Shown here: positions 1-64,000 of the stretch, piece by piece | Position numbering within the stretch: position 1 is the stretch's first letter | Layout of the letters: every line of letters begins with the position of its first letter | Source: an uncultured Celeribacter sp. | Lineage (GTDB): Bacteria; Pseudomonadota; Alphaproteobacteria; Rhodobacterales; Rhodobacteraceae | Direction: 5' to 3' | Assembly: GCA_963676755.2 (NCBI GenBank) | Contig: OY781536.2 | Location: 261,640 to 325,639 of the forward strand | Length of the DNA: 64,000 bases | Translations under genes and position numbers: made by a program | The notes under the pieces: generated by a model | Told to the model about the DNA's origin: nothing | The model's database searches: none | What the model saw: the letters and a program-made list of their open reading frames with translations, nothing else

Positions 1-152
1 GCCTCTTTGGCAATCGCTTCCATGCGCGTGCCTTCAAGGCCATTTTGTACAAATTGATTGTGAGCGGCCTGAAGGATGCGCTGACGTGTGGCTTCGCTGC
101 GAACCTCATGCGGTTTGGGCGCGCGTTCTATTGAGTTCACTGGGCTCTCCAT
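1..152 (-). CDS. TetR/AcrR-family transcriptional regulator, N-terminal ~50 codons only (gene runs off the left edge)
   Basis: Absent from the ORF track because it is truncated. The reverse-strand ATG at 152-150 gives MESPVNSIERAPKPHEVRSEATRQRILQAAHNQFVQNGLEGTRMEAIAKE. This fits the TetR_N helix-turn-helix pattern. The gene is divergent from the hydantoinase/TRAP operon. Confidence 0.55.
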   Translation of the reverse strand, partial: MESPVNSIERAPKPHEVRSEATRQRILQAAHNQFVQNGLEGTRMEAIAKE

Positions 153-217
153 CACATTCCCCATAAAGTCGCTTATCTTTTGGTCAGGCTATGCGTTTCA
201 AGGGAGGCTCAGCAATG

Positions 218-240
218 AATTTTCTTTCAGGAAGAAAATT
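218..240. promoter_or_regulatory. Inverted repeat AATTTTCTT-N5-AAGAAAATT, candidate TetR operator
   Basis: Perfect 9-bp arms (218-226 and 232-240) in the 152-bp divergent intergenic region. A TTGACA hexamer lies at 244-249. A second repeat, GATAAC-N6-GTTATC, lies at 271-288 just upstream of the hyuA-like start. Confidence 0.3.
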
Positions 241-304
241 TTGTTGACAGGAAACCTTCTCGCCTCGAATGATAACTGCAACGTTATCGTTACAGGAAGA
301 ATCG

Positions 305-2404
305 ATGAAAACCAACAGGAACTTTCGGGTGGCATCTGATGTGGGAGGAACCTTTACGGACAGTATCGCGTATGATGCGGAAACGCGCGTCATTACGGTA
401 TCCAAGGTTTCCACAACTCCCGAAAACCGCGCGAAGGGTACTGCAGAAGGTCTGCGAAAAGCGCTGGCGCTACAGGGCGCAACAGGTGCCGATGTATCCT
501 ATGTTGGTCATGGAATGACAACTGCAACGAATGCGGTCATTCAAAGAAATGGCGCGAAGACAGCCTTTCTGACCAACAAAGGGTTCCGCGACCTGTTGGA
601 AATAGGTCGTCAAAACAGACCGACACTCTTTGATATTTCTGTTGTGCGCCCTGAACCGCTAGTGCCGCGGGAATTGAGTTTTACCGCTGAAGGGCGGCTG
701 GACCATACCGGAGCGGAACTCATTCCTTTGAACGAAGGTGAAGTGCGCGATGCGGCACGTCAAATGGCGGCGGCAGGGGTGGAAGCTGTCGGAATACTCT
801 TCCTTCATTCATACACGAATCCGGCGCATGAACGCCGCGCGAGCGATATTCTGAAAGAAGAACTGCCCGGTGTGGCGATTTGTGCTTCGACAGACATCAA
901 TTCAGAATTTCGGGAATATGAGAGAGCTAGCACAACTGTCCTCAATGCCTATCTCAGACCTGTCATGGAGACTTACTTGCAGTCCCTATCCGGCATTTTG
1001 CAAGATGCGGAGGAGGGGCTTGGATTATCAGAAGATCGTCCTGTGATGGTTATGGATGCGGCGGGGGGGCTGATGCAGCTCGACAGCGCGCGCGAAAAAC
1101 CTGTCCATACCGTCCTGTCAGGCCCTGCAGGTGGAGTTGTGGCCGCGGCCTATGTCGCGGATGCGGCAGGTATTCCCGACATTATCACGATGGATATCGG
1201 GGGAACTTCAACCGACATCAGCTTGATCCGGAACGGGCAGCCGGAGATCACACGCTCGGCGTCTCTCGAAACGGTACCGATCCAGTTGCCGGTCATTGAT
1301 ATCAACGCAATCGGTGCGGGTGGCGGGTCGATCGCCTGGATCGATGAAGGTGGTGCGCTTCGGGTCGGCCCGATGAGTGCAGAGGCTGTTCCGGGGCCAG
1401 TCTGTTACGGGCGGGGTGGGGATCGTCCGACCGTGACGGATGCAAATATTGTCTTGGGCCGGTTTGACGGCAAGTCTCGTCTCGGCGGCTCTATGGAGCT
1501 TGATGCCAAGTCAGCCGCCCGCGTCATTGAACGTGATATTGCGGTGCCGTTGGGATTGAGCATTGAAGAAGCGGCCGCGGGTATTCTACGGGTGGCCCAT
1601 GCAAATATGGTGCGCGGAATCCGTGTTGTCTCTGTCGAACGGGGCTACGATCCACGGGATTTTGCGCTCGTGCCCTTCGGTGGGGCAGGGCCTATGCACG
1701 GCAGCCCCGTTGCACGTGATTTGAAAATGCCGAAGGTCATGGTGCCTCCGACTCCCGGTATTCTCTGTGCGATGGGGCAACTGATTTCGGATTTGCGTCA
1801 TGATCTTGTCGAAACCCATATTTCTCTCTTTGAGGAATTGGGAGCGCGTGGGGCCAAAATTTTGATCGACCGGCTTTCTGCGCGTGCAGAGTCCTATTTG
1901 ATTGCAGATGGTGTGCCGGAAGACCGGCGTGCTTTCGAGATCAAGATTGATCTTCGATATGAAGGTCAGAGCTTTGCGCTTCCTGTGCCAACAAATCCCG
2001 CAGAGACTGGATGGTGGGACGCATTGCCCGCCGCGTTTAACGATGCGCATATGGCGCGTTTCGGTCATGCCGATCCGACTGCGCCGCTTGAAGTTGTCGG
2101 AGTGAATGTCACGGGCATCGGCAAAATCGAAAAACCCCAATTGCCCGAAGTCGAGGCGGGTGAAAAGACCCCACCTCATAACGCTCTTCTTGGGCAAAGG
2201 AAAATCTATTTCGAACCGGGAGACAGTGGAGACAAAGGCGCTTGGCACCCGTCCCAGATATGGGCGCGCGACAGCCTTCTGGCGGGGAACGTGATCACGG
2301 GGCCGGCAGTCATCGAAGAAGTGTCATCAACCACCATCCTGTATCCGGGCGACCGCGCATTGGTTCTCGCGACGGGCAGCGTTATCGTGGAGGTCGCGCA
2401 ATGA
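305..2404 (+). CDS. Hydantoinase/oxoprolinase family A subunit (HyuA-like, ATP-dependent), copy 1
   Basis: The N-terminus MKTNRNFRVASDVGGTFTD is the typical Hydant_A_N start. GGTSTD and GAGGGS motifs are present, and the length is ~699 aa. I chose the internal ATG at 305 over the ORF-track start at 269 by comparison with paralog 6940, which begins MTDKLRIAADIGGTFTD. Confidence 0.9.
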   Translation: MKTNRNFRVASDVGGTFTDSIAYDAETRVITVSKVSTTPENRAKGTAEGLRKALALQGATGADVSYVGHGMTTATNAVIQRNGAKTAFLTNKGFRDLLEIGRQNRPTLFDISVVRPEPLVPRELSFTAEGRLDHTGAELIPLNEGEVRDAARQMAAAGVEAVGILFLHSYTNPAHERRASDILKEELPGVAICASTDINSEFREYERASTTVLNAYLRPVMETYLQSLSGILQDAEEGLGLSEDRPVMVMDAAGGLMQLDSAREKPVHTVLSGPAGGVVAAAYVADAAGIPDIITMDIGGTSTDISLIRNGQPEITRSASLETVPIQLPVIDINAIGAGGGSIAWIDEGGALRVGPMSAEAVPGPVCYGRGGDRPTVTDANIVLGRFDGKSRLGGSMELDAKSAARVIERDIAVPLGLSIEEAAAGILRVAHANMVRGIRVVSVERGYDPRDFALVPFGGAGPMHGSPVARDLKMPKVMVPPTPGILCAMGQLISDLRHDLVETHISLFEELGARGAKILIDRLSARAESYLIADGVPEDRRAFEIKIDLRYEGQSFALPVPTNPAETGWWDALPAAFNDAHMARFGHADPTAPLEVVGVNVTGIGKIEKPQLPEVEAGEKTPPHNALLGQRKIYFEPGDSGDKGAWHPSQIWARDSLLAGNVITGPAVIEEVSSTTILYPGDRALVLATGSVIVEVAQ

Positions 2405-3999
2405 AAACTTTCGATCCGATCCGTATGGAAGTTCTGCGCAACGCTTTGGAGGCGACGGCGCAGGAAATGGGAGCGGTGCTCAAGCACACGGCCTTTTCTC
2501 CGAACATCAAGGAACGCATGGATGCGTCCTGTGCTATTTTTACAGCGGATGCAGAGCTTGTTGCGCAGGCCGAACATGTTCCGGTTCACCTCGGTTCCAT
2601 GCTGCGCGCGGTCAAGCCGACACTGGATCGCACCGGACCGCTGGAAGACGGGGATGTTGTGATCGTCAATGATCCCTATGTGGCTGGAGCCCACCTACCG
2701 GACATCACGCTGATTGCGCCGGTTTTTATCAAGAATGAACGGGTCGCCTATGTTGCTTCTCGGGCACACCATTCCGATGTGGGTGGTATGGAACCCGGCT
2801 CTATGCCGGGAAGTTCGAAAGAGATTTTTCAAGAGGGCATTCTCATCCCTCCCGTGAAACTCTACCGTGCCGGAGTGCTTCAGACGGACATCATGGATAT
2901 GGTTCTGAGCAATGTTCGCACACCGGAAGAGCGCCGTGGCGATTTGAATGCACAGCTGGCCGCTTTGCGTATCGGTGAACGTCGGATGGAGGATTTGGCA
3001 GATCGCTTTGACGCGGAAGTTCTCAAGGAAGGCCTCGCGGCAATCCTCGATTATACCGAACGTCGAATGCGTGCCCGAATGGCGGAACTTCCCAAAGGGG
3101 TCTGGTATGCAGAAGACTGTCTGGACAATGACGGCTCTTCGGATGATCCGGTGTGGATCCGTCTGAAAATCGAAATTGAAGAGGACCGGATTGCATTTGA
3201 CTTCACGGGTACGTCGCCACAAGTGCGGGGCAACGTAAACGCCGTCGCGCCGATGTGCTGGTCGTCGATTTTCTATTCCCTGAAACTTCTAACTGATGCG
3301 AGCCTGCCGCCGAATTCTGGTGTTCTACGCCCTGTGTCTGTTCACATCCCGCAAGGCTGTTTTCTTGATGCGCAGCGTCCGGCGGCGGTGTGTGCGGGCA
3401 ATACCGAGACCACACAGCGTCTTGCGGATACGATCCTCAAAGGCTTTGCCCAGATTGCTCCGGATCGCATTGCCGCTGCCTCGAATGGCACGATGAACCT
3501 GATCGGTATCGGTGGGGTCGATCCGCGAAACGGTCGGCCTTACACCTATATCGAGACCTCTGGCGGCGGTCAGGGGGGGCGACCTATGGGGCCAGGCATG
3601 TCCGGCGTTCATGCCAATATGTCGAACACGCTCAACACGCCGATCGAGTCTCTCGAGATCAGCTATCCGCTGCGCTGCATCCGATATGAGCTGCGTGAAG
3701 GATCAGGTGGCGTCGGGCAGCACTCCGGTGGAGAAGGCATGGTTCGCGCGATCGAAGTTGTCGACCATGAAGCGCGTGTATCATTGCAAACCGACCGTCG
3801 TCGCTTTGCGCCATACGGGCTTCACGGCGGCGTTGATGGCTTGCCGGGGCGCAACTGGAGAATAGCTGCCGATGGTAAACATACAGAGCAGCCTGCGAAA
3901 GGATCAGTTACCCTGAGCCATGGTGAGGCTGTTGTTCTCGAGACACCTGGTGGTGGCGGGTGGGGGCAACCATCCGTGCGCGAGATCGCCGAAGGATAA
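2401..3999 (+). CDS. Hydantoinase B/oxoprolinase family subunit (HyuB-like), copy 1
   Basis: MKTFDPIRMEVLRNALEATAQEM is the typical Hydantoinase_B N-terminus. DPYVAGAHLPD and SGGGQGG motifs are present. The ATG at 2401 overlaps the hyuA-like stop (ATGA). The ORF-track start at 2242 is an upstream extension. Confidence 0.9.
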   Translation: MKTFDPIRMEVLRNALEATAQEMGAVLKHTAFSPNIKERMDASCAIFTADAELVAQAEHVPVHLGSMLRAVKPTLDRTGPLEDGDVVIVNDPYVAGAHLPDITLIAPVFIKNERVAYVASRAHHSDVGGMEPGSMPGSSKEIFQEGILIPPVKLYRAGVLQTDIMDMVLSNVRTPEERRGDLNAQLAALRIGERRMEDLADRFDAEVLKEGLAAILDYTERRMRARMAELPKGVWYAEDCLDNDGSSDDPVWIRLKIEIEEDRIAFDFTGTSPQVRGNVNAVAPMCWSSIFYSLKLLTDASLPPNSGVLRPVSVHIPQGCFLDAQRPAAVCAGNTETTQRLADTILKGFAQIAPDRIAAASNGTMNLIGIGGVDPRNGRPYTYIETSGGGQGGRPMGPGMSGVHANMSNTLNTPIESLEISYPLRCIRYELREGSGGVGQHSGGEGMVRAIEVVDHEARVSLQTDRRRFAPYGLHGGVDGLPGRNWRIAADGKHTEQPAKGSVTLSHGEAVVLETPGGGGWGQPSVREIAEG

Positions 4000-4069
4000 A
4001 GACACAACAAAGGCAGAGACGGGAAAACCGTCCCGACACTTCAAACGCATCTGAAAAGGACCAACAGGA

Positions 4070-5083
4070 ATGAAAATGGAAATGTTTGTGAAATGCGCAA
4101 GCCGCAAACTTCTGGCTGCTACCGCTGTGCTGGCTCTGGGAACCGGTTTTGCTTCAGCCGAAACGTGGCGATTTGCGACCAAGATGCCGGCGGACAGCCC
4201 TGAAGGTCTTGTCTTTCAGTATTTTGCTGATCGCGTAGGGGAACACAGTGAAGGAGACCTCACCGTGCAGGTCTATCCGTCCGAACAGCTTGGCAAAGAA
4301 GATGCCATTCTAGAACAACTCGAACTCGGAACCGTGAACCTTTACGCTGAAGATGCTTTTTTCTTGCAAAAATGGGTTCCTGAAATCAAATGGATCGCAC
4401 CGCACTTCCTGTTCCAGACACGGGAAGAATGGGTTGAATTCACCAATTCAGATCTTGTTACCGGTTGGTTCGAGAAAGCAGAAGACGCGGCAGGCGTCCG
4501 TGCTCTTGGTGACCCAATGGCCGTAGTGCGCGGCCCGTACCGTGTCCTGATTTCCAAAGAGCCTATTGAAAACTATGAGGATATCGCGGGTATCAAGTTG
4601 CGGATGTATCCTGATGAGTTGGCGATTTCCGTATGGAAAAGCCTTGGCGCTGATCTTCAGATGCTTGCATGGACGGAGACCTACCAAGCGCTTCAAACCG
4701 GTGTGGCCGAAGCTGTGACAAGCCCTGCTGCGCTGGTTCAGGCTATGAAGTTCTATGAACAGGCACCGTATATTACCCGCACCAATGAATTCTGGCAGGG
4801 TTTGCCATTTATGATGAATGCTGCGGCGTTCGACGGGTTGCCTGAAAAGGATCAAGCCGCACTTCTCAAAGCTCATGAAGAGGCCGGTGCTTATTCGGTA
4901 GAACTGATGGCGCAAAATTCAAACGAGATGCGTGCTATCCTCGAAGAGCAGGGTGTGACCTTTACGGATATGCCGCTTGAGCCGCTGTTTGAACATATGG
5001 CTGACTGGTATCGCGAACTGGATGCGCAAGGCGAATTGCCCGAGGGTTTTCTTGATGATGCTCTAGCCAAACGCGCTGAGTAA
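4070..5083 (+). CDS. TRAP transporter substrate-binding protein (DctP family)
   Basis: Signal peptide ending ...GFASA followed by ETWRFATKMP. Length is ~337 aa. Small and large TRAP permease genes follow directly. Confidence 0.85.
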   Translation: MKMEMFVKCASRKLLAATAVLALGTGFASAETWRFATKMPADSPEGLVFQYFADRVGEHSEGDLTVQVYPSEQLGKEDAILEQLELGTVNLYAEDAFFLQKWVPEIKWIAPHFLFQTREEWVEFTNSDLVTGWFEKAEDAAGVRALGDPMAVVRGPYRVLISKEPIENYEDIAGIKLRMYPDELAISVWKSLGADLQMLAWTETYQALQTGVAEAVTSPAALVQAMKFYEQAPYITRTNEFWQGLPFMMNAAAFDGLPEKDQAALLKAHEEAGAYSVELMAQNSNEMRAILEEQGVTFTDMPLEPLFEHMADWYRELDAQGELPEGFLDDALAKRAE

Positions 5084-5097
5084 GTCTGGAAAATAAG

Positions 5098-5649
5098 ATG
5101 AAAAATGCAGTTTCATCCCGACGTGGGCCTCCTTGGTTTCGCTTGGTAGATCGTGTGCTTGAAACGGTTGCAGGGGTCTTTCAGATCGTTGCCGAGTGTT
5201 TTCTTGCGATTATGCTGGTGATCAATTTCCTGAACATCGTTCTGCGAAATCTCGGCTTCCCAAGTCTTTTGTGGGTCTCGCCCTGGACGCAGCTCCTTAT
5301 GGTTTGGGCCGTTTTTCTGGCCTTTTACGTCATGTACCGGCGACATCTGGACATTGTCTTGATGATCGTTATGGGGCGTTTCGGGCACATCGGGGTGAAA
5401 CTGTCCCGCATCTTAACAGCAATTGCGGGTCTCGTGGTCGTCGGTGTTCTATTGGCGGAGGTCCCGCAAATTCTTTCACGTCAAAGAGGCGCGATGGATC
5501 TCATCGGTCTGACGCGTTTCTGGCTGTCAGTTCCACTCATCGCTTCGGCCTTGATGCTGTTCGTGCATTTTCTGTTTGATCTGATCGCGCTCTTGGCAGG
5601 CTGGGCAGATGATGAAACTCCCGGAGATGAAGAGGCCATGTCATGGTAG
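5098..5649 (+). CDS. TRAP transporter small permease (DctQ family)
   Basis: 183 aa with four hydrophobic segments. It sits between the DctP-like and DctM-like genes and overlaps the next start. Confidence 0.75.
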   Translation: MKNAVSSRRGPPWFRLVDRVLETVAGVFQIVAECFLAIMLVINFLNIVLRNLGFPSLLWVSPWTQLLMVWAVFLAFYVMYRRHLDIVLMIVMGRFGHIGVKLSRILTAIAGLVVVGVLLAEVPQILSRQRGAMDLIGLTRFWLSVPLIASALMLFVHFLFDLIALLAGWADDETPGDEEAMSW

Positions 5650-6935
5650 CGGTTACAATTTTCGGTCTGTTTCTACTCCTGATGCTGCTCGGAGTTCCGG
5701 TTGTTGTCGCGCTTGCAGCAGGAACGCTGGCTGGCTTCTGGCAAATTGGTCTCGCTGACAATCTGCGGGTGCTTTACACTTTCCCGCTCAATATCCTTGA
5801 GGGCGTCAACTCTCCGACTCTTACGGCTGTTCCGTTTTTTATATTGGCCGGGCACTTGATGACCGCCATCGGTTTGACCGAACGGATTTTCACTCTCGCG
5901 AACAGTCTTGTCGGGCACCTACGTGCGGGTTTGGCGCAGGTTAATGTTGTCTGCTCGCTTCTCTTTGGCGGGGTGACAGGCTCTGCGATTGCTGATGTGG
6001 CAGGCATTGGTAATCTGGTGATCAGCCAGATGGAAAAGCATGGCTATCCGCGGGCGTTCTCAGCGGCGCTTACTTGTGCGAGTTCGGTGATCGGCCCGAC
6101 AATGTGGCCTTCTGTCCCGCTCTTGATATACGCTTTCGGCGCGCAGGTGTCCGTTGAACGGATGTTCCTTGCGGGCATAGGGCCGGGGATTATCCTTGTG
6201 ATCGTCCTTATGCTCTACAACCGCTATATTGCGACACGGTTTGACGTCCCGCTTACTCCGCGGCCCAAGATGAAGGTTTTGGCACGAGAGTTTTCCAGAT
6301 CGGGCTGGGCGCTCCTTGCTCCGATGATCATTATCGGGTCTGTGACATCCGGCATTGCAACGCCAGTCGAGGCCGGTGTGATTGCTTGTGCTTATACGCT
6401 TGTGCTCGGATTTGCCTATCGAACCCTGTCTTTCCAGAGGTTGAGAGGTGCCATCGGGGAAACGATTATCCTGTTCGGTTCGATCCTGATGATTATCGGC
6501 GTCAGCCACGCGATGGGGTTTGTCCTGACATATGATCAGGTCCCGCAAAGGATCGCGGCAGGTGTGTTGGGCGTAACGGAAAACAAATATGTTTTCTTGT
6601 TCCTTGTGATTTTGTTCTTCCTCGCCCTTGGCATGATCCTCGAAAATATTCCAGCAATGATCATTCTGATCCCGATCATGATGCCACTGGTCGACCATTT
6701 TGGCATCGACCGTGTCCACTTCGGGTTGATCATGGTCTACGGCCTTCTGATCGGCATCGTGACGCCGCCGGTCGGGGTTGCCCTGTTTATCGTCACGCGG
6801 ATCGCTGACATCTCTTTCGAACGGGTTTGCTGGGCGGCTGTGCCGTTCCTGCTGCCTCTGATCCTCGTGCTCTTCATCATCACATACGCTCCGGAGGTCG
6901 TGCTCTTCCTCCCGGACGTCATATTGGGGAAGTAA
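5643..6935 (+). CDS. TRAP transporter large permease (DctM family)
   Basis: 430 aa and polytopic. The N-terminus, with FFILAG and GGVTGSAIADVA motifs, is typical of DctM. Confidence 0.9.
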   Translation: MVAVTIFGLFLLLMLLGVPVVVALAAGTLAGFWQIGLADNLRVLYTFPLNILEGVNSPTLTAVPFFILAGHLMTAIGLTERIFTLANSLVGHLRAGLAQVNVVCSLLFGGVTGSAIADVAGIGNLVISQMEKHGYPRAFSAALTCASSVIGPTMWPSVPLLIYAFGAQVSVERMFLAGIGPGIILVIVLMLYNRYIATRFDVPLTPRPKMKVLAREFSRSGWALLAPMIIIGSVTSGIATPVEAGVIACAYTLVLGFAYRTLSFQRLRGAIGETIILFGSILMIIGVSHAMGFVLTYDQVPQRIAAGVLGVTENKYVFLFLVILFFLALGMILENIPAMIILIPIMMPLVDHFGIDRVHFGLIMVYGLLIGIVTPPVGVALFIVTRIADISFERVCWAAVPFLLPLILVLFIITYAPEVVLFLPDVILGK

Positions 6936-6939
6936 TCCA

Positions 6940-9051
6940 ATGACCGACAAACTACGTATCGCTGCCGACATTGGCGGCACCTTCACCGATGTCGCGCTGA
7001 TCCGTGCGGATCGAACAATTGCCACGCGAAAGGTCTCGTCCACTCCCGAAGATTATGCACGCGGTGTCGCGGAGGGTATTCTGGAACTTGTAGAGGTCGA
7101 GGGACTGAGACCTGATGAAATTGGTGAAGTCATGCACGCCTGTACTGTGGCCACCAATGCTATTCTTGAGGGCAAAGGCGCACGAACGGCGCTTATTACA
7201 ACCGAAGGATTTCGGGACGTGCTCGAAATGCGCCGCATACGCGTGCCTCGTCTTTATGATCCGCTCTATGAAAAACCGCCTGCGCTCAGCCCCCGGAAAT
7301 GGCGGTTCGAAGTGGAAGAACGGCTGGATCACAAAGGCAATGTGCTGACCCCGCTTGATGAGGCCTCTGTTCTAAAGGCTATCGAGAAAATCAAAGCCGC
7401 GAATGTTGAAGCTGTGGCCGTTTGCCTTTTGCATTCCTACGCAAATCCGGAACACGAGCTCCGCATCGGAGAACTGCTCAAGGAACATCTTCCGGATGTT
7501 TTCATCTCGTTGTCGGTGGATGTTTTGCCCGAAATTCGTGAATACGAGCGGACCTCGACCTCGGTTATCAATTCATTTGTCGGCCCGCCGGTAAAAAACT
7601 ATCTGGAGTCTCTGCGTGACCGCCTCGCGGCAGCGGGACTGCCGTCAAAATTTTTCATGATGCATTCGGCGGGCGGGATTGTGGATAGCCGCACGGTCAT
7701 CGCAAAGCCTGCACAGATTGTCGAATGCGGCCCCGCAGCCGGTGTGATTGGTGCGCGTGCGGTCATGCTGGAGGCAGGTTTTGCCGATGCGATTGCCTTT
7801 GATATGGGCGGCACGACTGCGAAAGCTTCTTTGATCGAAGGCGGGCAGCTCATGCGCGCTGATGATTATGAAGTAGGGGGCGGGATTTCCCTGTCGTCCA
7901 AACTGGCCAAAGGGGGCGGGTATGCGCTGAAAGTGCCGGTAATCGACATTTCCGAAGTCGGCGCGGGCGGTGGTTCTATTGTATGGCGCGACCGCGCAGG
8001 TGCGTTGAAAGTTGGCCCGCAGAGCGCCGGAGCACGACCCGGTCCGGCGTGCTACGGAATTGGTGGAACCGAACCGACTGTGACCGATGCAAACATGGTG
8101 CTCGGCTTTCTAAATCCCGAGGCATTGGCAGGGGGGGCCGTTCCCGTGAGCCCGGAATTGAGCCGCGAAGCCCTCACCCGTGTTGTGGCTGATCCCATGG
8201 GGATCGAGCTTGATCGGGCGGCTTTCGGGGTTCACGAGCTTGTTTCGACGGTTATGACGCGTGCTGTAAAATCCGTGACGACCTTTCGCGGTCGGGATCC
8301 GCGCGATTTTTCAATGATCGCCTTTGGTGGCAACGGGGGCATCCATTCGGTTTCTTTGGCCCGCTCTCTTGGAGTGTCTACTGTGATCGTTCCGCCGGGG
8401 GCTGGCGTGCTTTCTGCGTTGGGCTTGCTCTACGCAGATATCGAAACTTCGGCCTCTATGGCCTTGCTGAAACAGATTGATAACGTGGACCCTGCCGTTG
8501 TGTCTAAAGGTTTCGCCGACTTGGCGATCCGCGTTTCCAATGAACTGGCCCGTTCTCTCAATGAGGTCGAACTGATTTACGAGGCAGATTTCCGTTATCG
8601 CGGGCAAGCCTTCGAACTCACCCTTCCCTTCGAGCAGGGCCTGTCCCTTACCGAGCAAAATGCTCTTCAGATGCGCGTGGCTTTTGATGAGGCGCATGAA
8701 AAGGCGTATGGGTATCGTCTGGCCGGGACGGCCGTCGAGATTGTCAGCCTGCGTGCAACCGCGCGTGTCCGCAAAGGGGCCGGTAGCCTTCCCGAATATC
8801 GCAGCCGAAAACCTGCACCAGAACGTATCCGCAGCGTCTATTTCGGGCCGGATTGGGGTCGCGTAGAGACGGCTGTTATTGATCGTGCCGCATTGTTGTC
8901 CGGCCCGCGCTCCGGTCCTGCGATCATAGAGGAATACGAAGGGACGACAATCGTTCCGCCCGACTGTTCCGCCCAAATTGATGCAAAGGGCAATATCATC
9001 GTCACTTTGCCAGTGTCGGCAACGACGAAAACTCTGGAGGCCGCAGAATGA
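6940..9051 (+). CDS. Hydantoinase/oxoprolinase family A subunit (HyuA-like), copy 2
   Basis: MTDKLRIAADIGGTFTD, with GGTTAKAS and GAGGGS motifs; 703 aa. It starts 4 nt after the dctM-like stop. Confidence 0.9.
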   Translation: MTDKLRIAADIGGTFTDVALIRADRTIATRKVSSTPEDYARGVAEGILELVEVEGLRPDEIGEVMHACTVATNAILEGKGARTALITTEGFRDVLEMRRIRVPRLYDPLYEKPPALSPRKWRFEVEERLDHKGNVLTPLDEASVLKAIEKIKAANVEAVAVCLLHSYANPEHELRIGELLKEHLPDVFISLSVDVLPEIREYERTSTSVINSFVGPPVKNYLESLRDRLAAAGLPSKFFMMHSAGGIVDSRTVIAKPAQIVECGPAAGVIGARAVMLEAGFADAIAFDMGGTTAKASLIEGGQLMRADDYEVGGGISLSSKLAKGGGYALKVPVIDISEVGAGGGSIVWRDRAGALKVGPQSAGARPGPACYGIGGTEPTVTDANMVLGFLNPEALAGGAVPVSPELSREALTRVVADPMGIELDRAAFGVHELVSTVMTRAVKSVTTFRGRDPRDFSMIAFGGNGGIHSVSLARSLGVSTVIVPPGAGVLSALGLLYADIETSASMALLKQIDNVDPAVVSKGFADLAIRVSNELARSLNEVELIYEADFRYRGQAFELTLPFEQGLSLTEQNALQMRVAFDEAHEKAYGYRLAGTAVEIVSLRATARVRKGAGSLPEYRSRKPAPERIRSVYFGPDWGRVETAVIDRAALLSGPRSGPAIIEEYEGTTIVPPDCSAQIDAKGNIIVTLPVSATTKTLEAAE

Positions 9052-10715
9052 GCAAGATCGATCCAATTCGCCTCGAAGTCATGAAGAATGCTTTTGACGC
9101 AATCGCAGATGAGATGGCGCTCATGTTGATGCGTGCTGCATATTCTCCGATCGTTCGGGACAGTATGGACTACTCCACAGCAATCTGTGATGCGCAAGGC
9201 CAGACACTTGCGCAGGGGGTAACGACCCCGATGCATCTGGGAAGTTTCTATGACGCGATGCAGCATCTGATGACGCGTTACGAGGGTGAGATCCATCCGG
9301 GAGACGTTTTTATCGGCAATGACCCTTACGCCGCCGCCGGACAGCATTTGCCCGATATTTATATTGTAGAGCCGATCTTCTTTGAGGGTCGTCTTGTGGC
9401 GTGGACCACGACTCTCGCACACCACGCCGACGTTGGCGGTATTGTGCCCGGATCGAACGCTTTGGGTGCGGTTGAAATCTATCAGGAAGGTCTCCGGCTC
9501 CCGTTCTTGAAGCTTTACAATCAAGGCGAAATGAATGCTGCGATCTGGGAGATCCTCGCGCTGAATGTGCGTGTGCCGGAGATGGTGCAGGGTGATCTTC
9601 GGGCGCAAATGGCGGCTAGCAAGGCTGGCCGGAAGTCCTTTGACGAACTGGTTGCCCGCTATGGCATTGATGAAGTGCTCGCCTGCGCAGAAGAGCTGCA
9701 TGATTACGCTGAGCGCCTTGGGCGCGCCGAAATTCGTGATCTGCCAAATGGGGAATACCATTTCACAGATCATATTGACGGACTGGGGGAGACACCTGAA
9801 CCGATTGTAATTCAAATCGCGCTCACCATTCACGACGATACAATCTCTGTCGATTTCGCCGGCTCTTCGCCGCAGGTTAAGGGAGGTGTCAATACGCCGC
9901 TGCCGTTCACAAAGGCATCGGTCTACACAGCCCTGCGGTCGATTATGCTTTCGGACATTCCGAACTGCCACGGGTTTGAGCGTGTTGTAACCGTCACAGC
10001 GCCCAAGGGAACAGTTGTCAATTCTGTTCATCCGGCTCCCTGCGGTGCGCGGGGGATTACGGGCTACAGAGTCATCGACGGCATGTTCGGCGCATTGGCT
10101 CAGGTCGTGCCTGACAGGGTCACGGCTGATGGTATGGGCGGGTCAACCGTGCCGACCTTTGCCGGCTGGCACGACGGTCAGGCCTTTGTCTTTACAGAAA
10201 CCGTCATGGGAACCTGGGGCGCAAGTTCTGCGCATGACGGGCAGGTTGGTGTGCCGCATATGGGGGCCAATCAGGCCAATGTTCCCATCGAGATGATCGA
10301 GGCATCCTATCCATTACGCGTCAAACGCTACGGGATTGTGCCCGATACGGGAGGAAGCGGACGCTATCGCGGTGGGAATGCATTCATACGGGAATACGAG
10401 TACCTTGGTGAGGAAGAGGGGCTGATGTCTCTGCGATCCGATAAACGCGATTTTCTGCCGCATGGTCTGGAGGGAGGATCCGAGGGAACAGGTCCAGTCA
10501 ATCTTCTGATACAAGATGGCAAAGAGGCCCAGTTGCCAGTTCTCGTGACAGAGCCCTATGCCTTGAAGAAGGGCGATGTTTTCCGTCACATTTCGCCCTC
10601 CGGCGGCGGATTTGGACCTGCCTCTGAAAGGTCTCTAGCAGAGGTGATGGCTGATGTTGAGGCGGGTTTGATTTCTGCGGAAACAGCCATGCGCGACTAT
10701 GGTTTGCCGGTTTGA
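9048..10715 (+). CDS. Hydantoinase B/oxoprolinase family subunit (HyuB-like), copy 2
   Basis: MSKIDPIRLEVMKNAFDAIADEM and NDPYAAAGQHLPD motifs; 555 aa. Its ATG overlaps the preceding stop (ATGA). Confidence 0.9.
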   Translation: MSKIDPIRLEVMKNAFDAIADEMALMLMRAAYSPIVRDSMDYSTAICDAQGQTLAQGVTTPMHLGSFYDAMQHLMTRYEGEIHPGDVFIGNDPYAAAGQHLPDIYIVEPIFFEGRLVAWTTTLAHHADVGGIVPGSNALGAVEIYQEGLRLPFLKLYNQGEMNAAIWEILALNVRVPEMVQGDLRAQMAASKAGRKSFDELVARYGIDEVLACAEELHDYAERLGRAEIRDLPNGEYHFTDHIDGLGETPEPIVIQIALTIHDDTISVDFAGSSPQVKGGVNTPLPFTKASVYTALRSIMLSDIPNCHGFERVVTVTAPKGTVVNSVHPAPCGARGITGYRVIDGMFGALAQVVPDRVTADGMGGSTVPTFAGWHDGQAFVFTETVMGTWGASSAHDGQVGVPHMGANQANVPIEMIEASYPLRVKRYGIVPDTGGSGRYRGGNAFIREYEYLGEEEGLMSLRSDKRDFLPHGLEGGSEGTGPVNLLIQDGKEAQLPVLVTEPYALKKGDVFRHISPSGGGFGPASERSLAEVMADVEAGLISAETAMRDYGLPV

Positions 10716-10724
10716 CCGGCAAAC
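10702..10724 (+). terminator. Hairpin GTTTGCCGG-TTTGA-CCGGCAAAC spanning the hyuB2 stop codon
   Basis: 9-bp perfect stem with the TGA stop inside the loop. No T-tract follows, so it is only a weak intrinsic-terminator candidate. Confidence 0.25.
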
Positions 10725-11333
10725 TGAAGCTGGTCGGTGGGATTGATCACAATGAAACGTATCGGCTTTACCGGTGACCTATAGATTCGACTATTTTACA
10801 ATCGTTGTCATTTGTCCTTAAATCGAAATTTATGTTTCCGCATATCGCTGCCTTCCACGCGACGTTCACTACTCCAACGATTTTAGTGGCGGAAACGGAT
10901 ATGCATCGGAACATGATTATTGCCGCAATTTCTGCGCACGGTGTGAGGCCATTTTGGCCCGACGGGCTGGAGGTCGGTCCGGTTTATCTGCGTGAAGATA
11001 TACAGCCTGTTTTGCGCGCGCTTTTGGGCAGATCGTGATACGGTAGGGGGGAGGCTACGCGGATATCTGAAAACAAACAATGAAATCAAATATTTACTAT
11101 TTATCAGGAGGTTTTGCACAAAGCCGTTGACAGGGGGTGTGCATGAAAGCCGCCAATTCGTGCAAACTTATGCCTAATTGGCAGCGAAGCAACCCTTTTA
11201 GAAACGGGATCGTCGAGCAAGAGTAGAAGGGAGCCCGAAAACTGTTCCAGCAGGGATTAGTTCAAAAACCCGACTTTTGTCGTAAAGACGTAATTCCCAT
11301 GTCTGACGACAATTGGTACAACTACACGAAAAA

Positions 11334-11411
11334 TGGCGAGCCGTGGAGGACTCGAACCCCCGACCTGAGAATTAGAAGTTCCCTGCTCTAATCCAGCTGA
11401 GCTAACGGCCC
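11334..11411 (-). tRNA. tRNA-Arg (anticodon UCU)
   Basis: The reverse complement folds as a cloverleaf. Acceptor stem is GGGCCGT/ACGGCTC, D-arm is GCTC..GAGC, and the anticodon stem GGGAA/TTCTC carries loop CTTCTAA. The anticodon TCT lies at 11376-11374. The T-arm is GGGGG-TTCGAGT-CCTCC, the discriminator is G, and CCA is encoded. Confidence 0.9.
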
Positions 11412-11569
11412 GCACTTGTGGTGGCTGTATCTGTCAAATTCCCTATCCTTGTCAACTTCGTAGTCTTTCGCGATGCAGGCTTCGTGAATTTTCTTTTGAT
11501 AATGGGTGTTGCATAGCCTCTTAACGCGGGGAGGCCATGCAATTCGCTGACTACTTCTGCCGTTGGCGG

Positions 11570-12706
11570 TCAGTCCTGACACAGGCAGGGGCAGGAAAAG
11601 AGGGTTCCGTGCCATGCGCCAAGGGCTGTGCGAGTTCCGACGATGAGCCAGATGACTGCAAGAATTCCGATCAGGACATCGGACAGCCCTCCGATCAATG
11701 CGAGATTCAGGTCAGTGCCAAGTTTGACCGTGGCAACCGAGAAGACGCCGAGCGGGAATGTATAGCCCCACCAGCCGAGGTTGAAGGGCAGGCCTTCACG
11801 CAGATAACGCAGAGTAATGAGTGCGGCCATGGAGAGCCACCACAGGCCGTAGCCCCACAGGAGCAGCCCGCCGATCAAGCCGACACCGGTAAAGGTCGCA
11901 CTATATTGCTCCAGTCCTTGCGCACAAAGAATATCCGGAGCGGCATCGCCCAAGGTCATCAGCCCGAGTGCGCCGGTGCCGATGGGGCCGAGTGCCAGCC
12001 AACTGGTCGCCGCCATCGAGGCATGGGGGAGTTTGTGCAGGACAAGCCGGAGCAGGAGTATGACAATCACGCCCATGGCAATCGGCACGGACAACGCCCA
12101 GAGCACATAGGACAGGACCATGACCATCATTTGCATCTGCGGCGCAACAAGATGCGGGGCCAGCAATCCACCGGAGACGGCGGCGACCTCTGCGGCCACC
12201 ATCGGCAGGAGCCAGACGGCAGTCATCTGTTCTACGCTATGACCCTGTCGGGTGAACATCAGGTAGGGGACTGTAATGCCGCAAAGGACAGACAGGCCGA
12301 CGTCAATCCACCAAAGCACCTCTGCAATGCGGACCGCTGTCTCTCCGAGGTGAGCGGTCCCATAGATGAGAAATCCGTTTAGAACCGTGGCAAGCCCCAT
12401 CGGGATGCAGCCGAAGAACATGGAGACAACAGGGTGATTGAACACGCGCATGGCTTCATCAAAGAAAAAGACCCAGCGGGCGATGAGCAGCACGCTGAAC
12501 AGGGTGAAGAGGGCAATGTTGAACAGCCACAAGACCTCACCAAGAGCAAAGAGAGGCGTCTTGGAAAGCGCAATGGAGAGGATGCCCGTGCCCATTGTGG
12601 CGGCAAACCAGTTCGGGGTGAATTGCCGGATCACTTCACGGGGGTGTTGAAGTTGATTGAGAGGGCGACGCGAGTAGACGGCGGTGCGCGTGTTTTGAAA
12701 GGTCAT
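11570..12706 (-). CDS. TDT-family transporter (TehA / Mae1 / sulfite-exporter-like, C4-dicarboxylate or anion channel type)
   Basis: 378 aa with about 10 TM segments. The N-terminal FTPNWFAATMGTGILSIAL is characteristic of the tellurite-resistance/dicarboxylate transporter family. A LysR regulator gene lies divergently. Confidence 0.75.
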   Translation of the reverse strand: MTFQNTRTAVYSRRPLNQLQHPREVIRQFTPNWFAATMGTGILSIALSKTPLFALGEVLWLFNIALFTLFSVLLIARWVFFFDEAMRVFNHPVVSMFFGCIPMGLATVLNGFLIYGTAHLGETAVRIAEVLWWIDVGLSVLCGITVPYLMFTRQGHSVEQMTAVWLLPMVAAEVAAVSGGLLAPHLVAPQMQMMVMVLSYVLWALSVPIAMGVIVILLLRLVLHKLPHASMAATSWLALGPIGTGALGLMTLGDAAPDILCAQGLEQYSATFTGVGLIGGLLLWGYGLWWLSMAALITLRYLREGLPFNLGWWGYTFPLGVFSVATVKLGTDLNLALIGGLSDVLIGILAVIWLIVGTRTALGAWHGTLFSCPCLCQD

Positions 12707-12740
12707 GATGAATCTCCTTGAGGAGGAGATAGCGAAGCTT

Positions 12741-12752
12741 GATTGATCAATC
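12741..12752. promoter_or_regulatory. Perfect 12-bp palindrome GATTGATCAATC, candidate LysR-type binding site
   Basis: It lies in the 116-bp divergent intergenic region between the TDT transporter and the LysR gene. The TGATCAAT core recurs at 12775-12782, 31 bp downstream, which fits a recognition-plus-activation site layout. Confidence 0.35.
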
Positions 12753-12822
12753 TAACGGATTTAAGTTGTCATTATGATCAATATTTTCGATTAATTGGCA
12801 AGGTTTGTAGGCAAGGCAAAGC

Positions 12823-13662
12823 ATGACCCTCGAACAGCTTCGTATTTTCATGGCCGTCGCTGAACGGGAACATATGACCGACGCGGCGCGGGCGCTGAAC
12901 CTAACCCAGTCGGCCACCAGTGCCGCCATCGCCGCGCTGGAAGAGCGTCATGATGTGCGCTTGTTCGACCGTGTCGGGCGCGGTATCGCCTTGACCGCAC
13001 TGGGGCGCGACTTTCTGCCGGAGGCGCGGGCCGTGGTGGCACGGGCCGAGGATGCTGTCGCCTTTCTCGCGGCCTCGGCGGGGTTACAGCGCGGGCAGGT
13101 GCGGCTTGTCGCCAGCCAGACCGTCGCCAACTATTGGCTGCCCCCGCTCATGCAGGGCTTTCACGAAGATTATCCCGGCATCGAGCTGCATTTGAAGATC
13201 ATGAACACCCATGATGCAGGGCAGGCCATCACCGAAGGCGCTGCCGATCTGGGCTTTGTCGAGGACGAGGTCAGCTCGCCCGCCTTTACTCTCTTGTCTG
13301 CGGCAGATGACCAGCTTGTGGTGGTGTCCGCCACGCCGGTCACGGATCTGGCCGCCGCTAAATGGGTGATGCGCGAGCGCGGGTCGGGCACGCGGGCGGT
13401 GCTCGAACAGGCCTTGGACAGGGTCGGTATTGTGCCGGATGTACGGATGGAACTGCCATCCAACGAAGCTGTGCGCGCTGCGGTCACTGCAGGTAGCGGC
13501 GTATCCGCCTTGTCACGACTTGTTGTGGAAGCCCCGCTCGCGGCGGGGCAGTTGGTGGAGATTGATGTCTCGATTCCGCCGCGCCGCTTCTATGCCCTGC
13601 GGCCCGACCAGCGCCATGTCAGCCGCGCGGCGCAGGCATTTCTGGATTATGTGCTGAAATAG
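12823..13662 (+). CDS. LysR-family transcriptional regulator
   Basis: The N-terminal HTH is MTLEQLRIFMAVAEREHMTDAARALNLTQSATSAAIAALEERH. Length is 279 aa with a C-terminal substrate-binding-type domain. Confidence 0.9.
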   Translation: MTLEQLRIFMAVAEREHMTDAARALNLTQSATSAAIAALEERHDVRLFDRVGRGIALTALGRDFLPEARAVVARAEDAVAFLAASAGLQRGQVRLVASQTVANYWLPPLMQGFHEDYPGIELHLKIMNTHDAGQAITEGAADLGFVEDEVSSPAFTLLSAADDQLVVVSATPVTDLAAAKWVMRERGSGTRAVLEQALDRVGIVPDVRMELPSNEAVRAAVTAGSGVSALSRLVVEAPLAAGQLVEIDVSIPPRRFYALRPDQRHVSRAAQAFLDYVLK

Positions 13663-14005
13663 GCATCAAATCCCTGCATCTGTGGAAAAGGGTTTCGCGA
13701 GAAACAGAGACGCAAATTGCGGGAAGCGTCACGCAACATGTTGATGTGGCGGTCTTTCACTATCAATCGGAGTCTCAAAGTCTTCGCAAAATGCGTCAAT
13801 CCTTCGTTGCCTCAAAGAGTTTCTCTCGCTAAGGTTGAATTGACCGTGCGTAAATCTCATAGCAAGTGAATCAATTGCGCGGGTGTGAACTGGTTACACG
13901 TCTCCGCCGGAAGTATCGGCGCTCTGGCCAGTCGTTCAGCAGACTTGAAACCTTAGCCCTTTGTTTTGTCGCCTCCCCCGAACCCCAGCCAAACGGAACC
14001 GAGTA

Positions 14006-14371
14006 ATGAGTGACCCGATGGAAGACCTGCCCTACGAAGACCGTATCGCACATATTCGGCTGCGGTTTGTGGACAGTCTGGGCGAACGGTTCGAGGAAAT
14101 CCGGGCCGCGCTCAAATCCGGACCGGACGAGAACTCGCGTGACAGTCATGTGCGCACGATCCACCGCCTGTTTCATGACATGGCCGGAAGTGCCGCGATG
14201 CTGGAGATCGAGGTGCTGGAAAGTGCCGTGCGTCCGGCGGTGCATATCGCGGAGCGGGTCGACGCGGCGCAAAGCGAGCTGACTGATGACGAGAAACACG
14301 AATTAGACGCGATCATTGAGCAAGCTCAAGCTGTCGCCGTTCAATTGAGAGAGCAATTTAGACCGACATGA
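14006..14371 (+). CDS. Hpt-like histidine phosphotransfer protein (about 121 aa)
   Basis: Small and predicted all-helical. TIHRLFHDMAGSAAMLEIEVL resembles the Hpt H-x-x-K-G-x-A motif, with Lys replaced by Met. I chose the ATG at 14006 (MSDPMEDLP); the ORF-track start is 13961. The stop overlaps the next gene start (ATGA at 14368-14371). Confidence 0.5.
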   Translation: MSDPMEDLPYEDRIAHIRLRFVDSLGERFEEIRAALKSGPDENSRDSHVRTIHRLFHDMAGSAAMLEIEVLESAVRPAVHIAERVDAAQSELTDDEKHELDAIIEQAQAVAVQLREQFRPT

Positions 14372-16329
14372 AACACGTCCTTTTCGCAACCGTCTCGCTC
14401 TGTATTCTGGCCTTGGGTGCACAGGCGCAAACGACTGCCACGCCCCAAAATGAAGGCGCCGCCGCGGCTGCGCCCTTACGCATGGGAAACACCCTGATCC
14501 GCAATATGTCTTTGCGGGATTTGGGATTTCGTGATGGCATTTCCTTCAGCCGCCTGTCTGGCGAAGCGACGGTCTATTTCCCCGTGCTTGAAGAAGCGCC
14601 GCTGCGCGACGGTTTCTTGAGCCTTGATTTCGAACACGGAGCCACCAACGGGGTGGAGCGGTTCTTGCAAGTCCGGATAGGCGACCGCATCGCCGCCTCG
14701 GTCGGCTTGCCGGAGGAAGGCGGTCGGCTTTCCCTGCCTGTTTCGATCCGGCCTGATGATTTGCGCGGCGGTTTCGTGCCTGTGACCCTGACCTATTCCG
14801 GCGGTTTCTCCGAGTTTGTTTGCATTGACGAGCGGGCCTCTGGGGATTTCATCCAGATTTCACCGGACTCGGCGCTGTCCCTGACGCTTGCCTCGGACGA
14901 GATCGACACGCCTTGGGAATTCAACGGGCTGCGTCCGTCGCAGGTCTACGTTCAGATGCCTCAAAGCGACCAGATCGCGAGTTTGGCCGCGGCTGTGCGT
15001 GCGGCAACCCTGTTCGGAGCAGAGCAAGGCGGCGTGCGTTTCGGGACGGAGCCTGTCGACACAAGCGGCTATGTCTGGGAGACCGGCGCGATTGCTTTGG
15101 ATGTGACAACGTCCGGCACGGCCAGCGAGATGGAAGTCGTGGAGCAGGGCGGAAAACCCGTTCTGCATCTGCGCGGCACCGATCCCCAGATCGGGCTGTG
15201 GCAACTCTCCTCCGATTGGGCGGAAGTGGCGGATGCGGCTTCGAGTGTGACGGGTGCCATCTCTGACGGTGCCTTTGATGCGGAGGCTTTGGCGCTGACA
15301 GATTTGGACGCGGATTTGCAAGCGCGGCTCGTGTCGACATCGACACAGTTCCAAGTTCCGTTCCAGTCCACCGATCTTCCGGTCGGGAAAACCGTGTCCG
15401 AAGTTGACCTGATCCTCGCGGCGGGGCTTGATCCCTTTGGTGCAGGTGCGACGGTGTCTGTCTATCTCAATGACAGCCTGCTCGGTTCGCGCCCCTTGGC
15501 AAAGGGGGAGCCGGAACGTGTGAAACTCTCTGTGCCTTCGGGTGTTGTCGGGCGAGATAATCTGCTGCGTATTCTGGTGCAGCGACAGGTTTCTACGACC
15601 GGATGCGGAGGGAAAGCCCCATCCTATCCCGCGCAGGTCTTGCCGGGCAGCAAGCTGATCCTTTCCGAGGCGACTGGCGGGGCCGACCAGTTCTATCAGC
15701 TGCGTCAGGAGTTCGAGAGCGGCGCACAGATTTTTGTCGATCCCGACATGGGGCTGTCGCATAGCGATGTGCTGCCGTGGCTCGGTAATGTGGCGGGCAC
15801 AATGGTTCCTGACCAAGCGACGATCATCCCCCGCAATGCCCTGACGGACATTGAGGCAGGCACGCCCTTTATCATCCTGTCCGACACCAACCCTGGCGAG
15901 GGCGATCCGCTGATCACGGTTGACGGGGGCCGGATCGAAATCCGCGACCGTGCGGGTACTGTGATGTTCGACGGAGACGATTTGGACCGCCTTGGCATTG
16001 TGCAGATCGTGACGCGCAACGGGGCGCATGGCCTTTGGGTCCGTCCGGGGAGCGGCCCTGCGCCAGCGAGCTCTGCGCTGACGCCCTTTGTGCTGGATCG
16101 CGGAGATGTGGCCTTGATCGCGGAGGACGGCGTGATTGTTGCGACCTCTACGCGCGGCAGCTCTCTGATTGACGTGGTCTATCCTGATCGCACCAGTCTG
16201 AAGCAGATTCTCGACCAGTATCGTCCGTGGATTGTGGGCGGGTTGTGGCTGGCCTTGACCCTGATCGTTTTGGCCGCGTTCCAGAGAATTTACCGCCGTC
16301 GCCAGTCTTCCTCTTCAACGGATACATAG
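14368..16329 (+). CDS. BcsB-like periplasmic protein (cellulose-synthase regulatory subunit family) with signal peptide and C-terminal TM anchor
   Basis: Signal peptide MKHVLFATVSLCILALGAQAQ. Two internally similar halves each show a BcsB-type pattern: SLRDLGF..ISF..GEATVYFPV...GFLSLDFEH...FLQVRIGDRIAASVGLP and VSEVDLILAAG...ATVSVYLNDSLLGSRPL. The C-terminal anchor is WIVGGLWLALTLIVLAAFQRIYRRRQ. A GT2 synthase gene follows directly. Confidence 0.55.
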   Translation: MKHVLFATVSLCILALGAQAQTTATPQNEGAAAAAPLRMGNTLIRNMSLRDLGFRDGISFSRLSGEATVYFPVLEEAPLRDGFLSLDFEHGATNGVERFLQVRIGDRIAASVGLPEEGGRLSLPVSIRPDDLRGGFVPVTLTYSGGFSEFVCIDERASGDFIQISPDSALSLTLASDEIDTPWEFNGLRPSQVYVQMPQSDQIASLAAAVRAATLFGAEQGGVRFGTEPVDTSGYVWETGAIALDVTTSGTASEMEVVEQGGKPVLHLRGTDPQIGLWQLSSDWAEVADAASSVTGAISDGAFDAEALALTDLDADLQARLVSTSTQFQVPFQSTDLPVGKTVSEVDLILAAGLDPFGAGATVSVYLNDSLLGSRPLAKGEPERVKLSVPSGVVGRDNLLRILVQRQVSTTGCGGKAPSYPAQVLPGSKLILSEATGGADQFYQLRQEFESGAQIFVDPDMGLSHSDVLPWLGNVAGTMVPDQATIIPRNALTDIEAGTPFIILSDTNPGEGDPLITVDGGRIEIRDRAGTVMFDGDDLDRLGIVQIVTRNGAHGLWVRPGSGPAPASSALTPFVLDRGDVALIAEDGVIVATSTRGSSLIDVVYPDRTSLKQILDQYRPWIVGGLWLALTLIVLAAFQRIYRRRQSSSSTDT

Positions 16330-16335
16330 ACCAAG

Positions 16336-18225
16336 ATGCCGCTTGATGCCGAAAGCGAAGCGATTGGCACATTGTTGCTGGATCGGGGGATTCTGTCTCC
16401 CGATCAGCTTTTGGCGGCAGAGGAGCATGCCAGTGACTGGGGGGTGTCCTTGGTCAAGGTACTCTTGTCGCGCCGCTGGATCACCTCGGATCAACTCTAC
16501 GAACAACTGTCCTATCACTATGATTTGCCGCTGGTCGATCTCATGGAGAACCGGCCTGATGACGCGCTGATCCGCAAATATGATCCGCGGATGATGAATG
16601 ACCGGATGACCGTTCCAATCGGGGAGAGTGATGGCGTTCTGACCATAGCCACGGCGCGTCCGGGACCGGCCACCTTGCTCTATGTGCGTCAGACCTACGG
16701 ACCGAAAGTGCGCATGGTGATCGCCTCACACTTCGATCTGTCGTGGTCGCTGCAACGCGCATTCCGCGAGCAGCATTCCCATGAGGCGGTGTTCGCCTTG
16801 GCCGAGATTGACCCCGAGATGTCCGCCCAACAGGTCATCACGCCGCCGCAGATTCTGGTGCTCTATCTGCTGCTTTCGATCTTCCTGCTGGGGATTGCTT
16901 TTGCTCCGGTCCCGACCTTGATCGTGCTCAATGTGTTTCTGACGGTGTTTTACACGGGGAATTTCCTGTTCAAGGCCGTGCTTGTCTGGGTCGGCGGGGC
17001 GGCGCAAGAGTCCTCGTCCCGCGCGATTGCGGCGGAGGCGGGTCTGTTGCGTGATGAGGATTTGCCTACTTATACAGTTCTTGTCCCGATGTTCCGCGAA
17101 CCCGAAGTGTTACCGATCCTGACGCAAGCTCTGCGCAATCTGGACTATCCTTTGGCCAAGCTGGACATCAAGATTGTCCTTGAAGAAGGCGATCACGAGA
17201 CCATTGAGGCGGCGCGGAGCCTGAACCTCGAAGGCGTCTTTGAAATCATCCGCGTGCCCGCCTCGCATCCGCAGACCAAACCCAAGGCCTGCAATTTCGC
17301 GCTGCGTTATTCGCAGGGGGATTTTCTGGTCATTTTCGATGCCGAGGATAAGCCTGAGCCGGACCAGTTGAAAAAGGTCGTCGCGGCCTTCAACCAGTCG
17401 CCTGACAACACCGCCTGCATCCAGTGTCGCCTGAACTACTACAACGCGCGCGAGAACTGGCTGACGCGGATGTTTACGCTGGATTATTCCCTGTGGTTCG
17501 ATCTCATGCTGCCGGGGTTGGAACGGTTGAAAGTGCCGATCCCTTTGGGGGGCACGTCGAACCATTTCCGCATGGATGTGCTGCGCGAGTTGAATGCGTG
17601 GGACCCGTTCAATGTGACCGAAGACGCGGATTTGGGTATTCGCCTGACGCAAAAGGGTTACCGCGTGGGGGTGATCGATTCCACCACCTTCGAGGAGGCC
17701 AATGTCTCCATCCCCAACTGGATCCGCCAGAGGTCGCGCTGGATCAAAGGCTATATGCAGACCTTTCTGGTCCATAGCCGTCGCCCCATCCATCTGTGGC
17801 GCTCGATTGGTCCGTCGGGGGTGTTCGGCTTTGTCTTCTTTATCGGCGGCACCTTTTTGTCCGGACTGCTCAATCCGGTGTTCTGGGCAGTTTTCGCGCT
17901 TTGGATGATCTTTGGCGAAGATATCATCTCGCCCTACTTCCCCTTGCCTGTGCTTTACCTGTCCATGCTGAACCTTCTGGCGGGCAATGCTTTGTTGATC
18001 TACCTGACGATGGTGGCGCCGTTCCGACGACGCTGGACCTATCTGGCGCCATGGGGGGTGACGGTCATCGGCTATTGGGTGCTGATGACCATTGCCTCTT
18101 ACAAGGCGCTGTCGCAACTGGCGTTCAATCCTTTCTACTGGGAAAAGACCGAACACGGTCTGTCCAAACACACCGCCAATGAAGTGGCCGAAGCCAGTGC
18201 TGATGCCGAGGAGGTCAAGGGATGA
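16336..18225 (+). CDS. Processive family-2 glycosyltransferase (BcsA/COG1215-like synthase) with N-terminal T2SSE_N/MshEN-like domain and no PilZ
   Basis: N-terminal residues 10-69 match the tandem GspE/MshE N-domain repeats ending LPLVDL. Two TM segments follow. GT-A motifs are present: YTVLVPMFREPEV, FDAEDKPEPD (DxD), VTEDADLG (TED) and QRSRWIKGY (QxxRW). A C-terminal TM bundle follows. The C-terminal tail is only about 30 aa and has no RxxxR/DxSxxG PilZ motifs. Confidence 0.8.
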   Translation: MPLDAESEAIGTLLLDRGILSPDQLLAAEEHASDWGVSLVKVLLSRRWITSDQLYEQLSYHYDLPLVDLMENRPDDALIRKYDPRMMNDRMTVPIGESDGVLTIATARPGPATLLYVRQTYGPKVRMVIASHFDLSWSLQRAFREQHSHEAVFALAEIDPEMSAQQVITPPQILVLYLLLSIFLLGIAFAPVPTLIVLNVFLTVFYTGNFLFKAVLVWVGGAAQESSSRAIAAEAGLLRDEDLPTYTVLVPMFREPEVLPILTQALRNLDYPLAKLDIKIVLEEGDHETIEAARSLNLEGVFEIIRVPASHPQTKPKACNFALRYSQGDFLVIFDAEDKPEPDQLKKVVAAFNQSPDNTACIQCRLNYYNARENWLTRMFTLDYSLWFDLMLPGLERLKVPIPLGGTSNHFRMDVLRELNAWDPFNVTEDADLGIRLTQKGYRVGVIDSTTFEEANVSIPNWIRQRSRWIKGYMQTFLVHSRRPIHLWRSIGPSGVFGFVFFIGGTFLSGLLNPVFWAVFALWMIFGEDIISPYFPLPVLYLSMLNLLAGNALLIYLTMVAPFRRRWTYLAPWGVTVIGYWVLMTIASYKALSQLAFNPFYWEKTEHGLSKHTANEVAEASADAEEVKG

Positions 18226-19631
18226 TGCGTATCTCGGGGCGTCTGGCAGGGTTTGTCATGCTGTTTCTTGGACTTTTGCTGAGCCTCGCATGGGCACAGG
18301 CGCACGGGTTCATCTCCGCGCGGGTTGTGATGCTGTGGTCTAAGGCAATCATGCAGGTGGACGGGCCGGCCAGTTTCAATTCGACGGATGCGTTCTTTCC
18401 GCCTTTGCCTTTTATCCTCTCGATTGCCCTGCAATGGATCACCGGAGGGACCACCGTCCCGATTCCCTTCCTTCTGTCCGCGGGTCTTGGCGCGTGGCTC
18501 TTGGTGATGTGGTATGACAATCTGCGCACAAATGGCGGGATTTCGGTTCTCACCTGTTGTCTCGCGCTGACTCTGCTTGCGCTCAATCCGTTTTTCCTGC
18601 GTGTGCTGGCAGAGGGGCCGGAGGCGGTTCTTACCCTGATAGGCACATGGATTTTCGCACGCGGAATCGTCAACCTGCGGCTGACCGGCAATGCGCCCGA
18701 CATGATGAAAGTCGCCGTTGGCCTGTTGATCGTGTCTCTGTCCAACAGCTACGGCTTGCTGATCGGTCTTGGCGCCTTGCCCTTCATGGTCATCGCCGCC
18801 CGCCCCAGCATGTTGGTTGCCTCACCAATCGGTTATCTCTTTGCGATGTTCTACCCTGTGGTGGCGGCGATCCTGTCTATGGCTTTTATCAGCAGCGTCT
18901 TTGACAGTGCGCTGGTGCCCTTGCTGACCGAAGAACCTGTGCCGATCTCGTTGCAAAGCCATCTGGTGATCCTCGCAGGTCTTGTGCCGGTGACCCTCGT
19001 TGCCGCTCTGCGCAGCCTTTTCACGCCGCATTATGTCATGCCGCTGGTAGCGGCCTTCGGTGCGACTTTTGGCGCTTACCTGCTTAACAGCGTGTGGCAT
19101 GTGGAATCCGACCCGACGCTGGCCCTTGCGCCGATGCTTGCAGTGTTGGTTGTCGCCATCCGCTTCTGGCCCGCGCTTGCGCTGCGCGAACCGATTGTCG
19201 TGGCCCTTCTGGCGCTTGGGCTGGTGCTCGGGGTGTTTTCCTTGCGCGCCAATCCGGTGGTCGAGACCCGCAACTGGGTGGCCGCGATGCAAGGGGACAT
19301 CATCGGGGATCACGCAGCAACCCGTGATCTCGTCGCCTTTCTCGAAGATAAAGACGGTATCATGGTTGATGTGGAACGAAACCCGGAGATCGTGCCGCAA
19401 ATTGATGATATACAAAGGCTCATAGTCTCCGGCCAAACGATTTACGATTGGGCGTTGGAGGGGGGGCGATTGCAAGCCCGCTATGTTCTGGTGCCGACTA
19501 TGCAGGGCGGCACGATCGAAGAAGACCGCATTTTGCGCCGGTTCCCGGAACTCAAGAACGGTCGGTTAGCATTTTATGAAGAGGTTTTCATGAATGACCG
19601 GTGGCGGGTTTTTAGGAGGATTGAATCGTGA
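18222..19631 (+). CDS. Polytopic inner-membrane protein (about 11 TM plus a ~120-aa C-terminal soluble domain), GT-C (ArnT/PMT)-like architecture, function unknown
   Basis: 469 aa with about eleven hydrophobic segments. Acidic residues occur in the first extracytoplasmic loop (QVDGPASFNSTDAFFPPLP). The ATGA overlap with the synthase stop supports a real, co-translated gene. The family assignment rests on architecture only. Confidence 0.6.
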   Translation: MMRISGRLAGFVMLFLGLLLSLAWAQAHGFISARVVMLWSKAIMQVDGPASFNSTDAFFPPLPFILSIALQWITGGTTVPIPFLLSAGLGAWLLVMWYDNLRTNGGISVLTCCLALTLLALNPFFLRVLAEGPEAVLTLIGTWIFARGIVNLRLTGNAPDMMKVAVGLLIVSLSNSYGLLIGLGALPFMVIAARPSMLVASPIGYLFAMFYPVVAAILSMAFISSVFDSALVPLLTEEPVPISLQSHLVILAGLVPVTLVAALRSLFTPHYVMPLVAAFGATFGAYLLNSVWHVESDPTLALAPMLAVLVVAIRFWPALALREPIVVALLALGLVLGVFSLRANPVVETRNWVAAMQGDIIGDHAATRDLVAFLEDKDGIMVDVERNPEIVPQIDDIQRLIVSGQTIYDWALEGGRLQARYVLVPTMQGGTIEEDRILRRFPELKNGRLAFYEEVFMNDRWRVFRRIES

Positions 19632-19641
19632 GGGGACGTAA

Positions 19642-20598
19642 ATGAGCCAACGCATTATGGCAGTCGATGATTCCGATATTGCTCAGGAGTTTATTCGTAG
19701 CAATCTGGCCGAACTGGGGTTCGACAATGTTGTCAGCTTTATGGACCCGCGTGTGGCGCTTGAGGCGATCGAGAGCGGAGAGGCCGAGGCCGATCTGATC
19801 CTGATGGATATCATGATGCCGGAGATCGACGGGATCGAGCTTTGCGCGCGGATCAGGGTAATTGACGCATGGCGCGATATTCCGATCATCATGCTGACCA
19901 GTCGCAAGGACATGGAGGCCCTGTCCAGTGCCTTTATGGCCGGTGCGAATGACTATGTGACCAAGCCGTTCGACCGGATCGAGTTGCAAGCACGGATGCG
20001 TAGTTGTCTACGTCTCAAGTCCGAACTGGACCGCCGCCGTGCCATCGAACATCGCGGCAAAAGACGCGCTGGGCAGGGGGCTGCAAGCGGGCCGCAGTCG
20101 GAGGTCTCACATGTGATGCTTGGCAGTCAGGCGGGGCTGCAAGCGGATTTCAGGGCCATGTCGCCGGAGGCCCAGTCGGCTTTGGGGTTGGTGGTTCTGA
20201 AGATCGACAGCCTGTGCGAAAAGCGCGCTTTGACTGACTTCCAAAAGGCGGAGATCATTCAGGCCACGGCTAAGGCTCTGGCCGATGTGCCGATGACTGC
20301 CGGAGAAAACTTCGTGCATTGGGAGGAGGGCCTGTTCTGTTTTGCAAGCCCATGCGCATCCGAAGACGATTTGCGGGCGAGGGCAGAGGCTTTCATCAAA
20401 GCTGTTCAATCCGCCAAGATCACCACGCCGAACACTTGGGAAAAGACGCCCGTGTCCATCAGCGCGGTTCTAGCGCCGAAACAAAACGGCACGATTGGTC
20501 ATCGCCTTGGAAAAGCCATTCAATTGGTAGAGAACATATGTGAGACGGGCCAGCTTCAGACCATAACTGTCCTGCCAACCCAACGGAATGACGCCTGA
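19642..20598 (+). CDS. Response regulator: REC domain fused to a degenerate GGDEF-like domain
   Basis: REC motifs are MAVDDSD, DLILMDIMMPEIDG and NDYVTKPF. The C-terminal half is collinear with GGDEF domains: LVVLKIDSL aligns with LLIDIDFF, VSISAVLAP with VTISIGVSA, and LGKAIQLVENICETG with LKRADEGVYQAKASG. The signature is HWEEGLF instead of GGDEF/GGEEF, and no RxxD I-site lies 5 residues upstream. Confidence 0.7.
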   Translation: MSQRIMAVDDSDIAQEFIRSNLAELGFDNVVSFMDPRVALEAIESGEAEADLILMDIMMPEIDGIELCARIRVIDAWRDIPIIMLTSRKDMEALSSAFMAGANDYVTKPFDRIELQARMRSCLRLKSELDRRRAIEHRGKRRAGQGAASGPQSEVSHVMLGSQAGLQADFRAMSPEAQSALGLVVLKIDSLCEKRALTDFQKAEIIQATAKALADVPMTAGENFVHWEEGLFCFASPCASEDDLRARAEAFIKAVQSAKITTPNTWEKTPVSISAVLAPKQNGTIGHRLGKAIQLVENICETGQLQTITVLPTQRNDA

Positions 20599-20601
20599 CC
20601 C

Positions 20602-22581
20602 ATGAGCCATATGTTCAACAAACCCTACGCGGCGCAAAGCCAATCGGAAAACGGTCGTGTGTTTATCGCCTTGGTCTTGTCCCTTGTGCTGGTGTTCGTT
20701 GCGGGGATCACCCTGTTGGTGCGCTCCGATTACAAACGCACGGTCAATGAATCCGAAGACCAGCTTGCCTATATCGCAGAGCTGCTTGAGCAATCGGTGG
20801 AGTCCACGCTGGCTGTCGCCAATTTGCATATGTGGGGCATGATTGACCAAATCGCCTTGACGGAACTCGGGACCACGGAAGAGATCGAGAGCCGCTATGG
20901 TGATTTGTTGCGCAAGACCGTGGAGGACATCGACCAGATCAACAGCGTTGTCCTGATCGCCACCGACGGAAATGTGATCTGGGCGTCGGTGGATAACCTC
21001 AGCGGACGGTATCTTGGAGACCGTCAGTATTTTCGGGAAGCTTTACGTCTGGGCGAGGGGGAATATGCCGTCGGCGTGCCTTTGATCGCGCGAGGAAGCG
21101 GGCAGCGTGTGACGCCGATTGCATGGCCGGTGGCTTCACCCTACGGGCGGGTGCTTGGCGTGATCGTTTCATCCTTGGGAGAGGAATATTTCTCGGACCT
21201 GCTGACCTTGACCGAGTTTCCATCTGATCTGCATGTTGACATTCAGGCCTCGAACGGGGCCGCAGCATTCCATTCCAACGAAGCCCCGCGTGCGATCGGC
21301 TCGACCATCATCAGCGCCACCAGAGAGATTGCCTCTCTCGGGTTGACGATTGATGTCAGCCGCAGCAAACACTCGGTCATGGCGGCCTTCTATGTGCGGA
21401 CCGCCGGTTTCATCGCTGTCGCGATCATTCTGTTTGCCACAGCAATCGGCATGGCCATCCGCCTGAAGGCGAAGTCTGTTCAACTTGCGACCGGATTGCA
21501 TCGTTCGAAAGAGGACAACTATCGCATTGTCGCGGCGCAACGCGAATTCAACACGATTTTCGACAATGTCGGAGACGGAATCGTTATCTTTTCCGAAGAC
21601 GGAACCCTGAACCGCACCAACAAAATGGCCCGCGAAATTTTGGGAACAGAGGGCAGCGAAGCGGCTGTCGCTCGGTTGCGCACGCTTCTGCCGGAGTTTT
21701 CGGATATCAACAGTGATTTCGAGGTGCATCGGATCAAAACCGACGAGACACAGCCAGAACAGGCGGTGCAATGTCGGGTGATGAAGCTGACAACCGGCGA
21801 TCAGGAAATTGCCTATTGCGTGCTCACCGATGTCACCGCCGAAGAACGGCTCGCAGCGGCGCGCACCAATTTCATCACATCCATCAACCACGAATTGCGC
21901 ACACCTCTGACCTCGCTTGCCGGGGCCTTGGAGCTTCTGGAAAACAGATATGCCGAAAGCCTGCCCGCACCTGCGAGGCGCTTGTTGGCGATGGGGTCGC
22001 GCAATGCGGACCGGTTGCTCTTGCTGGTGAACGACATCCTGACGTTGCAGGCGATTGATCAGGGGAAATTCCATGTGGATGCCGAACCTGTTCCGGTGGA
22101 GACGGCTTTGGAAGAGGCCATTTCGACCAATTCCGGTTATGGCGTGGCCACAGGCGTGAAACTACAGCGCAGTGCTTCTGTCACCGGCGATGTGTTTGTT
22201 GATCCGGACCGGTTGCAGCAGATTTTCTCGAACCTCATCTCGAACGCGATCAAATATTCCCGACCCGAGGGGATCGTCGAGATCGGCGCGCAAGAGGCGG
22301 GCGACGAGGTAACATTTTATGTTCGCGATACGGGGCCGGGCATCCCCAAAGCCGCCCGCCATCGCCTCTACGAACGTTTTACCACGCCGCTGCACGGGCG
22401 CGGAGTGCAGATGAGCGGCACGGGTCTTGGCCTTGCGATCACCAAGCAGTTGGTCGAGCGACAGGACGGCCAGATCACCTTTGAAACGCGCACGGAGGAA
22501 GACGGGCAAAAGGACACGGGCACCGTCTTTTATGTCACGTTCAAACGCCCCGCAGCGCCCGCAATGGAGAAAACCGCATGA
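20602..22581 (+). CDS. Sensor histidine kinase (TM, periplasmic Cache-like domain, TM, PAS, HisKA, HATPase_c)
   Basis: Two TM segments flank a ~230-aa domain carrying the Cache-type GDRQYFREA motif. PAS motif: FNTIFDNVGDGIVIFSEDG. H-box: SINHELRTPLTSL. N, G1 and G2 boxes: SNLISNAIKYS, VRDTGPGIP, GTGLGLAI. There is no receiver domain. Confidence 0.9.
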   Translation: MSHMFNKPYAAQSQSENGRVFIALVLSLVLVFVAGITLLVRSDYKRTVNESEDQLAYIAELLEQSVESTLAVANLHMWGMIDQIALTELGTTEEIESRYGDLLRKTVEDIDQINSVVLIATDGNVIWASVDNLSGRYLGDRQYFREALRLGEGEYAVGVPLIARGSGQRVTPIAWPVASPYGRVLGVIVSSLGEEYFSDLLTLTEFPSDLHVDIQASNGAAAFHSNEAPRAIGSTIISATREIASLGLTIDVSRSKHSVMAAFYVRTAGFIAVAIILFATAIGMAIRLKAKSVQLATGLHRSKEDNYRIVAAQREFNTIFDNVGDGIVIFSEDGTLNRTNKMAREILGTEGSEAAVARLRTLLPEFSDINSDFEVHRIKTDETQPEQAVQCRVMKLTTGDQEIAYCVLTDVTAEERLAAARTNFITSINHELRTPLTSLAGALELLENRYAESLPAPARRLLAMGSRNADRLLLLVNDILTLQAIDQGKFHVDAEPVPVETALEEAISTNSGYGVATGVKLQRSASVTGDVFVDPDRLQQIFSNLISNAIKYSRPEGIVEIGAQEAGDEVTFYVRDTGPGIPKAARHRLYERFTTPLHGRGVQMSGTGLGLAITKQLVERQDGQITFETRTEEDGQKDTGTVFYVTFKRPAAPAMEKTA

Positions 22582-22946
22582 AAGTTCTGTTTGTCGATGA
22601 CGAGGCCGATATCCGCGAGATGATCGAAATTGCCTTGATGGTCGAAGAGGATATTGACGCAACCTTCGCGTCCGGCGGCGCCGAGGCCATTGAAATCCTG
22701 AAGTCGGAAACCTTCGATGCAATCCTTCTTGATGTGATGATGCTGCCGCCGGATGGTGAAGAGGTCCTTCGCACCGCACGCAGCCTTCCCGCGCACAAAA
22801 CCACGAAGATCGTCATGTGCACGGCCAAAACCTCGCAAGAGACGGAACAGGAGCTCAAGGCAATGGGGGCGGACCGTGTTCTGCACAAACCCTTCAAACC
22901 CGTGAAACTGGCAGGCTATCTGCGACAGATTTTAGGGACGCAATAG
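22578..22946 (+). CDS. Stand-alone receiver (CheY-like single-domain response regulator)
   Basis: 122 aa with MKVLFVDDE, AILLDVMM and HKPFKP motifs. Its ATG overlaps the kinase stop (ATGA). Confidence 0.9.
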   Translation: MKVLFVDDEADIREMIEIALMVEEDIDATFASGGAEAIEILKSETFDAILLDVMMLPPDGEEVLRTARSLPAHKTTKIVMCTAKTSQETEQELKAMGADRVLHKPFKPVKLAGYLRQILGTQ

Positions 22947-23223
22947 GACCGCCACCCCGTGGGTTTGACGCGACATTTGAACATTCTCTGCCTGTGACGC
23001 ACGAGGGCACTTCACTTCCTTGTTATCTTACCGTCACCCGTGAGAAGCGATGTCTCATCCTGTCCTAACACCTTGGCAATGCAACAGAATACCATAGATT
23101 TCCTCCTCTGCGTCTCCCTGTCTGGAACGGGCGCAAGGGCGCGACCTTCAGGAATGCGCTTTGCCATGCCTCTCTCCCGTGAGGAGCCGGACTTGGTAAA
23201 ATGTGATATGCCATCTATATCAA

Positions 23224-23249
23224 GCCGACTTTGCGTTCGGCAATTTTTT
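23224..23249 (+). terminator. Hairpin GCCGA-N8-TCGGC followed by a T6 tract; competing hairpin CGGCAA-TTTT-TTGCCG (23238-23253)
   Basis: 5-bp GC-rich stem followed by AATTTTTTG. It lies 280 nt after the REC gene and 75 nt before the next CDS. The second hairpin shares the CGGC nucleotides, so the two structures are mutually exclusive. Confidence 0.3.
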
Positions 23250-23326
23250 GCCGAGAAGAAAATCTGCGGTGCTGTATCCGGGCATTATGTGTCCGAGACA
23301 GCGGGCTTGGGCAAACCCTTGTGTGA

Positions 23327-23953
23327 TTGGAGACGGGTATGATTGATGCGGCCATTCAGCCATTGCAACGGCGCCTGCTGACCCCGATGGGGCAGTGGCT
23401 GGTTGCGCGTGGGGTTCAGGCGGACCTCATCACGCTTGCGGGATTTGCCCTCGGCCTTTTGGCGATTCCGGCGCTGGCGTTCGGTGCCTATGGTCTGGCT
23501 TTGGCTCTGCTTTTGGTGAACCGACTGGCGGACGGGCTGGACGGCACGGTTGCGCGCCTGTCAGAGCCGACCGACCGTGGCGCATTTCTGGATATCGCGC
23601 TCGATTTTGTGTTCTACGCGCTGTTCCCCTTGGGCTTTGCCCTCGCGGACCCGATGCAGAACGCCTTGCCCGCAGCCGTTCTGATCGCCGCTTTCGTGGG
23701 CACAGGATCGTCTTTTCTGGCTTTCGCCGCCATCGCCGCCAAGCGCGGGGAAATGGCAACGGAGTTCCCGACCAAAGGCATCTACTATCTGGGCGGCCTG
23801 ACTGAAGGGTTCGAGACCATCGCGGTGTTTGTTGTGATGTGTCTTTTCCCGCAGGGCTTTGCGCTTCTGGCCTACGGTTACGCCGCGGCATGTGCCTTGA
23901 CCACCGTCCTGCGCTGGCACCAAGGTTGGCAAGCCTTTGCATCACGGAAATAA
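23327..23953 (+). CDS. CDP-alcohol phosphatidyltransferase family membrane protein (YnjF-like)
   Basis: The family signature D-x2-DG-x2-AR-x8-G-x3-D-x3-D is visible in DGLDGTVARLSEPTDRGAFLDIALD. Length is 208 aa and the protein is polytopic. Confidence 0.8.
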   Translation: METGMIDAAIQPLQRRLLTPMGQWLVARGVQADLITLAGFALGLLAIPALAFGAYGLALALLLVNRLADGLDGTVARLSEPTDRGAFLDIALDFVFYALFPLGFALADPMQNALPAAVLIAAFVGTGSSFLAFAAIAAKRGEMATEFPTKGIYYLGGLTEGFETIAVFVVMCLFPQGFALLAYGYAAACALTTVLRWHQGWQAFASRK

Positions 23954-24001
23954 TGGCAGCAACCGCGCGGCCGTATCGACAAAACTTGTTTCGGAGACCC
24001 T

Positions 24002-25183
24002 ATGAAAACTTCTCTCATCCTCGCCCTGTCATTGCTTGCAACACCGGCCTTGGCTGATTGGCAAGAGATCTTGGACGCCGCACGAGGGCAGACGGTCTAC
24101 TGGAACGCATGGGGCGGTGATGCGCGCACCAATGCTTTTATTGACTGGGTGGGGGATCAGACCGAAGCACTTTATGGCGTCGAGGTCGAACAGGTCAAGC
24201 TGAGCGATACGGCCGAAGCCGTCACTCGTGTGCTTTCGGAGAAATCCGCAGGACAGGATACGGGCGGGAGTGTGGATCTCATCTGGATCAACGGGCCGAA
24301 TTTTCTGGCGATGAAGGAGCAGGGCCTGCTCTACGGTCCTTTCGTGGCCGAGCTGCCCAACGCGCGCTATCTCGACCTCGGGCCGGACTCGGCCGCCTCG
24401 GTCGATTTCACCGTGCCTGTTGAGGGGATGGAAAGCCCGTGGCGACTTGCGCGCTTTGTGTTCAGCTACGACTCCGCGCGTGTGCCAGAGCCGCCGCGCA
24501 CTATGGCCGATTTCGCAGATTGGGCAGCCTCGCATCCGGGGCGGTTCACCCATCCCGATCCGTCCAATTTCATGGGCGCGACCTTCCTGAAACAGGCTCT
24601 GATTGAGCTTGCTCCTGATCGCGACATCTTGCAAGAGCCGGTCACCGATGCCCGTTTTGCCGAAGCCACAGCACCGCTTTGGGCGTGGTATGATGCGCTG
24701 CGCCCGAACCTGTGGCGCGGGGGGGAGACCTATCCGGCCAATGAATCCGTGCAGCAACAGTTGCTCAACGATGGCGAGGTGGATATCGCCATGTCCTTTG
24801 ATCCCGCTTCTACCGCCGCCGCCATCGCAGACGGTCTGTTGCCCGAAAGCGCCCGCGTCTTCGTGCCCGAAGGTGGCAGCCTCGGCAATATCAGCTTTGT
24901 CGCCATCCCCTATAATGCGGCCAATGCCGAAGGGGCGCAGGTTGTCGCAAACTTCCTGCTCGACCCCGCGACGCAGGCCCATATGCAGAATATTGAGGTG
25001 TTGGGTTCCTTCTCCGTGCTCGACCCCGCGCGGCTTGATGCGGAGGCGAAAGCTGCCTTTGATGCGCTGCCAAGTGCGCCAGCCTTGCCGACACGGGAAG
25101 AGCTTGGCCCGACGCTTCTGGAGCCGCATGCAAGCTGGATGACTCGGCTGACCGAGGATTGGGCGCAGCGTTACGTCAAATGA
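24002..25183 (+). CDS. ABC transporter periplasmic substrate-binding protein (YnjB-like)
   Basis: Signal peptide MKTSLILALSLLATPALA; 393 aa. A fused double permease and an ATPase follow, matching the E. coli ynjBCD gene sizes. Confidence 0.75.
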   Translation: MKTSLILALSLLATPALADWQEILDAARGQTVYWNAWGGDARTNAFIDWVGDQTEALYGVEVEQVKLSDTAEAVTRVLSEKSAGQDTGGSVDLIWINGPNFLAMKEQGLLYGPFVAELPNARYLDLGPDSAASVDFTVPVEGMESPWRLARFVFSYDSARVPEPPRTMADFADWAASHPGRFTHPDPSNFMGATFLKQALIELAPDRDILQEPVTDARFAEATAPLWAWYDALRPNLWRGGETYPANESVQQQLLNDGEVDIAMSFDPASTAAAIADGLLPESARVFVPEGGSLGNISFVAIPYNAANAEGAQVVANFLLDPATQAHMQNIEVLGSFSVLDPARLDAEAKAAFDALPSAPALPTREELGPTLLEPHASWMTRLTEDWAQRYVK

Positions 25184-25193
25184 GCCGCGTCCA

Positions 25194-26900
25194 ATGAAAC
25201 ACCAAGGCCGCCTGCTACGCATGGCTGTTCTGGCGGTGGTCGGGCTTGGCCTGATCGCCCCGATAGCTCTTGGCCTGTGGCAGACAGGACGCGCCGCATT
25301 CGGCATCCTGCCGGCCTTGGGGCAGGACGTGGTCTCACTTGAGCCGTGGCGGGCCTTGGTCGAACTGCCGGGCTTTGCCACCAGCCTGCGCCTGACATTG
25401 GTGACAGGGCTTGGCTCGACCTTGCTTTCCCTGCTGCTGGCCATCGGGTTTTGCGCCGCTGTCCATGCGCGGATAACTCCCACGTCGGGCGCACGGATGC
25501 TGACGCCGTTTCTGGCCATTCCCCATGCGGCAATGGCGGTGGGGCTGGCCTTTGTGCTTGCCCCCTCCGGCTGGATCGCGCGGATGATTGCACCGCTTGC
25601 GGGTTGGTCGCATCCGCCGGACATCGCTACGGTCAATGACGGCTGGGGGCTGGGGTTGATGATCGGGTTGATGGTCAAGGAACTGCCGTTTCTGTTGCTG
25701 GTGATCCTCTCCGCGCTTAGCCAGATCCCCGTGGCGCGCCATATGGCGGCGGGGCGTGCGCTTGGCTACGGGCGCGGGATCGTCTGGATCAAGGTCATCA
25801 TGCCGCAGGTCTGGCCGTTGATCCGTCTGCCGGTCTGGGTCGTGCTGGCCTATGCGCTCTCGGTCGTGGACATGGCCATCATCCTTGGCCCTTCGACCCC
25901 GCCGACCTTGGCGGTGGCTGTGACGCGCTGGTTCAGTGACCCTGATCCGGCGATGATCCTGCCCGCCTCTGCTGGTGCAATTTTGCAGGCGGTGTTCGTT
26001 GGAGCTGCGGTGGCGTTGTTGATCGGGCTGGAAGCTCTGACCAAAAGGTTTGGACGCTGGTGGCTGAGACGCGGGGGGCGGGGACTGTCGGCAGAACCGG
26101 GATTGCGGCTGGCCACTGTGGCGGTGATGGCGCTGATGGCCTTGGGGGCACTGGCGATCCTGTCGCTTGTGATCTGGTCACTGGCGTGGCGCTGGTCCTT
26201 TCCGCAGATATGGCCGGAAAGCTGGTCGCTGAAACCGTGGGCGCGGGCGCAAGGCGGCTGGATGGAAGCACTTGGAACCACGCTGGTGCTGGCGCTGGCA
26301 ACCGTCGGGCTGTCGCTCGCGCTGGCGATTGCGTGGCTGGAGGGCGAGGATCGCATTAACCGTAGCCGCGCCCCTTGGGCTGAAGCGCTGATCTATCTGC
26401 CGCTTCTGATCCCGCAAATCGGCTTTCTCTACGGGCTGAATACCGGTTTCCTCCAGATCGGCCTGTCGGGCAGTCTCTGGGCCGTAATCTGGGCGCAGGT
26501 GCTCTTTGTCTTTCCCTATGTGATGATCGCGCTGACGGACCCCTGGCGTGCGTTGGATCCGCGTATGATCCGTGCCGCCGCTGCACTGGGGGCAGGGCCG
26601 AACCGCAGGCTTTGGACCATCAAGCTGCCGGTTCTGATCCGTCCGATCCTGACCTCTGCCGCCATCGGGGTGGCTGTCTCCGTGGCGCAATATCTGCCGA
26701 CGCTTTTCATGGGGGCGGGTCGCGTGGTGACGCTGACCACCGAAGCCGTTACCCTGTCCTCCGGCTCGGATCGCCGTGTCACCGGTGTCTATGCCTCGCT
26801 GCAAGCGGGTCTGCCTTTTGCCGCCTATTTCGTCGCCTTTGCGCTGCCTGCGGTCCTGCATCGCAACCGCCGCGCCCTTTCCGGAGCTTCTGTCACATGA
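25194..26900 (+). CDS. ABC transporter permease, duplicated or fused two-domain type (YnjC-like)
   Basis: 568 aa with about 12 TM segments and two binding-protein-dependent transport inner-membrane repeats. Confidence 0.85.
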   Translation: MKHQGRLLRMAVLAVVGLGLIAPIALGLWQTGRAAFGILPALGQDVVSLEPWRALVELPGFATSLRLTLVTGLGSTLLSLLLAIGFCAAVHARITPTSGARMLTPFLAIPHAAMAVGLAFVLAPSGWIARMIAPLAGWSHPPDIATVNDGWGLGLMIGLMVKELPFLLLVILSALSQIPVARHMAAGRALGYGRGIVWIKVIMPQVWPLIRLPVWVVLAYALSVVDMAIILGPSTPPTLAVAVTRWFSDPDPAMILPASAGAILQAVFVGAAVALLIGLEALTKRFGRWWLRRGGRGLSAEPGLRLATVAVMALMALGALAILSLVIWSLAWRWSFPQIWPESWSLKPWARAQGGWMEALGTTLVLALATVGLSLALAIAWLEGEDRINRSRAPWAEALIYLPLLIPQIGFLYGLNTGFLQIGLSGSLWAVIWAQVLFVFPYVMIALTDPWRALDPRMIRAAAALGAGPNRRLWTIKLPVLIRPILTSAAIGVAVSVAQYLPTLFMGAGRVVTLTTEAVTLSSGSDRRVTGVYASLQAGLPFAAYFVAFALPAVLHRNRRALSGASVT

Positions 26901-27544
26901 GCCTTGATCTTGATGCATTGTCCATCCGCGCGACGAATGGCCAACCGTTGTTTGCGCCGATGAGCCTGACGGTTCCAGCGGGCGAGGTGGTGACTGTGAT
27001 GGGACCGTCCGGTGTGGGGAAATCGACCCTTCTGGATGCGATTGGCGGGCATCTTGGTCACGGGTTTCACCTCTCCGGCGTGGTGCGGTTGAACGGGCGT
27101 GACGTCACAAACCTTCCCGCCGAAGCGCGGCGGATCGGGCTGATGTTTCAGGATGCGCTGCTCTTCCCGCATATGTCTGTTGGTGACAATCTGGCCTTCG
27201 GCCTGCCGTGCATTCTTCGCGGGCGGGCAAAACGGCGCGCGGCGGTGGAAACCGCGCTGGCGCAGGCGGGGCTGGAGGGGCTTTATGAGCGTGATCCGGC
27301 GACATTGTCGGGCGGCCAGCGTGCCCGCGCAGCACTTATGCGCACATTGCTGGCCGAACCTTCGGCTTTGCTTCTGGATGAACCGTTCTCGAAACTGGAT
27401 GCAGGGCTGCGTGACGACATGCGGCGTTTTACCTTCGCGCATGTAACATCCCGCGCCATCCCGACGCTGCTCGTCACCCATGACCCCGAAGATGCCGCCG
27501 CAGCCGGTGGTCCTGTCATCGCGTTGAAAGCGGATGGGGTTTGA
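26897..27544 (+). CDS. ABC transporter ATP-binding protein (YnjD-like)
   Basis: Walker A GPSGVGKST, signature LSGGQRARAAL and Walker B LLLDEPFS. The ATG at 26897 overlaps the permease stop. The ORF-track start at 26612 is an out-of-gene extension. Confidence 0.9.
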   Translation: MSLDLDALSIRATNGQPLFAPMSLTVPAGEVVTVMGPSGVGKSTLLDAIGGHLGHGFHLSGVVRLNGRDVTNLPAEARRIGLMFQDALLFPHMSVGDNLAFGLPCILRGRAKRRAAVETALAQAGLEGLYERDPATLSGGQRARAALMRTLLAEPSALLLDEPFSKLDAGLRDDMRRFTFAHVTSRAIPTLLVTHDPEDAAAAGGPVIALKADGV

Positions 27545-27584
27545 GAGGGGATGCTTTGTGTTAGGTGGGGCTGAAAAAGTCATC

Positions 27585-27628
27585 GCACCAAACGCGCCGC
27601 CGGCGGAGTAAAGGGGCGCATTTGGTGC
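27585..27628. terminator. Long hairpin GCACCAAACGCGCC-N16-GGCGCATTTGGTGC between convergent genes
   Basis: 14-bp stem with one mismatch. It lies between the ABC ATPase stop (27544) and the DUF1127 gene stop (27655). There is no clear U-tract. Confidence 0.3.
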
Positions 27629-27654
27629 GGATCAGTGCGCAGGTAGCGCAGTGC

Positions 27655-27864
27655 TTATTTGAGGAACACGCGTTGGATGGCTTCGGCGCGTGTCAGACCT
27701 TCGGCGGCCAGAGCATCGTCCGACATATCGGCAACGCGGCGCGCGTCTTGTGTCATTGCGACTGCTTCGGCAAGCTTGTCGAACATGTGGTTGATCGCGA
27801 TAAATGGCCGCGCAAGCGTATGGCGCAGGTTGGATCCGTGATGATGTGCATTTGCATATGCCAT
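27655..27864 (-). CDS. DUF1127-domain small protein (69 aa)
   Basis: The C-terminal ARRVADMSDDALAAEGLTRAEAIQ matches the DUF1127 pattern (L-S-D-x-x-L-x-D-I-G-L-x-R). A GGAG Shine-Dalgarno lies 8 nt upstream of the ATG. Confidence 0.6.
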   Translation of the reverse strand: MAYANAHHHGSNLRHTLARPFIAINHMFDKLAEAVAMTQDARRVADMSDDALAAEGLTRAEAIQRVFLK

Positions 27865-28038
27865 TGGAAGAACTCCGCTTATGTAACTCGGTCTCTTCCT
27901 CCCTGCCTGTAAGATGGGGCGTGGGGCCGCTATTGAGCACCCCGAAAATGCAGATACCCAATATGCAACAGACGCAACCCCGCCCGAAAATCGTGCGTTT
28001 TCTGTACGAGTTTCAGGTATCAGAAGGGCGCGGTAGGT

Positions 28039-28551
28039 TCACAAATACGCCGTGGGGATCGCGGTGGTGAATTTCAATTCTTCCATGGAAATCATGGAGT
28101 TGACCTGACTGAACTCAAGTTTCTGGATCATCTGTTTGTATACGGCGTCATAACGGGCCATGTCCGGCACGACGACTTTGAGGATATAATCCACCGTGCC
28201 GGTCAGACGGTAGGCTTCGACCACTTCGGGGATTTCGTCGATCAATTCCCGGAACTTGTTCAGCCAGTCGATTTCGTGATGCGAGGTGCTGACGCCGATG
28301 AACACGGTCAACGGCACATTGGCACGGGTCTGGTCCACCAGAACGACCCGTTTCTTGATGACGCCCGCCTCTTCCATCCGCTTGATCCTGCGCCAGCAGG
28401 GGTTGGTGGACAGACCAACCGCTTCGGAAATGGCCTGTATCGGCGTATCGCTGTCTTTTTGCAGGATTTCCAGAATGCGCCGATCTGTTTCATCGAAGGT
28501 AATGCTTTCGATCGGCTTTGATCCTGTCTTGCGGGGGCGCGGTTCTGTCAT
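28039..28551 (-). CDS. Lrp/AsnC-family transcriptional regulator
   Basis: HTH region DETDRRILEILQKDSDTPIQAISEAVGLSTNPCWRRIKRMEEAGVI, plus an AsnC-type ligand-binding (RAM) domain. I chose the ATG at 28551, which overlaps the upstream stop (ATGA). The ORF-track start is 28650. Confidence 0.9.
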   Translation of the reverse strand: MTEPRPRKTGSKPIESITFDETDRRILEILQKDSDTPIQAISEAVGLSTNPCWRRIKRMEEAGVIKKRVVLVDQTRANVPLTVFIGVSTSHHEIDWLNKFRELIDEIPEVVEAYRLTGTVDYILKVVVPDMARYDAVYKQMIQKLEFSQVNSMISMEELKFTTAIPTAYL

Positions 28552-29408
28552 GCGGGAACAAACTCCATAACTACTCCTGCTGCAAATTCGGGTCCGACAC
28601 AGACACCTTTCAATGTTTCCGAAAAGGCCACATCCGATTTCTCGAGGCAACTCTTCAGTCGGTCAGGGTCGCGGACCTTGAGGCGCAGGGTTGTGAAAGC
28701 CCCTTGTGCGGTCGCCGCGAGATTTGCCGCAGGATAACGCACCGCCATTGCGTCCGCTGTGCACAGGATCAGTGAGGCCGAATTCGGACCGGTTGAAACT
28801 TTGTAGCCGCCTTCAACTTCGGAGATTTGCCCCGCCGCCCAGAGCCGTGCGAAGGCTTTTGCATCCTCTTCGGGCGACTCGGAGATGGCCAGAATGGCAT
28901 CAAGGCCGCAGGCGGTGTTCGCGTGGTCGAAAAGTTCCGGAATCCACACGGTCTCCCGCGTTTTGTGCTGACACATAAAGACGCTGCCGAGGGGTGTCTC
29001 TTCTGGCGCGAAGGCAACGGTCGAGAAGGCGGCGACCCCTTCGGACCCGTCGGGCAGAGGCACGGGGCGGGAAAAACTGCCCAAACCTTGCGTTGCAATA
29101 CCAAGTGCGGACAGGGCTTTCGCCGCCTCTTCCGCATCATCGATCCGGCAGGCGATGGCATGAAGCCCTTGCCCCTGTGTTGCCAAGGTCTCCCGCCGTG
29201 CCGCGTTCAGGTCCGTCGGGGCCAGAATACCCAGCAATTCAAAATAGTCATTCGGGAACATGATGGTGTAATTCGCCGTGCCCTTGGCTGCCGAATGGGC
29301 GCCACGGGGTGAAAGTGTAAATCCGAGGGCCTTGAATTGTGCGGCGGCGGCATCGAGATCATCGACGAGGGCAAAGCAATGGTCGATACCTTTGACAGGG
29401 TGGGTCAT
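28548..29408 (-). CDS. VOC / glyoxalase-like domain protein
   Basis: MTHPVKGIDHCFALVDDLDAAAAQFKALGFTLSPRG followed by YFELLGI is typical of glyoxalase-like (Glyoxalase_3) proteins. Length is 286 aa. Confidence 0.65.
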   Translation of the reverse strand: MTHPVKGIDHCFALVDDLDAAAAQFKALGFTLSPRGAHSAAKGTANYTIMFPNDYFELLGILAPTDLNAARRETLATQGQGLHAIACRIDDAEEAAKALSALGIATQGLGSFSRPVPLPDGSEGVAAFSTVAFAPEETPLGSVFMCQHKTRETVWIPELFDHANTACGLDAILAISESPEEDAKAFARLWAAGQISEVEGGYKVSTGPNSASLILCTADAMAVRYPAANLAATAQGAFTTLRLKVRDPDRLKSCLEKSDVAFSETLKGVCVGPEFAAGVVMEFVPA

Positions 29409-29439
29409 TTCAAATTCTCCAAAGAAATGGTTGGCGGCA

Positions 29440-30150
29440 TTATTTGCGGACAGGGGCGAGCACGATTTCCGGCAAGCTGATGCCGGGTTGCATCTCGGCG
29501 ACGAACACGGCGGTTTTGGCCATGTCTTCGGGCTGGATCATCGCGGCGAGTTTGTCGGAGTCAAAGCCGGGGCGTTTGGCGAGAAGCGGTGTGGCGACCT
29601 CGGCGGGGCAGAGGGCAGTCGAGCGGATGCCGTTCTTGCCCTCTTCATCGTTGAGGCTTAGCGACAGGTCGGACAGCGCATGTTTCGATGCGCCATACAC
29701 CACGCCACTGACCGGAGAGTGAAACCGTCCCGCCCAGCTTGAGGTGTGGATCATCACCCCGTCATGTTGCGCACGCATGATTGGCAGACAGGCGGCAATG
29801 ACATTGAGCGCACCGGTGATATTCACATCAATCACCTGATCCCAGCTTTCCCAGTCCAGATCCGCCCATGTGCGTTTCGGGATGTTCAGTCCGGCATTGT
29901 TACAAAGCACCGTCAGATTGCCACCCCATGCGGCAATGTCTTGGGCGGCTTGCGCCATGTCCGTGCGATCCGTCACATCGCCTGCCCGGATGAAGACATC
30001 CTGAGCCGATGGCATCTTGGAGGCAACGTCTTCAAGGGCGCTTTGATTGCGGGCGGTGAGCGCCACGCGATAGCCCGCTTGGGCAAAGCCTGTGGCCATC
30101 GCGGCGCCGATTCCCGACCCCGCTCCGGTGATCCATGCTACTTTCTTCAT
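29440..30150 (-). CDS. SDR-family oxidoreductase
   Basis: Rossmann motif TGAGSGIG, plus NNAG and a YGASK catalytic motif. Length is 236 aa. Confidence 0.9.
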   Translation of the reverse strand: MKKVAWITGAGSGIGAAMATGFAQAGYRVALTARNQSALEDVASKMPSAQDVFIRAGDVTDRTDMAQAAQDIAAWGGNLTVLCNNAGLNIPKRTWADLDWESWDQVIDVNITGALNVIAACLPIMRAQHDGVMIHTSSWAGRFHSPVSGVVYGASKHALSDLSLSLNDEEGKNGIRSTALCPAEVATPLLAKRPGFDSDKLAAMIQPEDMAKTAVFVAEMQPGISLPEIVLAPVRK

Positions 30151-30368
30151 ATTTTTTCCCGAATTATCCGCAATAAAAAGATCGTAACACCACTTTTTGA
30201 GCGATGTGTAGGATAAAATCCCAATTTATCTAAAATATTTAGCTTTACATGTTGACTATACGTTATCCATCTCGTCATTTGAACCTACAAGACGCACTGC
30301 ACCATCAAAGCACAAGGCCAAGCGCAATAGGGCCGTTCCAGACCATCCAACCGGGAGAACGAGAGACG

Positions 30369-31964
30369 ATGACATTCACCATGAAAAAGGCAGGACTCAC
30401 ACTTGCCATGACGGGGGCTCTGAGTTCCGTGGCCTATGTGGCCAATGCGGAAGAAGAAGTCCAGAAGGGCGGCACGGCGATCATCCATATGATTTCCGAG
30501 CAACGCATCCTGAATCCGGGTCTGCGCGCCTCCACCGGCGTCTATAACATCACCGGTAAAATCATGGAGCCGCTGATCGACAAGAGCTATGAGGGTTATG
30601 AACCCGTTCTGGCAACAGAATGGTCCGGCTCTGAAGATGGCAAGGCGATCACCGTCAAACTGCGTGAGGGCGTGAACTGGCATGATGGCGAGCCCTTCAC
30701 CTGTGACGATGTTGCCTTTTCCGCCATTGAGCTTTGGAAAGGTCTTCTGAACTACTCCTCCGCGCTTCAGGCCAATCTCGAAAGCGTCGATTGCCCCGAT
30801 CCGCACACGGCTGTGTTCAACTATTCCAAACCCATGCCGCTTGAGCTTTTCGTCGCGGCCATGCCCGATCTGGGTCATCCGGTGCCGAAACACCTCTATG
30901 AAGGCACAGACATTCTCAAGAATGAATACAACACTGCGCCGGTTGGCACGGGGCCGTTCAAGTTTGTCGAATACCAGCGCGGCCAATATGTGCTGGCGGA
31001 GAAGAACGACGACTACTGGCGTGAGGGCTACCCCTATCTCGACCGGATCGTCTGGCGCTTTATCAAGGACAAATCCGCCGCCGCCGCCGCTCTGGAAGCG
31101 GGCGAAGTGCATGAGTCCGGCTTTATCGGCGTGTCTATGGCCGATGTGGACCGTTTCAGCAAAGACGACCAGTTCGATGTTGGCACTATGGGCTATGAAA
31201 ACAACGTCGCCCACTCCACGGTCGAGTTCAATCACCGCAACCCGATCCTTGCCGACGTGAAGGTGCGTCAGGCCATGTATCACGGCCTCGACATCGACTA
31301 TGCGATCCAGACCATCATGCACGGTTTTGCGAAGCCGGGTCGCGGTCCGGTGCCGAGCGCGGGTGGCATCAACTACACTGACGAAGTGCCGACCTATGCC
31401 TATGACACAGAACTGGCCAAGACCATGCTCGATGAGGCAGGCTATCCGGTGCAGGATGACGGCTACCGTTTCCACCTGCGTCACCGTCCGGCCCCTTGGG
31501 GGGAATATACCCAGCTTTGGGCCGAGTATTTCTCGCAAGCCATGAAAGAGATCGACATTGATGTCGAGATCCTCACCAACGACGCACCGGGCTTTTTGAA
31601 CGGTGTTTACCGTGACCATGATTTCGACACGGCGAACGGCTGGCACCAGTTCCGGTCCGACCCTGCTGTGTCCACAATGGTCTGGCTGCGCTCCGGTCAG
31701 CCGGAAGGCACGCCATGGACCAACCAGTTCGGCTGGCAAAGCGATGAAATGGATCAACTGATCGACACTGCGGCGTCCGAACTGGACGTAGAGAAACGCG
31801 CAGAAATGTATCACGAGATTCAGGCCAAAGCGATGGAAGAGCTGCCGGTGATTTTCGCGATTGAACATCCGTTCATCTCGGTCACCTCCAAAAAGCTCCA
31901 CAACCACCACAACACGCCGCGGTGGAATTCGTCCAGCTGGTATGACCTCTGGCTCGAACAGTAA
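30369..31964 (+). CDS. ABC transporter substrate-binding protein, family 5 (peptide/nickel/opine type)
   Basis: Signal peptide MTFTMKKAGLTLAMTGALSSVAYVANA; about 530 aa. Typical family-5 segments such as GTGPFKFVEYQRGQ are present. I chose the ATG at 30369, preceded by a GGGAGAA-type RBS. Confidence 0.9.
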   Translation: MTFTMKKAGLTLAMTGALSSVAYVANAEEEVQKGGTAIIHMISEQRILNPGLRASTGVYNITGKIMEPLIDKSYEGYEPVLATEWSGSEDGKAITVKLREGVNWHDGEPFTCDDVAFSAIELWKGLLNYSSALQANLESVDCPDPHTAVFNYSKPMPLELFVAAMPDLGHPVPKHLYEGTDILKNEYNTAPVGTGPFKFVEYQRGQYVLAEKNDDYWREGYPYLDRIVWRFIKDKSAAAAALEAGEVHESGFIGVSMADVDRFSKDDQFDVGTMGYENNVAHSTVEFNHRNPILADVKVRQAMYHGLDIDYAIQTIMHGFAKPGRGPVPSAGGINYTDEVPTYAYDTELAKTMLDEAGYPVQDDGYRFHLRHRPAPWGEYTQLWAEYFSQAMKEIDIDVEILTNDAPGFLNGVYRDHDFDTANGWHQFRSDPAVSTMVWLRSGQPEGTPWTNQFGWQSDEMDQLIDTAASELDVEKRAEMYHEIQAKAMEELPVIFAIEHPFISVTSKKLHNHHNTPRWNSSSWYDLWLEQ

Positions 31965-32053
31965 GACCCTGTTCCCCGGCGGGCGCGCGACCCTTCGCGC
32001 CCGCCTTTTTCCCAAGACTTTCCAATGGCACGATCCCGAAGGATCCAACGACA

Positions 32054-33043
32054 ATGACACTGCACATGCCTCCGATCCTGATCTATGCGCTGAGGCGTCT
32101 GGCTCAGGCCATCCCCGTGGTCATCCTGATCATGATCGGCACGTTTCTTTTGCTCAAACTCGCACCGGGCGATACGGTGGACGCTCTGGTCGGAGATATG
32201 GGCGGGGCCGATGCCGCATTTATTGCGCGGCTGCGGACCGAATACGGGCTGGATCAACCGATCTGGGTCCAACTCTGGCGCTATATGGTCAAGCTGGCCT
32301 CTTTTGATTTCGGCTGGTCCTTTGTCTATGAGCAACCTGTGTCGACCGTTCTGATGGAACGCCTCGGGACCACGCTGATGCTGATGGCGGCGTCTTTGAG
32401 CATTGCTTTCACCGCCGGTATCGCGCTTGGAGCGATTGCTGCGCGCCGTGCCTATTCCGCGACGGACAACCTGATCTCCGTTCTTGGCCTCGTGTTCTAC
32501 GCGACGCCCTCGTTTTTCCTCTCCCTGATGCTGATGCTGGTGTTCTCCGTCAAACTCGGCTGGTTACCGGTGGGCGGGATCAAGACCATTGCCGCCTTCT
32601 ACACCGGTTGGGATCACGTCTGGGATGTCATTCGCCACCTGATCATGCCGACCGCCGCGCTGTCGCTGATCTATCTGGCCTTCTACCTGCGCCTGATGCG
32701 CGCTTCTGTGATGGAAGTGGCCGATCTCGATTATGTCCGCACCGCACGGGCCAAAGGCGCCAAGGAAGGCCGCCTCATGATCCACCACATCATGCGCAAC
32801 GCGCTGTTGCCTGTGATCACGCTTCTGGGGCTGCAATTCTCCACGGTGTTGGGGGGCTCTATCGTGGTCGAAACCATCTTCACCCTGCCCGGACTGGGAC
32901 AGCTTGCCTACCAGTCTGTTGTGCAGCGCGACATGAACACCTTGATGGGGATCATCTTCCTCTGCGCCATCATCGTTGTCGTCGTCAACTTTCTCACCGA
33001 CCTGCTTTACGCACGTCTCGACAGCCGGATTGAACTCGCATGA
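32054..33043 (+). CDS. ABC transporter permease (DppB/OppB type)
   Basis: The N-terminus LIYALRRLAQAIPVVILIMIGTFLLLKLAPGD is characteristic. An EAA-loop region YVRTARAKG is present. Confidence 0.9.
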   Translation: MTLHMPPILIYALRRLAQAIPVVILIMIGTFLLLKLAPGDTVDALVGDMGGADAAFIARLRTEYGLDQPIWVQLWRYMVKLASFDFGWSFVYEQPVSTVLMERLGTTLMLMAASLSIAFTAGIALGAIAARRAYSATDNLISVLGLVFYATPSFFLSLMLMLVFSVKLGWLPVGGIKTIAAFYTGWDHVWDVIRHLIMPTAALSLIYLAFYLRLMRASVMEVADLDYVRTARAKGAKEGRLMIHHIMRNALLPVITLLGLQFSTVLGGSIVVETIFTLPGLGQLAYQSVVQRDMNTLMGIIFLCAIIVVVVNFLTDLLYARLDSRIELA

Positions 33044-33915
33044 CCCTTGCCGATACTGAAATCGCTCCGCCCGAGCCACCGCGCTATGTGATGTTCTGGT
33101 GCCGCTACAAACGCAACCGTGCCGCTGTTCTGGGCCTCGTTCTCTTTGCCGTCGTGGTGCTTATGGCGCTCTCTGCGGGCCTGATCGAGCCGGGAGACCC
33201 GCTGCGCCGCGCAGGCGATCCGCTGACCCCGCCCTTCGTTAACTGGGCCACACCTCTGGGCACGGACCAACTGGGGCGTGACGTGCTCGCAGGTGTCTTT
33301 TATGGCGCGCGCATCTCCCTTTTGATCGGGGTGGTTGCCACATTGGTCGCTATCGTGATTGGAGTCGTCATCGGCGCTCTGGCCGGATATTTCGGCGGAT
33401 GGGTCGATGACGTCCTGATGCGGATCACCGAAGCTTTCCAGACCATTCCGAACTTTGTGCTCCTTCTGACTCTTGTCGCGATCATGGGGTCCAAGATTGA
33501 ATGGATCACGCTGGCCATCGGCATCGTGAGCTGGACCGCACCCGCCCGCATGGTGCGTGCCGAGTTCATGTCCCTGAGAAATCGCGAATTTGTCGATGCC
33601 GCGCGCAATCTGGGCGTGTCGAACACCTCCATCATCTTTCGTGAAATCCTGCCCAATGCCATGCCGCCGATTGTGGTCTATGCCTCCGTCATCATGGCAC
33701 TGTCGATCCTGATGGAAAGCGCGCTGGCCTTTCTTGCTCTTGGAGACCCGAACTATGCCAGCTGGGGCAATATGATCGGTCAGGGTCGTGCTGTGCTGCG
33801 CTCTGCACCTTACTGCGCCGTGATCCCCGGTATCGCGATCATCCTCACCGTGCTTTCCTTTTCGCTTCTGGGCGAGGGGCTCAATGATGCGCTCAATCCG
33901 AGGCAGAAAAAATGA
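33040..33915 (+). CDS. ABC transporter permease (DppC/OppC type)
   Basis: 291 aa with an EAA-type region FVDAARNLG and an ATGA overlap with the preceding gene. Confidence 0.9.
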   Translation: MTLADTEIAPPEPPRYVMFWCRYKRNRAAVLGLVLFAVVVLMALSAGLIEPGDPLRRAGDPLTPPFVNWATPLGTDQLGRDVLAGVFYGARISLLIGVVATLVAIVIGVVIGALAGYFGGWVDDVLMRITEAFQTIPNFVLLLTLVAIMGSKIEWITLAIGIVSWTAPARMVRAEFMSLRNREFVDAARNLGVSNTSIIFREILPNAMPPIVVYASVIMALSILMESALAFLALGDPNYASWGNMIGQGRAVLRSAPYCAVIPGIAIILTVLSFSLLGEGLNDALNPRQKK

Positions 33916-35558
33916 CCAAGACACCTCCTCCCGTTCTGCAACTTTGCAATCTGGAAATTTCGCTTCCGAAAGGCGCGGACCGTCCCTATGCCCTCGAAGG
34001 GCTGGACCTGATCATTGAACCCGGTGAGATCGTCTGCCTTGTGGGAGAAAGCGGTTCGGGAAAATCGCTTTGCGCCGGTGCGATCATGGGGCTTTTGCCG
34101 GAGCCGCATGTGCGTGTCACCGGTGGCGCGATCCGGTTTCTGGGCGAAGAATTGCGCGGCAAGACCGATGCCGAAATGCGCAAGCTGCGCGGGGCCGATA
34201 TTTCGATGATCTTTCAAGAGCCGATGACGGCGCTCAACCCGCAAAAGACCGTGGGTTGGCAGATCGACGAAGTGTTGCGTCTGCACACAAAGCTGGGCAA
34301 GGCTGATCGGAAGGCCCGCGCCATTGAGATGCTCGAACGGGTCCATATCCCCGATCCCGCATCGGCCTACAACGCCTATCCGCACCAGATTTCCGGCGGG
34401 CAGCGACAGCGGGTGATGATCGCCATGTCGCTGGTTTTGTCGCCCAAGCTGATCATCGCGGACGAACCGACTACGGCGCTCGACGTCACCACGCAGTTGC
34501 AAATTCTCAAACTCATTCGGGAATTGCAGGAAGAAGAAGGCGCGGGGGTTCTTTTCATCACCCACGACTTCGGCGTTGTGGCCGAGATCGCTGACAAAGT
34601 GGCTGTGCTGTGCCGTGGCGAACTGGTGGAAAGCGGCACCACGGATCAGGTGTTGAACCACCCCCGACACCCTTACACACGGGCCTTGATCGGCGCCGTG
34701 CCAGCCCTGACGCCGCCGCCGCTCAAAATCGCGTCTGACGCGCCTGTGGTTCTCAAGGGCACAGGTCTCAAAAAGACCTTTGCGGCACGCGGCGGGATGT
34801 TTGCAGGCAAGCGCAAGGCCGTGACTGCGGTCAAGGATCTGAGCTTCGAACTGCGTCAGGGGGAAACACTTGGTGTTGTGGGCGAAAGTGGCTCCGGCAA
34901 AACCACGGTCTCGCGGATCGTCACGCGGCTCTTGGAATGTGACCAAGGCTCTGTCGAACTGGACGGCAGTGACCTTCTGGCGGCAACACCCAAAGAATTG
35001 CGGGCCTTGCGCCAGCATATCCAAATGGTGTTCCAAGATCCGATGGCCTCGCTCAACCCCCGCAAGCGGGTGGTCGATCTGATTGCTCAGGGGCCGATTG
35101 TGCATGGCACCGATCCGGCACAGGCCCGTGAAGAGGCCAAAAAACTCCTGGAGCTTGTCGAGCTATCCCCTGCAGCGGCCAACCGTTTCCCGCACGAGTT
35201 TTCCGGCGGGCAGCGTCAGCGTATCGGCATTGCGCGTGCATTGGCGCTTGAGCCGAAAGTTATCGTCGCTGATGAACCCGTCTCGGCGCTGGATGTGTCG
35301 GTGCAGGCGCAGGTGCTTAAATTGCTTGCCGATCTGCGCGACCGGTTGAACCTCTCGTTGCTGTTTGTGACTCACGATCTCAGGGTCGCAGCCCAGCTTT
35401 GTGACCGCGTCATCGTCATGCAAAAGGGTGAAATCGTGGAGACCGGCCTGACCGCCGAAGTCTTCGCCAACCCGCAGCACCCCTACACGCAAAATCTGTT
35501 GTCTTCTATTCCGGGCTGCGACTGGACACCTCCGTCGCTGCACGTGGATGTTGCTTAA
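33912..35558 (+). CDS. ABC transporter ATP-binding protein, fused double ATPase (DppD-DppF type)
   Basis: Two Walker A motifs (GESGSGKS twice), two LSGGQRQR-type signatures ([16 protein letters not shown]) and two Walker B motifs. Length is 548 aa. Confidence 0.9.
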
Positions 35559-35567
35559 GGATCTGAA

Positions 35568-37193
35568 ATGTCAATGGAATTCAAAGATATCCGCAGCGCG
35601 TTGATCGGGGAAGGGGCGGCAATTTCCGGCCCCTTCGGCCCCCGCGCGCTGATCTATGCTGATTATGTCGCCTCGGGACGTGCGCTCGGCTTTATCGAGG
35701 ATGCGATCCGCACCCATGTTCTGCCCTATTACGGCAACACCCACACGGAGACCTCTTTCGTCGGGCGGCGCACCACGCAGTTGCGCGAAATGGCCCGCGA
35801 GGCGGTGCGCAAAGCGGTCAAGGCAGACGAAAACCATGCGGTGATCTTCACCGGATCGGGCGCGACCGGCGCGGTGGACAAGCTGGTGCGGGCCTTTTCG
35901 ATGAAGGGGCTCTCGGATGGTGTCGTGTTTGTTGGCCCCTATGAGCATCACTCCAACGATCTGCCCTGGCGCGAAAGCGGCGCGACGGTGGTGCGGGTGC
36001 CTTTGAATGCGGCGGGCACGATCTGTCTTGAAACGCTGGAGCGCGAAATCACGGCCCATGCGGGTGCACCGCTTAAAATCGGGGCGTTTTCGGCCGCTTC
36101 GAATGTCACCGGCGTGCGCACCGACCTGCGTGCCGTGGCGCGGTTGCTTCATGCTCATGACGCGGTCTTCGTGGCCGATTTCGCGGCGGCAGCGCCTTAT
36201 ATGCCCGTCGAGCTTGCGGAAAGTGCCGCGGGTGCGGGCGATCGGATCGATGCCGCGGTGATCTCGCCGCACAAGTTCCCCGGCGGTCCCGGTGCCTCCG
36301 GTCTGTTGATTGCCGAGCGTAGCCTGTTTGATAGCGCTCGCCCGACCCTGACGGGGGGCGGCACGGTGAGCTATGTGACGGCCGAAGGGCATAGCTATAT
36401 TTCCGATCCGGAACATCGCGAGGAAGGCGGCACACCTGCGATTGTCGACAACATCCGCGCAGGCATGGTGATGCAACTCAAACGGGATATGGACGAGACC
36501 CGCGTCGAGGCCCGCGAAACCGTGCTCACCCGCCGGATGGAAGATGCCCTGCGTGCCATTCCGGGGATGGAGCTTCTGGGGCCGTCCAATGTGCCACGCC
36601 TCGGGATTTTCTCTTTTAACCTGCGGGTTAAAGGGCGGCTGTTGCATCACAATTATGTCGTGGCGCTGCTCAATGATCTCTTCGGGATTCAGGCCCGTGG
36701 CGGGTGCTCCTGTGCCGGACCTTACGGTCATGCCTTGCTCGACATCGATCAGACCACCAGCGCACGTCACGAAGCGGCGGTGCAGCATGGTCATTCGATC
36801 TTCCGTCCGGGCTGGGCGCGGTTCGGGATCAACTGGTTCTTTGACGAAGAAGACGTTGACAAGATCGCCGCCGCAATCCGTTTCGTTGCCGAACACGGGC
36901 TCGATATGCTGGCGTATTATCGCCTCGACGCGGTCGAAGGCATCTGGCGCGCCACGTCTGCTTTCGAAGACACATGCCCCGCCGCGCTTTCCTCTCTGTG
37001 GCAGGGGCAGGGGGCCTCTGCCGATCTTGTGCCCGATTTCGAGACCTGTCTGGAAGAGGCCCGCCGGCTGGCGGAAGATGTTAAAGAACAGGCCTGCGCT
37101 AACGGGCCGGAGTTGTCCTCCGAGGAAGAGGCGCTGCGCTGGTTCTGGTTGCCCCATGAGGTGACTGACATGAAAACGAAAGGGGCTGCGTGA
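35568..37193 (+). CDS. Class-V aminotransferase fold PLP enzyme (cysteine desulfurase/lyase-like) with long C-terminal extension
   Basis: YGNTHTE is present. SPHKFPGGPGASGLL is an S-x-HK PLP-lysine motif, and RGGCSCAGPYGH supplies conserved Cys residues. At 541 aa it is longer than the ~400 aa typical of desulfurases. Confidence 0.75.
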   Translation: MSMEFKDIRSALIGEGAAISGPFGPRALIYADYVASGRALGFIEDAIRTHVLPYYGNTHTETSFVGRRTTQLREMAREAVRKAVKADENHAVIFTGSGATGAVDKLVRAFSMKGLSDGVVFVGPYEHHSNDLPWRESGATVVRVPLNAAGTICLETLEREITAHAGAPLKIGAFSAASNVTGVRTDLRAVARLLHAHDAVFVADFAAAAPYMPVELAESAAGAGDRIDAAVISPHKFPGGPGASGLLIAERSLFDSARPTLTGGGTVSYVTAEGHSYISDPEHREEGGTPAIVDNIRAGMVMQLKRDMDETRVEARETVLTRRMEDALRAIPGMELLGPSNVPRLGIFSFNLRVKGRLLHHNYVVALLNDLFGIQARGGCSCAGPYGHALLDIDQTTSARHEAAVQHGHSIFRPGWARFGINWFFDEEDVDKIAAAIRFVAEHGLDMLAYYRLDAVEGIWRATSAFEDTCPAALSSLWQGQGASADLVPDFETCLEEARRLAEDVKEQACANGPELSSEEEALRWFWLPHEVTDMKTKGAA

Positions 37194-38491
37194 TGGCTGT
37201 CGAGTTTCCGAAATCCCTCTGGGCGGCAACCGCGCCGGAGCGGCCCCTGTCTCCCCTGCTGCAAGGCGTCGAAGAAACGGATGTCGCCATCATTGGCGCA
37301 GGGTTTACTGGCCTGTCTGCCGCCATCGAAGCCCGCAAGCGCGGCCATGCGGTCACTGTGATCGAGGGCAAGGCTGCGGGGTGGGGCGCCTCCGGTCGTA
37401 ACAACGGTCAGGTCATTCCGATCCTGACCTCTGCGGAGCCGGATGTCTGGGTCTCGCGCTATGGAGATGCGGGCAAACGCATGGTGCGCCTCATCGGCAA
37501 CTCGGGCGATGTTCTGTTTGATCTGGTTCGTGAATTCGGGATGCAGGCTGAGGCCGAGCAAAGCGGCTGGTTCCAGCCGGCGCATAGTCCCGGTCGTGTG
37601 AAACTGTCGCAGAAACGGGTCGATGCGTGGCAGCGTCACGGGTTTCCGGCGGAATTGAAAGACGCCAAAGCCTGTGCCGACCTACTGGGCTCGGAGTTCT
37701 GGCATGGCGGGATGTATAACCCGACCGGTGGGCACATCAACCCGCTGGCGCTGGCGCGTGAAATGGCGCGTGTGGCGGAACATCTGGGCGCTGTGATCCA
37801 TGAGGAAAGCCCCGCGACTTCCTTTGAGCGTGTGGGCAGTCAATGGATCATTAAAACGCCCAAGGGCACGCTGAAAGCCCGCGCGCTGATTATGGCGAGC
37901 AACGCCTATACGGGCGAGTTGGCTCCGCGTCTCGCACCGCGCATTGCCCGTTCGATCGTGCCGGTGCTGAGCTGGCAAATGGCGACAGAACCAGTGGGCG
38001 ACAATCTGCGCCAGAAATTCCTGCCGGGACGTCAGGCCGTGTCGGACACCCGTGGCGATCTGCGGTTCTTCCGCTATGACGCGCGCAACCGTTTGATCAC
38101 CGGCGGGGCTGTGATCGGCTCTATTGATGTGGCTAACCGCGTGCGCCGGAAAGCGGCGAAAAATCTGGCCGAAGCCTTTCCTGAACTGGGGGTGCCGGAG
38201 ATGAACCATGTCTGGTCCGGCTATATCGGCATGAACTGGGACCGCTTCCCGCGCGTGCACAGGCTTGGCCCTGATGGCTGGGCATGGATCGGTTGCAACG
38301 GGCGCGGCGTGGCGCTTGGCACGTCCTTGGGGCGCGAGTTGGCTCGTGCGGCAACTGGACAGCCCGAAGATGAACTGGCCTTGCCGGTGACCGAGCCGCA
38401 TCCCTTCCCGATGCACGGGATCGTGCGGCGCGTCGCTCCCACCTATTTAACCTGGCTCAAACGTCAGGACCATAAGGAGATCAACCTGTGA
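37190..38491 (+). CDS. FAD-dependent oxidoreductase (DAO family)
   Basis: The dinucleotide-binding motif is DVAIIGAGFTGLSAAIEARKRG. Length is ~433 aa. The start is either GTG at 37190 or ATG at 37193, and both overlap the upstream TGA. Confidence 0.85.
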   Translation: MMAVEFPKSLWAATAPERPLSPLLQGVEETDVAIIGAGFTGLSAAIEARKRGHAVTVIEGKAAGWGASGRNNGQVIPILTSAEPDVWVSRYGDAGKRMVRLIGNSGDVLFDLVREFGMQAEAEQSGWFQPAHSPGRVKLSQKRVDAWQRHGFPAELKDAKACADLLGSEFWHGGMYNPTGGHINPLALAREMARVAEHLGAVIHEESPATSFERVGSQWIIKTPKGTLKARALIMASNAYTGELAPRLAPRIARSIVPVLSWQMATEPVGDNLRQKFLPGRQAVSDTRGDLRFFRYDARNRLITGGAVIGSIDVANRVRRKAAKNLAEAFPELGVPEMNHVWSGYIGMNWDRFPRVHRLGPDGWAWIGCNGRGVALGTSLGRELARAATGQPEDELALPVTEPHPFPMHGIVRRVAPTYLTWLKRQDHKEINL

Positions 38492-38997
38492 CGGAGACAC
38501 CCATGGCAGAAGCCAAAGGCATGGATTTAAACGAACTTCCGATCCTTCTACGCCGGAAGATCGAAGCAATGATCCTCAAGCATGTGTTTGATGTCATCAG
38601 TGAACGCTCAGGTCGGGAAGAGGCCGAGGCTGTGCTCGATGCCGCCGTGTCGAAATCCGCAATCGAACAGGGAAAGATGCTGGCTGACGAGTTGGGCCAT
38701 GTACCCGATCTGACGGATTTTGCGGCGATCCAGCCCAACTGGACCCGCGAGGATGCGCTCAGGATCGAGACTATTGAGATGTCCGAAGAAAAGATGGATT
38801 TCAATGTCGTGAAATGCCGCTATGCGGAGATGTATCAGGAGATGGGGCTGGGCGACATCGGGCACCTTTTGTCGTGCAACCGCGACGGGGATTTCTGCAT
38901 CGGTTATAACCCCGATATCGAGATGACCCGCACCCAAACCATCATGAAAGGCGCAAGCCATTGCGACTTCCGCTACCGCATGAAAAAGGAGGCCTGA
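38488..38997 (+). CDS. L-2-amino-thiazoline-4-carboxylate (ATC) hydrolase-like family protein
   Basis: 169 aa. The C-terminal pattern is C-R-Y-A-x-M-Y, then LLSCNRDGDF, then RTQTIMKGASHCDFRY. This matches my recollection of the ATC_hydrolase family (C-x-Y...C-x-x-D...R-x-x-T...G-x-x-x-CDFR). The GTG start at 38488 overlaps the upstream stop; an alternative ATG lies at 38503. Confidence 0.45.
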   Translation: MTETPMAEAKGMDLNELPILLRRKIEAMILKHVFDVISERSGREEAEAVLDAAVSKSAIEQGKMLADELGHVPDLTDFAAIQPNWTREDALRIETIEMSEEKMDFNVVKCRYAEMYQEMGLGDIGHLLSCNRDGDFCIGYNPDIEMTRTQTIMKGASHCDFRYRMKKEA

Positions 38998-39000
38998 GCT

Positions 39001-40170
39001 ATGGCTGTTGAAAACTGGGTTGCCCAGCAGGTTGCCGATCTGACGGAGTTTCGCCGCGATCTGCATATGAACCCCGAACTTCTCTATGACGTCAAACGCA
39101 CCGCTCAAAAGGTGGCCGAAGCCCTGCGTGCGGCGGGGGTGGACGAGGTCCATGAGGGCATCGGCCAGACCGGTGTTGTCGGTGTGATCAAAGGCCAGAG
39201 CAATGCATCCGGTCGCATGATCGGGCTGCGCGCCGATATGGATGCGCTTCCGATCGTCGAGGAAACGGGGAAGCCCTACGCTTCGCAAGTGGCGGGAAAG
39301 ATGCATGCCTGCGGACATGACGGCCACACGACAATGCTCTTGGGCGCAGCACGGCATCTGGCCGAAAGCGGCGCGTTTGACGGCACGGTGATCGTGATTT
39401 TCCAACCCGCCGAAGAAGGCGGCGCCGGTGCGCGCGCGATGATCGAGGACGGACTTTTCACTCGCTGGCCTTGCAATGAGGTCTACGGGATGCACAACCG
39501 CCCGAACCTGCCGCTTGGACAGTTTACCATCAATTCGGGTCCGATCATGGGCTCTGTCGATGAGGTAAAAATCACCATCACCGGACGCGGCGGCCATGCG
39601 GCGCGGCCCGAGCAGAACATTGATCCGCTGCCAATTGCGGGTGCGCTTTTGCAAGCGGTGCAGACCCTCACCTCGCGCAATATGGACCCGATCGACAGTG
39701 CGGTGGTTTCGCTTTGCACCATTCAGGCGGGCAATGCGTTCAACGTCATTCCCCAAGATGTCACCTTAACCGGCACAGTGCGGACATTGCGCGAAGAGGT
39801 GCGGGATATGATTGAAGAACGTCTGCACATCATGACCGGAAATATCGCAGCGGCCTTCGGAGCGGTGGGGAAACTTGACTATATCCGGCACTACCCTGTG
39901 ACGGTGAACCACGAACATGAAACCGAACTGGCGGCGAAAGCCGCGCAGGAGGTTGCAGGTGTCGAAAATGTCCATCTCGACATGCCGCAAACACTTGGCG
40001 GAGAGGATTTTTCCTTCATGCTCAACGAAGTGCCCGGCGCGATGATCAACATCGGCAACGGCCCTTCGGCGGCTTTGCACCATCCGAAATACGACTTCAA
40101 TGATGATGTTATTCCTTGGGGCAGCTCCTATTGGACCACATTGGTGCGTCAGAGATTGCCTCTTGGGTGA
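39001..40170 (+). CDS. M20-family amidohydrolase (N-acyl-L-amino acid / hippurate / carbamoyl-amino-acid amidohydrolase type)
   Basis: The metal-binding motif MHACGHDGHTTMLLGAARHL and the QPAEEGGAGA segment are present. Length is 389 aa. Confidence 0.9.
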   Translation: MAVENWVAQQVADLTEFRRDLHMNPELLYDVKRTAQKVAEALRAAGVDEVHEGIGQTGVVGVIKGQSNASGRMIGLRADMDALPIVEETGKPYASQVAGKMHACGHDGHTTMLLGAARHLAESGAFDGTVIVIFQPAEEGGAGARAMIEDGLFTRWPCNEVYGMHNRPNLPLGQFTINSGPIMGSVDEVKITITGRGGHAARPEQNIDPLPIAGALLQAVQTLTSRNMDPIDSAVVSLCTIQAGNAFNVIPQDVTLTGTVRTLREEVRDMIEERLHIMTGNIAAAFGAVGKLDYIRHYPVTVNHEHETELAAKAAQEVAGVENVHLDMPQTLGGEDFSFMLNEVPGAMINIGNGPSAALHHPKYDFNDDVIPWGSSYWTTLVRQRLPLG

Positions 40171-40215
40171 GTGATGCCTTTCCCGACACGTCGGGACGTA
40201 TTTGCAGAATGTCAA

Positions 40216-40243
40216 AACACCGGCTCCGAGAGGGGCCGGTGTT
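40216..40243. terminator. 12-bp stem hairpin with GAGA tetraloop between convergent genes
   Basis: AACACCGGCTCC-GAGA-GGGGCCGGTGTT has one G-U pair. On the minus strand it is followed by TTTTGAC and lies 60 nt after the tctA stop. It also lies 45 nt after the M20 gene stop. Confidence 0.45.
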
Positions 40244-40303
40244 AAGCATTTCAATTTGGGACATGGACGGTGTTGGCATTCAATCGGTGCCGTCTGCCTG
40301 TTG

Positions 40304-41845
40304 TCAGTCCGAGATTGCGCCTTCTTCATCGCGCGAGCTATGCATCTTTGTTTTCACCTTGCGCCCGATGATCAAGGGCAAGATGAACCCTATGATTGCG
40401 ATGAGCCAGAGTGTGATCGACAGCGGGCTGTCAATCAGGGTCATCCAGTCGCCGTTATCGATACTGATGGCGCGGCGCAGGTTGTTCTCCATCGAATTGC
40501 CAAGAAGCGTCCCGAGAATGATCGGCACCAAGGGGACATCCAGTTTGCGCAGAACCCAACCCATGACGCCAAAGCCGATCATGACTAGGAGATCGAAAGA
40601 CGAGCCGGAAATCCCGTAAATACCGACAAAAGAAACCATTGCAACAATCGGCATCAGGATGCGGGGCGGCACCATTAACACGCGCGTGAACAGACCGATC
40701 ATCGGAATGTTCATCGCCAGCAGCATGATGTTGGCAATAAAGAGTGCTGCAATGAGGCCCCAGACCACGTCCGGATTTTGTGAAAACAGCAACGGTCCTG
40801 GAGTGATATTGAGCGAGAGAAGCACGGCCAACAGGACGGCGGTTGTGCCAGACCCCGGCACACCCAGCGCGAGCATTGGTACGAGTGCGCCACCTGCAGC
40901 CGCGTTGTTGCCTGCTTCAGGGGCGGCAACACCACGCGGATCGCCTTTGCCGAATGTTTTACCTTCGCTATCCACCAGACGCTTCTCGAACGCATAGGAG
41001 ATGAAGGATCCGAGCGAAGCCCCCGCACCGGGCAGAACTCCGGCGATAAAACCGAGGGCTGTGGAGCGAATCATGGTGGGGGTGGTTTGTTTGAGCATCG
41101 ACAGCGGAGGGGTGAGGCGTCCTACCTGAATTTTGTCGGCGCTTCCGTTTGCATCCCCATGACGGTGCTCGAGAAAGATGAAGACTTCAGACAGTGCAAA
41201 CAGACCTACGATCGCCACAAGGAAATCCAGCCCGTCATAGAGATGCACTTCACCAAAGGTAAAGCGTGGCACGCCGGTCTGAGTATCCACGCCGATCATC
41301 GCGAGGCCAAGCCCCAAAGCTGCGGCAAATGCGGATTTGGCCTGATTGGTGGAGGAAACTCCGCCAAGGGTCATGAAGGCTAGAGCAAAGAGGGCGAAAT
41401 ATTCCGCGGGGCCGAACAGAAGTGCAATTTTGACGAGTTGAGGGGCCAGAAAGATGAGACCCCAAGTGGCAAAGAAGGCACCGACAAAAGACGCGATACC
41501 GGAAAGGGACAGGGCCTGCCCCGCCATCCCGTTTTTCGCCATAGGGTGCCCATCAAGACACGTCATCATCGCCGGTTCGTCACCGGGGATATTGAGCAAG
41601 ATCGAGGAGATGCGCCCACCATACATGGCGCCGTAATAAACGGACGTCAGGAGAATGAGGGAAGGCGTGGCTCCGAGCCCGAGTGTGAAGGCCAATGGGA
41701 TAAGGATCGCCACGCCGTTCGATGGCCCGAGGCCGGGCAATGCACCCATGATCGTGCCCAGAAAACATCCCAACAGAGCAAGTAGGAGGTTCTGCCACGT
41801 CAGCGCGATAGCAAAGCCGTCAGCAAGAGAAATCAGAGTATCCAT
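40304..41845 (-). CDS. tctA: Tripartite tricarboxylate transporter large permease TctA
   Basis: MDTLISLADGFAIALTWQNLLLALLGCFLGTIMGALPGLGP is the typical TctA N-terminus. The protein is ~513 aa and polytopic. I chose the ATG at 41845; the ORF-track start is 41941. Confidence 0.9.
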   Translation of the reverse strand: MDTLISLADGFAIALTWQNLLLALLGCFLGTIMGALPGLGPSNGVAILIPLAFTLGLGATPSLILLTSVYYGAMYGGRISSILLNIPGDEPAMMTCLDGHPMAKNGMAGQALSLSGIASFVGAFFATWGLIFLAPQLVKIALLFGPAEYFALFALAFMTLGGVSSTNQAKSAFAAALGLGLAMIGVDTQTGVPRFTFGEVHLYDGLDFLVAIVGLFALSEVFIFLEHRHGDANGSADKIQVGRLTPPLSMLKQTTPTMIRSTALGFIAGVLPGAGASLGSFISYAFEKRLVDSEGKTFGKGDPRGVAAPEAGNNAAAGGALVPMLALGVPGSGTTAVLLAVLLSLNITPGPLLFSQNPDVVWGLIAALFIANIMLLAMNIPMIGLFTRVLMVPPRILMPIVAMVSFVGIYGISGSSFDLLVMIGFGVMGWVLRKLDVPLVPIILGTLLGNSMENNLRRAISIDNGDWMTLIDSPLSITLWLIAIIGFILPLIIGRKVKTKMHSSRDEEGAISD

Positions 41846-41858
41846 GTGACACTTCCTT

Positions 41859-42290
41859 TTAAAAGCCGAGCGGTCCGCGCGCGAGCGAGAGACCAAGGAG
41901 CAGGTGGAAAACGATGTAGATGCCAAGCGATGTGCCAACACCAGTCACAACGGAGGCAACGGCACCAGAACCCAGCCGCCATGTGAGGTAGGTCGCGGCG
42001 AATGCGGTCGAGAAAACAAAGCCGATGACAGGAAGAAGCTCGGCATAGAGGACCATGACGACAACTGCGGCCATAATTTCAACGAAACGCCCGAGGTCGG
42101 GCCAGGACGGCGATGCGTCGGGCTTGAGTGCGATTCCGATGGAACTCAGCCCCAGAATGGTGGCGATAATCAACGGAAATGCTTTGGGTCCAACAACATC
42201 GGATAGAAAGCTTTCTTCAATCGCCAAGGACGCAAAGGCGAACCCAATGGCGAGAAGAAGACCGAAAAGACCAAAAACGCGATCACTCAT
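41859..42290 (-). CDS. tctB: Tripartite tricarboxylate transporter small subunit TctB
   Basis: About 143 aa with 4 TM segments, located between tctC and tctA. I chose the ATG at 42290 (MSDRVFGLFGLLLAIGFAF). Confidence 0.75.
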   Translation of the reverse strand: MSDRVFGLFGLLLAIGFAFASLAIEESFLSDVVGPKAFPLIIATILGLSSIGIALKPDASPSWPDLGRFVEIMAAVVVMVLYAELLPVIGFVFSTAFAATYLTWRLGSGAVASVVTGVGTSLGIYIVFHLLLGLSLARGPLGF

Positions 42291-42390
42291 GATGGTCTCC
42301 TTATGTAAGGGATGATACGCGGCACGTTTGCCGCTAAAGGAGAGCGCCGCACATAAAATGCGACGCTCAAAACGATCACTTGAGACAGGC

Positions 42391-43380
42391 TTATCTGAGG
42401 ATGCCGATCTCTTTGGAGATTTTCTGGATTTGAGCCACGTTGTCTGCCACAAAGGCTTCGAACTCAGGGCCTTGCAGATCAAGAGGAGCGAGGCCGTTAT
42501 TCGCCATGATTGCTTTCCATTCGTCGGAGGCATAAAGCGCGCCTATTTTGGAAACCCAAGTATCATAGGCTTCATCGCTCATGTCGCCGGGGGCATAAAA
42601 TCCGCGCCAGTTTGCGCCAATGGCGTCAACACCTTGTTCGCGTGCTGTCGGGAAATCCGCAAATTCACCTTCCAGCCGCTCCGGAGCAAGCACCGCAATC
42701 ACGCGGATATCGCCGCTGTCGACAAATCCTTTGGCTTCGGAAAGGTCTCCCGTGAACGCTTGGACCGAACCAGCCAGAAGCTGGGTCACAGCTTCGCCGC
42801 CACCATTAAAGGCGATGTATTTTACGGTTCGCACATCTTCGACACCATAGGCATCCGCAGCAATCAGAACTTTCAGGTGATCCCAGCCACCCACAGCAGA
42901 GCCGCCAGCGACCGAAATCGAAGAGGAATCGGTCTTGATCATCTCTAGCAGGGTCGGGAGGTCCGCAATGTCACTATCTGCGGCCACGGCAATCACACCA
43001 TAATCCGCCCCGATAGAAGCCAGCCAGCGCACCTGATCCATTGTGTTGCCCGGAAATGCACCTTGCGCCAAGCGGGTCGCGGTCGCCGAAGATGCGGCGA
43101 CAATCAGGTTGTCGTCATCGCCACGTTTGTTGACGACTTCCGCATAGGCAACGCCACCGCCGCCGCCGGCAAGGTTGACGACTTGAAGTGTTTTGTCGAG
43201 CAAGCCAAGATCTTGCATGGATTTACCCACCTGACGGCAGGTAAAATCCCAACCGCCGCCGGGGTTGGCCGGTGCGATACATTCGGGGTTTTCGAGGGTG
43301 AATCCGTCAGCAAATGCGCCGAGCGTAGATGCGCCGAGCAGGGCAGCAGCGAGGGTGAGGCGCGTGGCCTTGATAATCAT
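42391..43380 (-). CDS. tctC: Tripartite tricarboxylate transporter substrate-binding protein TctC (Bug family)
   Basis: Signal peptide MIIKATRLTLAAALLGASTLGAFA; about 329 aa, in a tctC-B-A gene order. I chose the ATG at 43380. Confidence 0.85.
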   Translation of the reverse strand: MIIKATRLTLAAALLGASTLGAFADGFTLENPECIAPANPGGGWDFTCRQVGKSMQDLGLLDKTLQVVNLAGGGGGVAYAEVVNKRGDDDNLIVAASSATATRLAQGAFPGNTMDQVRWLASIGADYGVIAVAADSDIADLPTLLEMIKTDSSSISVAGGSAVGGWDHLKVLIAADAYGVEDVRTVKYIAFNGGGEAVTQLLAGSVQAFTGDLSEAKGFVDSGDIRVIAVLAPERLEGEFADFPTAREQGVDAIGANWRGFYAPGDMSDEAYDTWVSKIGALYASDEWKAIMANNGLAPLDLQGPEFEAFVADNVAQIQKISKEIGILR

Positions 43381-43499
43381 GTGTCTTACTCCTCCACATT
43401 GTTTTCTGTCGGGCCGTATGGCCGCCCGAAGTCCAAAACTTTCGCACCGTAGCTTTTCGGCCTCCTCGCGAAAGGTTATGAGAGAAATGTAATCGGCCA

Positions 43500-43518
43500 A
43501 CCTGTCACGAACCTGTCA
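43500..43518. promoter_or_regulatory. Direct repeat ACCTGTCA-N3-ACCTGTCA (11-bp period), candidate TctD (OmpR-family) box
   Basis: Two exact 8-mers one helical turn apart in the tctC/tctD divergent intergenic region, 32 nt upstream of the tctD ATG. Confidence 0.35.
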
Positions 43519-43549
43519 TGAGCGACAAGGATCGGTTTTTGGAGGATAC

Positions 43550-44221
43550 ATGCGGGTACTGATCGTCGAAGATGCGGCGGATGTTTCTGAAGCTATTGCC
43601 ATACGTTTGGGCAAGTTCGGCATGGCATGCGATGTTGCGGACACCTGTGAATCTGCAGAGGACTACCTTGCGGTCCAGCGCTATGATGTGGTGGTGCTTG
43701 ATATCAACCTGCCTGATCGCAACGGCACCGAATTGTTGCAAGACATGCGCTCTGCCGGGAACCGGACGCCTGTGTTGATGTTAACGGCTTTGTTCTCTGT
43801 CGATGATCGCGTGACAGCACTTGATCTTGGCGCAGATGATTATCTCATCAAACCCTTCGACCAACGCGAACTCGAAGCGCGGCTGCGCGCTTTGGTGCGT
43901 CGTGAGGCTGAGCAAAAATCCGATGTCGTCACGCTTGGCCCGCTCAAGTTTTCGCCTGCCGGACTTTCCGCGACCTTGGAGGACGTGCCTCTCAACCTCA
44001 CCCGACGTGAGGCAACTCTGCTGGAGCTTTTACTGCGCAATCAAAAAACTCCGTTGAGCAAGAAACGTCTCTATGACGGTCTTTTCGCGTTTGAGGATGC
44101 GGATGTTGGCGTGAATGCAATCGAGCTCTATATCGCGCGTTTGCGCAAGAAACTCGCCGCTTCCAGCGTCTCTATCGAGACGCGCCGTGGGGTCGGGTAC
44201 CGGATTTGCAATGATGGATGA
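43550..44221 (+). CDS. tctD: OmpR-family response regulator TctD
   Basis: REC motifs (MRVLIVEDA, VVVLDINLPDRNG, DDYLIKPF) plus a winged-helix Trans_reg_C domain (IELYIARLRKKL, RGVGYRI). The gene is divergent from tctCBA. Confidence 0.85.
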   Translation: MRVLIVEDAADVSEAIAIRLGKFGMACDVADTCESAEDYLAVQRYDVVVLDINLPDRNGTELLQDMRSAGNRTPVLMLTALFSVDDRVTALDLGADDYLIKPFDQRELEARLRALVRREAEQKSDVVTLGPLKFSPAGLSATLEDVPLNLTRREATLLELLLRNQKTPLSKKRLYDGLFAFEDADVGVNAIELYIARLRKKLAASSVSIETRRGVGYRICNDG

Positions 44222-45635
44222 TCCTCTCGATGCTATCGCCGCTTGCACTGCGGGAAGCGAACGATCCTTACTTGCGCGTGTCATGGCGGGAGTGTTCACG
44301 CTTCTGGCGATGGGTGGCATTGTGGTCGCAGTTGCTGCCTTTGCCTATGGTCGCAACGCCGCTCGCCAGTCGTTTGATAGAATTCTCCTCGGTGCAGCCA
44401 ACGATATTGCCGAAAGTCTAATTGTCCAAGATGGCCAACCGGTTGCCAATATTCCGGCGTCTGCTTTCGGGCTGCTGGCGCTGGCTGAGAACGACCGGAT
44501 CTATTACTCGATTCAGGGGCCTGATGGTGCTGTGCTCACTGGATATTCGGGCGGGGCGAAAACGGCCAACCTCAACGATACGCTTACCTCACCCGTGTTT
44601 TATGATAGCCGGATGCAAACAGAGCGGGCACGGTTTGTCACTGTGGCGCGGCTGTTTTCGGAGCGTGACTTTTCGGGCGCAGTCTATGTCACGGTCGGAC
44701 ATACGCTAAGGGCGCGCAATGCTATGGCGCTGGGCCTGACGAAAGGGGCCTTGGTGATGACTGGGTTCGGCGGCTTGGCGCTGCTTCTGGGGGCGTTTCT
44801 GGTGATCCGCTCCTCTATGAAACCTCTGGACACACTTACGCGCGAGCTTTCCCAACGAAACCCATATGACCTCACGCCCATGTCGACGCAGGGTCCGGCA
44901 GAGGTTGCTGTTATGGTGCATGCCCTGAACCGGTTCATGCAACGGCTGGACCGTCAGGTTGACGCTATGAAGCATCTCATCTCCGATACGGCACATCAGC
45001 TACGCACTCCGGTTGCGGCCATCCGTGCGCAGGCAGAGCTTGCCATAGAAGATGATGCAGAAGACCGTCGGGTGCAGCGTCTCGAACGTTTGGTAAAACG
45101 CACACGCTCTCTGGGGACGTTGCTTGATCAAATGTTGTCCCGCGCCTTGGTAATGCACCGCACAGACAATGCGCCCCCCGCGTCCATTGATTTGCGAGAC
45201 ATTGCCCTGCGTATTTTTGAAGAAAGAGATCACGAGTTTCTCGCGCCGGAAATTGAGGTGGGGCTTTCGATCGGAGAGCATCCGGTGATCGTGATTGCCG
45301 ATGATATTTCTCTTACTGAGGCGGTAAAAAACATGCTGGCCAATGGCCTGCGGCATGGTGTTTCGCCCGTCACTTTGGGGGTTTCCAAGGAGCAAGGCTG
45401 CGCCACGATCTGGGTTCAGGATTCCGGCTCTGGCCCACCCCGCGAGGTCATGAGCACGATCGGACAACGTTTCGAGCGCTCCGCCGCCTCCAAAGGTGAC
45501 AGCGCCGGTCTCGGACTGTCGATTGTTCACGCCGTTGCCAGAGCGTTCAACGGCAAGGTTCTGATGGAACATCTTGATACGGGATTTCGCGTCACGTTGT
45601 CATTTCCTGCACAAGAAGAGGAAAGCTTGCCATGA
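44211..45635 (+). CDS. tctE: Sensor histidine kinase TctE
   Basis: Two TM segments flank a periplasmic domain. H-box: SDTAHQLRTPVAAI. An HATPase_c domain (DSGSGPP, GLGLSIV) is present. I chose the ATG at 44211, which overlaps the end of tctD. Confidence 0.8.
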   Translation: MMDDPLDAIAACTAGSERSLLARVMAGVFTLLAMGGIVVAVAAFAYGRNAARQSFDRILLGAANDIAESLIVQDGQPVANIPASAFGLLALAENDRIYYSIQGPDGAVLTGYSGGAKTANLNDTLTSPVFYDSRMQTERARFVTVARLFSERDFSGAVYVTVGHTLRARNAMALGLTKGALVMTGFGGLALLLGAFLVIRSSMKPLDTLTRELSQRNPYDLTPMSTQGPAEVAVMVHALNRFMQRLDRQVDAMKHLISDTAHQLRTPVAAIRAQAELAIEDDAEDRRVQRLERLVKRTRSLGTLLDQMLSRALVMHRTDNAPPASIDLRDIALRIFEERDHEFLAPEIEVGLSIGEHPVIVIADDISLTEAVKNMLANGLRHGVSPVTLGVSKEQGCATIWVQDSGSGPPREVMSTIGQRFERSAASKGDSAGLGLSIVHAVARAFNGKVLMEHLDTGFRVTLSFPAQEEESLP

Positions 45636-46696
45636 AGCGCGTGACATTTTTCAGAAGCCTCGCAACCACTTTGATTGCTTGCGCCTTCTCCTTACCCGGC
45701 CATGCACAAGAGGCTACCGCGTTTTTCTCGCCCCCTGAGGATACAGCGGACATCACACTCACGATCCGGTCGACAACGGACATTGCCACTTTTGCGCAGC
45801 TTCTTGATGCATTTGTCGCGACCCACCCGAACGTCGATCTCCATTATGAGCAATGGGGCTCGAACAATCTCTATGTCGATAGCCTCAGCGCCTGTGATGG
45901 CAGGCGTCAGTCAGCGGATGTAGTCATTTCTTCCGGTGTTCACCAGATGGTCGATCTCGTCAATCGCGCCTGTGCAAGCGCTTACCAATCTGACCTCACA
46001 GCGCAATTGCCCCTCCACCGAAAATGGCGTGACGAGCTTTGGGGCATTACACGGGAGGCGGCCGTTATTGTTTACAACAAGAGCCTTGTCCCTGCCGCTG
46101 ATGTGCCCCGCACGAGGTTTGCGCTTCTTGACCTGATGCGACGTCCTTCAAATGCCTATCGGGGCAGGATTGCAACCTACGACATTGAACGTTCCGGCCT
46201 CGGATTTTTGTTTGCGTTTATGGATAGTCAGCAGGCAACCACATTTGGCGGGATGCTGGAATCCTTTTCGCGTGCCGATGCTGTTGCCACCTGTTGCTCT
46301 GCAGAGCTGATCGCCAGCGTAAATGATGGTCAGTACAAGATAGCGTATAATGTCCTTGGCTCCTATGTGGACAGGACATCCTACAGAAACCTTGGCGTCA
46401 TATTTCCTGAAGATTACACGATGTATCTGTCGCGCGCACTTATGATACCGAAAGATGCCCGTCACAAAGAGGCGGCAGCACAGTTTCTGGATTTTCTCCT
46501 CTCCCCAGAAGGGCGTGCGCTTTTGCAAGAGGCAAACCTTATTCAGAACAGCGACCAAGCGGAGAACCTCCGTTCGGATAGCAATGATCGCTACATTCCG
46601 ATTGCGCCGACATTGCTGGTAGCGATGGATGCACATAGACGTGACCAGTTCATCGCCAAATGGCACGACAGCTTTAAAGCGGAGGACGCGCCTTAG
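45632..46696 (+). CDS. Periplasmic solute-binding protein (iron/polyamine-type ABC SBP fold), orphan, co-transcribed with tctE
   Basis: Signal peptide MKRVTFFRSLATTLIACAFSLPGHA; 354 aa. Its ATG overlaps the tctE stop (ATGA). No cognate permease or ATPase gene is adjacent. Confidence 0.65.
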   Translation: MKRVTFFRSLATTLIACAFSLPGHAQEATAFFSPPEDTADITLTIRSTTDIATFAQLLDAFVATHPNVDLHYEQWGSNNLYVDSLSACDGRRQSADVVISSGVHQMVDLVNRACASAYQSDLTAQLPLHRKWRDELWGITREAAVIVYNKSLVPAADVPRTRFALLDLMRRPSNAYRGRIATYDIERSGLGFLFAFMDSQQATTFGGMLESFSRADAVATCCSAELIASVNDGQYKIAYNVLGSYVDRTSYRNLGVIFPEDYTMYLSRALMIPKDARHKEAAAQFLDFLLSPEGRALLQEANLIQNSDQAENLRSDSNDRYIPIAPTLLVAMDAHRRDQFIAKWHDSFKAEDAP

Positions 46697-46804
46697 CATC
46701 TTGCTCATTGCGCGATATTTCCGCGAGGTTTGGCTGATGTCTCTAACCGATACAAAGAGTTTGTCTGGCGAGCCATAGCCGCCCGCCAGACCGTGACGCC
46801 GTTC

Positions 46805-47758
46805 TTAGAACGGGCTGTCTTCGTAGTAGAAGTCCATCGCGTTGTCCTGTGTGACCAGAACAGAGCCGATTGTGAATGTGCCCGACACGGCCGCATTGGA
46901 GGTCAGACCGACAGCGGTCATCTCAATTGCCGTTGAAATCATGGACGGCGGATAGGTCACATCGGCAGGGATCATCGGGTCACCATCTGCAACCCGCTTG
47001 ATCATTTCCTTCATCCCCGCACCGCCGAGAACGAACTGGATATCATCGCGCCCCGCCGCCTCGATCGCCGCGAGTACACCGATGGCCATATCGTCATCAG
47101 AGGCCCAGACCGCGTCGATATGCGGGTATTTGGACAGGTAATCTTCCATAACAGTAAAGCTGTCATCACGGTTCCAGTTGCCATGCTCCATCGCCAGAAC
47201 ATTGATGCCGGAGCCTTCGATTGCCGCGGTGAACGCATCGACGCGTTCATTGTCAATCGTGGTCGGAATGCCGCGCAGCACGACAATGTCACCACCATCG
47301 GGCATCTGGGAAACCATAAATTCGCCGGAGACCCGTCCGAAGCCGCTATTGTCACCGGCGACATAGAGATCTTCAATGCCTGGCACCGACAGGCCACGGT
47401 CCACCACCGTGACCCAAGCGCCGGACTCGGCGACGGCCTGAACCGGCGGGGTCAGCGGGTCGGATTCAAAGGGCAGGACGACCAGAGCGTCGATATTGCG
47501 CACAGCGACCATGTCCTCGATATCGTTGACCTGTGTGCCTGGATCTGGAGCGGTGGCGAGGACAAAGTCGAGATTGGGATAGACCTCTTCGAGCCGCTCG
47601 ACGGTTTGCTTGGCATGAAAGTTCATCCCGCCAGCCCAGCCGTGAGTGGCGGCAGGAATGGACACGCCGATCACCTTCGTGTCCTGCTCTTGTGCATAGG
47701 CCGACGTTCCGATGAGAGTGGCCACTGTTGCGGCCATGATTTTGGCAGAAAGTTTCAT
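46805..47758 (-). CDS. Sugar ABC transporter substrate-binding protein (RbsB/XylF-like, periplasmic binding protein type 1)
   Basis: Signal peptide MKLSAKIMAATVATLIGTSAYA, followed by VIGVSIPAATHGWAGG. Length is 317 aa. Confidence 0.85.
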   Translation of the reverse strand: MKLSAKIMAATVATLIGTSAYAQEQDTKVIGVSIPAATHGWAGGMNFHAKQTVERLEEVYPNLDFVLATAPDPGTQVNDIEDMVAVRNIDALVVLPFESDPLTPPVQAVAESGAWVTVVDRGLSVPGIEDLYVAGDNSGFGRVSGEFMVSQMPDGGDIVVLRGIPTTIDNERVDAFTAAIEGSGINVLAMEHGNWNRDDSFTVMEDYLSKYPHIDAVWASDDDMAIGVLAAIEAAGRDDIQFVLGGAGMKEMIKRVADGDPMIPADVTYPPSMISTAIEMTAVGLTSNAAVSGTFTIGSVLVTQDNAMDFYYEDSPF

Positions 47759-47788
47759 TTTGCTCCTCCCTGAGCTTGGTTCCGACAG

Positions 47789-48817
47789 CTATTGAGCCGC
47801 CTTGCGTTCGCGCTGCAAGATAACAGCGAGAATGATGATAACCCCTTGGATCGCGCCGTTCAGATAGGGCGAAACAAAGTCGGTCAAATTCAGAATATTG
47901 TCGATCAGGCTGAGGATCAGCACACCGATCACAGTGCCCCAGACTCGCCCGAATCCGCCTTTGAGCACGGTGCCGCCGATGATAACGGCGGCGATGGCTT
48001 CCAGTTCCCAAAGCACGCCGGTGGAGGCGGAGGCGGATCCGAGACGCGGCACATACATGATGGTGGCGACCCCGACGAGCAGCCCGAGGGCCGCATAGGT
48101 CAACATTCGTGTGCGATTGACATTGACGTTGGAATAATGCGCGACGTGTTCATTGGAGCCGGTTGCGGCGCAATGGCGCCCGAAGGCCGTGCGCGACATG
48201 ATGATTTCTCCGACGATCACCACGATGGCAAAGACGATAATGGGCCAACTGATCCCGAAAATGCCGTCAAAGTAGACAGGCCGGTAAAAAGTGCGCAGCC
48301 CGAAATCCAGCGACAGGGTGCCCCCATCTGCCAGCCATGTGACGAGGCTGCGGTAGATGCCCATAGAACCAAGGGTGACGATGAAGGCTTCGATGCCCAA
48401 TGTCGTGATCAGAAAGCCGTTGAGCAGACCCGCAATCACACCGGCGACAAGCGCCACAGCCATGCCCAGCAGAATGATGGGCACGCCGACTCCCAAACTC
48501 GGCAGAGCGGCGTTCATGGTCAGGATCATAAGTCCGGCAATAAAAGCCGCCATAGAGCCAACCGAGAGGTCAAGCCCGCCTGCGGTGATGACAAAGGTCA
48601 TGCCAACGGCGATGATCCCGATAAAAGCAGAGCGGGCCAGCACATTGGTGATATTGGCCGCGCTGAGGAAGTTCGGGTTCATCATGGCCCCGATTGCGAT
48701 CAGCACGACCAGCGCCAGCACCGGTCCGAGCACGGACATGGAGGGCAGTTTGGCGCGGGTCTTTCCGGCTGGTGTTGAGGTCACATCAGTCATTTGGTCA
48801 AGCTCCTTGCGTCGCAA
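47789..48817 (-). CDS. Sugar ABC transporter permease (RbsC/XylH-like)
   Basis: 342 aa with about 10 TM segments. It shows typical branched/monosaccharide permease segments (GGLDLSVGS). Confidence 0.9.
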   Translation of the reverse strand: MRRKELDQMTDVTSTPAGKTRAKLPSMSVLGPVLALVVLIAIGAMMNPNFLSAANITNVLARSAFIGIIAVGMTFVITAGGLDLSVGSMAAFIAGLMILTMNAALPSLGVGVPIILLGMAVALVAGVIAGLLNGFLITTLGIEAFIVTLGSMGIYRSLVTWLADGGTLSLDFGLRTFYRPVYFDGIFGISWPIIVFAIVVIVGEIIMSRTAFGRHCAATGSNEHVAHYSNVNVNRTRMLTYAALGLLVGVATIMYVPRLGSASASTGVLWELEAIAAVIIGGTVLKGGFGRVWGTVIGVLILSLIDNILNLTDFVSPYLNGAIQGVIIILAVILQRERKAAQ

Positions 48818-50327
48818 AGACGGGGGATTGTTCGGACGTCGCGCTCAGCCCCATGGACAGGCGGACAATGGCGTCTTCGGTGATGGCTTCTTTGCTCACT
48901 TCTCCGCTGATCCGGCCCAGACGCATCACGAGAATCCGGTCTGCGAGGCCCATCAGTTCGGGCATCTCCGAAGAAATGACGATGATCGGCACGCCTTGGG
49001 CGGCCAGATCACGCAAGAAGGCGTAGATTTGTTGTTTCGTCCCGATGTCGATGCCACGGGTGGGTTCATCCACGATCAGGATGCGCGGTTCGGAAAGCAT
49101 GACTTTCGCCAGAAGCAGCTTTTGCTGGTTGCCGCCAGAAAGATTGCCGACCTTCACGTCACGGCGGCCTGCGCGGATATCGAATTCGCCAATGGCGTCA
49201 TCCAGTGCCTTTTCCTCGGCCTTTCGGTCAATGAAACGCGCACCGAACCTGTCCAGCGTTTGCAGGGTCAGGTTCTCACGCATTCCCCATCCCAAAAGAA
49301 GACCGCGCAGTTTGCGATCTTCTGTCAGGTAGCAAAGCCCGTGGCGCTGTGCATCTGCGGGGGTGCGGATGTTAACGGTGTTACCAAAAATCGTGATCCG
49401 GTCCGCCGAGGCGGGCCGTAATCCGGCGAGGCCTTCCATCATCTCGGTGCGCCCCGCGCCGATCAACCCGCCCAGCCCCAGAATTTCGCCCGCACGGAGG
49501 TCAAAAGAGACGTTTTCGGAAAATCCCGGCACGGTGAGGTTCTGGACCGACAGCACCACCTCGCCGGTCCCGCCTTCGGGCTTGGCAGGGTAGAGATCGG
49601 AGACATCGCGGCCAACCATGCCTGTAGCCATGCCATCTTCGTCAATCTCGCTGGTCGGACCGGAATGGACCACACGCCCGTCGCGCATGATGGTCACGAT
49701 ATCGGAAATACCGGCGACTTCATCGAGCTTATGCGAAGTGAACAGGATTGCGGTTCCCTGTTCCCTGAGGGCACGAACCTGATCCATCAGAACGGCGGTT
49801 TCCCGCGTGGTCAGCACTGCTGTCGGCTCGTCCATAATCAGGACGCGCGCATCCCGCGACAGGGCCTTGGCGATCTCGACCATCTGCTTTTCCGAGTTGG
49901 ACAGAGAGGACACCGGCGCATCCGGGTCGACGGCGCATTTCACCCGTTCAAGATAGCTGCGTGTCAGTCGCCGCATCCGCGCTTTGTCAAGCAACGGGCC
50001 GCGCCGCAGTTCCCGCCCCAGAAAGATGTTCTGCTCGACCGTCAGTTGTTCAGCGAGGTTGAACTCCTGATGGATCATCACGACGCCCGCTGCCTCACCC
50101 TCATGCAGACTGTCAAACCGTACAGGCGTTCCGTCCAGCATCACGTTGCCGCTTGTGGCGGGCTGATAGCCGGAGAGGATTTTCATTGTCGTGGATTTCC
50201 CCGCCCCGTTCTCCCCGATCAAAGCGTGCACTTCTCCGGCCCTCAGGGACAGATCAATCTCGTGCAGCACCTCGATCGGGCCGAAGCTCTTACTGACGCC
50301 GGACAGGGCGAGAACAGGATGTGACAT
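48798..50327 (-). CDS. Sugar ABC transporter ATP-binding protein, double ATPase (RbsA/XylG-like)
   Basis: Walker A GENGAGKST, signature LSNSEKQMVEIA in the first half and LSGGNQQK in the second. I chose the ATG at 50327, which overlaps the upstream stop. The ORF-track start at 50648 is an extension. Confidence 0.9.
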   Translation of the reverse strand: MSHPVLALSGVSKSFGPIEVLHEIDLSLRAGEVHALIGENGAGKSTTMKILSGYQPATSGNVMLDGTPVRFDSLHEGEAAGVVMIHQEFNLAEQLTVEQNIFLGRELRRGPLLDKARMRRLTRSYLERVKCAVDPDAPVSSLSNSEKQMVEIAKALSRDARVLIMDEPTAVLTTRETAVLMDQVRALREQGTAILFTSHKLDEVAGISDIVTIMRDGRVVHSGPTSEIDEDGMATGMVGRDVSDLYPAKPEGGTGEVVLSVQNLTVPGFSENVSFDLRAGEILGLGGLIGAGRTEMMEGLAGLRPASADRITIFGNTVNIRTPADAQRHGLCYLTEDRKLRGLLLGWGMRENLTLQTLDRFGARFIDRKAEEKALDDAIGEFDIRAGRRDVKVGNLSGGNQQKLLLAKVMLSEPRILIVDEPTRGIDIGTKQQIYAFLRDLAAQGVPIIVISSEMPELMGLADRILVMRLGRISGEVSKEAITEDAIVRLSMGLSATSEQSPVFATQGA

Positions 50328-51466
50328 CAGAGCGTCACCCATGCCGCATCCTGCGCGGAGGAACTCACACAGGCGGAGATAAAGGCCATGCCCTCCAGTC
50401 CTGCCTCGATCCCAGGCAAGAGACCCATAGCGGTTGCTTTGTCGGTGCCATTCTGAACCGCGCGGATGGCCTCGGCGGCTTCGTTGTAAATCGTAGCAAA
50501 GCCTTCCAGATAGCCTTCGGGATGCCCTGCGGGGATGCGGCTGACCGCAGCGGCTGCGGCACCGGCGCCTGCACCATTTCTGGTGATCAGACGTTTGGGT
50601 TCTCCTTGCGGGGTGAACCAGAGGTAATTCGGGTCTTCCTGAGACCATTCTATCCCGCCCTTGCTCCCATAGACACGCAGCTTAAGCGCGTTCTCGTTGC
50701 CCGGCGCGACCTGAGACGACCAGAGCATCCCGCGCGCACCAGAGGCAAAGCGCAACAGCACATGGGCATTGTCATCAAGTGTGCGTCCGGCCCCGAAGGC
50801 TTGCATGTCTGCCGCCAGTTTTTCGACCGACAGACCCGTTACAAAACAGGCGAGGTTGTGGGCATGAGTGCCGATGTCACCGACCGATCCGCCCGCACCG
50901 GAGCGTTTCGGGTCGGTCCGCCATTCAGCTTGTTTGACGCCCTCTTTCTCAGCGGGGCTGGTGAGCCAGTCCTGCGGATATTCGACCTGAACAATGCGGA
51001 TATCGCCAAGATCACCGGCGTGCACCATATCGCGGGCCTGCCGGATCATCGGATAGCCCGTGTAGTTATGTGTCAGGATAAAAAGCGCGTCACTGTCAGC
51101 CACGGACCGCGCCAGATCCTGCGCGTCATCCAGCGTCGAGGTCAAAGGCTTGTCGCAAATTACATGGATGCCTTTTGCGAGAAAAGCCTTCGCGGCGGCC
51201 GCATGGACGTGGTTCGGGGTTACGATGCTGACCGCCTCAATCCCGTCTTCGCGTGCAGCTTCTGCCTCGGCCATCTCGGTGAATGATCCGTAACTGCGGT
51301 TGATGCCGAGCGCCCTGGCGCTGGCTTCGGATTTCTCCGGTGTCGAGGATAGCGCTCCGGCCACCAGTTCGAACCTGTCGTCGATCCGCGCGGCGATGCG
51401 ATGCACCCCGCCGATAAAGGCGTCATTTCCGCCGCCGATCATACCCAAACGAATACGTTTCATCAA
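50327..51466 (-). CDS. Gfo/Idh/MocA-family oxidoreductase
   Basis: The N-terminal Rossmann motif is MKRIRLGMIGGGNDAFIGGVHRIAA. Length is 379 aa. Confidence 0.9.
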   Translation of the reverse strand: MMKRIRLGMIGGGNDAFIGGVHRIAARIDDRFELVAGALSSTPEKSEASARALGINRSYGSFTEMAEAEAAREDGIEAVSIVTPNHVHAAAAKAFLAKGIHVICDKPLTSTLDDAQDLARSVADSDALFILTHNYTGYPMIRQARDMVHAGDLGDIRIVQVEYPQDWLTSPAEKEGVKQAEWRTDPKRSGAGGSVGDIGTHAHNLACFVTGLSVEKLAADMQAFGAGRTLDDNAHVLLRFASGARGMLWSSQVAPGNENALKLRVYGSKGGIEWSQEDPNYLWFTPQGEPKRLITRNGAGAGAAAAAVSRIPAGHPEGYLEGFATIYNEAAEAIRAVQNGTDKATAMGLLPGIEAGLEGMAFISACVSSSAQDAAWVTL

Positions 51467-52518
51467 TCGATCCCCAACATTTTACGATTTGCAGCCTCAT
51501 CCGTGCCGCCATCTGCGAAGTCATCAAATGCGCGTTCCGTGACGCGGATGATGTGGTCTTTCACAAATTGTGCCCCTTCGCGCGCACCGTCTTCGGGATG
51601 TTTGAGCGCACATTCCCATTCGACCACGGCCCAGCCGTCAAAATCATTGGCCGCCATTTTGGAGAAGACCGCGCCGAAATCCACCTGACCGTCGCCCAGA
51701 CTGCGGAACCGTCCTGCACGGTTGACCCAGGATTGATAGCCCGAATAGACACCTTGTCGCCCAGTCGGATTAAATTCCGCGTCTTTCACATGGAACATGC
51801 GGATGCGGTCTTTGTAGATGTCGATATTGTCGAGATAATCGAGGCACTGAAGCACATAGTGCGACGGGTCATAGAGCATACAGGCGCGGTCGTGATTTCC
51901 GGTGCGCTCAAGGAACATCTCGTAGGTGATCCCGTCATGAAGGTCTTCACCCGGATGGATCTCATAACAGACATCAACGCCACAATCTTCGGCATGGTCG
52001 AGAATGGGTAGCCAGCGCTTGGCCAGTTCCTCGAATGCGGTTTCGATCAGACCGGCAGGGCGCTGAGGCCACGGGTAGATATAGGGCCATGCCAAGGCGC
52101 CGGAGAATGTCGCATGTGCGCCGATGCCCATATTCTTGGAGGCAGACAAAGCTTTTTTGACCTGCTCGACCGCCCATGCCTGACGCGCCTTCGGATTGCC
52201 GCGCACTTCAGGAGCCGCGAAACCGTCAAACGCATCGTCGTAGGCGGGGTGGACGGCAACAAGCTGGCCTTGCAAATGGGTTGACAGTTCGGTGACCGTG
52301 ACACCGTTTTCGGCGGCCTGTCCCTTGAACTCGTCGCAATAGTCATTGCTTTCAGCGGCCTTGTCGAGGTCGATCAGACGCGCATCCCAACTGGGTACCT
52401 GAACTCCTTTATAGCCGCAGTCTGCCGCCCATTTGGTGATGCTGTCCCACGAGTTGAACGGCGCTTCGTCACCTGCAAATTGCGCCAGAAACAGCGCGGG
52501 TCCTTGAATGGTCTTCAC
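51463..52518 (-). CDS. Sugar phosphate isomerase/epimerase (xylose-isomerase-like TIM barrel)
   Basis: 351 aa. The segments YEIHPGEDL and HVKDAEF are typical of AP_endonuc_2/TIM-barrel proteins. Start and stop overlap the neighbouring genes. Confidence 0.8.
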   Translation of the reverse strand: MKTIQGPALFLAQFAGDEAPFNSWDSITKWAADCGYKGVQVPSWDARLIDLDKAAESNDYCDEFKGQAAENGVTVTELSTHLQGQLVAVHPAYDDAFDGFAAPEVRGNPKARQAWAVEQVKKALSASKNMGIGAHATFSGALAWPYIYPWPQRPAGLIETAFEELAKRWLPILDHAEDCGVDVCYEIHPGEDLHDGITYEMFLERTGNHDRACMLYDPSHYVLQCLDYLDNIDIYKDRIRMFHVKDAEFNPTGRQGVYSGYQSWVNRAGRFRSLGDGQVDFGAVFSKMAANDFDGWAVVEWECALKHPEDGAREGAQFVKDHIIRVTERAFDDFADGGTDEAANRKMLGID

Positions 52519-52546
52519 GGTTTTTCTCCTCCCTGTTCAACCGCGT

Positions 52547-53842
52547 TCAAACGAAACGGTTCACAATATTTTCCAAGATTTCCTGACGACCGGACTGCGG
52601 TTGCGGATTGATCCCGTCGGCTTCGACCTGTGCGGCGATGGTGCCCAGATCGCTTTTGAGAAGTGCCTGACCTTTCGGCGTCTCCCATCCGGCGTAGCGT
52701 TCGTTGCGCATTGCTTCTAGCGTGCCGTCCTCCAGCATGGCCGCTGCCGCTTTGAACCCGCGGGCGCAGACATCCATTGCACCGGCATGTCCGGCAATCA
52801 GATCCACCGGATCAAGAGACTGACGGCGCAGTTTGGCGTCGAAATTGGTCCCGCCGGTGGTGAATCCGCCTGCCTTGAGAACCTCGTAATAGGCCAAGGC
52901 CACTTCCGGCACGTTATTGGGGAACTGGTCGGTGTCCCATCCGGACTGATAGTCATTGCGGTTCATGTCGATGGAGCCGAATATTCCGAGAGCAGAGGCC
53001 AGCGCCAGTTCGTGTTCAAAAGAATGACCGGCAAGGATGGCGTGGCCTTGCTCGATGTTCATCTGCACTTCGTTTTCAAGTCCGAACTCCTTGAGGAAAC
53101 CGTAGACAGTGGCCACGTCGAAATCATACTGGTGCTTGGTCGGTTCCTGCGGCTTGGGCTCGACAAGGATCGCCCCTTTGAAGCCGATCTTGTGTTTATA
53201 CTCGACCGCCATTTGCAAGAGCCGTCCGGCTTGTTGGCGTTCGCGCTTCAGGTCGGTGTTGAGCAGGGTTTCATAGCCCTCGCGCCCGCCCCAGAGCACA
53301 TAGTTCTGGCCGCCCATCTTATGCGTGGCATCCATACAGTTTTTCACCGTGGCGGCTGACCATGCGAAAATTTCGGGGTCGGGGTTGGTGGCCGCGCCCG
53401 CCATGAAGCGACGGTTGGAAAAGAGGTTGGCAGTTCCCCAAAGCAGCTTGGTCTTGCTGCTTTCCATTTTCTCGCTGAGGTAGTCGACCATCTCTTCGAA
53501 GTTACGCTTGCTCTCGGCAAAGCTGTCGCCTTCGGGGCGGATGTCGGCATCATGCCAACAGAAGAACGGCACATTGAGCAGGTCGAACATCTCGAAGGCA
53601 ACATCGGCTTTCATCTTTGCCAGATCCATCGTGTTGCCAAACCATGGCCGTTCAAAGGTCTGCCCGCCAAAGGGATCATCTCCGGGCCAGGCAAATGAAT
53701 GCCAATAGGCGACGGCAAAACGCAGATGATCTTCCATGCGCTTGCCCATGACGATCTCGTCAGGATTGTAATGATGGAAAGCCAACCCCTCGGATTGCGG
53801 GTCATAGCGAAGCGGGGAGATGTCTTTGAAAAAATCGGTCAT
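52547..53842 (-). CDS. xylA: Xylose isomerase
   Basis: [50 protein letters not shown] and [14 protein letters not shown] and [16 protein letters not shown] are classic class-II XylA segments. Length is 431 aa. Confidence 0.95.
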
Positions 53843-53858
53843 CGGGGCACTTTCCTGA

Positions 53859-54896
53859 TCAGTTCATTTCGGTTGGAAGGTTGTCGCGCACATAGATCGC
53901 CGGAATGAGCTCCGGCGAAGGCGGCGGCGGCATTTCATCTGCGATGGCTTGCAGCAGTGCCAAAGCGCGGTTCATTTCAATTTCGGGACGTTGGTCGAGC
54001 GCGACATCAACGAAACCGTCTTGGAGCGCATCGCAGACAGTTGTGGAAAGTTCATGGACGATGCAGAAAACTGCGCCTTTCGGATCACGGTCGCGCACGG
54101 CGCGCACCAGACCTTCGTTGCCCGCGCCAGCATTGTAGATTGCCGTGACGGGGGAGGCGTCGGACAGATTCTGATGCAGTGTTTTCCGCATCAGTTCGGC
54201 TTGGTCCTTGGTCTCGATGACTTCGGAAATCCCGATATTGGGAAAGTCGGCTTCGATCACTTCGCGAAACCCGCTAATCCGGTCGCTGTGGTCGCGAAGA
54301 TCAAGAGACCCCGCCGTCAGAACAACATGGCCAGCCTTTCCGCCATGGGAGAACCCGATCAGGCGACCGGCGGTGCGGCCAGCCTTGACGTTATCAATCC
54401 CGATATAATGGTCGCGGTTGTTCTCTGGCACATCTGAGACGAGCGTGACAATTTTCGTCCCTTCGGCCCGCAGAGCAGTGAGGGAGGTGGAGAGTTTGTC
54501 CAGACCCTGTCCGACAAAGGCGACACCATCATAGGTCTTTCCGATCAAACCGGAGAGAGCCTCCTCCAAAGCGCGTGCGTCAAAGGCCTCGAATTCGATC
54601 ACATCCAGCACCACTCCGGCGGTCTTGAGATGCAATGCGGCGGCTGCAAGCTGGTCATGCATCCGGCCGAAAAAGTCGTGGGATTTGTCGGGCAGAACGA
54701 AGGCGAGGTGGTGGTGCCGGTTTTTAGAGAGCTTGGCTGCGGCAATGTTGCGGACATAGCCAAGCTGTGCGACGGCATCATTGACTTTGCGCACCGATTT
54801 TTCGGCCACATTGCCGCGCCGGTTCACGACACGATCCGCAGTCGCATAGCTGACGCCCGCCAAAGCGGCGACATCATGAAGTGTCGGGTTTTTCAT
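53859..54896 (-). CDS. LacI-family transcriptional regulator
   Basis: The HTH is [34 protein letters not shown], followed by a periplasmic-binding-like domain. I chose the ATG at 54896. Confidence 0.9.
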
Positions 54897-54941
54897 CTTT
54901 CCTCCCGTGCGCAGCACTCCTCCTACTGGCACGGGACTAGA

Positions 54942-55005
54942 ATTGACGCAAAAATGATATACGTCAATCATTTTTTGATATTCTGATTTATTACTTATAA
55001 ATCAG
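54942..55005. promoter_or_regulatory. Two inverted repeats upstream of the lacI-family gene
   Basis: ATTGACG-N13-CGTCAAT lies at 54942-54968 and CTGATTTAT-N5-ATAAATCAG at 54983-55005, in an AT-rich intergenic stretch. Neither matches the classic LacI/GalR operator consensus, so their role is uncertain. Confidence 0.2.
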
Positions 55006-55117
55006 TTGGATATATTTTTAGTGCTCGTTCGAACTTCAAAGCCACTGAGTCGGAGCCTGCCAGGCTCCTGTGGCCCTATCCCACCGGAACGCCTGCTTCG
55101 CCGAAAGGCTGCGCGCC

Positions 55118-55906
55118 TCAGAAGTCGAGGGAATTGCGTTCGCGATAGCCTTGCAGGAAGCTGGCGAGGCGCGGGTCGGTCGGGTTGTTGAACACGTCAC
55201 GCGGCGAGCCGGTGGCGACGATCTCTCCGCGTTCCATAAACACCACCCTGTCGGCCACATGCGCGGCAAATCCCATTTCATGGGTGACCACGACCATGGT
55301 CATGCCTTCGGCGGCAAGCTGTTTCATCACACCGAGCACCTCGCCCACCAGTTCCGGATCAAGCGCGCTGGTCGGTTCGTCGAACAGCATGATGCGCGGC
55401 TCCATAGCGATGGCTCGCGCGATGGCGACCCGTTGCTGTTGTCCGCCGGAGAGGTGGCTGGGATGGTTGTTTTCCTTGTCCGCCAGACCGACCTTGGCCA
55501 GCGCCTCGCGGGCACGCGCCTGCGCCTCGGGGCGTTTCAGCCCGCGGACGCGCTCAAGCCCTTCGGCCACGTTCTGCAAGGCGGTCATATGTGGCCAGAG
55601 GTTGAATTGCTGGAACACCATGCCGATCTCGCGGCGCATCTCGCGCAACCGGTTCGCGGCCATCACTTTGCCACCGGGGCTGTCATAACCGATCAACTGG
55701 TCATCAATCCGCACCTCGCCGCTGTCGTAGAGTTCGAGCACATTGATACAGCGCAGCAATGTGGACTTGCCCGAACCGGACGGGCCGATCAGGCAGGTCA
55801 CCTTGCCCGGCGGGATGTCGAGACTGACGTCCTTCAGAGCCTGAAACGGGCCATAGAATTTGTTGACATTGCGCAAATGGGCGGAGGCGGCGGTCTGGCT
55901 GGTCAT
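55118..55906 (-). CDS. Polar amino acid ABC transporter ATP-binding protein (HisP/GlnQ type)
   Basis: Walker [10 protein letters not shown], signature [14 protein letters not shown] and Walker [12 protein letters not shown]. Length is 262 aa. Confidence 0.9.
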
Positions 55907-55909
55907 CTC

Positions 55910-56569
55910 TCAGCTCCGATCAAGAAGATAATGGGTGAAGCGGCGCTCCAGACGGCGTCCGAAGCGCGAGATCAATTCGACGAAGCCCCAGAAGAACAGT
56001 GCAAGGATCAGGATCGGGGCGACAAACGCGAAGGTTTCGCTCATCATTGTCTGGGTCTGGAACATGATCTCGGGGACGGTGATCATCGACAAGATCACGG
56101 TTTCCTTCGTCAGGATGATCGCGAAATTCACCAGTGCGGGCAGGGCAGAGACCATCATGACCGGCACCATGATGCGGGTGATGATCGTCGTGTTGCGAAA
56201 GCCGATGGCGCGGGCGGCTTCGACCTGACCGACGGGCACGGCATCAAAACCCGCACGCAGGATTTCGGTGAAATAGGCGCTGCCGTAAATCGTCAATCCG
56301 AGGATACCTGCGGGCAGGGCGTCCAGACGCAACCCGATGAGCGGGCCGCCGTAATACAGGACAAAAAGCTGCACGAGGAAGGGCGTGCCACGGATGAATT
56401 CGACATAGGCGCGGATCGGATAGCGCAGGAAACCGGGGCCGAACCGGCGGGCGATCTCGATCATGAAGCCGAGCACAAGGCCGAGGAGTGTCCCCAGTGC
56501 CCAACTCAGAATGGTGTATCCGAACCCCGTGAGCAGATCGGGGCCGTAGCGTTGGAGTATCTCCGTCAT
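55910..56569 (-). CDS. Amino acid ABC transporter permease (HisM/HisQ type)
   Basis: 219 aa with a His/Glu/Gln/Arg/opine-family permease pattern (FIRGTPFLVQLF). Confidence 0.9.
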   Translation of the reverse strand: MTEILQRYGPDLLTGFGYTILSWALGTLLGLVLGFMIEIARRFGPGFLRYPIRAYVEFIRGTPFLVQLFVLYYGGPLIGLRLDALPAGILGLTIYGSAYFTEILRAGFDAVPVGQVEAARAIGFRNTTIITRIMVPVMMVSALPALVNFAIILTKETVILSMITVPEIMFQTQTMMSETFAFVAPILILALFFWGFVELISRFGRRLERRFTHYLLDRS

Positions 56570-57222
56570 CAGACCATAAGCCTCCGTTCAAGCATGCGTC
56601 CGGCCTGTGCAATCACAAGGTTGATCACGAGGTAGATAAAGGCGGCGGCGAGGTAGATTTCGAGGGGGCGATAGGTGGCCGCGGCGATGGACTGGCTCAT
56701 GCGTGTGATTTCCACAATGCCGACCACGGTGACAAGGGAGCTGGCTTTGACCAGCAGAATCAATTCGTTGACGATGGCGGGCAAGCCGATCTTGAGCGCC
56801 TGTGGTAGCAGAATACGGATCCAGACATCGCGGGGCGCCATGCCGATAGCAGCGGCGGCTTCCGCTTGCCCTTGAGGAATGGCATTGAGAGACCCGCGCA
56901 GCACTTCCGACAAATAGGCGGCGGCGCAAAGCCCGACGGTCAGGACCGCTGCGGCCAGTGCGGGCACATTGATGCCGATCACAGGCAGCAGGTAATAGGC
57001 CGCGAGAAGCTGGATCAACAGCGGGACACCGCGGAAAAAGCTGACATAAAGCGCCGCACTCCGGCGCATCCAGCGCTTGTTCGACAGGGCGGCAGCACAG
57101 ATCACAGCGCCGAGAATAAGCCCCTCGATACAGCCGAGGACCGAGATCAGGAGCGTGTAGCGCGCCGAGCCGAGCAACACCGGAAAATTTTCCACGATCG
57201 TCTGGAATGAAAACATTGCCAT
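56569..57222 (-). CDS. Amino acid ABC transporter permease (HisM/HisQ type)
   Basis: 217 aa with the FFRGVPLLIQLL motif. The stop and start abut the neighbouring permease gene. Confidence 0.9.
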   Translation of the reverse strand: MAMFSFQTIVENFPVLLGSARYTLLISVLGCIEGLILGAVICAAALSNKRWMRRSAALYVSFFRGVPLLIQLLAAYYLLPVIGINVPALAAAVLTVGLCAAAYLSEVLRGSLNAIPQGQAEAAAAIGMAPRDVWIRILLPQALKIGLPAIVNELILLVKASSLVTVVGIVEITRMSQSIAAATYRPLEIYLAAAFIYLVINLVIAQAGRMLERRLMV

Positions 57223-57282
57223 GCCTTGAGAATGGGGAGGGCGTTGCGCGGGCGAGCGGACCCCGCCCGCGCGGTTTCGATC

Positions 57283-58095
57283 TTAGAGTTCGGGCATTGT
57301 CGCCGGAAGTTCGGTGGCCATGCCAAACCATTTTTCTTGCATGGCAGCCATACGGCCATCGGCCTTGATCGCGGCAAGAGCTTCGTTCACAGCAGCAGCC
57401 AGCGTGTCACCATCCCCCTTGCGGGCTACAAAGCCGAAATAGGTAGGGGTGCCGAAGGGAGGGATGACAACGGCGAAGTTGTCGGGACGTGTAATGGCAA
57501 GGTAGCTGAGAAGCGGTGCAGAGCCTGCAACCGCGTCAAGACGGCCAGTCATCAGATCGGCATAGGCCTCGTCCGGTGTGCCGTAACCTTTAACGGTAAT
57601 GCCGCCGATTTTCTCGCCATAGGCCTCAAGCTGTTTCTCTTGCGCCGTGCCTTTTTGCACGCCGACCGTCATGCCTTTGGCATCTTCCGGCCCTGTCATC
57701 TTGCCATCCTTACGCTGCACAAAGGCAACGGTCGCATCCGCGATCGGCAGGGTAAAGCTGTAGCGTTCGGCGCGTTCGGCGGTCATGGTCACAGGGGCCA
57801 GAACAAAGTCGAATTTGTTGACTTCGAGACCCGGCAGGATCGAGGTCCAGGGCAAGTCCAGATATTCCGGCGTGACGCCCAGTTCCTTGGCGATCTCGTC
57901 AAACAGGTCGCGGTCGAAACCGACATATTCACCGTTTTCGAGCATGTCGAACGGCGCGTAATGCATCTCTGTCGCGACGACAATTTTGCCTGCGGCTTTG
58001 ATGTCGGCCAGATCATCTGCCAGAACCGCTGAAGTGGTGAAAGCAAGTGCGCCCAGACCAAGAAGCGCGGATTTCACAGTTGTGTAAAAGGTCAT
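57283..58095 (-). CDS. Amino acid ABC transporter substrate-binding protein (family 3)
   Basis: A signal peptide followed by IKAAGKIVVATEMHYAPFDM and GFDRDLFDEIAKELG, typical of SBP_bac_3. I chose the ATG at 58095. Confidence 0.9.
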   Translation of the reverse strand: MTFYTTVKSALLGLGALAFTTSAVLADDLADIKAAGKIVVATEMHYAPFDMLENGEYVGFDRDLFDEIAKELGVTPEYLDLPWTSILPGLEVNKFDFVLAPVTMTAERAERYSFTLPIADATVAFVQRKDGKMTGPEDAKGMTVGVQKGTAQEKQLEAYGEKIGGITVKGYGTPDEAYADLMTGRLDAVAGSAPLLSYLAITRPDNFAVVIPPFGTPTYFGFVARKGDGDTLAAAVNEALAAIKADGRMAAMQEKWFGMATELPATMPEL

Positions 58096-58191
58096 ATTGT
58101 CTCTCCTGTTGGCGGGGCTTTTCATTCCGGCACCGCGCCCCTTGGGTGCCGGACAGTCGGACCAGCGCCGGTTTTTCCGGCGCCGGAATGT

Positions 58192-58743
58192 CTATGTCAG
58201 TTGACGCACGATAACGGCAATCACGGGACCGGAGGCGACTTGGCCGCTCAGGTCATGATTTTGATCTGAAACTATAATTTCGTCGGGATGTAAGACGAGA
58301 TCGCCGATTTTAACCGGTTGATGGCGCGTGACAAGGGCAACTGCACAATTTGGCACAGGTTGACCTGCCGCAAGCATCTCGACCTGATGTGTGCAGACCC
58401 CGCGTCGCGTCATGACGTTGAAGTCCAGAACCGGACCTGCACTCAGACGCGCATGAAGCGCGGCCTCTCCGGGAAAGGAGAAAGGCGGCGTGCGATTGTC
58501 CAATGTGACCGACCCGCCTTGCGCGAAATCGAGGTGCAGACCCGTGCCGGACAAAACCGTCAACGTGCGGTCGATGCCCGCAAAGGAGGAGAACCCGCCC
58601 TCGGTCGCAACTTCGGCCATACTGATCCGCCACTGCATATCCTCGAAACCCGCCCCTGCGGGGAAGGCGGCGATTTCCCATGTCAGGCCACCGCCATTTT
58701 TCCATGGCTGTGCGGTGAGCTCGCTGCGGCGGATCAGTTTCAT
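58192..58743 (-). CDS. hutD: HutD-family protein
   Basis: [25 protein letters not shown]...WRISMAEV...[13 protein letters not shown] matches the HutD (Ves-like) family pattern. It lies directly after hutU with overlapping codons. Confidence 0.8.
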
Positions 58744-60434
58744 TTCAGAATCCCCGGCAAGTTGAGGTCATGCTCAATCGCGCAATCGCGGGCAATCTCA
58801 TAGCCTGCATCGGCGTGGCGCATGACGCCCGTGGCTGGATCGTTCCAAAGCACCCGCGCAATGCGGCGGTCTGCATCTTCGGAGCCGTCACAACAGATGA
58901 CCATGCCCGAGTGCTGCGAAAAGCCCATGCCGACGCCGCCACCGTGATGCAACGAGACCCAAGTCGCACCCGAGGCGGTGTTGAGCAGAGCATTCAGCAA
59001 AGGCCAGTCGGAGACAGCATCGGAGCCATCCTTCATGGCTTCGGTCTCGCGGTTGGGGGATGCGACCGAGCCGCTGTCGAGATGATCGCGCCCGATGACG
59101 ACCGGTGCTTTCAATTCGCCGTTGCGGACCATTTCGTTGATCGCAAGCCCCGCCTTGTGGCGCTCACCCAACCCGATCCACATGATCCGTGCGGGCAGGC
59201 CCTGAAAGTCGATCCGCTCGCGGGCCATATCCAGCCAGCGATGCAGATGGGCATTTTCAGGGAACAGCTCTTTCATGCGCTGGTCGGTTTTGTAGATGTC
59301 CTCGGGATCGCCCGACAGCGCAGCCCAGCGGAACGGCCCGACGCCGCGACAGAACAGCGGACGGATATAGGCCGGCACGAAACCCGGAAACGCAAAAGCA
59401 TTTTCCAGCCCTTCTTCCTGCGCCATCTGGCGAATGTTGTTGCCGTAATCGAGCGTTGGCACACCCGCGTTCCAGAAACCGACCATTGCCTCAACATGAT
59501 CGCGCATCGAAGCCCGTGCGGCGCTCGCGACTGCGGCGGGATTGCTTTCCTGCTCTGCGCGCCATTGCGCAACGGTCCAGCCTTTGGGCAGGTAGCCGTG
59601 GAAGGGATCATGTGCCGAAGTCTGGTCGGTCACAATGTCAGGCCGCCCGTTGGGAAGCGTTTCGCCAGCTTGCATCCGGCGCAGGATTTCGGGGAAAACA
59701 TCTGCGGCATTGCCGATCAAGGCGACAGATTTGGCCTCGCCCGCTTTCGTCCAGCGATCAATCATCGCCAGCGCTTCGTCAAGCGAATGGGTTTTCTCGT
59801 CGCAATAGCGGGTGCGGATGCGAAAATCGGCGCGGGTCTCGTCACATTCGACTGCGAGACAGCAGGCCCCGGCCATCACAGCGGCCAGCGGCTGTGCGCC
59901 ACCCATGCCGCCCAGACCACCGGTCAGAATCCAGCGCCCTTTCAGATCACCATCGTAATGCTGGCGACCGGCTTCGGCAAAGGTCTCGTAAGTGCCCTGC
60001 ACAATCCCTTGCGCGCCGATGTAAATCCAAGACCCTGCGGTCATCTGGCCATACATCGCCAGACCCTTTTTATCGAGTTCGTTGAAATGCTCCCAGTTCG
60101 CCCAGTGCGGCACAAGGTTGGAATTGGCAATCAGAACGCGCGGCGCATCCTTGTGTGTCTGGAACACACCGACCGGCTTGCCCGATTGCACCAAAAGCGT
60201 TTGGTCCTCGTCAAGTTCGCGTAGCGCGGTGCAAATCCGGTCGAAATCGTCCCAAGTGCGTGCGGCACGGCCAATCCCGCCATAGACCACCAGTTCATGC
60301 GGGTTCTCGGCGACATCGGGGTGCAGGTTGTTCATCAGCATCCGCAGCGGCGCTTCGGTCAGCCAGCTCTTGGCCGTCATCTCGGTGCCGGTTGCGGGGA
60401 AGATGTCGCGGGTGTTGTGACGCGGATTGTTCAT
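58740..60434 (-). CDS. hutU: Urocanate hydratase
   Basis: 564 aa. [31 protein letters not shown] and HHGGGVGMG are classic urocanase segments. Confidence 0.95.
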
Positions 60435-60455
60435 CAGTTCGATCCTTTCTGCATC

Positions 60456-61598
60456 TCAGGCGAGCAATCTGCCCGCGATGATGTTGCGTTGAATTTCAGA
60501 GGAGCCTTCATAAATGCGCATGATCCGCAGATCGCGAAGGTGGCGCTCCAGCGGGAAATCCCGCGTGAAGCCGTATCCGCCGTGGATTTGCAGCGCATTG
60601 TCGGCAATGCGTCCCGCGGTTTCCGAGGCAAACAGCTTGGCTTTGGATGCGGCGGTGGTGAACCGCTCTCCGGCCTGACGTTGTCGTGCCGCCTCATGGC
60701 CCAACAACTCGGCGGCGGACAGCTCTGTCGCCATATCGGCTAACATCCACTGAATACCCTGCCGGTCAGACAGTGGTGCGCCGCCGATCATGCGTGATTT
60801 GGCCCAGTCTTTTGCTGCACGCAATGCAGCACGCGCGATGCCCACGGCCATCGCGGCGACCTCGGCGCGGCCATTATCCAGCACTTTCATAGCAGTGCGA
60901 AAGCCGGTTCCTTCTGCGCCGAGCCGGTTTGTGTCGGGCAGCACAATGTCGATGTCCAGTTCCCAGACATGACCACCGCGCAGCCCCATCGTTTGCTCGA
61001 CCCGACCGGGCACCAGGCCGGGTGTGCCTTTTTCCACCACAAACGCGGATATTCCGCGATGCCCTGCGTCCGGATTTGTGACGCAGTAAAGCACAATGAA
61101 ATCAGCCACACCGCCATTCGAAATGAAACATTTCTTGCCTTTGATGTGCCAGTTCTCGCCGTCACGCACCGCTTTGGTGCGCATATCGGCAGGGTCCGAC
61201 CCTGCATTCGGCTCGGTCAGGGCGAATGCGCCGAGCATCCGACCTTCGGCTGCGGCGGGTAGAAAACGCTCTCTCAGAGCGTCATCGCCGCCAAGGAGCA
61301 AGCTGTCTGTGGCGAGGTAATGCGCCGTCAGGGCCGAAACCGTCGAGCCGCAGCCTCCGGCCACAATCGCCACCGCTTCGAAGAGCGCATGGGCCGAAAT
61401 GTCAGCCCCGCCCCATCGTTCGGGCAGGTTCGCCCCCATCATTCCGGTTTCTGCCAATGCGGCCAGTTGTTCATGGACAAAGGCGCCTGATGCGTCGGTC
61501 GCTGCCGCTTGAGGAGCAAGAACCTCATTTGCAAAGCGTTCAAGAATGTCGAGGAACTGGCGTTCTTCAGAGGTGAGAAGGTGGTCGAATGTGTTCAT
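60456..61598 (-). CDS. Acyl-CoA dehydrogenase family protein
   Basis: 380 aa. ALTEPNAGSD is present, and the C-terminal DLRIMRIYEGSSEIQRNIIAGRLL is a typical ACAD signature. Confidence 0.9.
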   Translation of the reverse strand: MNTFDHLLTSEERQFLDILERFANEVLAPQAAATDASGAFVHEQLAALAETGMMGANLPERWGGADISAHALFEAVAIVAGGCGSTVSALTAHYLATDSLLLGGDDALRERFLPAAAEGRMLGAFALTEPNAGSDPADMRTKAVRDGENWHIKGKKCFISNGGVADFIVLYCVTNPDAGHRGISAFVVEKGTPGLVPGRVEQTMGLRGGHVWELDIDIVLPDTNRLGAEGTGFRTAMKVLDNGRAEVAAMAVGIARAALRAAKDWAKSRMIGGAPLSDRQGIQWMLADMATELSAAELLGHEAARQRQAGERFTTAASKAKLFASETAGRIADNALQIHGGYGFTRDFPLERHLRDLRIMRIYEGSSEIQRNIIAGRLLA

Positions 61599-62788
61599 TT
61601 GTCAGCTTCTTTCACAACACCGGCTGAGATGAGTTGCGCGATTTGCGCCTCCGTTAGTCCGGCCTCTTGTAGAATGGCGCGGGTCTCGCCACCCAGTGAG
61701 GGGGCTCCGTTTTCGGCCAAATGGGCTTTGCCATCAAAGCGGATGGGTTGCCCCACGACCGGAGATTTGCCCAGCCGGTGATGGGGCAAATCCCGAACCA
61801 GTGCGCGTGCTTGGGCATGGTCTGATGCCAGTTGCTCCGCAAGGGTCATGATCGGGGCCGTCGGCACACGGGCCTCACTCAGTTTTTCTACAACTGTCGA
61901 GGTCGGGTGGAGGGAGGTCCAGTCTTCGATCATGGCGCGCACTGCGGGTTCATTTTGCGTGCGGATCTCGTCTGTAGAAAATCGCGGATCGGTAGCAGCT
62001 TCGGGAACGCCGATCACGTCGCACAGGGATTTGAACTGGCGATCTCCGAGAACGGCAATTATGGCCTGTCCGTCTTTGGTTCTGAATGCCCCGAATGGTG
62101 TGGACAAAGGGTGGCGGTTCCCGACGCGCTCTATTGCGGTGTCCGAATACATATGGATCGCGTGGCTGGTTGGCAGCATCGCCACCAGACTGTCCAGCAT
62201 TGCCACGTCCAGCGTGGCGCCTTGTCCGGAGCGTTTTTGTCCGATCAGCGCCGCCAGTATTGCAATGACGGCATACAGTCCCGCCGCGATGTCGCCCAAA
62301 GCTTCGCCGACTTTCAGCGGAGCGCCACCTTCTTCGCCGGTTGCGTCCATCCAGCCGGACATGGCTTGGGCCACAATGTCAAAGGCTGGCAGTTGTGCCT
62401 CGGGGCTATCCTGACCGAAACCCGAGATCGAACAATAGACAAGCTCTGGCTTCTGGGCGCGTAACGCGTCTGCGCCGAGCCCAAGTCGCTTCGCAACACC
62501 GGGTCGGAAATTTTCGACCACGACATCGCATTGGCTGGCCAGTTGCTGTGCAAGAGATTGGCCTTCGGGCGCTTTGAGGTCGATGACAACCGAGTTTTTC
62601 CCACGATTTGTCAGTGTGAATAGAGCGGATTCTCCATCCCGAAACGGGCCGATATGACGATATTCATCGCCGTGAGGTGGCTCGATCTTGATGATTTCTG
62701 CGCCCAGATCCGCCAGAAGCGCCGTGGCGAACGGTCCGGACAAGACGCGTGTCAGATCGAGAATGCGTATTCCTTCCAGCGGTTTCAT
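61595..62788 (-). CDS. Family III CoA-transferase (CaiB/BaiF family)
   Basis: [38 protein letters not shown] is the typical N-terminus. Length is 397 aa. Confidence 0.9.
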   Translation of the reverse strand: MKPLEGIRILDLTRVLSGPFATALLADLGAEIIKIEPPHGDEYRHIGPFRDGESALFTLTNRGKNSVVIDLKAPEGQSLAQQLASQCDVVVENFRPGVAKRLGLGADALRAQKPELVYCSISGFGQDSPEAQLPAFDIVAQAMSGWMDATGEEGGAPLKVGEALGDIAAGLYAVIAILAALIGQKRSGQGATLDVAMLDSLVAMLPTSHAIHMYSDTAIERVGNRHPLSTPFGAFRTKDGQAIIAVLGDRQFKSLCDVIGVPEAATDPRFSTDEIRTQNEPAVRAMIEDWTSLHPTSTVVEKLSEARVPTAPIMTLAEQLASDHAQARALVRDLPHHRLGKSPVVGQPIRFDGKAHLAENGAPSLGGETRAILQEAGLTEAQIAQLISAGVVKEADK

Positions 62789-63590
62789 CTCGTCAGCTCC
62801 GGAGCGAGGGCTTCAAGGGCGGTCAGGATTTCGGCGAGATAGGGGCGCAGGCGTGCGGCCTTTTCTGCGCTGATCTCCCAAGGCGGGGCCTCGGCAGTCA
62901 GGTGGGTGGACTGGGCCAGTTCCATCTGGATGGCATGGACGCCTGTCTCGGGCTGGCCATAGTGGCGCGTGGTCCAGCCGCCTTTGAACCGCCCGTTCAC
63001 GACATGGGTGAACTCGTGCGCGCGGGCGCAAACCTCTGCGGTGACAGCTTCGATTTGCGGAGCGCAACTGGTGCCATTTGCCGTGCCGATGTTGAGGTCC
63101 GGCAGCTTTCCATCGAAGAGATAGGGAATATGCGAGCGGATCGAGTGACAGTCATAGAGGATCGCCACACCGTGCCGTGCGCGCACCCGTTCGATCTCGG
63201 CCCGCAGGGCGGCATGATAAGGGTTGTGAAACTGCACAAGACGCGCTTCGACTTCAGTCGCATCAGGTTCCTCGGCCCAGATCGGCACCCCGTCGAAATC
63301 GGTCAGAGGCACAAGGCCCGTCGTGTTCTGCCCGGGGTAGAGGCTTTCATTTTCCGGTCCGCGATTGGCGTCGATCACATAGCGGTGGAAGGTGGCGCGC
63401 ACGGTGGTCGCAATCGGGAGCAGCCCGTCATACAGGTGATGGATATTCCAGTCCGTATCCGCCAAGGCACGCCCGCGTTCATTCAGCTTGGCTCGAACCG
63501 TGTCAGGGACATAAGTGCCCGTATGCGGAAGGCCCAGAATGACAGGGCTGTCGCCTTGAGTAACCTCAACGGGAGCGGGGATAGTGCGGC

Positions 63591-63594
<4 letters not shown>
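62785..63594 (-). CDS. hutG: N-formylglutamate amidohydrolase
   Basis: About 269 aa. [14 protein letters not shown] and [12 protein letters not shown] are FGase-family patterns. I chose the ATG at 63594, which overlaps the hutH stop. Confidence 0.8.

Positions 63595-64000
<406 letters not shown>

Follow-up and report, generated by a model that had tools for sequence, protein, structure and literature searches.

c-di-GMP switches the Bcs cellulose, Pga PNAG, Alg alginate, Pel and Bgs mixed-linkage glucan systems, and NfrB likewise. In the E. coli NfrB-NfrA-YbcH system a GT2 synthase is fused to a C-terminal MshEN domain that binds c-di-GMP, and the dedicated DgcJ acts locally on the synthase, which has the TPR barrel NfrA and YbcH as partners and UDP-ManNAc as its substrate (PMC8669469; PMC8669472). 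MshEN is an established c-di-GMP receptor domain (PMC5013675; for NfrB, PMC8669469) with a consensus made up of two tandem 24-residue motifs, RLGxx(L/V/I)(L/V/I)xxG(L/V/I)(L/V/I)xxxxLxxxLxxQ (PMC5013675). R9 and Q32 have been shown to be important in VcMshE, and XpsE is a non-binding case (PMC5013675). In NfrB, single substitutions in the MshEN domain reduce function only partly, and its abolition took more than one (PMC8669469).

An N-terminal MshEN domain is also found in the synthases encoded by xagABCD of Xanthomonas (Tao et al. 2010; PMC3609779; PMC8042644), whose regulation as described so far is transcriptional (DSF/RpfG/Clp). The biofilm polysaccharide is lost in xag mutants, and Xanthomonas is the only case in this family with genetic evidence for a matrix polysaccharide (PMC3609779). 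The mannanase ManA disperses the Xanthomonas biofilm, the Xag polymer being still undefined (PMC8042644). The xag-like or sfz/sfb clusters, published as stalk candidates for iron-oxidising members of the Zeta- and Betaproteobacteria, combine a BcsB-like protein, a T2SSE_N-GT2 protein, a membrane protein of unknown function and a hydrolase (PMC4643136; 10.1101/2021.03.12.435129). Regulation by c-di-GMP has been proposed for them, and there, too, the function is inferred.

The locus described here belongs to a Celeribacter-like member of the Rhodobacterales and lies in a window of 64 kb, the whole stretch of DNA that was analysed. By sequence comparison, genes 2-4 of the locus form the core set of the Xag/Sfz family of exopolysaccharide synthases, which is widespread and has been little studied. 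The reading that we favour, and hold to be somewhat more likely than not, is that of an Xag/Sfz-type exopolysaccharide module in which control by a phosphorelay has replaced c-di-GMP gating. The features are as follows:

13663..14005, + strand: upstream intergenic region, presumed to hold the promoter, between a LysR-family gene and gene 1
14006-22946, + strand: operon of seven genes (ORF list; ATGA overlaps at three junctions, 6, 10 and 3 nt between the genes at the others)
14006..14371, + strand: gene 1, stand-alone Hpt phosphotransfer protein, 121 aa (PF01627 at 8.9e-07)
14368..16329, + strand: gene 2, periplasmic BcsB-like protein, 653 aa (PF03170 at 2.9e-09), equivalent to Sfz1/Sfb1
16336..16815, + strand: gene 3, MshEN domain at the N-terminus (aa 1-160), its c-di-GMP motif decayed (PF05157 at 2.1e-12)
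16816..18225, + strand: gene 3, GT2 part, membrane-embedded processive synthase of the XagB type (Pfam, motifs, AF2/Foldseek)
18222..19631, + strand: gene 4, polytopic membrane protein of the XagC/Sfz3 type with a GT-C fold, 469 aa (AF2/Foldseek, iterative profile)
19642..20598, + strand: gene 5 (RX), response regulator with REC and degenerate GGDEF domains (REC at 1.9e-26; family profile)
20602..22581, + strand: gene 6, sensor histidine kinase, TM-dCache (periplasmic)-TM-PAS-HisKA-HATPase (Pfam HisKA, HATPase, PAS_8)
22578..22946, + strand: gene 7, single-domain receiver, 122 aa (PF00072 at 1.3e-20)
23224..23251, + strand: terminator-like hairpin with a T-run, 278 nt past the last stop codon, a weak candidate for the operon end

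The ORF listing gives these same limits on the + strand, with 13961/14006 as the start of gene 1 and 16336-18225 for gene 3 as a whole. Overlaps of 4 nt (ATGA) join the genes at 14368-14371, where the overlap is legible directly in the sequence, at 18222-18225 and at 22578-22581; the other junctions are the short gaps. The packing of seven same-strand ORFs described in the initial annotation is thereby reproduced to the nucleotide, and all of its domain calls hold, through Pfam for Hpt, BcsB, MshEN, GT2, REC and the histidine kinase and through a family profile for the degenerate GGDEF. The genes also travel together: five other Rhodobacterales loci, in Sulfitobacter (L001, L007), Pseudooceanicola batsensis (L088), Palleronia pelagia (L089) and a further genome (L087), have the identical seven-gene order, with flanks that differ from one another and are unrelated. 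Because this order recurs with different neighbours elsewhere, the comparison identifies the run of ORFs as a real operon beyond chance. A single transcript is likely. A gap of 343 nt separates it from the upstream LysR gene (12823-13662; Pfam), and one of 393 nt from a downstream CDP-alcohol phosphatidyltransferase gene. The promoter scan found no sigma-70-like site in 13663..14005; over the region the promoter and terminator scan did no better than on shuffles, the number of terminator-like sites included.

The product of gene 2 starts with a signal peptide and is anchored by a TM segment at its C-terminus. The BcsB domain scores 36.3 bits in Pfam against a cut-off of 21, and in a search of PDB profiles the family profile of gene 2 matches the solved BcsB structures over about 345 positions (E 4.5e-08). 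A BcsB-like gene lies upstream of the glycosyltransferase (GT) gene in more than 40 loci from several phyla. In gene 3 Pfam recognises MshEN (PF05157) followed by GT2 (PF13632, PF13641, PF00535), so that both the BcsB and the processive-GT2 similarity claimed for the pair are recovered. The motifs DAED (335-338), TED (428-430) and QRSRW (465-469) are invariant in 33 diverse homologues. The AF2 model of the GT2 part (pLDDT 84) has BcsA, hyaluronan synthases and chitin synthases as its best Foldseek matches (E 5e-14 to 1e-8). Motifs (DxD, TED and QxxRW), model and fold matches are thus those of a processive membrane GT2 synthase of the BcsA, HAS, CHS and NodC type, in which a GT-A domain is packed onto a TM channel. 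Close homologues of gene 3 carry the label XagB (JGI), and its matches in the Xanthomonas loci are 52-53% identical over residues 3-616. An NfrB-type assignment was rejected: NF008411 scores 34.9 bits against 1170 and covers the MshEN part only, the order of the two domains is reversed, and NfrA and YbcH are missing.

Gene 4, which no Pfam family matches, can be identified through its predicted structure as a protein of GT-C fold and through an iterative profile as the equivalent of XagC. The first 18 matches of its AF2 model (pLDDT 85.4) in a Foldseek search of the PDB are all GT-C enzymes (STT3/PglB, DPY19, AftA/AftD, ALG12, ArnT), with TM-scores of 0.43-0.53 on the query. The presumed first extracytoplasmic loop, in which GT-C glycosyltransferases have an acidic residue, contains D47 and D56, both of them majority residues among 37 homologues. 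With the iterative profile a gene of this type is found directly 3' of the GT gene in about 70 of 86 loci, and the same profile reaches the Xanthomonas loci L014 (4e-40) and L016 (8e-44).

The locus thus joins an XagB-type GT2 with N-terminal MshEN domain, an XagC/Sfz3-type protein after it and a BcsB-like partner. With Xanthomonas xagABCD it shares the XagB-type synthase, the XagC-type gene that follows and a synthase-dependent logic. However, the Xanthomonas loci run in the order XagA-like barrel, GT, XagC-like protein, GH113 (XagD); they have no BcsB-like gene beside the GT, and the operon contains no Hpt, RX, histidine kinase or REC gene. The sfz/sfb clusters, matched by description (PMC4643136; 10.1101/2021.03.12.435129), agree in their first three genes and the order of these, and their BcsB-like protein combines a signal peptide, BcsB-like domains and a C-terminal TM segment as gene 2 does; in contrast, a glycoside hydrolase (Sfz4/XagD-like) comes next and a phosphorelay is missing. 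The system is therefore not undescribed with respect to its synthase core, for which the published xag-like and sfz/sfb sets and the XagB labels exist; novelty can be upheld for the coupling of a relay and a REC-pseudoGGDEF protein to an XagB-type synthase, for which the literature that could be searched gave no precedent. The family to which gene 3 belongs comprises 2,662 clusters at 50% identity (E <= 1e-30) and spans many phyla.

In the 64-kb window no GGDEF or EAL gene, no XagA-type outer-membrane barrel (tblastn and family HMM), no XagD-type GH113 and no ManC were found, nor are there PilZ, GH8 or TPR-porin genes at the locus. The lack of PilZ, active GGDEF/EAL, hydrolase and outer-membrane porin noted earlier thus stands for the window; as a trait of the family the lack of hydrolase and porin does not, since relatives carry both an outer-membrane barrel, of which 22 XagA-type small ORFs were counted, and a hydrolase. 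A GH113 gene belongs to the cluster in Xanthomonas (PF22612 at 7.9e-32), in gamma MAGs and in Sphingomonas, Azospirillaceae and Nitrospirillum; L003, L006, L009, L012, L013 and L015 are among the loci that have it, and ManC adjoins in four loci (L006, L009, L040, L069). GH113 is mannan-specific, and the Xanthomonas enzymes are endo-beta-mannanases with glucomannan as best substrate (PMC9032380). Because relatives carry this beta-mannanase and sometimes ManC, the product is most likely beta-1,4-mannan or glucomannan, by analogy with loci whose GTs are only 60-62% identical to gene 3 and whose GH113, ManC and barrel, on which the mannan and export-route assignments draw, are absent from the window. 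One relative (P0150) is fused to a PGM/PMM domain. A weakly related barrel of 212-237 aa is encoded 3' of the operon in L001, L007 and L088.

The initial annotation concluded from missing domains that the synthase has no c-di-GMP gate. It named T2SSE_N/MshEN but overlooked its receptor role; as MshEN is itself a c-di-GMP receptor domain, the absence of other domains cannot by itself show that a synthase is ungated. The state of the binding motif nevertheless points the same way. The domain is in exact register with residues 1-110 of VcMshE (5htl), and the changes R9A, Q32A, R38S, G40V, G47R and Q61H leave 2 of the 8 critical binding residues, as against 5 of 8 in the near-canonical Xanthomonas domain. 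On 15 of the 22 motif positions, mostly hydrophobic and including G11 and G18, the consensus persists, and the NCBIfam c-di-GMP motif scores 28 bits, below its cut-off of 38. Fold and domain are thus present, and the tandem receptor motif appears to be lost. At most 3 critical residues remain in 113 of 117 proteins of the close clade, in comparison with 5 or more in 71 of 106 distant representatives. The basal members of the RX clade (Azospirillaceae) still have 6 of 8 and adjoin a true Hpt-REC-GGEEF protein.

Gene 1 matches PF01627 with 29.5 bits (cut-off 24.6) and has a putative phospho-histidine, H57, in HDMAGSAAML; in seven loci (L001, L005, L007, L011, L012, L088, L089) an orthologue is the next gene upstream of the one for the BcsB-like protein. 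The kinase encoded by gene 6 has the H-box SINHELRTPL and no receiver domain. Its dCache_1 match (41.1) falls just below the cut-off of 45, and the domain is called in the L088 and L089 orthologues. Gene 7, which overlaps the kinase gene by 4 nt, is kept 3' of it in L001, L007 and L087-L089. In gene 5 the REC domain (aa 5-119) has the invariant acceptor residues D9, D10, D56 and K108, and the region from about aa 150 to 318, in which Pfam sees no GGDEF on the single sequence, has HWEEGLF where GG[DE]EF is expected. A profile of nine RX sequences aligns end to end with PleD (REC2-GGDEF), WspR and DgcR. The site is degenerate in all nine, so that RX proteins do not qualify as diguanylate cyclases and resemble PelD and PopA in having a catalytically dead GGDEF. 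Unlike these proteins, gene 5 is Hpt-fed and encoded within a synthase operon and has no conserved RxxD I-site (motif alignment); reception of c-di-GMP by gene 5 is not supported for this last reason.

In the GT tree (neighbour-joining, without support values) the RX gene occurs in a single clade only, and the same clade has lost the MshEN binding residues. An Hpt domain lies beside RX in 10 of 10 distinct RX loci, either stand-alone or in HK-REC-Hpt (L003, L008) or Hpt-REC-GGDEF (L006, L009) fusions. A decayed MshEN is accompanied by same-strand two-component genes within 5 kb in 23 of 36 loci, compared with 5 of 42 (Fisher p 3e-6, without correction for phylogeny). The 80 loci surveyed are the top-ranking ones among at least 600 matches and were not drawn at random. 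The association is not strict: L010 has a decayed MshEN and no RX, and in several actinobacterial clades the domain is decayed without two-component neighbours.

The H-box kinase, the receiver DD/D/T/K residues, the Hpt histidine and the terminal receiver are all present, with intact phospho-acceptors. The earlier proposal of a synthase hard-wired to a His-Asp-His-Asp relay is thus borne out in its residues, and the order H1-D1-H2 to D2 is the one that the fused unorthodox kinases (HK-REC-Hpt) suggest. The dCache-PAS kinase (H1) would sense an extracytoplasmic ligand and pass phosphate to the single-domain receiver of gene 7 (D1), from there to the Hpt protein of gene 1 (H2) and finally to the REC domain of gene 5 (D2). 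In a branched variant the kinase could phosphorylate both receivers. As none of the seven proteins showed a DNA-binding domain, control would be post-translational. The dead GGDEF of gene 5 might toggle the synthase by protein contact, plausibly via MshEN. Gene 3 would polymerise a beta-linked glycan and translocate it over the inner membrane, gene 2 would take up and guide the chain in the periplasm, and gene 4, working on the periplasmic face, would most likely modify or branch it from a polyprenyl-phosphate sugar. In its most specific form, a synthase probably of beta-mannan that is gated by phosphorylation and not by c-di-GMP, with a presumably ex-cyclase REC-pseudoGGDEF phospho-switch docking on the decayed MshEN, the scheme is a tentative one and more doubtful than the general reading.

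Control by c-di-GMP might have been retained if the degenerate MshEN, or the RX GGDEF as a PelD/PopA-like receptor, still bound the ligand and the relay only tuned this input. The canonical motifs of the ancestral family, the basal RX-clade members with 6 of 8 residues beside a real cyclase, the 15 persisting motif positions and the partial effect of single NfrB substitutions (PMC8669469) would all fit. However, R9 and Q32, the residues important in VcMshE, are both Ala in gene 3, the helix-turn glycines G40 and G47 are Val and Arg, and Q61 is His, a pattern that resembles non-binding XpsE (PMC5013675); the sub-threshold NCBIfam score, RX proteins without a conserved I-site and a window without GGDEF or EAL genes add to this, and we consider retention unlikely.

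A divergent cellulose system, in which a BcsA/BcsB pair makes beta-1,4-glucan under unusual regulation, would account for the BcsB homology, the high rank of BcsA in the structural comparison of the GT and the partial matches to CelA models. With BcsA-BcsB the locus does share the catalytic and channel fold and a periplasmic partner with a C-terminal anchor. These CelA matches are weak, though (TIGR03030, 56 bits against 699; NF008558, 41 against 992), PilZ, BcsZ and BcsC are all missing, the regulatory domain is a different one, and the relatives are mannan-linked, bearing GH113 mannanase and ManC and not GH8 cellulase. In Ferriphaselus, moreover, a xag-like cluster coexists with separate bcsA, bcsB, bcsZ and bcsC homologues (PMC4643136). 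The reading is improbable. Also at odds with the evidence is a non-processive scheme, in which the GT2 would supply a polyprenyl-phosphate sugar and the GT-C protein of gene 4 would move this sugar to an acceptor in the envelope, after the pattern of the three-component glycosylation systems GtrB/GtrC, CsbB/YfhO and ArnC/ArnT. In its favour, a GT2 gene is nearly always paired with a GT-C gene, gene 4 clearly has the GT-C fold, and the membrane mannosyltransferase PcManGT appears at rank 21 of the GT fold matches. But the first 20 are BcsA and hyaluronan synthases, QRSRW and TED, which mark processive beta-glycan synthases, do not vary, and the BcsB-like partner, together with the outer-membrane barrel and endo-hydrolase of relatives, implies a secreted polymer. 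Mutants in xag, too, are deprived of a biofilm polysaccharide (PMC3609779). This scheme is slightly more improbable still. A further point against a cellulose system is the extra GT-C partner of the synthase. To our knowledge, such a partner is foreign to the known Bcs systems.

On the favoured reading, that of phosphorelay control in place of a c-di-GMP gate, an operon that unites a decayed receptor site with a full phosphorelay and a dead cyclase makes a concrete and testable case of gate rewiring; if true, it would document the replacement of a second-messenger gate by direct protein signalling. For the Xag/Sfz family the GT-C fold of XagC, the pointer to beta-mannan or glucomannan and the map of a wide distribution are new; the Xanthomonas Xag product had been stated as unknown, and the pointer is consistent across relatives. 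Attachment and biofilm formation by marine Rhodobacterales have a candidate determinant in this module. A similar decay of MshEN has occurred in parallel in Bacteroidota, where the cluster includes a kinase gene. In one relative (P0137) a REC domain is fused directly to MshEN-GT2.

The locus consists of seven ORFs packed on the + strand: three of the junctions are ATGA overlaps of 4 nt, and the others are gaps of 6, 10 and 3 nt. The ORF listing agrees with the initial annotation on this arrangement, and the first overlap, between genes 1 and 2, is directly visible in the window sequence.

Open reading frames of the operon (window positions)
14006-14371, + strand: gene 1, Hpt protein (the longest ORF starts at 13961)
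14368-16329, + strand: gene 2, BcsB-like protein
16336-18225, + strand: gene 3, MshEN plus GT2 synthase (the GT, XagB-type)
18222-19631, + strand: gene 4, XagC-type membrane protein
19642-20598, + strand: gene 5, RX, a receiver (REC) with a degenerate GGDEF domain
20602-22581, + strand: gene 6, histidine kinase (HK)
22578-22946, + strand: gene 7, stand-alone receiver (REC7)

Pfam also bore out the domain calls (Hpt, BcsB, MshEN+GT2, REC, (dCache)-PAS-HisKA-HATPase and REC); gene 4 matched no Pfam family. A single transcript very likely covers all seven genes, and a simple scan for promoters and terminators found no more than in shuffled sequences. The nearest database proteins are those of Celeribacter halophilus, to which the GT is 98 % identical and the gene 4 protein 96 %.

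The operon is delimited by a 343-nt gap behind a LysR-family gene and a 393-nt gap ahead of a CDP-alcohol phosphatidyltransferase gene. The LysR-family regulator (12823-13662, + strand) lies immediately upstream, and LysR genes also occur near the cluster in the relative loci L001 (17401-18345, opposite strand) and L006 (688-1587); this neighbour may regulate transcription of the operon or lie there by chance. The CDP-alcohol phosphatidyltransferase-family gene immediately downstream (23340-23953, + strand; PF01066 at 9.4e-08) is probably unrelated to the operon, since no homologue was called at the corresponding position in L001, L088 or L089. Further upstream, a SLAC1/TehA-type anion channel gene (11570-12706, - strand), a hydantoinase/oxoprolinase B gene (9048-10715, - strand), both identified by Pfam, and a 703-aa ORF that precedes the latter and whose end overlaps it by 4 nt (6940-9051, - strand) are ordinary, unrelated neighbours.

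The seven genes recur in identical order in Sulfitobacter (L001, L007), L087, Pseudooceanicola batsensis (L088) and Palleronia pelagia (L089). The flanks of these loci are wholly different (peptide ABC transporter, rhamnose genes, TRAP transporter, transposases), so that the module travels as a unit. In two JGI metagenome contigs, L001 and L002, the BcsB-like gene is broken into two ORFs (8051-9016 and 9065-9994; 321 and 309 aa). The near-identical locus L007 of Sulfitobacter dubius has it whole (647 aa); a frameshift, a pseudogene or a faulty assembly could account for the split.

The synthase combination had been taken for an undescribed one, a claim that does not hold for genes 2-4. JGI labels close homologues of gene 3 as 'glycosyltransferase XagB', and an exhaustive profile search for the GT returned 2,662 clusters at the 50 % identity level (E <= 1e-30). 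When one genome per species was scanned for the locus, with diverse homologues aligned as the query, at least 600 stretches matched, and 599 of them encode a relative. The best 80 of these matches were kept and include Proteobacteria, Bacteroidota, Actinomycetota, Chloroflexota, Bacillota, Cyanobacteria, Aquificota and other phyla, as well as Xanthomonas cucurbitae and Xanthomonas sp., whose GTs are 52-53 % identical across residues 3-616. Neighbours were mapped across all loci with phmmer and jackhmmer. The Xanthomonas order of a small outer-membrane barrel, the GT, a polytopic membrane protein and a GH113 hydrolase (Pfam 7.9e-32) matches the four-gene xagABCD operon, and in gammaproteobacterial MAGs the order is BcsB-like, GT, membrane protein, GH113. 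The family of gene 4, directly behind the GT in about 70 of the 86 loci mapped, is its near-universal partner; a BcsB-like gene lies 5' of the GT in more than 40 of them, and the barrel is confined to diderms.

The xag operon is necessary for the biofilm polysaccharide of Xanthomonas (PMC3609779), a polymer whose nature 'remains to be established' (PMC8042644). A 'BcsB-like + xagB + xagC + xagD' set of iron oxidisers was put forward as a candidate for the stalk cluster (PMC4643136) and re-analysed as sfz1-4, in which Sfz1 is a BcsB-like protein with a signal peptide and a C-terminal TM segment, Sfz2 a T2SSE_N+GT2 protein, Sfz3 an unknown protein and Sfz4 a hydrolase (10.1101/2021.03.12.435129). 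Homologues, neighbour maps and these published sets together place genes 2-4 in a described, though biochemically uncharacterised, family. Three of the five characteristic genes are present in the window (XagB, XagC and BcsB-like) and two, XagA and XagD, are absent; judged by this gene content, the locus is a member of the Xag/Sfz family. Nor does the family form a system type devoid of porin and hydrolase, as had been proposed, for the relatives possess both a barrel (XagA) and a GH113 enzyme (XagD). Within the 64-kb window, tblastn and HMM searches found no XagA barrel, GH113, ManC, GGDEF or EAL, including remnant or displaced copies.

An eighth gene, coding for an outer-membrane-barrel-like protein of 212-237 aa, follows the operon in L001 (16669-17382), L007 (16663-17376) and L088 (15901-16539). 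The Sulfitobacter and Pseudooceanicola proteins share 52 % identity and match the XagA family HMM weakly (E 5.5e-06 and 2.9e-04). The same position in the window (22947-23339) is a 393-nt non-coding gap with no barrel remnant.

The locus would work like the Bcs- and NfrB-type synthase-dependent systems, but when tested for membership it fell outside both the NfrB and the Bcs group. A tie to the Rhizobium glucomannan synthase GmsA was discarded, as GmsA is the UppE orthologue and belongs to another enzyme class (10.1101/085225). In Roseobacter denitrificans OCh114, RD1_1962, described as an NfrB-homologue glycosyltransferase, is hit by phage-resistance mutations more often than any other target, and a gene annotated xagB is up-regulated, along with increased biofilm, in CtrA-phosphorelay mutants (PMC13392355). 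The species does not occur among the named top-120 matches to gene 3, and neither gene could be established as its orthologue.

Fold comparisons are consistent with these assignments. For the AF2 model of the GT (pLDDT 84), the best Foldseek matches in the PDB (E 5e-14 to 1e-8) are E. coli and Rhodobacter BcsA and vertebrate and Chlorella-virus hyaluronan synthases, followed by chitin synthases, and its DAED, TED and QRSRW motifs are invariant in 33 diverse homologues. A family profile of the BcsB-like protein matched solved BcsB among PDB sequences (4.5e-08, about 345 positions). For gene 4 (AF2 pLDDT 85.4), the top 18 Foldseek PDB hits are all GT-C glycosyltransferases (STT3/PglB, DPY19, AftA/AftD, ALG12, ArnT), in agreement with UniRef, where some homologues are named 'RgtA/B/C/D-like' or 'Dol-P-Man mannosyltransferase'. 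The modelled fold suggests that this partner may transfer sugar from a polyprenyl-phosphate donor at the periplasmic face, e.g., for chain branching or modification.

Many relatives of the synthase, among them P0126, P0132, P0133 and P0158, are proteins of about 800-1320 aa with 3-6 tandem MshEN domains before GT2 (Pfam), which rules out that those of about 1300 aa are BcsB-GT fusions. To our knowledge, this tandem architecture has not been described. Another relative, P0150, has MshEN-GT2 fused to a complete phosphoglucomutase/phosphomannomutase, which is one of several hints as to the product.

The relatives also give a hint as to the polymer. GH113 is encoded in or next to the cluster in L003, L006, L009 and L012, whose GTs are 60-62 % identical to that of the window, and the GDP-mannose pyrophosphorylase/isomerase ManC adjoins it in L006 and L009 as well as in L040 and L069 (Bacillota). 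GH113 is a mannan-specific family whose genes adjoin GT2 genes, and the two Xanthomonas members tested, AAM39996.1 and AJZ27962.1, which may or may not be XagD itself, are secreted endo-beta-1,4-mannanases with glucomannan as best substrate (PMC9032380); the mannanase ManA disperses Xanthomonas aggregates (PMC8042644). By analogy with BcsZ of Bcs systems, the in-cluster hydrolase indicates that the product is probably a beta-1,4-mannan or glucomannan. Since the 64-kb window holds no GH113, ManC or barrel, product and export route in this organism are extrapolated from the relatives.

The MshEN domain is an established high-affinity c-di-GMP receptor built on two 24-residue motifs (PMC5013675) and gates the GT2 synthase NfrB (PMC8669469), a role of which the initial annotation made no use. 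It nevertheless proposed that the c-di-GMP gate is missing, which is probably right on the evidence of this domain. The window MshEN aligns in exact register with VcMshE (5htl; residues 1-110 onto 1-110) and keeps two of the eight critical residues, G11 and G18, R9, Q32, R38, G40, G47 and Q61 being replaced by A, A, S, V, R and H. With 28 bits, the domain stays below the cut-off (38) of the NCBIfam model for the c-di-GMP motif. At most three critical residues are kept in 113 of 117 close homologues (>= 62 % identity), as opposed to at least five in 71 of 106 distant representatives; Xanthomonas has 5/8, and the consensus of the family is canonical. Decay of the motif is thus a property of the clade. 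W35 in the MshEN spacer was dropped as an RX-specific marker, as proteins without RX, gammaproteobacterial and other, have it too.

In RX, every acceptor residue of the REC domain is invariant. The C-terminal domain aligns over its full length with the GGDEF domains of PleD, WspR and DgcR, but the active site has degenerated in each of the nine members aligned (HWEEGLF in the window), across which no I-site is conserved. A search with this domain only gave a single match and is therefore uninformative on its distribution. In a neighbour-joining tree of the GT catalytic region, built without support values, RX-bearing loci form a single clade whose sister is the branch with the gammaproteobacteria and Xanthomonas. 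The members at its base, from Azospirillaceae and Nitrospirillum, still have 6/8 MshEN residues and adjoin an intact Hpt-REC-GGEEF protein; the others have 2-3/8. The simplest history would be that RX was gained once and that the c-di-GMP site decayed later.

An Hpt domain accompanies RX in 10 of 10 distinct RX loci: it stands alone in Rhodobacterales, Amorphus, L011 and L012, and is fused as PAS-HisKA-HATPase-REC-Hpt in L003 and L008 and as Hpt-REC-GGDEF in L006 and L009. From the fused unorthodox kinases of L003 and L008, we infer the order H1-D1-H2, with RX as D2; in Rhodobacterales, an equivalent relay would be split into HK (gene 6), receiver (gene 7, which overlaps the kinase gene by 4 nt) and Hpt (gene 1). 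The operon does encode the relay first proposed, with kinase, receiver, Hpt and RX acceptor. Since no DNA-binding domain was detected among the seven proteins, its output must be post-translational. Supporting a coupling of relay and synthase, the homologue P0137 (REC + 2x MshEN + GT2) has a receiver fused straight onto the synthase and may serve as a 'Rosetta stone'. Same-strand two-component genes lie within 5 kb in 23 of 36 loci with decayed MshEN versus 5 of 42 (Fisher p 3e-6), a value behind which there are few independent events, as the positives are essentially the Alphaproteobacteria and Bacteroidota clades plus two singletons.

We therefore envisage a scheme in which the dCache kinase would sense a periplasmic signal and phosphate would pass from HK via REC7 and Hpt to RX. 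Phospho-RX might then control the synthase by contact, plausibly on the decayed MshEN domain, the relay taking the place of the ancestral c-di-GMP gate. The alternative, a residual or non-canonical role for c-di-GMP, draws on the persistence of 15 of 22 MshEN motif positions, mostly hydrophobic; we consider it the less likely reading, though with an appreciable probability. The proposed substitution of gate by relay must also accommodate L010, whose motif is decayed without RX, and several actinobacterial clades with decay but no two-component neighbours. Of the initial interpretation overall, the relay and probably the missing gate survive; the undescribed synthase combination and the lack of porin and hydrolase in this type of system do not. 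Known is the synthase core (Xag/Sfz); the searchable literature yielded no embedded phosphorelay with a REC-pseudoGGDEF terminal regulator, RX, in company with a decayed MshEN, and this part would be new.

Bacteroidota loci (L024, L027-L032, L045, L050, L051, L059, L061 and L079; Mucilaginibacter, Chitinophagaceae) contain a conserved set of HK, BcsB-like, GT and XagC-like genes (e.g., 5200-13419 in L028), to which L028 adds a divergent GH5; in Mucilaginibacter the order is GH5 (divergent), HK, BcsB-like, GT, XagC-like. Their MshEN motif is likewise decayed (2/8), so that these clusters, which include a kinase gene, seem to have lost the c-di-GMP site independently of the Alphaproteobacteria. 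Finally, in Parvibaculaceae and another Hyphomicrobiales genome, a REC-containing protein of 175-198 aa stands 18-80 nt behind the GT, where the XagC-type gene would be (L047 11881-12459, L072 11869-12447, L068 2165-2692, L081 7388-7984); MshEN is near-canonical (5-7/8) in L047, L068 and L072 and has 1/8 in L081.

Follow-up and report, generated by a model that had tools for sequence, protein, structure and literature searches.

The exopolysaccharide synthase described here carries a complete, cytoplasmic MshEN/GSPII domain at its N-terminus, and within the alphaproteobacterial clade to which it belongs this domain keeps its fold and has most likely lost canonical high-affinity c-di-GMP binding, as judged from sequence comparison. 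Control by c-di-GMP is textbook knowledge for synthase-dependent exopolysaccharide machines. The synthase gene lies in a cluster that also encodes phosphorelay proteins. The explanation that we favor, to which as a whole we assign a probability of about 0.45, is that the MshEN-like domain serves as a nucleotide-blind docking and regulatory module for this phosphorelay, on a synthase that would pair with a periplasmic BcsB-like subunit and a membrane protein resembling XagC. We refer to the entire 64-kb stretch of DNA that was analyzed as the window, and the features discussed below are collected in Table 1.

Table 1. Features of the synthase cluster, with positions counted from the first nucleotide of the window
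Feature	Position	Strand	Details
Small Hpt protein	13961..14371	+	Likely true start ATG 14006; Pfam Hpt PF01627, 28.6 bits (cutoff 24.6)
BcsB-like periplasmic subunit, 653 aa	14368..16329	+	Pfam BcsB, 36.3 bits (cutoff 21)
XagB-family synthase, 629 aa	16336..18225	+	MshEN-like domain, TM helices, processive GT2, TM helices, 32-aa tail
MshEN_N four-helix bundle, residues 5-62	16348..16521	+	Gapless VcMshE alignment; AF2 helices; Foldseek to 5HTL and 9G1W
MshEN repeat 1, residues 9-32	16360-16431	+	
MshEN repeat 2, residues 38-61	16447-16518	+	
MshEN_C / T2SSE_N alpha-beta subdomain, residues 62-149	16519..16782	+	Pfam PF05157; holds ATARPGP loop (103-111)
GT2 catalytic domain, residues 244-525	17065..17910	+	Pfam Glyco_tranf_2_3 and Glyco_trans_2_3
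XagC-like polytopic membrane protein, 469 aa	18222..19631	+	4-nt overlap with synthase gene
WspR/PleD-like response regulator (REC-GGDEF*), 318 aa	19642..20598	+	REC, coiled-coil stalk, degenerate GGDEF
Sensor histidine kinase	20602..22581	+	Pfam dCache, TM, PAS, HisKA, HATPase_c; not hybrid
Single-domain REC (REC122), 122 aa	22578..22946	+	Pfam REC, 74 bits; D51, K103; 4-nt overlap with kinase gene
Terminator-like hairpin and T-run, possible operon end	23224..23241	+	Consensus scan only

A preliminary description of this DNA had quoted a 60-residue segment and the interval 16336-16800, which correspond to residues 10-69 and 1-155 of the 629-residue open reading frame. By homology, the encoded protein is a predicted membrane-embedded, processive GT2 enzyme of the XagB family of synthase-dependent exopolysaccharide synthases. 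The catalytic motifs DxD, TED and QxxRW are all present (DAED 335-338, TED 428-430 and QRSRW 465-469), and a fold search with the full-length AF2 model returned hyaluronan synthase, BcsA and chitin synthases. The XagB proteins of four Xanthomonas loci (L049, L051, L052 and L055) are 53% identical to the synthase over residues 6-616, and that of L055 shows the same MshEN-GT2 architecture in Pfam; homologues are named 'glycosyltransferase XagB' by JGI. In Xanthomonas, XagB is needed for biofilm exopolysaccharide (PMC3609779). Membership in other synthase families was rejected. The CelA model TIGR03030 gave 56 bits where its cutoff is 699, NCBIfam scores for PgaC and NodC were far below threshold, and the NfrB model PRK11234 reached 34.9 bits against 1170 through the MshEN part only; in addition, the MshEN domain here is N-terminal and degenerate, and the neighboring genes differ from those of nfrB. 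The idea that control had moved to the N-terminus from its position in BcsA is thus not supported by these data, as the protein is not a BcsA derivative. By contrast, the short C-terminus lacking PilZ motifs was described correctly: 32 residues follow the last predicted transmembrane helix (568-597), Pfam detects no PilZ domain anywhere in the protein, no [DN]xSxxG motif is present, and the sole RxxxR instance, RQRSR, lies within the catalytic QxxRW.

The assignment of the N-terminal domain is supported by both profile and structure searches, which bear out the MshEN/T2SSE_N-like domain proposed from the repeats. The Pfam MshEN model PF05157 matches residues 62-149 with an E-value of 2.1e-12 (47.3 bits, cutoff 23.1), the N-terminal part of the PilB model TIGR02538 matches residues 10-158 (E 9.5e-10), and the MshEN part of the NfrB model matches residues 6-157 (E 5.7e-9). 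The 'c-di-GMP_motif' model NF053729 scored 28 bits on residues 10-59, below its cutoff of 38. A phmmer search of the PDB found PilB, PilF and MshE. Residues 1-80 align without gaps to VcMshE (5HTL), so that VcMshE numbering applies unchanged, and two 24-residue repeats separated by a 5-residue spacer (residues 33-37, including the invariant W35) run in register with those of VcMshE. The AF2 model of residues 1-165 (pLDDT 88.7) contains helices at 5-16, 22-35, 39-45 and 51-62 and, after these, an alpha/beta subdomain, and in Foldseek its top structural match was PilF GSPII-A (E 8e-9); MshEN in complex with c-di-GMP (5HTL) matched with an E-value of 1.7e-8, TM scores of 0.69/0.80 and an rmsd of 2.6 Å.

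We consider it very unlikely that this domain is a decaying vestige without regulatory function, on a synthase under purely transcriptional control of the kind reported for xagABCD under DSF/RpfG in Xanthomonas. Transcriptional control of xag is strong in that organism (PMC3609779), and a gene for a LysR-type regulator lies upstream within the window. However, the domain is full length and confidently folded, is 36-81% identical across the alphaproteobacterial clade, remains recognizable in 116 of 150 diverse representatives, and has conserved residues of its own (A32, W35, R46, W48, Y55, T106 and G110). A full-length, conserved and folded N-domain indicates purifying selection rather than decay.

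We evaluated the c-di-GMP site with the relaxed tandem motif of Wang et al. 2016, [RKPN]hGxxhhxx[GAS]hhxxxxhxxxhxx[QNKRYWST], scored over 22 positions. The synthase scored 15/22, and as a regular expression the motif matched neither repeat. The residues reported earlier at the site (A9, G11, G18, H31/A32, V40 and R47) were read correctly, and L29E, R38S and Q61H join them, which brings the deviations to R9A, L29E, Q32A, R38S, G40V, G47R and Q61H. In VcMshEN, c-di-GMP binding is abolished by G11L and by G40I, the latter showing no c-di-GMP-induced stabilization, and any single hydrophobic change in VcMshE costs more than 10-fold in affinity, whereas single substitutions of Arg9 or Gln32 alter affinity less than 5-fold (PMC5013675). 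[quoted passage not shown] XpsE, which carries analogous G-to-V/L, L29R and R38G changes, is also a non-binder. The failure of the relaxed motif in both repeats, the G40V change and the parallel with PilF GSPII-A support the earlier proposal of a weakened or lost c-di-GMP site, which we regard as probable.

The substitutions are a property of the clade rather than of this protein. Among 117 close homologues, Q32 is replaced by alanine in 104 and G47 by arginine in 72, and G40 is kept in only 11, whereas 99 diverse representatives keep G40 in 85 cases, L29 in 74 and R38 in 57. The motif score is 18-22/22 in gamma-, beta- and zetaproteobacterial relatives of XagB, with 18/22 in Xanthomonas and 20-22/22 in Mariprofundus, Ferriphaselus and Thiobacillus. 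The nucleotide site has been rebuilt in the alphaproteobacterial clade, which is why canonical binding has most likely been lost there. Repeat 1 retains G11, G18 and all hydrophobic positions but one, so that weak or half-site nucleotide binding may persist. W35, W48 and Y55 offer aromatic side chains on which a base might in principle stack. A clade-specific gain of W35 was ruled out, as this residue does not vary anywhere in the XagB family and is thus not tied to the loss of binding.

These data also bear on whether the N-terminal domain still functions as a receptor for c-di-GMP, binding it with lower affinity or in a non-canonical pose and activating the synthase as the MshEN domain of NfrB does, with the response regulator REC-GGDEF* acting as an adaptor or as an unrelated regulator. 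The intact fold with its high-confidence model, both glycines and most hydrophobic positions of repeat 1, the small effect of single Arg9 or Gln32 changes in VcMshE and the existence of XagB-family members with near-canonical motifs would all fit such a receptor, as would an RxxD motif in 5 of 28 regulator orthologues, which links the ancestry of the system to c-di-GMP. Even so, we regard this reading as unlikely, since the synthase combines seven deviations at once, among them G40V, G47R and L29E; in VcMshE, G40I abolishes binding and single hydrophobic changes strongly reduce it, PilF GSPII-A with fewer deviations and XpsE with analogous ones fail to bind, the NF053729 score lies under its cutoff, and the substitutions have become fixed throughout the clade.

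The genes around the synthase overlap or are separated by at most 10 nucleotides, an arrangement that suggests a single operon. In addition to the overlaps given in Table 1, the Hpt and BcsB-like genes share 4 nucleotides. Consensus scans for promoters and terminators in the region returned no more sites than expected from shuffled sequence. The BcsB-like subunit begins with a signal peptide, ends in a transmembrane anchor, is 26% identical to a BcsB-like protein of Mariprofundus encoded at the syntenic position, and corresponds to Sfz1/CDS9, the BcsB-like protein of iron oxidizers. The XagC-like protein had no Pfam match; its 20% identity to Mariprofundus XagC is weak but syntenic. The XagD GH113 hydrolase was not found anywhere in the 64-kb window. 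In related clusters, this GH113 partner, which belongs to the beta-mannanase family, predicts that the polymer is a beta-1,4-linked chain resembling mannan or glucomannan.

The cluster encodes a phosphorelay set that comprises a histidine kinase (HisKA, 55.5 bits in Pfam), a stand-alone REC protein, an Hpt protein with a putative phospho-histidine in FHDMAGS, and a terminal REC-output protein, and the phospho-acceptor residues are intact. Together, the Hpt protein, REC-GGDEF*, the kinase and REC122 make up a full His-Asp-His-Asp relay, with REC122 as the candidate intermediate. In REC-GGDEF*, the REC domain retains the phospho-acceptor D56 as well as K108, and the GGDEF domain has WEEGLF in place of GGEEF and TAGE in place of the I-site RxxD. 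For the protein from the window, Pfam reported REC only, with no GGDEF domain at E-values up to 10, and a phmmer search of the PDB with the C-terminal 187 residues had no match. The GGDEF homology was exposed only by a profile of the 28 orthologues, which aligned with full-length WspR (3BRE; E 4e-46) as well as with the GGDEF domain of PleD. A role as diguanylate cyclase was rejected, as the fold homology comes without the GG(D/E)EF active site. The RxxD motifs mentioned above belong to orthologues from other families. Across the 28 orthologues, no residue of the C-terminal half is invariant, which is compatible with a scaffold role but does not define an interface.

Homologues of the synthase number at least 557 in genomic sequences. 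We compared the neighborhoods of 80 loci related to the synthase locus. Most have a BcsB-like gene upstream and an XagC-like gene downstream of the synthase. REC-GGDEF* directly follows XagC in 44 loci, all of them alphaproteobacterial, and none of these 44 regulators contains GG[DE]EF. Hpt open reading frames lie upstream at the same position in seven loci (L005, L008, L011, L024, L030, L066 and L081); an iterative HMM search for Hpt drifted to REC domains through REC-Hpt fusions, and we discarded its last round and confirmed the selected frames with Pfam. The order of REC-GGDEF*, histidine kinase and single REC is shared by the Rhodobacterales loci L001-L005 and L066. When the search was started from the regulator, a homologue from Rhodopseudomonas palustris was found in the same cluster together with an Hpt protein, a hybrid histidine kinase and a REC-Hpt protein.

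The presence of the regulator is associated with the state of the MshEN domain. Q32 is kept in 3 of 42 loci with the regulator and in 25 of 34 without it, and the median motif score is 17 in the former and 19 in the latter. In the ATARPGP loop, T106 and G110 are 100% conserved next to REC-GGDEF* and 21% conserved otherwise. Phylogeny confounds this association between motif loss and regulator presence, which also has exceptions: three Azospirillaceae loci (L013, L020 and L031) combine a near-canonical motif (21-22/22) with the regulator, and Acetobacteraceae loci score 13-14/22 with no regulator adjacent. Erosion of the GGDEF domain does not track that of MshEN, as Niveispirillum pairs a near-canonical MshEN with a GGDEF score of about 12 bits, while Beijerinckiaceae reach 45 bits.

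The same alignments contain residues conserved throughout the family. All 76 scored loci have W35, with or without a canonical motif, and Y55, A59 and P94 are likewise conserved family-wide, which suggests that these residues serve intramolecular contacts or assembly irrespective of c-di-GMP. On this basis the domain might have been re-purposed, either for another small ligand such as a cyclic dinucleotide or nucleotide, or for building oligomers or complexes with the GT domain, XagC or the BcsB-like subunit. GspE/EpsE MshEN_C/T2SSE_N domains dock membrane partners (2BH1 and 2D27, both among the fold matches), and relatives from Chloroflexota stack 5-7 MshEN domains ahead of the GT2 domain, which suggests scaffold-like uses. 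We nevertheless hold re-purposing to be improbable. Our analysis gave no positive evidence for another ligand, and the close syntenic linkage to Hpt and REC-GGDEF*, which extends across orders, would have no explanation if the domain were purely structural.

Returning to the phosphorelay explanation, we propose that an extracytoplasmic signal would be passed from the histidine kinase to REC122, then to the Hpt protein and finally to REC-GGDEF*, the order of transfer being the presumed one. The phosphorylated regulator, dimerized through its stalk, would then contact the synthase directly, plausibly at the MshEN-like domain, which is the most plausible module for both docking and allostery. Polymer synthesis would thereby be gated without c-di-GMP, presumably through activation rather than inhibition. 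We infer docking of the REC protein on the MshEN-like domain with circumstantial support from the synteny of REC-GGDEF* (44/80 loci); the regulator could instead target XagC, the BcsB-like subunit or something else. Contacts of this kind are known elsewhere: DgcJ, a cyclase, interacts directly with NfrB (PMC8669469; PMC10211494), and in Xanthomonas citri a PilZ protein is docked by the c-di-GMP-blind, MshEN-like N-domain of PilB (7LKO, among our fold matches).

It is also possible, if rather doubtful, that the operon is the end point of a series in which a c-di-GMP control pair, an MshEN receptor and a REC-GGDEF protein, was stripped of the MshEN motif, the A-site and the I-site and survives as a protein-protein switch under a dedicated relay. 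Extant intermediates appear to exist in zeta-, beta- and gammaproteobacterial XagB systems, with canonical MshEN and no regulator, in Azospirillaceae, with canonical MshEN and a regulator bearing an RxxD I-site, and in the partly degenerate systems of Hyphomicrobiales and Sphingomonadales. Rhodobacterales, fully degenerate and equipped with histidine kinase, REC and Hpt, appear to stand at its end.

Contrary to what the preliminary description had implied, the architecture itself is not new. Pfam annotates an N-terminal MshEN-GT2 arrangement on essentially all homologues, which number in the thousands, and Supplementary Table 4 of Wang et al. 2016 catalogues 'MshEN - Glyco_trans_2_3' for Rsph17029_0522 of Rhodobacter sphaeroides, without functional or contextual analysis; these authors state that some of the listed proteins have no recognizable motif. 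Compared by architecture alone, Rsph17029_0522 shares its domain order with the synthase and comes from the same order, Rhodobacterales. The arrangement was also noted earlier for Sfz2 of Zetaproteobacteria, where one paper on iron oxidizers took the domain as a secretion-ATPase translocation module. The papers returned by a literature search on xagB, c-di-GMP and MshEN did not mention XagB, and a Sphingomonas exopolysaccharide paper was set aside as a precedent because it concerns the wzx/wzy pathway. Our analysis links the XagB/Sfz2 family, which includes the biofilm exopolysaccharide synthase of Xanthomonas and the candidate synthase of the iron-oxidizer stalk polysaccharide, to a predicted c-di-GMP receptor domain. 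If our explanation is correct, the widespread alphaproteobacterial version, including that of the marine Roseobacter group, may retain the receptor fold with direct phosphorelay control replacing the second messenger. Such a system would illustrate the rewiring of second-messenger modules and would warn that an 'MshEN' or 'GGDEF' annotation need not mean c-di-GMP responsiveness.

The nearest known systems are those of XagB (Xanthomonas xagABCD) and Sfz2, which have in common with the window an MshEN-GT2 synthase followed by an XagC-like gene; Mariprofundus and Ferriphaselus also have the BcsB-like gene upstream. They lack the Hpt, REC-GGDEF*, histidine kinase and REC genes of the window, which in turn lacks XagD. 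E. coli NfrB resembles the synthase in fusing a processive GT2 domain (DxD, TED, QxxRW) to a cytoplasmic MshEN domain, but that domain is C-terminal, after two transmembrane helices, and is fully conserved with a Kd of ~1 uM, whereas the one described here is N-terminal and degenerate. The GT domains are not closely related, the partners are NfrA and YbcH rather than BcsB-like and XagC proteins, and DgcJ is a cyclase, unlike the adjacent GGDEF protein of the window, which is predicted to be catalytically dead. BcsA-BcsB has the same processive GT2 fold integrated into the membrane (its structures 4P00 and 4HG6 ranked near the top of the fold search), along with a BcsB-like partner and a fused regulatory domain, which is PilZ there and an N-terminal domain of another fold here. 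[quoted passage not shown] Those of PilB, XpsE and PilF ride secretion or pilus ATPases rather than a glycosyltransferase, and FimX still senses c-di-GMP through its EAL domain. Listeria PssE, B. subtilis YdaK and Pseudomonas PelD are dead GGDEF proteins that are encoded with, and control, synthase-dependent exopolysaccharide machines, and they sense c-di-GMP through an intact RxxD I-site. In contrast, the regulator in the window has no I-site and carries a phosphorylatable REC input instead.

The preliminary description had recognized an N-terminal MshEN-like domain on a PilZ-free synthase, and this arrangement was confirmed in full by Pfam, fold prediction and motif scanning. The 60-residue string that it quoted is exactly residues 10-69 of the synthase ORF. 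An HMM search with PF05157 placed MshEN at residues 62-149 (E 2.1e-12), and NCBIfam alignments covered residues 10-158 for the PilB N-terminus and residues 6-157 for the MshEN portion of NfrB, a characterized c-di-GMP-activated glycosyltransferase with the reversed domain order, in which GT2 precedes MshEN (PMC8669469). The NCBIfam 'c-di-GMP_motif' model scored 28 bits, below its cutoff of 38. HMMER searches of PDB sequences matched PilB, PilF and Vibrio MshE (VcMshE). When residues 1-165 were modeled with AF2 (pLDDT 88.7), the MshEN/GSPII fold was recovered, with helices at residues 5-16, 22-35, 39-45 and 51-62 followed by an alpha/beta subdomain, and Foldseek searches of the PDB with this model returned exclusively MshEN/GSPII domains at E < 1e-4. 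These matches included GSPII-A of PilF (9G1W, E 8e-9), c-di-GMP-bound MshEN (5HTL, E 1.7e-8, TM 0.69/0.80, rmsd 2.6 A), GSPII-B of PilF, the X. citri PilB-N:PilZ complex (7LKO) and XpsE-N (2D27). GT2 families cover residues 244-525 (Pfam), the DAED, TED and QRSRW catalytic motifs were all found by motif scan, and the full-length AF2 model (pLDDT 84, pTM 0.85) matched the folds of hyaluronan synthases, BcsA and chitin synthases. Pfam found no PilZ in the synthase, and the motif scan found no [DN]xSxxG and a sole RxxxR, which sits within QRSRW; a 32-aa tail extends beyond the last TM helix.

The core of the locus is an XagB-type synthase with a BcsB-like partner, encoded among seven plus-strand genes with gaps of 10 nt or less or 4-nt overlaps. 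The phosphorelay parts are complete and their acceptor residues are intact. They include an Hpt protein, whose small ORF, previously unremarked, overlaps the start of the BcsB-like gene.

Features of the synthase cluster (window positions)
Feature	Position	Strand	Basis
Hpt protein	13961/14006-14371	+	Pfam, 28.6 bits
BcsB-like	14368-16329	+	Pfam
Synthase, 629 aa	16336..18225	+	MshEN + GT2
ATARPGP loop of MshEN_C, residues 103-111	16642-16668	+	T106/G110 conservation
XagC-like membrane protein	18222-19631	+	Position after synthase
REC-GGDEF*, 318-aa REC protein with degenerate GGDEF	19642-20598	+	Pfam REC; GGDEF by orthologue profile
dCache-PAS-HisKA-HATPase kinase	20602-22581	+	Pfam
REC122, 122 aa	22578-22946	+	Pfam

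The nearest protein, a Celeribacter halophilus 'glycosyltransferase family 2 protein', is 98% identical to the synthase; JGI names homologues 'glycosyltransferase XagB', and nearly all homologues listed carry a precomputed PF05157 match. Xanthomonas XagB, which is required for biofilm EPS (PMC3609779), shares the MshEN-GT2 architecture and 53% identity over residues 6-616, and XagB-like genes with a BcsB-like partner are candidates for stalk formation in iron oxidizers (PMC4643136, PMC8250860). An N-terminal MshEN-GT2 was listed with a Rhodobacter sphaeroides example by Wang et al. 2016 (Supplementary Table 4), which together with the characterized NfrB indicates that the architecture itself was already known; the novelty suggested initially was therefore overstated for this member of the XagB family. 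The literature searched on xagB, c-di-GMP and MshEN contained no mention of XagB. The N-domain of the Mariprofundus ferrooxydans Sfz2/XagB-like protein (L061:8797-10851) has been read as an EpsE-like translocation module; it matches 21/22 positions of the relaxed c-di-GMP motif, and a predicted c-di-GMP receptor is the better reading. Separately, Chloroflexota relatives of about 1300 aa (P0132, P0134, P0147, P0151) from Dehalococcoidia and Ardenticatenia carry 5-7 tandem MshEN-like domains before GT2, and in some the canonical motif is kept by the GT-proximal copy only. We know of no description of this architecture.

The MshEN fold of the synthase is intact and its nucleotide site is degenerate. 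Alignment to 5HTL is gap-free through residue 80, so synthase residue numbers equal those of VcMshE, and the substitutions are R9A, L29E, Q32A, R38S, G40V, G47R and Q61H. Neither repeat matches the relaxed motif of Wang et al., and the score over both is 15/22. In MshEN, affinity falls more than ten-fold with any single change of a conserved hydrophobic residue, and ligand-induced stabilization is abolished by G11L and by G40I (PMC5013675). The non-binder XpsE carries G11V, L29R, R38G, G40L and Q61V. GSPII-A of PilF, which showed no binding by ITC and NMR, departs from consensus only at H33, S39, A41, I55, I59 and R62 (PMC12002112); these changes resemble those of the synthase in kind, fall at the same positions and are fewer. 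Taken together with the published evidence, the substitutions suggest that canonical high-affinity c-di-GMP binding has been lost (probability about 0.7). G11, G18 and the remaining hydrophobic positions are retained; residual or non-canonical c-di-GMP binding by the N-domain nevertheless appears unlikely.

The substitutions recur across the clade. Among 99 diverse representatives (50% clustering, GT-proximal MshEN scored), G11 is kept in 84, L29 in 74, Q32 in 44, R38 in 57, G40 in 85, G47 in 65 and Q61 in 58. In a set of 117 close homologues, at least 62% identical, Arg is missing from the seven commonest residues listed at position 9, E, S or T takes the place of L29, 104 proteins have A for Q32, only 11 retain G40, and 72 have R for G47. 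Motif scores are 20-22/22 in Mariprofundus, Ferriphaselus, Thiobacillus and related gamma-, beta- and zetaproteobacteria, 18/22 in Xanthomonas and 14-16/22 in the Rhodobacterales subclade containing the window. W35, Y55, A59, P94 and Q140 are conserved throughout the XagB family, and A32, E33, R46, T106 and G110 specifically in this clade. Judged from sequence, the MshEN-like domain is under selection despite its degenerate site, and a vestigial N-domain is the least probable reading. W35 (16438-16440), a Trp within the 5-residue inter-repeat spacer, which is supposedly non-conserved, is invariant in 76/76 scored loci of any motif state. T106 and G110 occur in 100% of loci with a REC-GGDEF* neighbour versus 21% without, a phylogenetically confounded comparison, and the ATARPGP loop is a candidate interface. 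That the N-domain serves another ligand or an assembly role is likewise improbable.

Pfam detects REC alone in the regulator and misses its eroded GGDEF entirely. A 28-orthologue profile matches WspR full length (E 4e-46) as well as the GGDEF domain of PleD; the counterpart of GGEEF is WEEGLF in the window regulator and YRNGxI or YGDGxF in other orthologues. Its I-site reads TAGE, and RxxD is kept by 5/28 orthologues, from other families. The window regulator has lost both active site and I-site. Relatives were sought in a single genome for each species; 557 were confirmed and the best 80 loci analysed. REC-GGDEF* lies directly 3' of the XagC-like gene in 44 of these 80, all alphaproteobacterial (44/44), and none of these 44 neighbours has GG[DE]EF. 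It was not found at Xanthomonas, Mariprofundus, Ferriphaselus or similar loci, where XagD is next. Q32 is kept in 3/42 loci with the regulator versus 25/34 without, and median motif scores are 17 and 19, respectively (Mann-Whitney p 4e-4, without phylogenetic correction). Azospirillaceae combine a canonical motif with the regulator and Acetobacteraceae a degenerate motif with no adjacent regulator, which indicates that the correlation is not strict. Nitrospirillum and Niveispirillum loci (L013, L020, L031) pair near-canonical MshEN (21-22/22) with REC-GGDEF*, which keeps the RxxD I-site in Niveispirillum, and may represent an evolutionary intermediate. GGDEF erosion did not track MshEN erosion.

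Hpt and REC-GGDEF* are syntenic with the synthase across orders. Loci of Rhodobacterales, Hyphomicrobiales, Sphingomonadales and Henriciella likewise have a small Hpt ORF directly 5' of the BcsB-like gene, and the Rhodopseudomonas palustris cluster, searched from the regulator side, reads Hpt, BcsB-like, MshEN-GT2, XagC, REC-GGDEF (weak), with genes for an outer-membrane barrel, a GH113 enzyme, a hybrid kinase and a REC-Hpt protein alongside. The barrel in strain HaA2 (L081:10004-10807) is a 267-aa putative outer-membrane beta-barrel of the Phenol_MetA_deg family. In many alphaproteobacterial clusters it comes after the regulator, and it is similar to the gene that lies 5' of xagB in Xanthomonas; neither it nor another outer-membrane exporter was found in the window cluster. 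In xag/sfz clusters, XagD belongs to glycoside hydrolase family GH113 (L055:12113-13138, L061:12319-13350, L081:10808-11848). This is a beta-mannanase family, a hint that the polymer may be beta-1,4 mannan-like, and no GH113 gene was found within the 64-kb window. A 521-aa plus-strand ORF at 55070-56635 has coding-like GC3 and matches no Pfam family at E ≤ 0.001.

The cautious proposal that ligand binding is weakened or lost, and that the domain docks the downstream REC proteins, was reasonable. We propose that phosphate would pass from the kinase through REC122 and Hpt to REC-GGDEF*, and that the phosphorylated regulator, dimerized via a WspR-like stalk, would contact the synthase. The MshEN-like domain would then act as contact and allosteric module, gating synthesis without c-di-GMP. 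Replacement of the c-di-GMP site throughout the clade may be new, as may its association with a dedicated Hpt/REC-GGDEF* phosphorelay. In Firmicutes, GT2/BcsB-like synthases are controlled by degenerate GGDEF proteins. Direct DgcJ-NfrB binding offers a further precedent for single steps of this scheme, as does the PilB-PilZ-FimX system, in which a MshEN-like domain that is blind to c-di-GMP serves as docking module for a protein partner (7LKO).

Follow-up and report, generated by a model that had tools for sequence, protein, structure and literature searches.

A pair of genes set inside the histidine utilization (hut) locus of an uncultured Celeribacter, encoding a family III CoA-transferase and an acyl-CoA dehydrogenase (ACAD), probably serves as an accessory module feeding the urocanate/histidine (Hut) pathway, one that would oxidize imidazole propionate to urocanate via CoA esters. 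More broadly, we lean toward the view that a dedicated and widespread bacterial CoA-dependent route may lead from imidazole propionate through urocanate to glutamate, combining an importer, the family III CoA-transferase, the ACAD (with ETF/ETF-QO) and HutU, and occurring in Paracoccaceae-type bacteria from the sea, in Pseudomonas and in Providencia, a gut genus. The evidence consists of gene identity, catalytic residues, translational coupling, the conserved linkage to hutU, the importers and the ETF genes, each of which can be read directly; the imidazole propionate reading comes entirely from comparative genomics, with the neighboring genes as the guide to a presumed substrate.

Layout of the hut locus

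The window, a stretch of 64,000 nucleotides, carries on its minus strand the order hutH, hutG, CoA-transferase, ACAD, hutU, hutD and an ABC importer, as assigned from open reading frames and Pfam/NCBIfam profile matches. The C-terminal part of hutH (histidine ammonia-lyase; 63591..64000; TIGR01225/PF00221) runs beyond the window end; the complete protein has 506 residues (L001 7231-8751) and scores 681 bits on TIGR01225, whose cut-off is 539. The hutH stop overlaps the start of hutG (N-formylglutamate deformylase; 62785..63594; TIGR02017, 357.5 bits versus a cut-off of 278.75), and the CoA-transferase of 397 residues (61595..62788; PF02515), proposed to exchange CoA between imidazole propionate and urocanoyl-CoA, is overlapped on each side by its neighbors. 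All three junctions (63594-63591, 62788-62785 and 61598-61595) are ATGA stop/start overlaps. The ACAD of 380 residues (60456..61598; PF02771, PF02770 and PF00441), a candidate imidazolepropionyl-CoA dehydrogenase, is separated by a 21-nt spacer, carrying an AAAGGA ribosome-binding site, from the ATG of hutU (urocanate hydratase; 58740..60434; TIGR01228, 934.5 bits versus a cut-off of 375). There follow hutD (58192..58743; PF05962, 150 bits) and a polar-amino-acid-type importer made up of an SBP_bac_3 periplasmic binding protein (57283..58125; PF00497, under all NCBIfam cut-offs), two permeases (56569..57222 and 55910..56569; both PF00528) and an ATPase (55118..55906; PF00005), the final gene of the unit.

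Outside the window, hutI lies upstream of hutH on the same strand, with hutF and hutC divergent. The set of Hut pathway genes at the locus is thus complete, with hutH, hutU, hutI, hutF, hutG and hutC above their equivalog cut-offs and hutD recognized by Pfam. The gene order, the three 4-nt overlaps and the 21-nt gap to hutU claimed in the original prediction are confirmed by the reading frames, profiles and sequence, and its placing of the pair within the hut transcription unit is favored by the comparative evidence and the ATGA coupling. Judged solely by overlaps and spacing, the pair would be co-transcribed with the hut genes; promoter and terminator scans at the locus returned noise-level matches only. 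A single near-consensus TGTA-N2-TACA HutC operator site, TGTATGCACA, is found at the divergent start of hutI and hutF (L001 9956-9965), and an operator search allowing one mismatch gave a site count not above chance.

Two enzymes of large families

The CoA-transferase is a full-length match to PF02515, the CaiB/BaiF/Frc type (1-366/366, 416 bits, E 1.8e-124). In Frc and CaiB, Asp169 is the catalytic aspartate that forms an acyl-aspartyl anhydride, and by motif we take its equivalent to be Asp166 of the window protein (GEALGDIAAG), which is invariant in 29 orthologues. With Asp166 kept, the transferase looks active. It falls under every NCBIfam equivalog cut-off, and its best matches, at about 40% identity, are SUGCT-like transferases. 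Specific identities were rejected on score: CaiB (PRK03525, 138.4 bits versus a cut-off of 413), succinate-glutarate CoA-transferase (322 versus 750) and formyl-CoA transferase, Frc (253 versus 504). Formate, the product of HutG, was likewise rejected as the transferase substrate, since formyl-CoA would leave the ACAD without a role.

The N-terminal, middle and C-terminal domains of the ACAD (PF02771, PF02770 and PF00441) each exceed their cut-off, and short-chain ACADs with solved structures share about 40% identity with the protein (E 1e-88). Its Glu364, within RIYEGSSEIQR at the C-terminal YEG motif, is the catalytic glutamate base, corresponding to Glu376 of the MCAD type; with this residue retained, the dehydrogenase also looks active. 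Electron acceptors are available in the host genome, which has two etfBA loci and one ETF-QO. The top curated match is AcrC, an acryloyl-CoA reductase, and that identity was discarded at 357.8 bits under a cut-off of 640, as were CaiA (PRK03354, 145.5 versus 540) and 3-sulfinopropanoyl-CoA desulfinase (244.5 versus 600), the name under which some databases annotate ACAD orthologues. A SUGCT plus glutaryl-CoA dehydrogenase pair was also set aside, its scores being under cut-off. With both proteins short of all curated equivalog cut-offs, family assignment is uninformative on substrate.

The ACAD orthologues form a compact group, sharing more than 50% identity with one another and at most 46% with other ACADs, and they make up one clade with SH-aLRT support of 100. 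Across a library of 1.84 billion representatives, a single full-length cluster representative, along with some fragments, exceeded 50% identity to the ACAD, the remainder being at or below 46%. Residues specific to the clade are N57, L58, S88, D98, G103, D138, F167, G209, H210, T235, R307, L350, R361 and S366. A literature search returned no published biochemical, genetic or expression work on any member of the group.

Linkage to urocanase

Linkage of the pair to urocanase recurs in at least five gene orders, across Alpha- and Gammaproteobacteria. At 14 loci (the window genome and 13 others, from Paracoccaceae-type genera of the same family) the pair stands immediately upstream of hutU, behind hutG or hutH; these loci form one clade, so the embedded arrangement may be a single event. 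Genome G340 is laid out as HutC | pair-hutU2-ABC importer, with a separate canonical hutI-H-G-U operon, and here a 58%-identical orthologue of the window SBP_bac_3 protein accompanies pair-hutU2, not hutIHGU. Two genomes have hutU | hutC-LysR | pair-TRAP, where the TRAP binding protein shares 71% identity with its counterpart behind hutU in operons lacking the pair. Four Pseudomonas genomes hold both a canonical hutU-NCS1 and a second unit, hutU2-CoAT-ACAD-NCS1-2, in which hutU2 is 95-97% identical to hutU1 and the NCS1-2 permease only 75-76% identical to NCS1-1; by these values, the importer of the second unit has diverged and the urocanase has not. In Providencia the order is hutU-CoAT-ACAD-NCS1-ETFβ-ETFα-ETF-QO, with an adjoining GntR regulator, and the ETF/ETF-QO genes are an electron outlet for an oxidizing ACAD. 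The HutU proteins beside the pair in the window, G340, Pseudomonas and Providencia score 934-945 bits on TIGR01228, well above the thiourocanate models. Genome G145 has hutU and no detectable hutH; its pair (50% identity) is in the neighborhood of a hutU-like paralogue (41% identity), for which the nearest model is S-methyl-thiourocanate hydratase, with a score under the cut-off of that model. The importers linked to the pair vary (ABC, TRAP and NCS1) and are of carboxylate or urocanate type.

In a family sample of 400 genera, all 18 pair-bearing genomes, G145 among them, have hutU, unlinked pairs included, against 215 of the 400 genera overall (54%); about 94% of the hutU-bearing genera sampled in the family are without the pair. 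A sample of 400 genomes drawn from the phylum gave six matches beyond the family, five of them no more than a few kb from hutU or hutH. No hut gene was found within 6-9 kb at five sampled family loci, one locus outside the family and two Burkholderiales loci. A peptide-pattern scan of genome contigs missed all the close orthologues, and among the matches listed identity above 50% occurred only in Caballeronia and Variovorax. The pair is frequent among aerobic, respiratory lineages (Paracoccaceae-type genera, Pseudomonas, Variovorax and Caballeronia), and type strains that carry it include Rhodovulum sulfidophilum, Paracoccus sanguinis, Pseudomonas nitroreducens and Providencia spp.

The linkage partner of the pair is hutU and not hutH, hutI or hutG, which favors a urocanate-related substrate. 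To hold other acyl substrates equally possible, as the original prediction did, was therefore too cautious, while its suggestion that a saturated imidazole acid may be fed to HutU as urocanate is favored by the urocanase linkage in these varied gene orders, the importers and the ETF/ETF-QO genes of Providencia.

The module is dispensable and accessory. The original prediction had held that a tie to the pathway would be refuted if hut loci in close relatives lacked the pair, and in other genomes of the genus that have an orthologous hutU the pair was indeed not found. Unrelatedness, however, is not borne out: in the nearest relative (G022 type), a natural deletion variant, the pair is gone and a 2.15 kb deletion scar is present, which marks the module as accessory and lost, not unrelated.

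A proposed CoA-dependent route and its alternatives

The textbook Hut pathway is thought to involve no thioesters. The conserved content of the pair is the transferase and the dehydrogenase only, with no accompanying hydratase or thiolase, and the conversion of a saturated acid to its 2-enoate needs no more than these two activities, as in the case of CaiB and CaiA. We infer the substrate, CoA donor, direction and regulation of the module as follows. Imidazole propionate (dihydrourocanate) would be imported into the cell and converted by the family III CoA-transferase to imidazolepropionyl-CoA, in a cycle primed by succinyl- or acetyl-CoA, with urocanoyl-CoA as the later donor. By stripping off the alpha,beta hydrogens, the ACAD would form urocanoyl-CoA, passing electrons to ETF, ETF-QO and quinone. 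The transferase would then hand the CoA to the next imidazole propionate and release free urocanate, which the neighboring HutU would hydrate and whose product HutI, HutF and HutG would take to glutamate.

The same chemistry could instead serve another urocanate-like acid, whether a ring-substituted dihydrourocanate (N-methyl, 2-thio or S-methyl, from the breakdown of hercynine or ergothioneine) or cis-urocanate, desaturated or otherwise processed as its CoA ester, with the product going to HutU or a HutU paralogue. We regard this as unlikely, although the pair is linked to urocanase-family hydratases generally, such as the hutU-like paralogue of G145, its importers are varied with an NCS1 copy diverged from the canonical one, and class-III aminotransferase or Rieske oxygenase genes lie close to several LysR-regulated loci. 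A bona fide HutU adjoins the pair in the window, G340, Pseudomonas and Providencia; the near identity of Pseudomonas hutU2 to the canonical copy implies that the product is urocanate itself, and no common natural acid other than imidazole propionate is a single desaturation step from urocanate. Run in reverse, the pair would be a CoA-dependent urocanate reductase obeying the logic of CaiA/FixABCX, with urocanate as an electron sink that yields imidazole propionate in parallel to HutU-dependent oxidation. The top curated matches of the ACAD are enoyl-CoA reductases (AcrC at 358 bits, CarC at E 4.6e-68), the ETF and ETF-QO of the Providencia operon recall FixABCX in the carnitine system and could in principle drive a reductive reaction, and a 2026 preprint describes, for some gut bacteria, genetic co-integration of the oxidative and reductive routes of histidine. 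Such a direction is nonetheless very unlikely, given the prevalence of the module in aerobic, respiratory lineages, its place in catabolic hut units under HutC/LysR control with no anaerobic regulator seen, and the canonical quinone-binding type of the Providencia ETF-QO (PF21162 + PF05187), whose usual role is ETF oxidation; nor does a sink pathway give any reason for the hutU duplicate beside the pair in G340 and Pseudomonas.

We give very little credence to unrelated acyl-CoA metabolism, in which a generic short-chain or dicarboxylic transferase-dehydrogenase pair was inserted by chance into a hut operon and spread along with it. The two proteins are unremarkable representatives of very large families, with SUGCT-like and short-chain ACAD matches at about 40%; the embedded arrangement is monophyletic and easily lost, and some orthologues lie away from hut genes. 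Yet hut linkage is repeated across distinct clades whose gene orders, regulators and classes differ; hutU is present in every pair-bearing genome of the family sample; duplicated hutU-NCS1 units are built around the pair; and glutaryl-CoA dehydrogenases match the ACAD worse than short-chain ACADs do.

Several known systems resemble the proposed module in part. Like the pair as proposed, the CaiB/CaiA and FixABCX system of Escherichia coli carnitine metabolism joins a family III CoA-transferase to an ACAD-family flavoenzyme, interconverts a saturated acid and a 2-enoate as CoA esters, recycles CoA between substrate and product, and moves electrons via an ETF-type system, for which the Providencia pair has its own ETF and ETF-QO. 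The pair differs in not being orthologous (both proteins are under the equivalog cut-offs), in having neither a CaiC ligase nor a CaiD hydratase, in its embedding in the Hut pathway, in its proposed substrate, an imidazole acid rather than a betaine, and in its presumed oxidative direction. The Act/Acd system for 3-sulfinopropionate (Advenella, Variovorax) also pairs a family III CoA-transferase with an ACAD-fold enzyme acting on a 3-substituted propionyl-CoA, whereas the window ACAD retains the catalytic Glu of true dehydrogenases and falls under the desulfinase cut-off; no sulfur-metabolism genes were seen among the neighbors of the pair. The degradation of imidazolylpropionate by Pseudomonas testosteroni (Coote and Hassall 1973, Biochem J 132:409) shows that growth on this acid is possible for bacteria, which channel it into the histidine/urocanate pathway. 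The classical work on this organism reportedly found hydroxylation to imidazolyl-lactate, followed by imidazolyl-pyruvate and histidine. Such a route, reportedly free of CoA esters, differs from the CoA-dependent one proposed here and counts against it; we know of no genes for it. An imidazolyl-lactate route was rejected for the pair because it would require a dehydratase, not an ACAD. FldA/AcdA of Clostridium sporogenes likewise couple a CoA-transferase and an ACAD on aryl-acrylyl/aryl-propionyl-CoA from aromatic amino acids (PMC13764928), but that pathway is reductive and fermentative, starts from aryl-lactates and requires the FldBC dehydratase, of which the pair has none. The urocanate reductase UrdA (Shewanella, gut bacteria) interconverts urocanate and imidazole propionate, the two compounds of the proposed module (PMC13764928, PMC11872695). 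UrdA is a periplasmic or secreted FAD/FMN enzyme of the fumarate-reductase type that works reductively on the free acid, whereas the pair module, cytoplasmic, CoA-dependent, ACAD-based and presumably oxidative, would be its catabolic counterpart.

Imidazole propionate is a microbial histidine product tied to insulin resistance and cardiovascular disease, and the reviews cover only its production by UrdA, one of them terming it non-metabolizable (PMC11872695; PMC13764928). Our literature search found no paper naming urocanoyl-CoA or imidazolepropionyl-CoA, and none describing the pair module. If the proposal is true, the module would supply missing catabolic genes, the first for removal of imidazole propionate, and would add a CoA-dependent side entrance to the textbook Hut pathway. 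It would also provide markers by which bacteria that consume imidazole propionate could be recognized in metagenomes from the gut and the sea.

A CoA-transferase and a dehydrogenase inside a complete hut locus

On the minus strand of the window, profile matches place a family III CoA-transferase (CoAT; 61595-62788, 397 aa) and an acyl-CoA dehydrogenase (ACAD; 60456-61598, 380 aa) between hutG (62785-63594) and hutU (58740-60434). The C-terminal part of hutH lies from 63591 onward, hutD at 58192-58743, and a polar-amino-acid-type ABC importer (binding protein, two permeases and ATPase) extends down to 55118, all on the same strand. ATGA overlaps join hutH to hutG, hutG to CoAT and CoAT to ACAD, while 21 nt containing AAAGGA lie between the ACAD stop and the hutU ATG. 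Open reading frames, profiles and junction sequence thus bear out every coordinate of the gene order, overlaps and gap in the original prediction. Beyond the window end, hutI lies upstream on the same strand and hutF-hutC is divergent, and the pair is therefore surrounded by a complete five-step Hut locus.

When the longest reading frames are taken, the hutI GTG and the divergent hutF ATG are just 12 nt apart (9956-9996 of L001, the fetched window locus), and a HutC-operator-like near-palindrome, TGTATGCACA, falls within the annotated hutI 5' end in this interval. The hutI model match begins at residue 47, and the true start may be further in. Adjoining the hut unit, window positions 46805-54971 hold a LacI-family regulator, two xylose-isomerase-like TIM-barrel genes, a Gfo/Idh/MocA oxidoreductase and a sugar-type ABC importer; these genes resemble a cluster for catabolism of inositol or a rare sugar, with no relation to the pair.

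The CoA-transferase matches PF02515 end to end, and its Asp166 (GDIAAG) is invariant across 29 orthologues. The ACAD has all three ACAD domains and keeps the catalytic Glu364 within IYEGSSEIQR, which together mark it as a true dehydrogenase and not a desulfinase-type variant. Neither protein reaches a curated equivalog cut-off: the best-scoring model for the ACAD is AcrC (358 against 640), the transferase scores 322 with the succinate-glutarate CoA-transferase model (cut-off 750), and the CaiB and CaiA models give 138 and 145.5 (cut-offs 413 and 540). The closest solved structures share about 40% identity and belong to generic short-chain ACADs and to SUGCT/YfdE-type transferases. Two etfBA pairs and one ETF-QO are encoded in the genome of the window. 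Fourteen ACAD positions, including D98, D138, H210, R361 and S366, are conserved (at least 90%) in 30 orthologues and rare among 123 other ACADs. Three fall within segment 88-103 and two border the catalytic Glu—regions that contribute to the acyl pocket in ACAD structures—and these residues near a putative pocket constitute a lead, not evidence.

An optional module in Rhodobacteraceae

The ACAD belongs to a narrow orthologue group. A search of 1.84 billion representatives clustered at 50% identity gave just one full-length cluster (73%) and some fragments above 50%, the rest reaching at most 46%; orthologues at 70-99% are numerous in a larger protein collection, with Celeribacter, Rhodovulum, Thioclava, Gemmobacter, Paracoccus, Pararhodobacter and Pseudorhodobacter as the named sources. 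Matches at 98-99% point to a Celeribacter-like source for the window. The 30 orthologues from fetched loci form a single clade against generic ACADs (SH-aLRT 100).

The original prediction looked to the hut loci of relatives for conservation of the pair, which is absent from the sampled congeners and present in a minority of the genera sampled in the family. No ACAD orthologue was detected in any of 24 same-genus genomes, where the top matches share about 40% identity. In the nearest relative (G022), hutU is 99% identical to that of the window and the remaining locus is collinear at 95-99% protein identity. Of the pair, its intact hutG and hutU (L002 7860-8130, contig G022:C2) enclose only the opening ~18 nt of the transferase gene joined to the final ~170 nt of the ACAD gene, and a further 4 nt are missing. 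This remnant is the scar of a 2.15 kb deletion: the common ancestor with this strain carried the pair, which is dispensable. In congeners G005 and G009, hutU directly follows hutG. Of eight hut loci in related genera that lack the pair, seven have hutU straight after hutG, or after hutH in two cases, and no remnant; the eighth contig ends inside hutG.

The window hut locus is much closer to that of another genus (G156, L090: hutU 95%, hutF 88%, hutC 79% identity) than to those of G005 and G009 (L003 and L004: 86-87%, 48-49% and 30-32%, in another gene order), a pattern that suggests horizontal transfer of the entire locus, or else that the genus has hut loci of two types.

With one genome sampled per genus across 400 genera of the family, ACAD orthologues (51-89% identity) occur in 18 and hutU in 215. 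These 18 survey loci were compared with the window together with three contigs from metagenomes or isolates, making 21 loci besides the window. In 14 loci, window included, the pair lies directly upstream of hutU, following hutG or hutH. One of these, G340, reads HutC, then CoAT-ACAD-hutU-SBP-permease-permease-ATPase, with a second, canonical hutI-hutH-hutG-hutU on another contig. The 14 are monophyletic (support 99), so the embedded layout may be a single ancestral event; the remaining layouts fall in other sub-clades. In two loci, hutI-H-G-U is followed by hutC and a LysR gene and then by CoAT-ACAD-DctPQM, whose DctP shares 71% identity with the one after hutU in a pair-less operon. Elsewhere, in G145, a LysR gene precedes a hutU-like paralogue, an aminotransferase and the pair; hutH was not detected in this genome, and a normal hutU is present. 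The module is clearly optional.

Besides its normal hutU, G145 carries two hutU-like paralogues (41% identity; L107 3882-5579 and G145:C1:1813824-1815398). For the L107 copy, beside a class-III aminotransferase and the pair, the closest model is S-methyl-thiourocanate hydratase, with a score under cut-off, and the locus may serve a urocanate analogue by a parallel route. Separately, an SBP_bac_3 ABC importer (window 55118-58125; L098 11785-14756) follows hutU(-hutD) in seven of 11 embedded loci with enough flank and in none of 11 pair-less hut loci examined, although these loci are phylogenetically non-independent. In G340 it accompanies the pair and hutU2, the second hutU copy, not hutIHGU. 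This importer might carry the substrate of the pair rather than histidine.

Duplicated units in Pseudomonas and an electron route in Providencia

A 400-genome phylum sample yielded six more ACAD orthologues, five of them with hutU or hutH no more than a few kb away, in further arrangements. One of the five, Pseudomonas nitroreducens by its 99% matches, has a GntR gene, then hutU-CoAT-ACAD-NCS1 permease. This order recurs in P. umsongensis and in a metagenome contig resembling P. nitroreducens; on that contig it adjoins hutF, hutC, hutD and hutH. Across a Pseudomonas genus sample, an NCS1 permease directly follows hutU in almost all genomes, presumably as hutU-hutTu. HutTu is PA5099, a urocanate transporter per the literature. 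Eleven genomes in the sample have a second NCS1 copy, and each of the four checked carries a second complete unit, hutU2-CoAT-ACAD-NCS1-2; a pair-less species has a single hutU-NCS1 only. In one genome, the two hutU copies share 97% identity, whereas NCS1-2 and NCS1-1 share only 76%. This contrast is the most telling result: the little-changed hydratase implies the same substrate, urocanate, and the diverged permease suggests uptake of a different compound. In Caballeronia choica, the NCS1 permease beside the pair, with no hut genes near, is 68% identical to that of Pseudomonas.

The Providencia operon runs hutU-CoAT-ACAD-NCS1-ETFβ-ETFα-ETF-QO, followed by a GntR regulator. Providencia is not otherwise known to have the respiratory ETF system; there the module includes its own genes for passing electrons from the ACAD to quinone, via an ETF-QO of the canonical quinone-binding type.

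In an alphaproteobacterial genome from a different family, the gene for a Rieske ring-hydroxylating oxygenase alpha subunit (L109 6026-7144) lies between hutH and the LysR-regulated pair, of interest given a hydroxylase route reported for imidazolylpropionate.

Imidazole propionate as the candidate substrate

Only the CoA-transferase and dehydrogenase are conserved across loci; no hydratase, thiolase or ligase accompanies them. Such a set converts a saturated carboxylic acid into a 2-enoate via CoA esters, the type of conversion that CaiB and CaiA perform with gamma-butyrobetaine and crotonobetaine. HutU needs the enoate urocanate, whose dihydro form is imidazole propionate. Importers linked to the pair are of carboxylate or urocanate type: TRAP systems, an NCS1 permease paralogous to the one adjoining hutU and, as a candidate in the window, the polar-amino-acid ABC system. 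On these grounds, and from gene context throughout, we rank first the original proposal that the pair turns imidazole propionate into urocanate for HutU, and consider it probable. Imidazole propionate would be taken up, converted to imidazolepropionyl-CoA and oxidized to urocanoyl-CoA with electrons passing to ETF; urocanate would then be released from the CoA ester and passed on to HutU.

Action on another urocanate-like acid is unlikely, set beside a Pseudomonas hydratase copy that points to urocanate. We give little credence to the reverse, reductive direction, in which the pair would serve as an electron sink. An acyl substrate without relation to Hut seems just as improbable. In five family loci no hut gene lies closer than 9 kb to the pair, three of them with a divergent LysR-size reading frame alongside (one Pfam-checked); hutU is present in all 18 pair-bearing survey genomes, also those with the pair away from hut genes, a co-occurrence for which relatedness makes a formal test unsafe.

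Growth on imidazolylpropionate was reportedly described for Pseudomonas testosteroni in 1973. In the literature searched, no mention of urocanoyl-CoA or imidazolepropionyl-CoA was found, and a search for imidazole propionate catabolism returned only work on its production by UrdA. A 2025 review presents imidazole propionate as a non-metabolizable product of urocanate reduction (PMC11872695), and a 2026 review lists HutH and UrdA alone (PMC13764928). The G022 strain is a natural knockout of the pair and a useful control.
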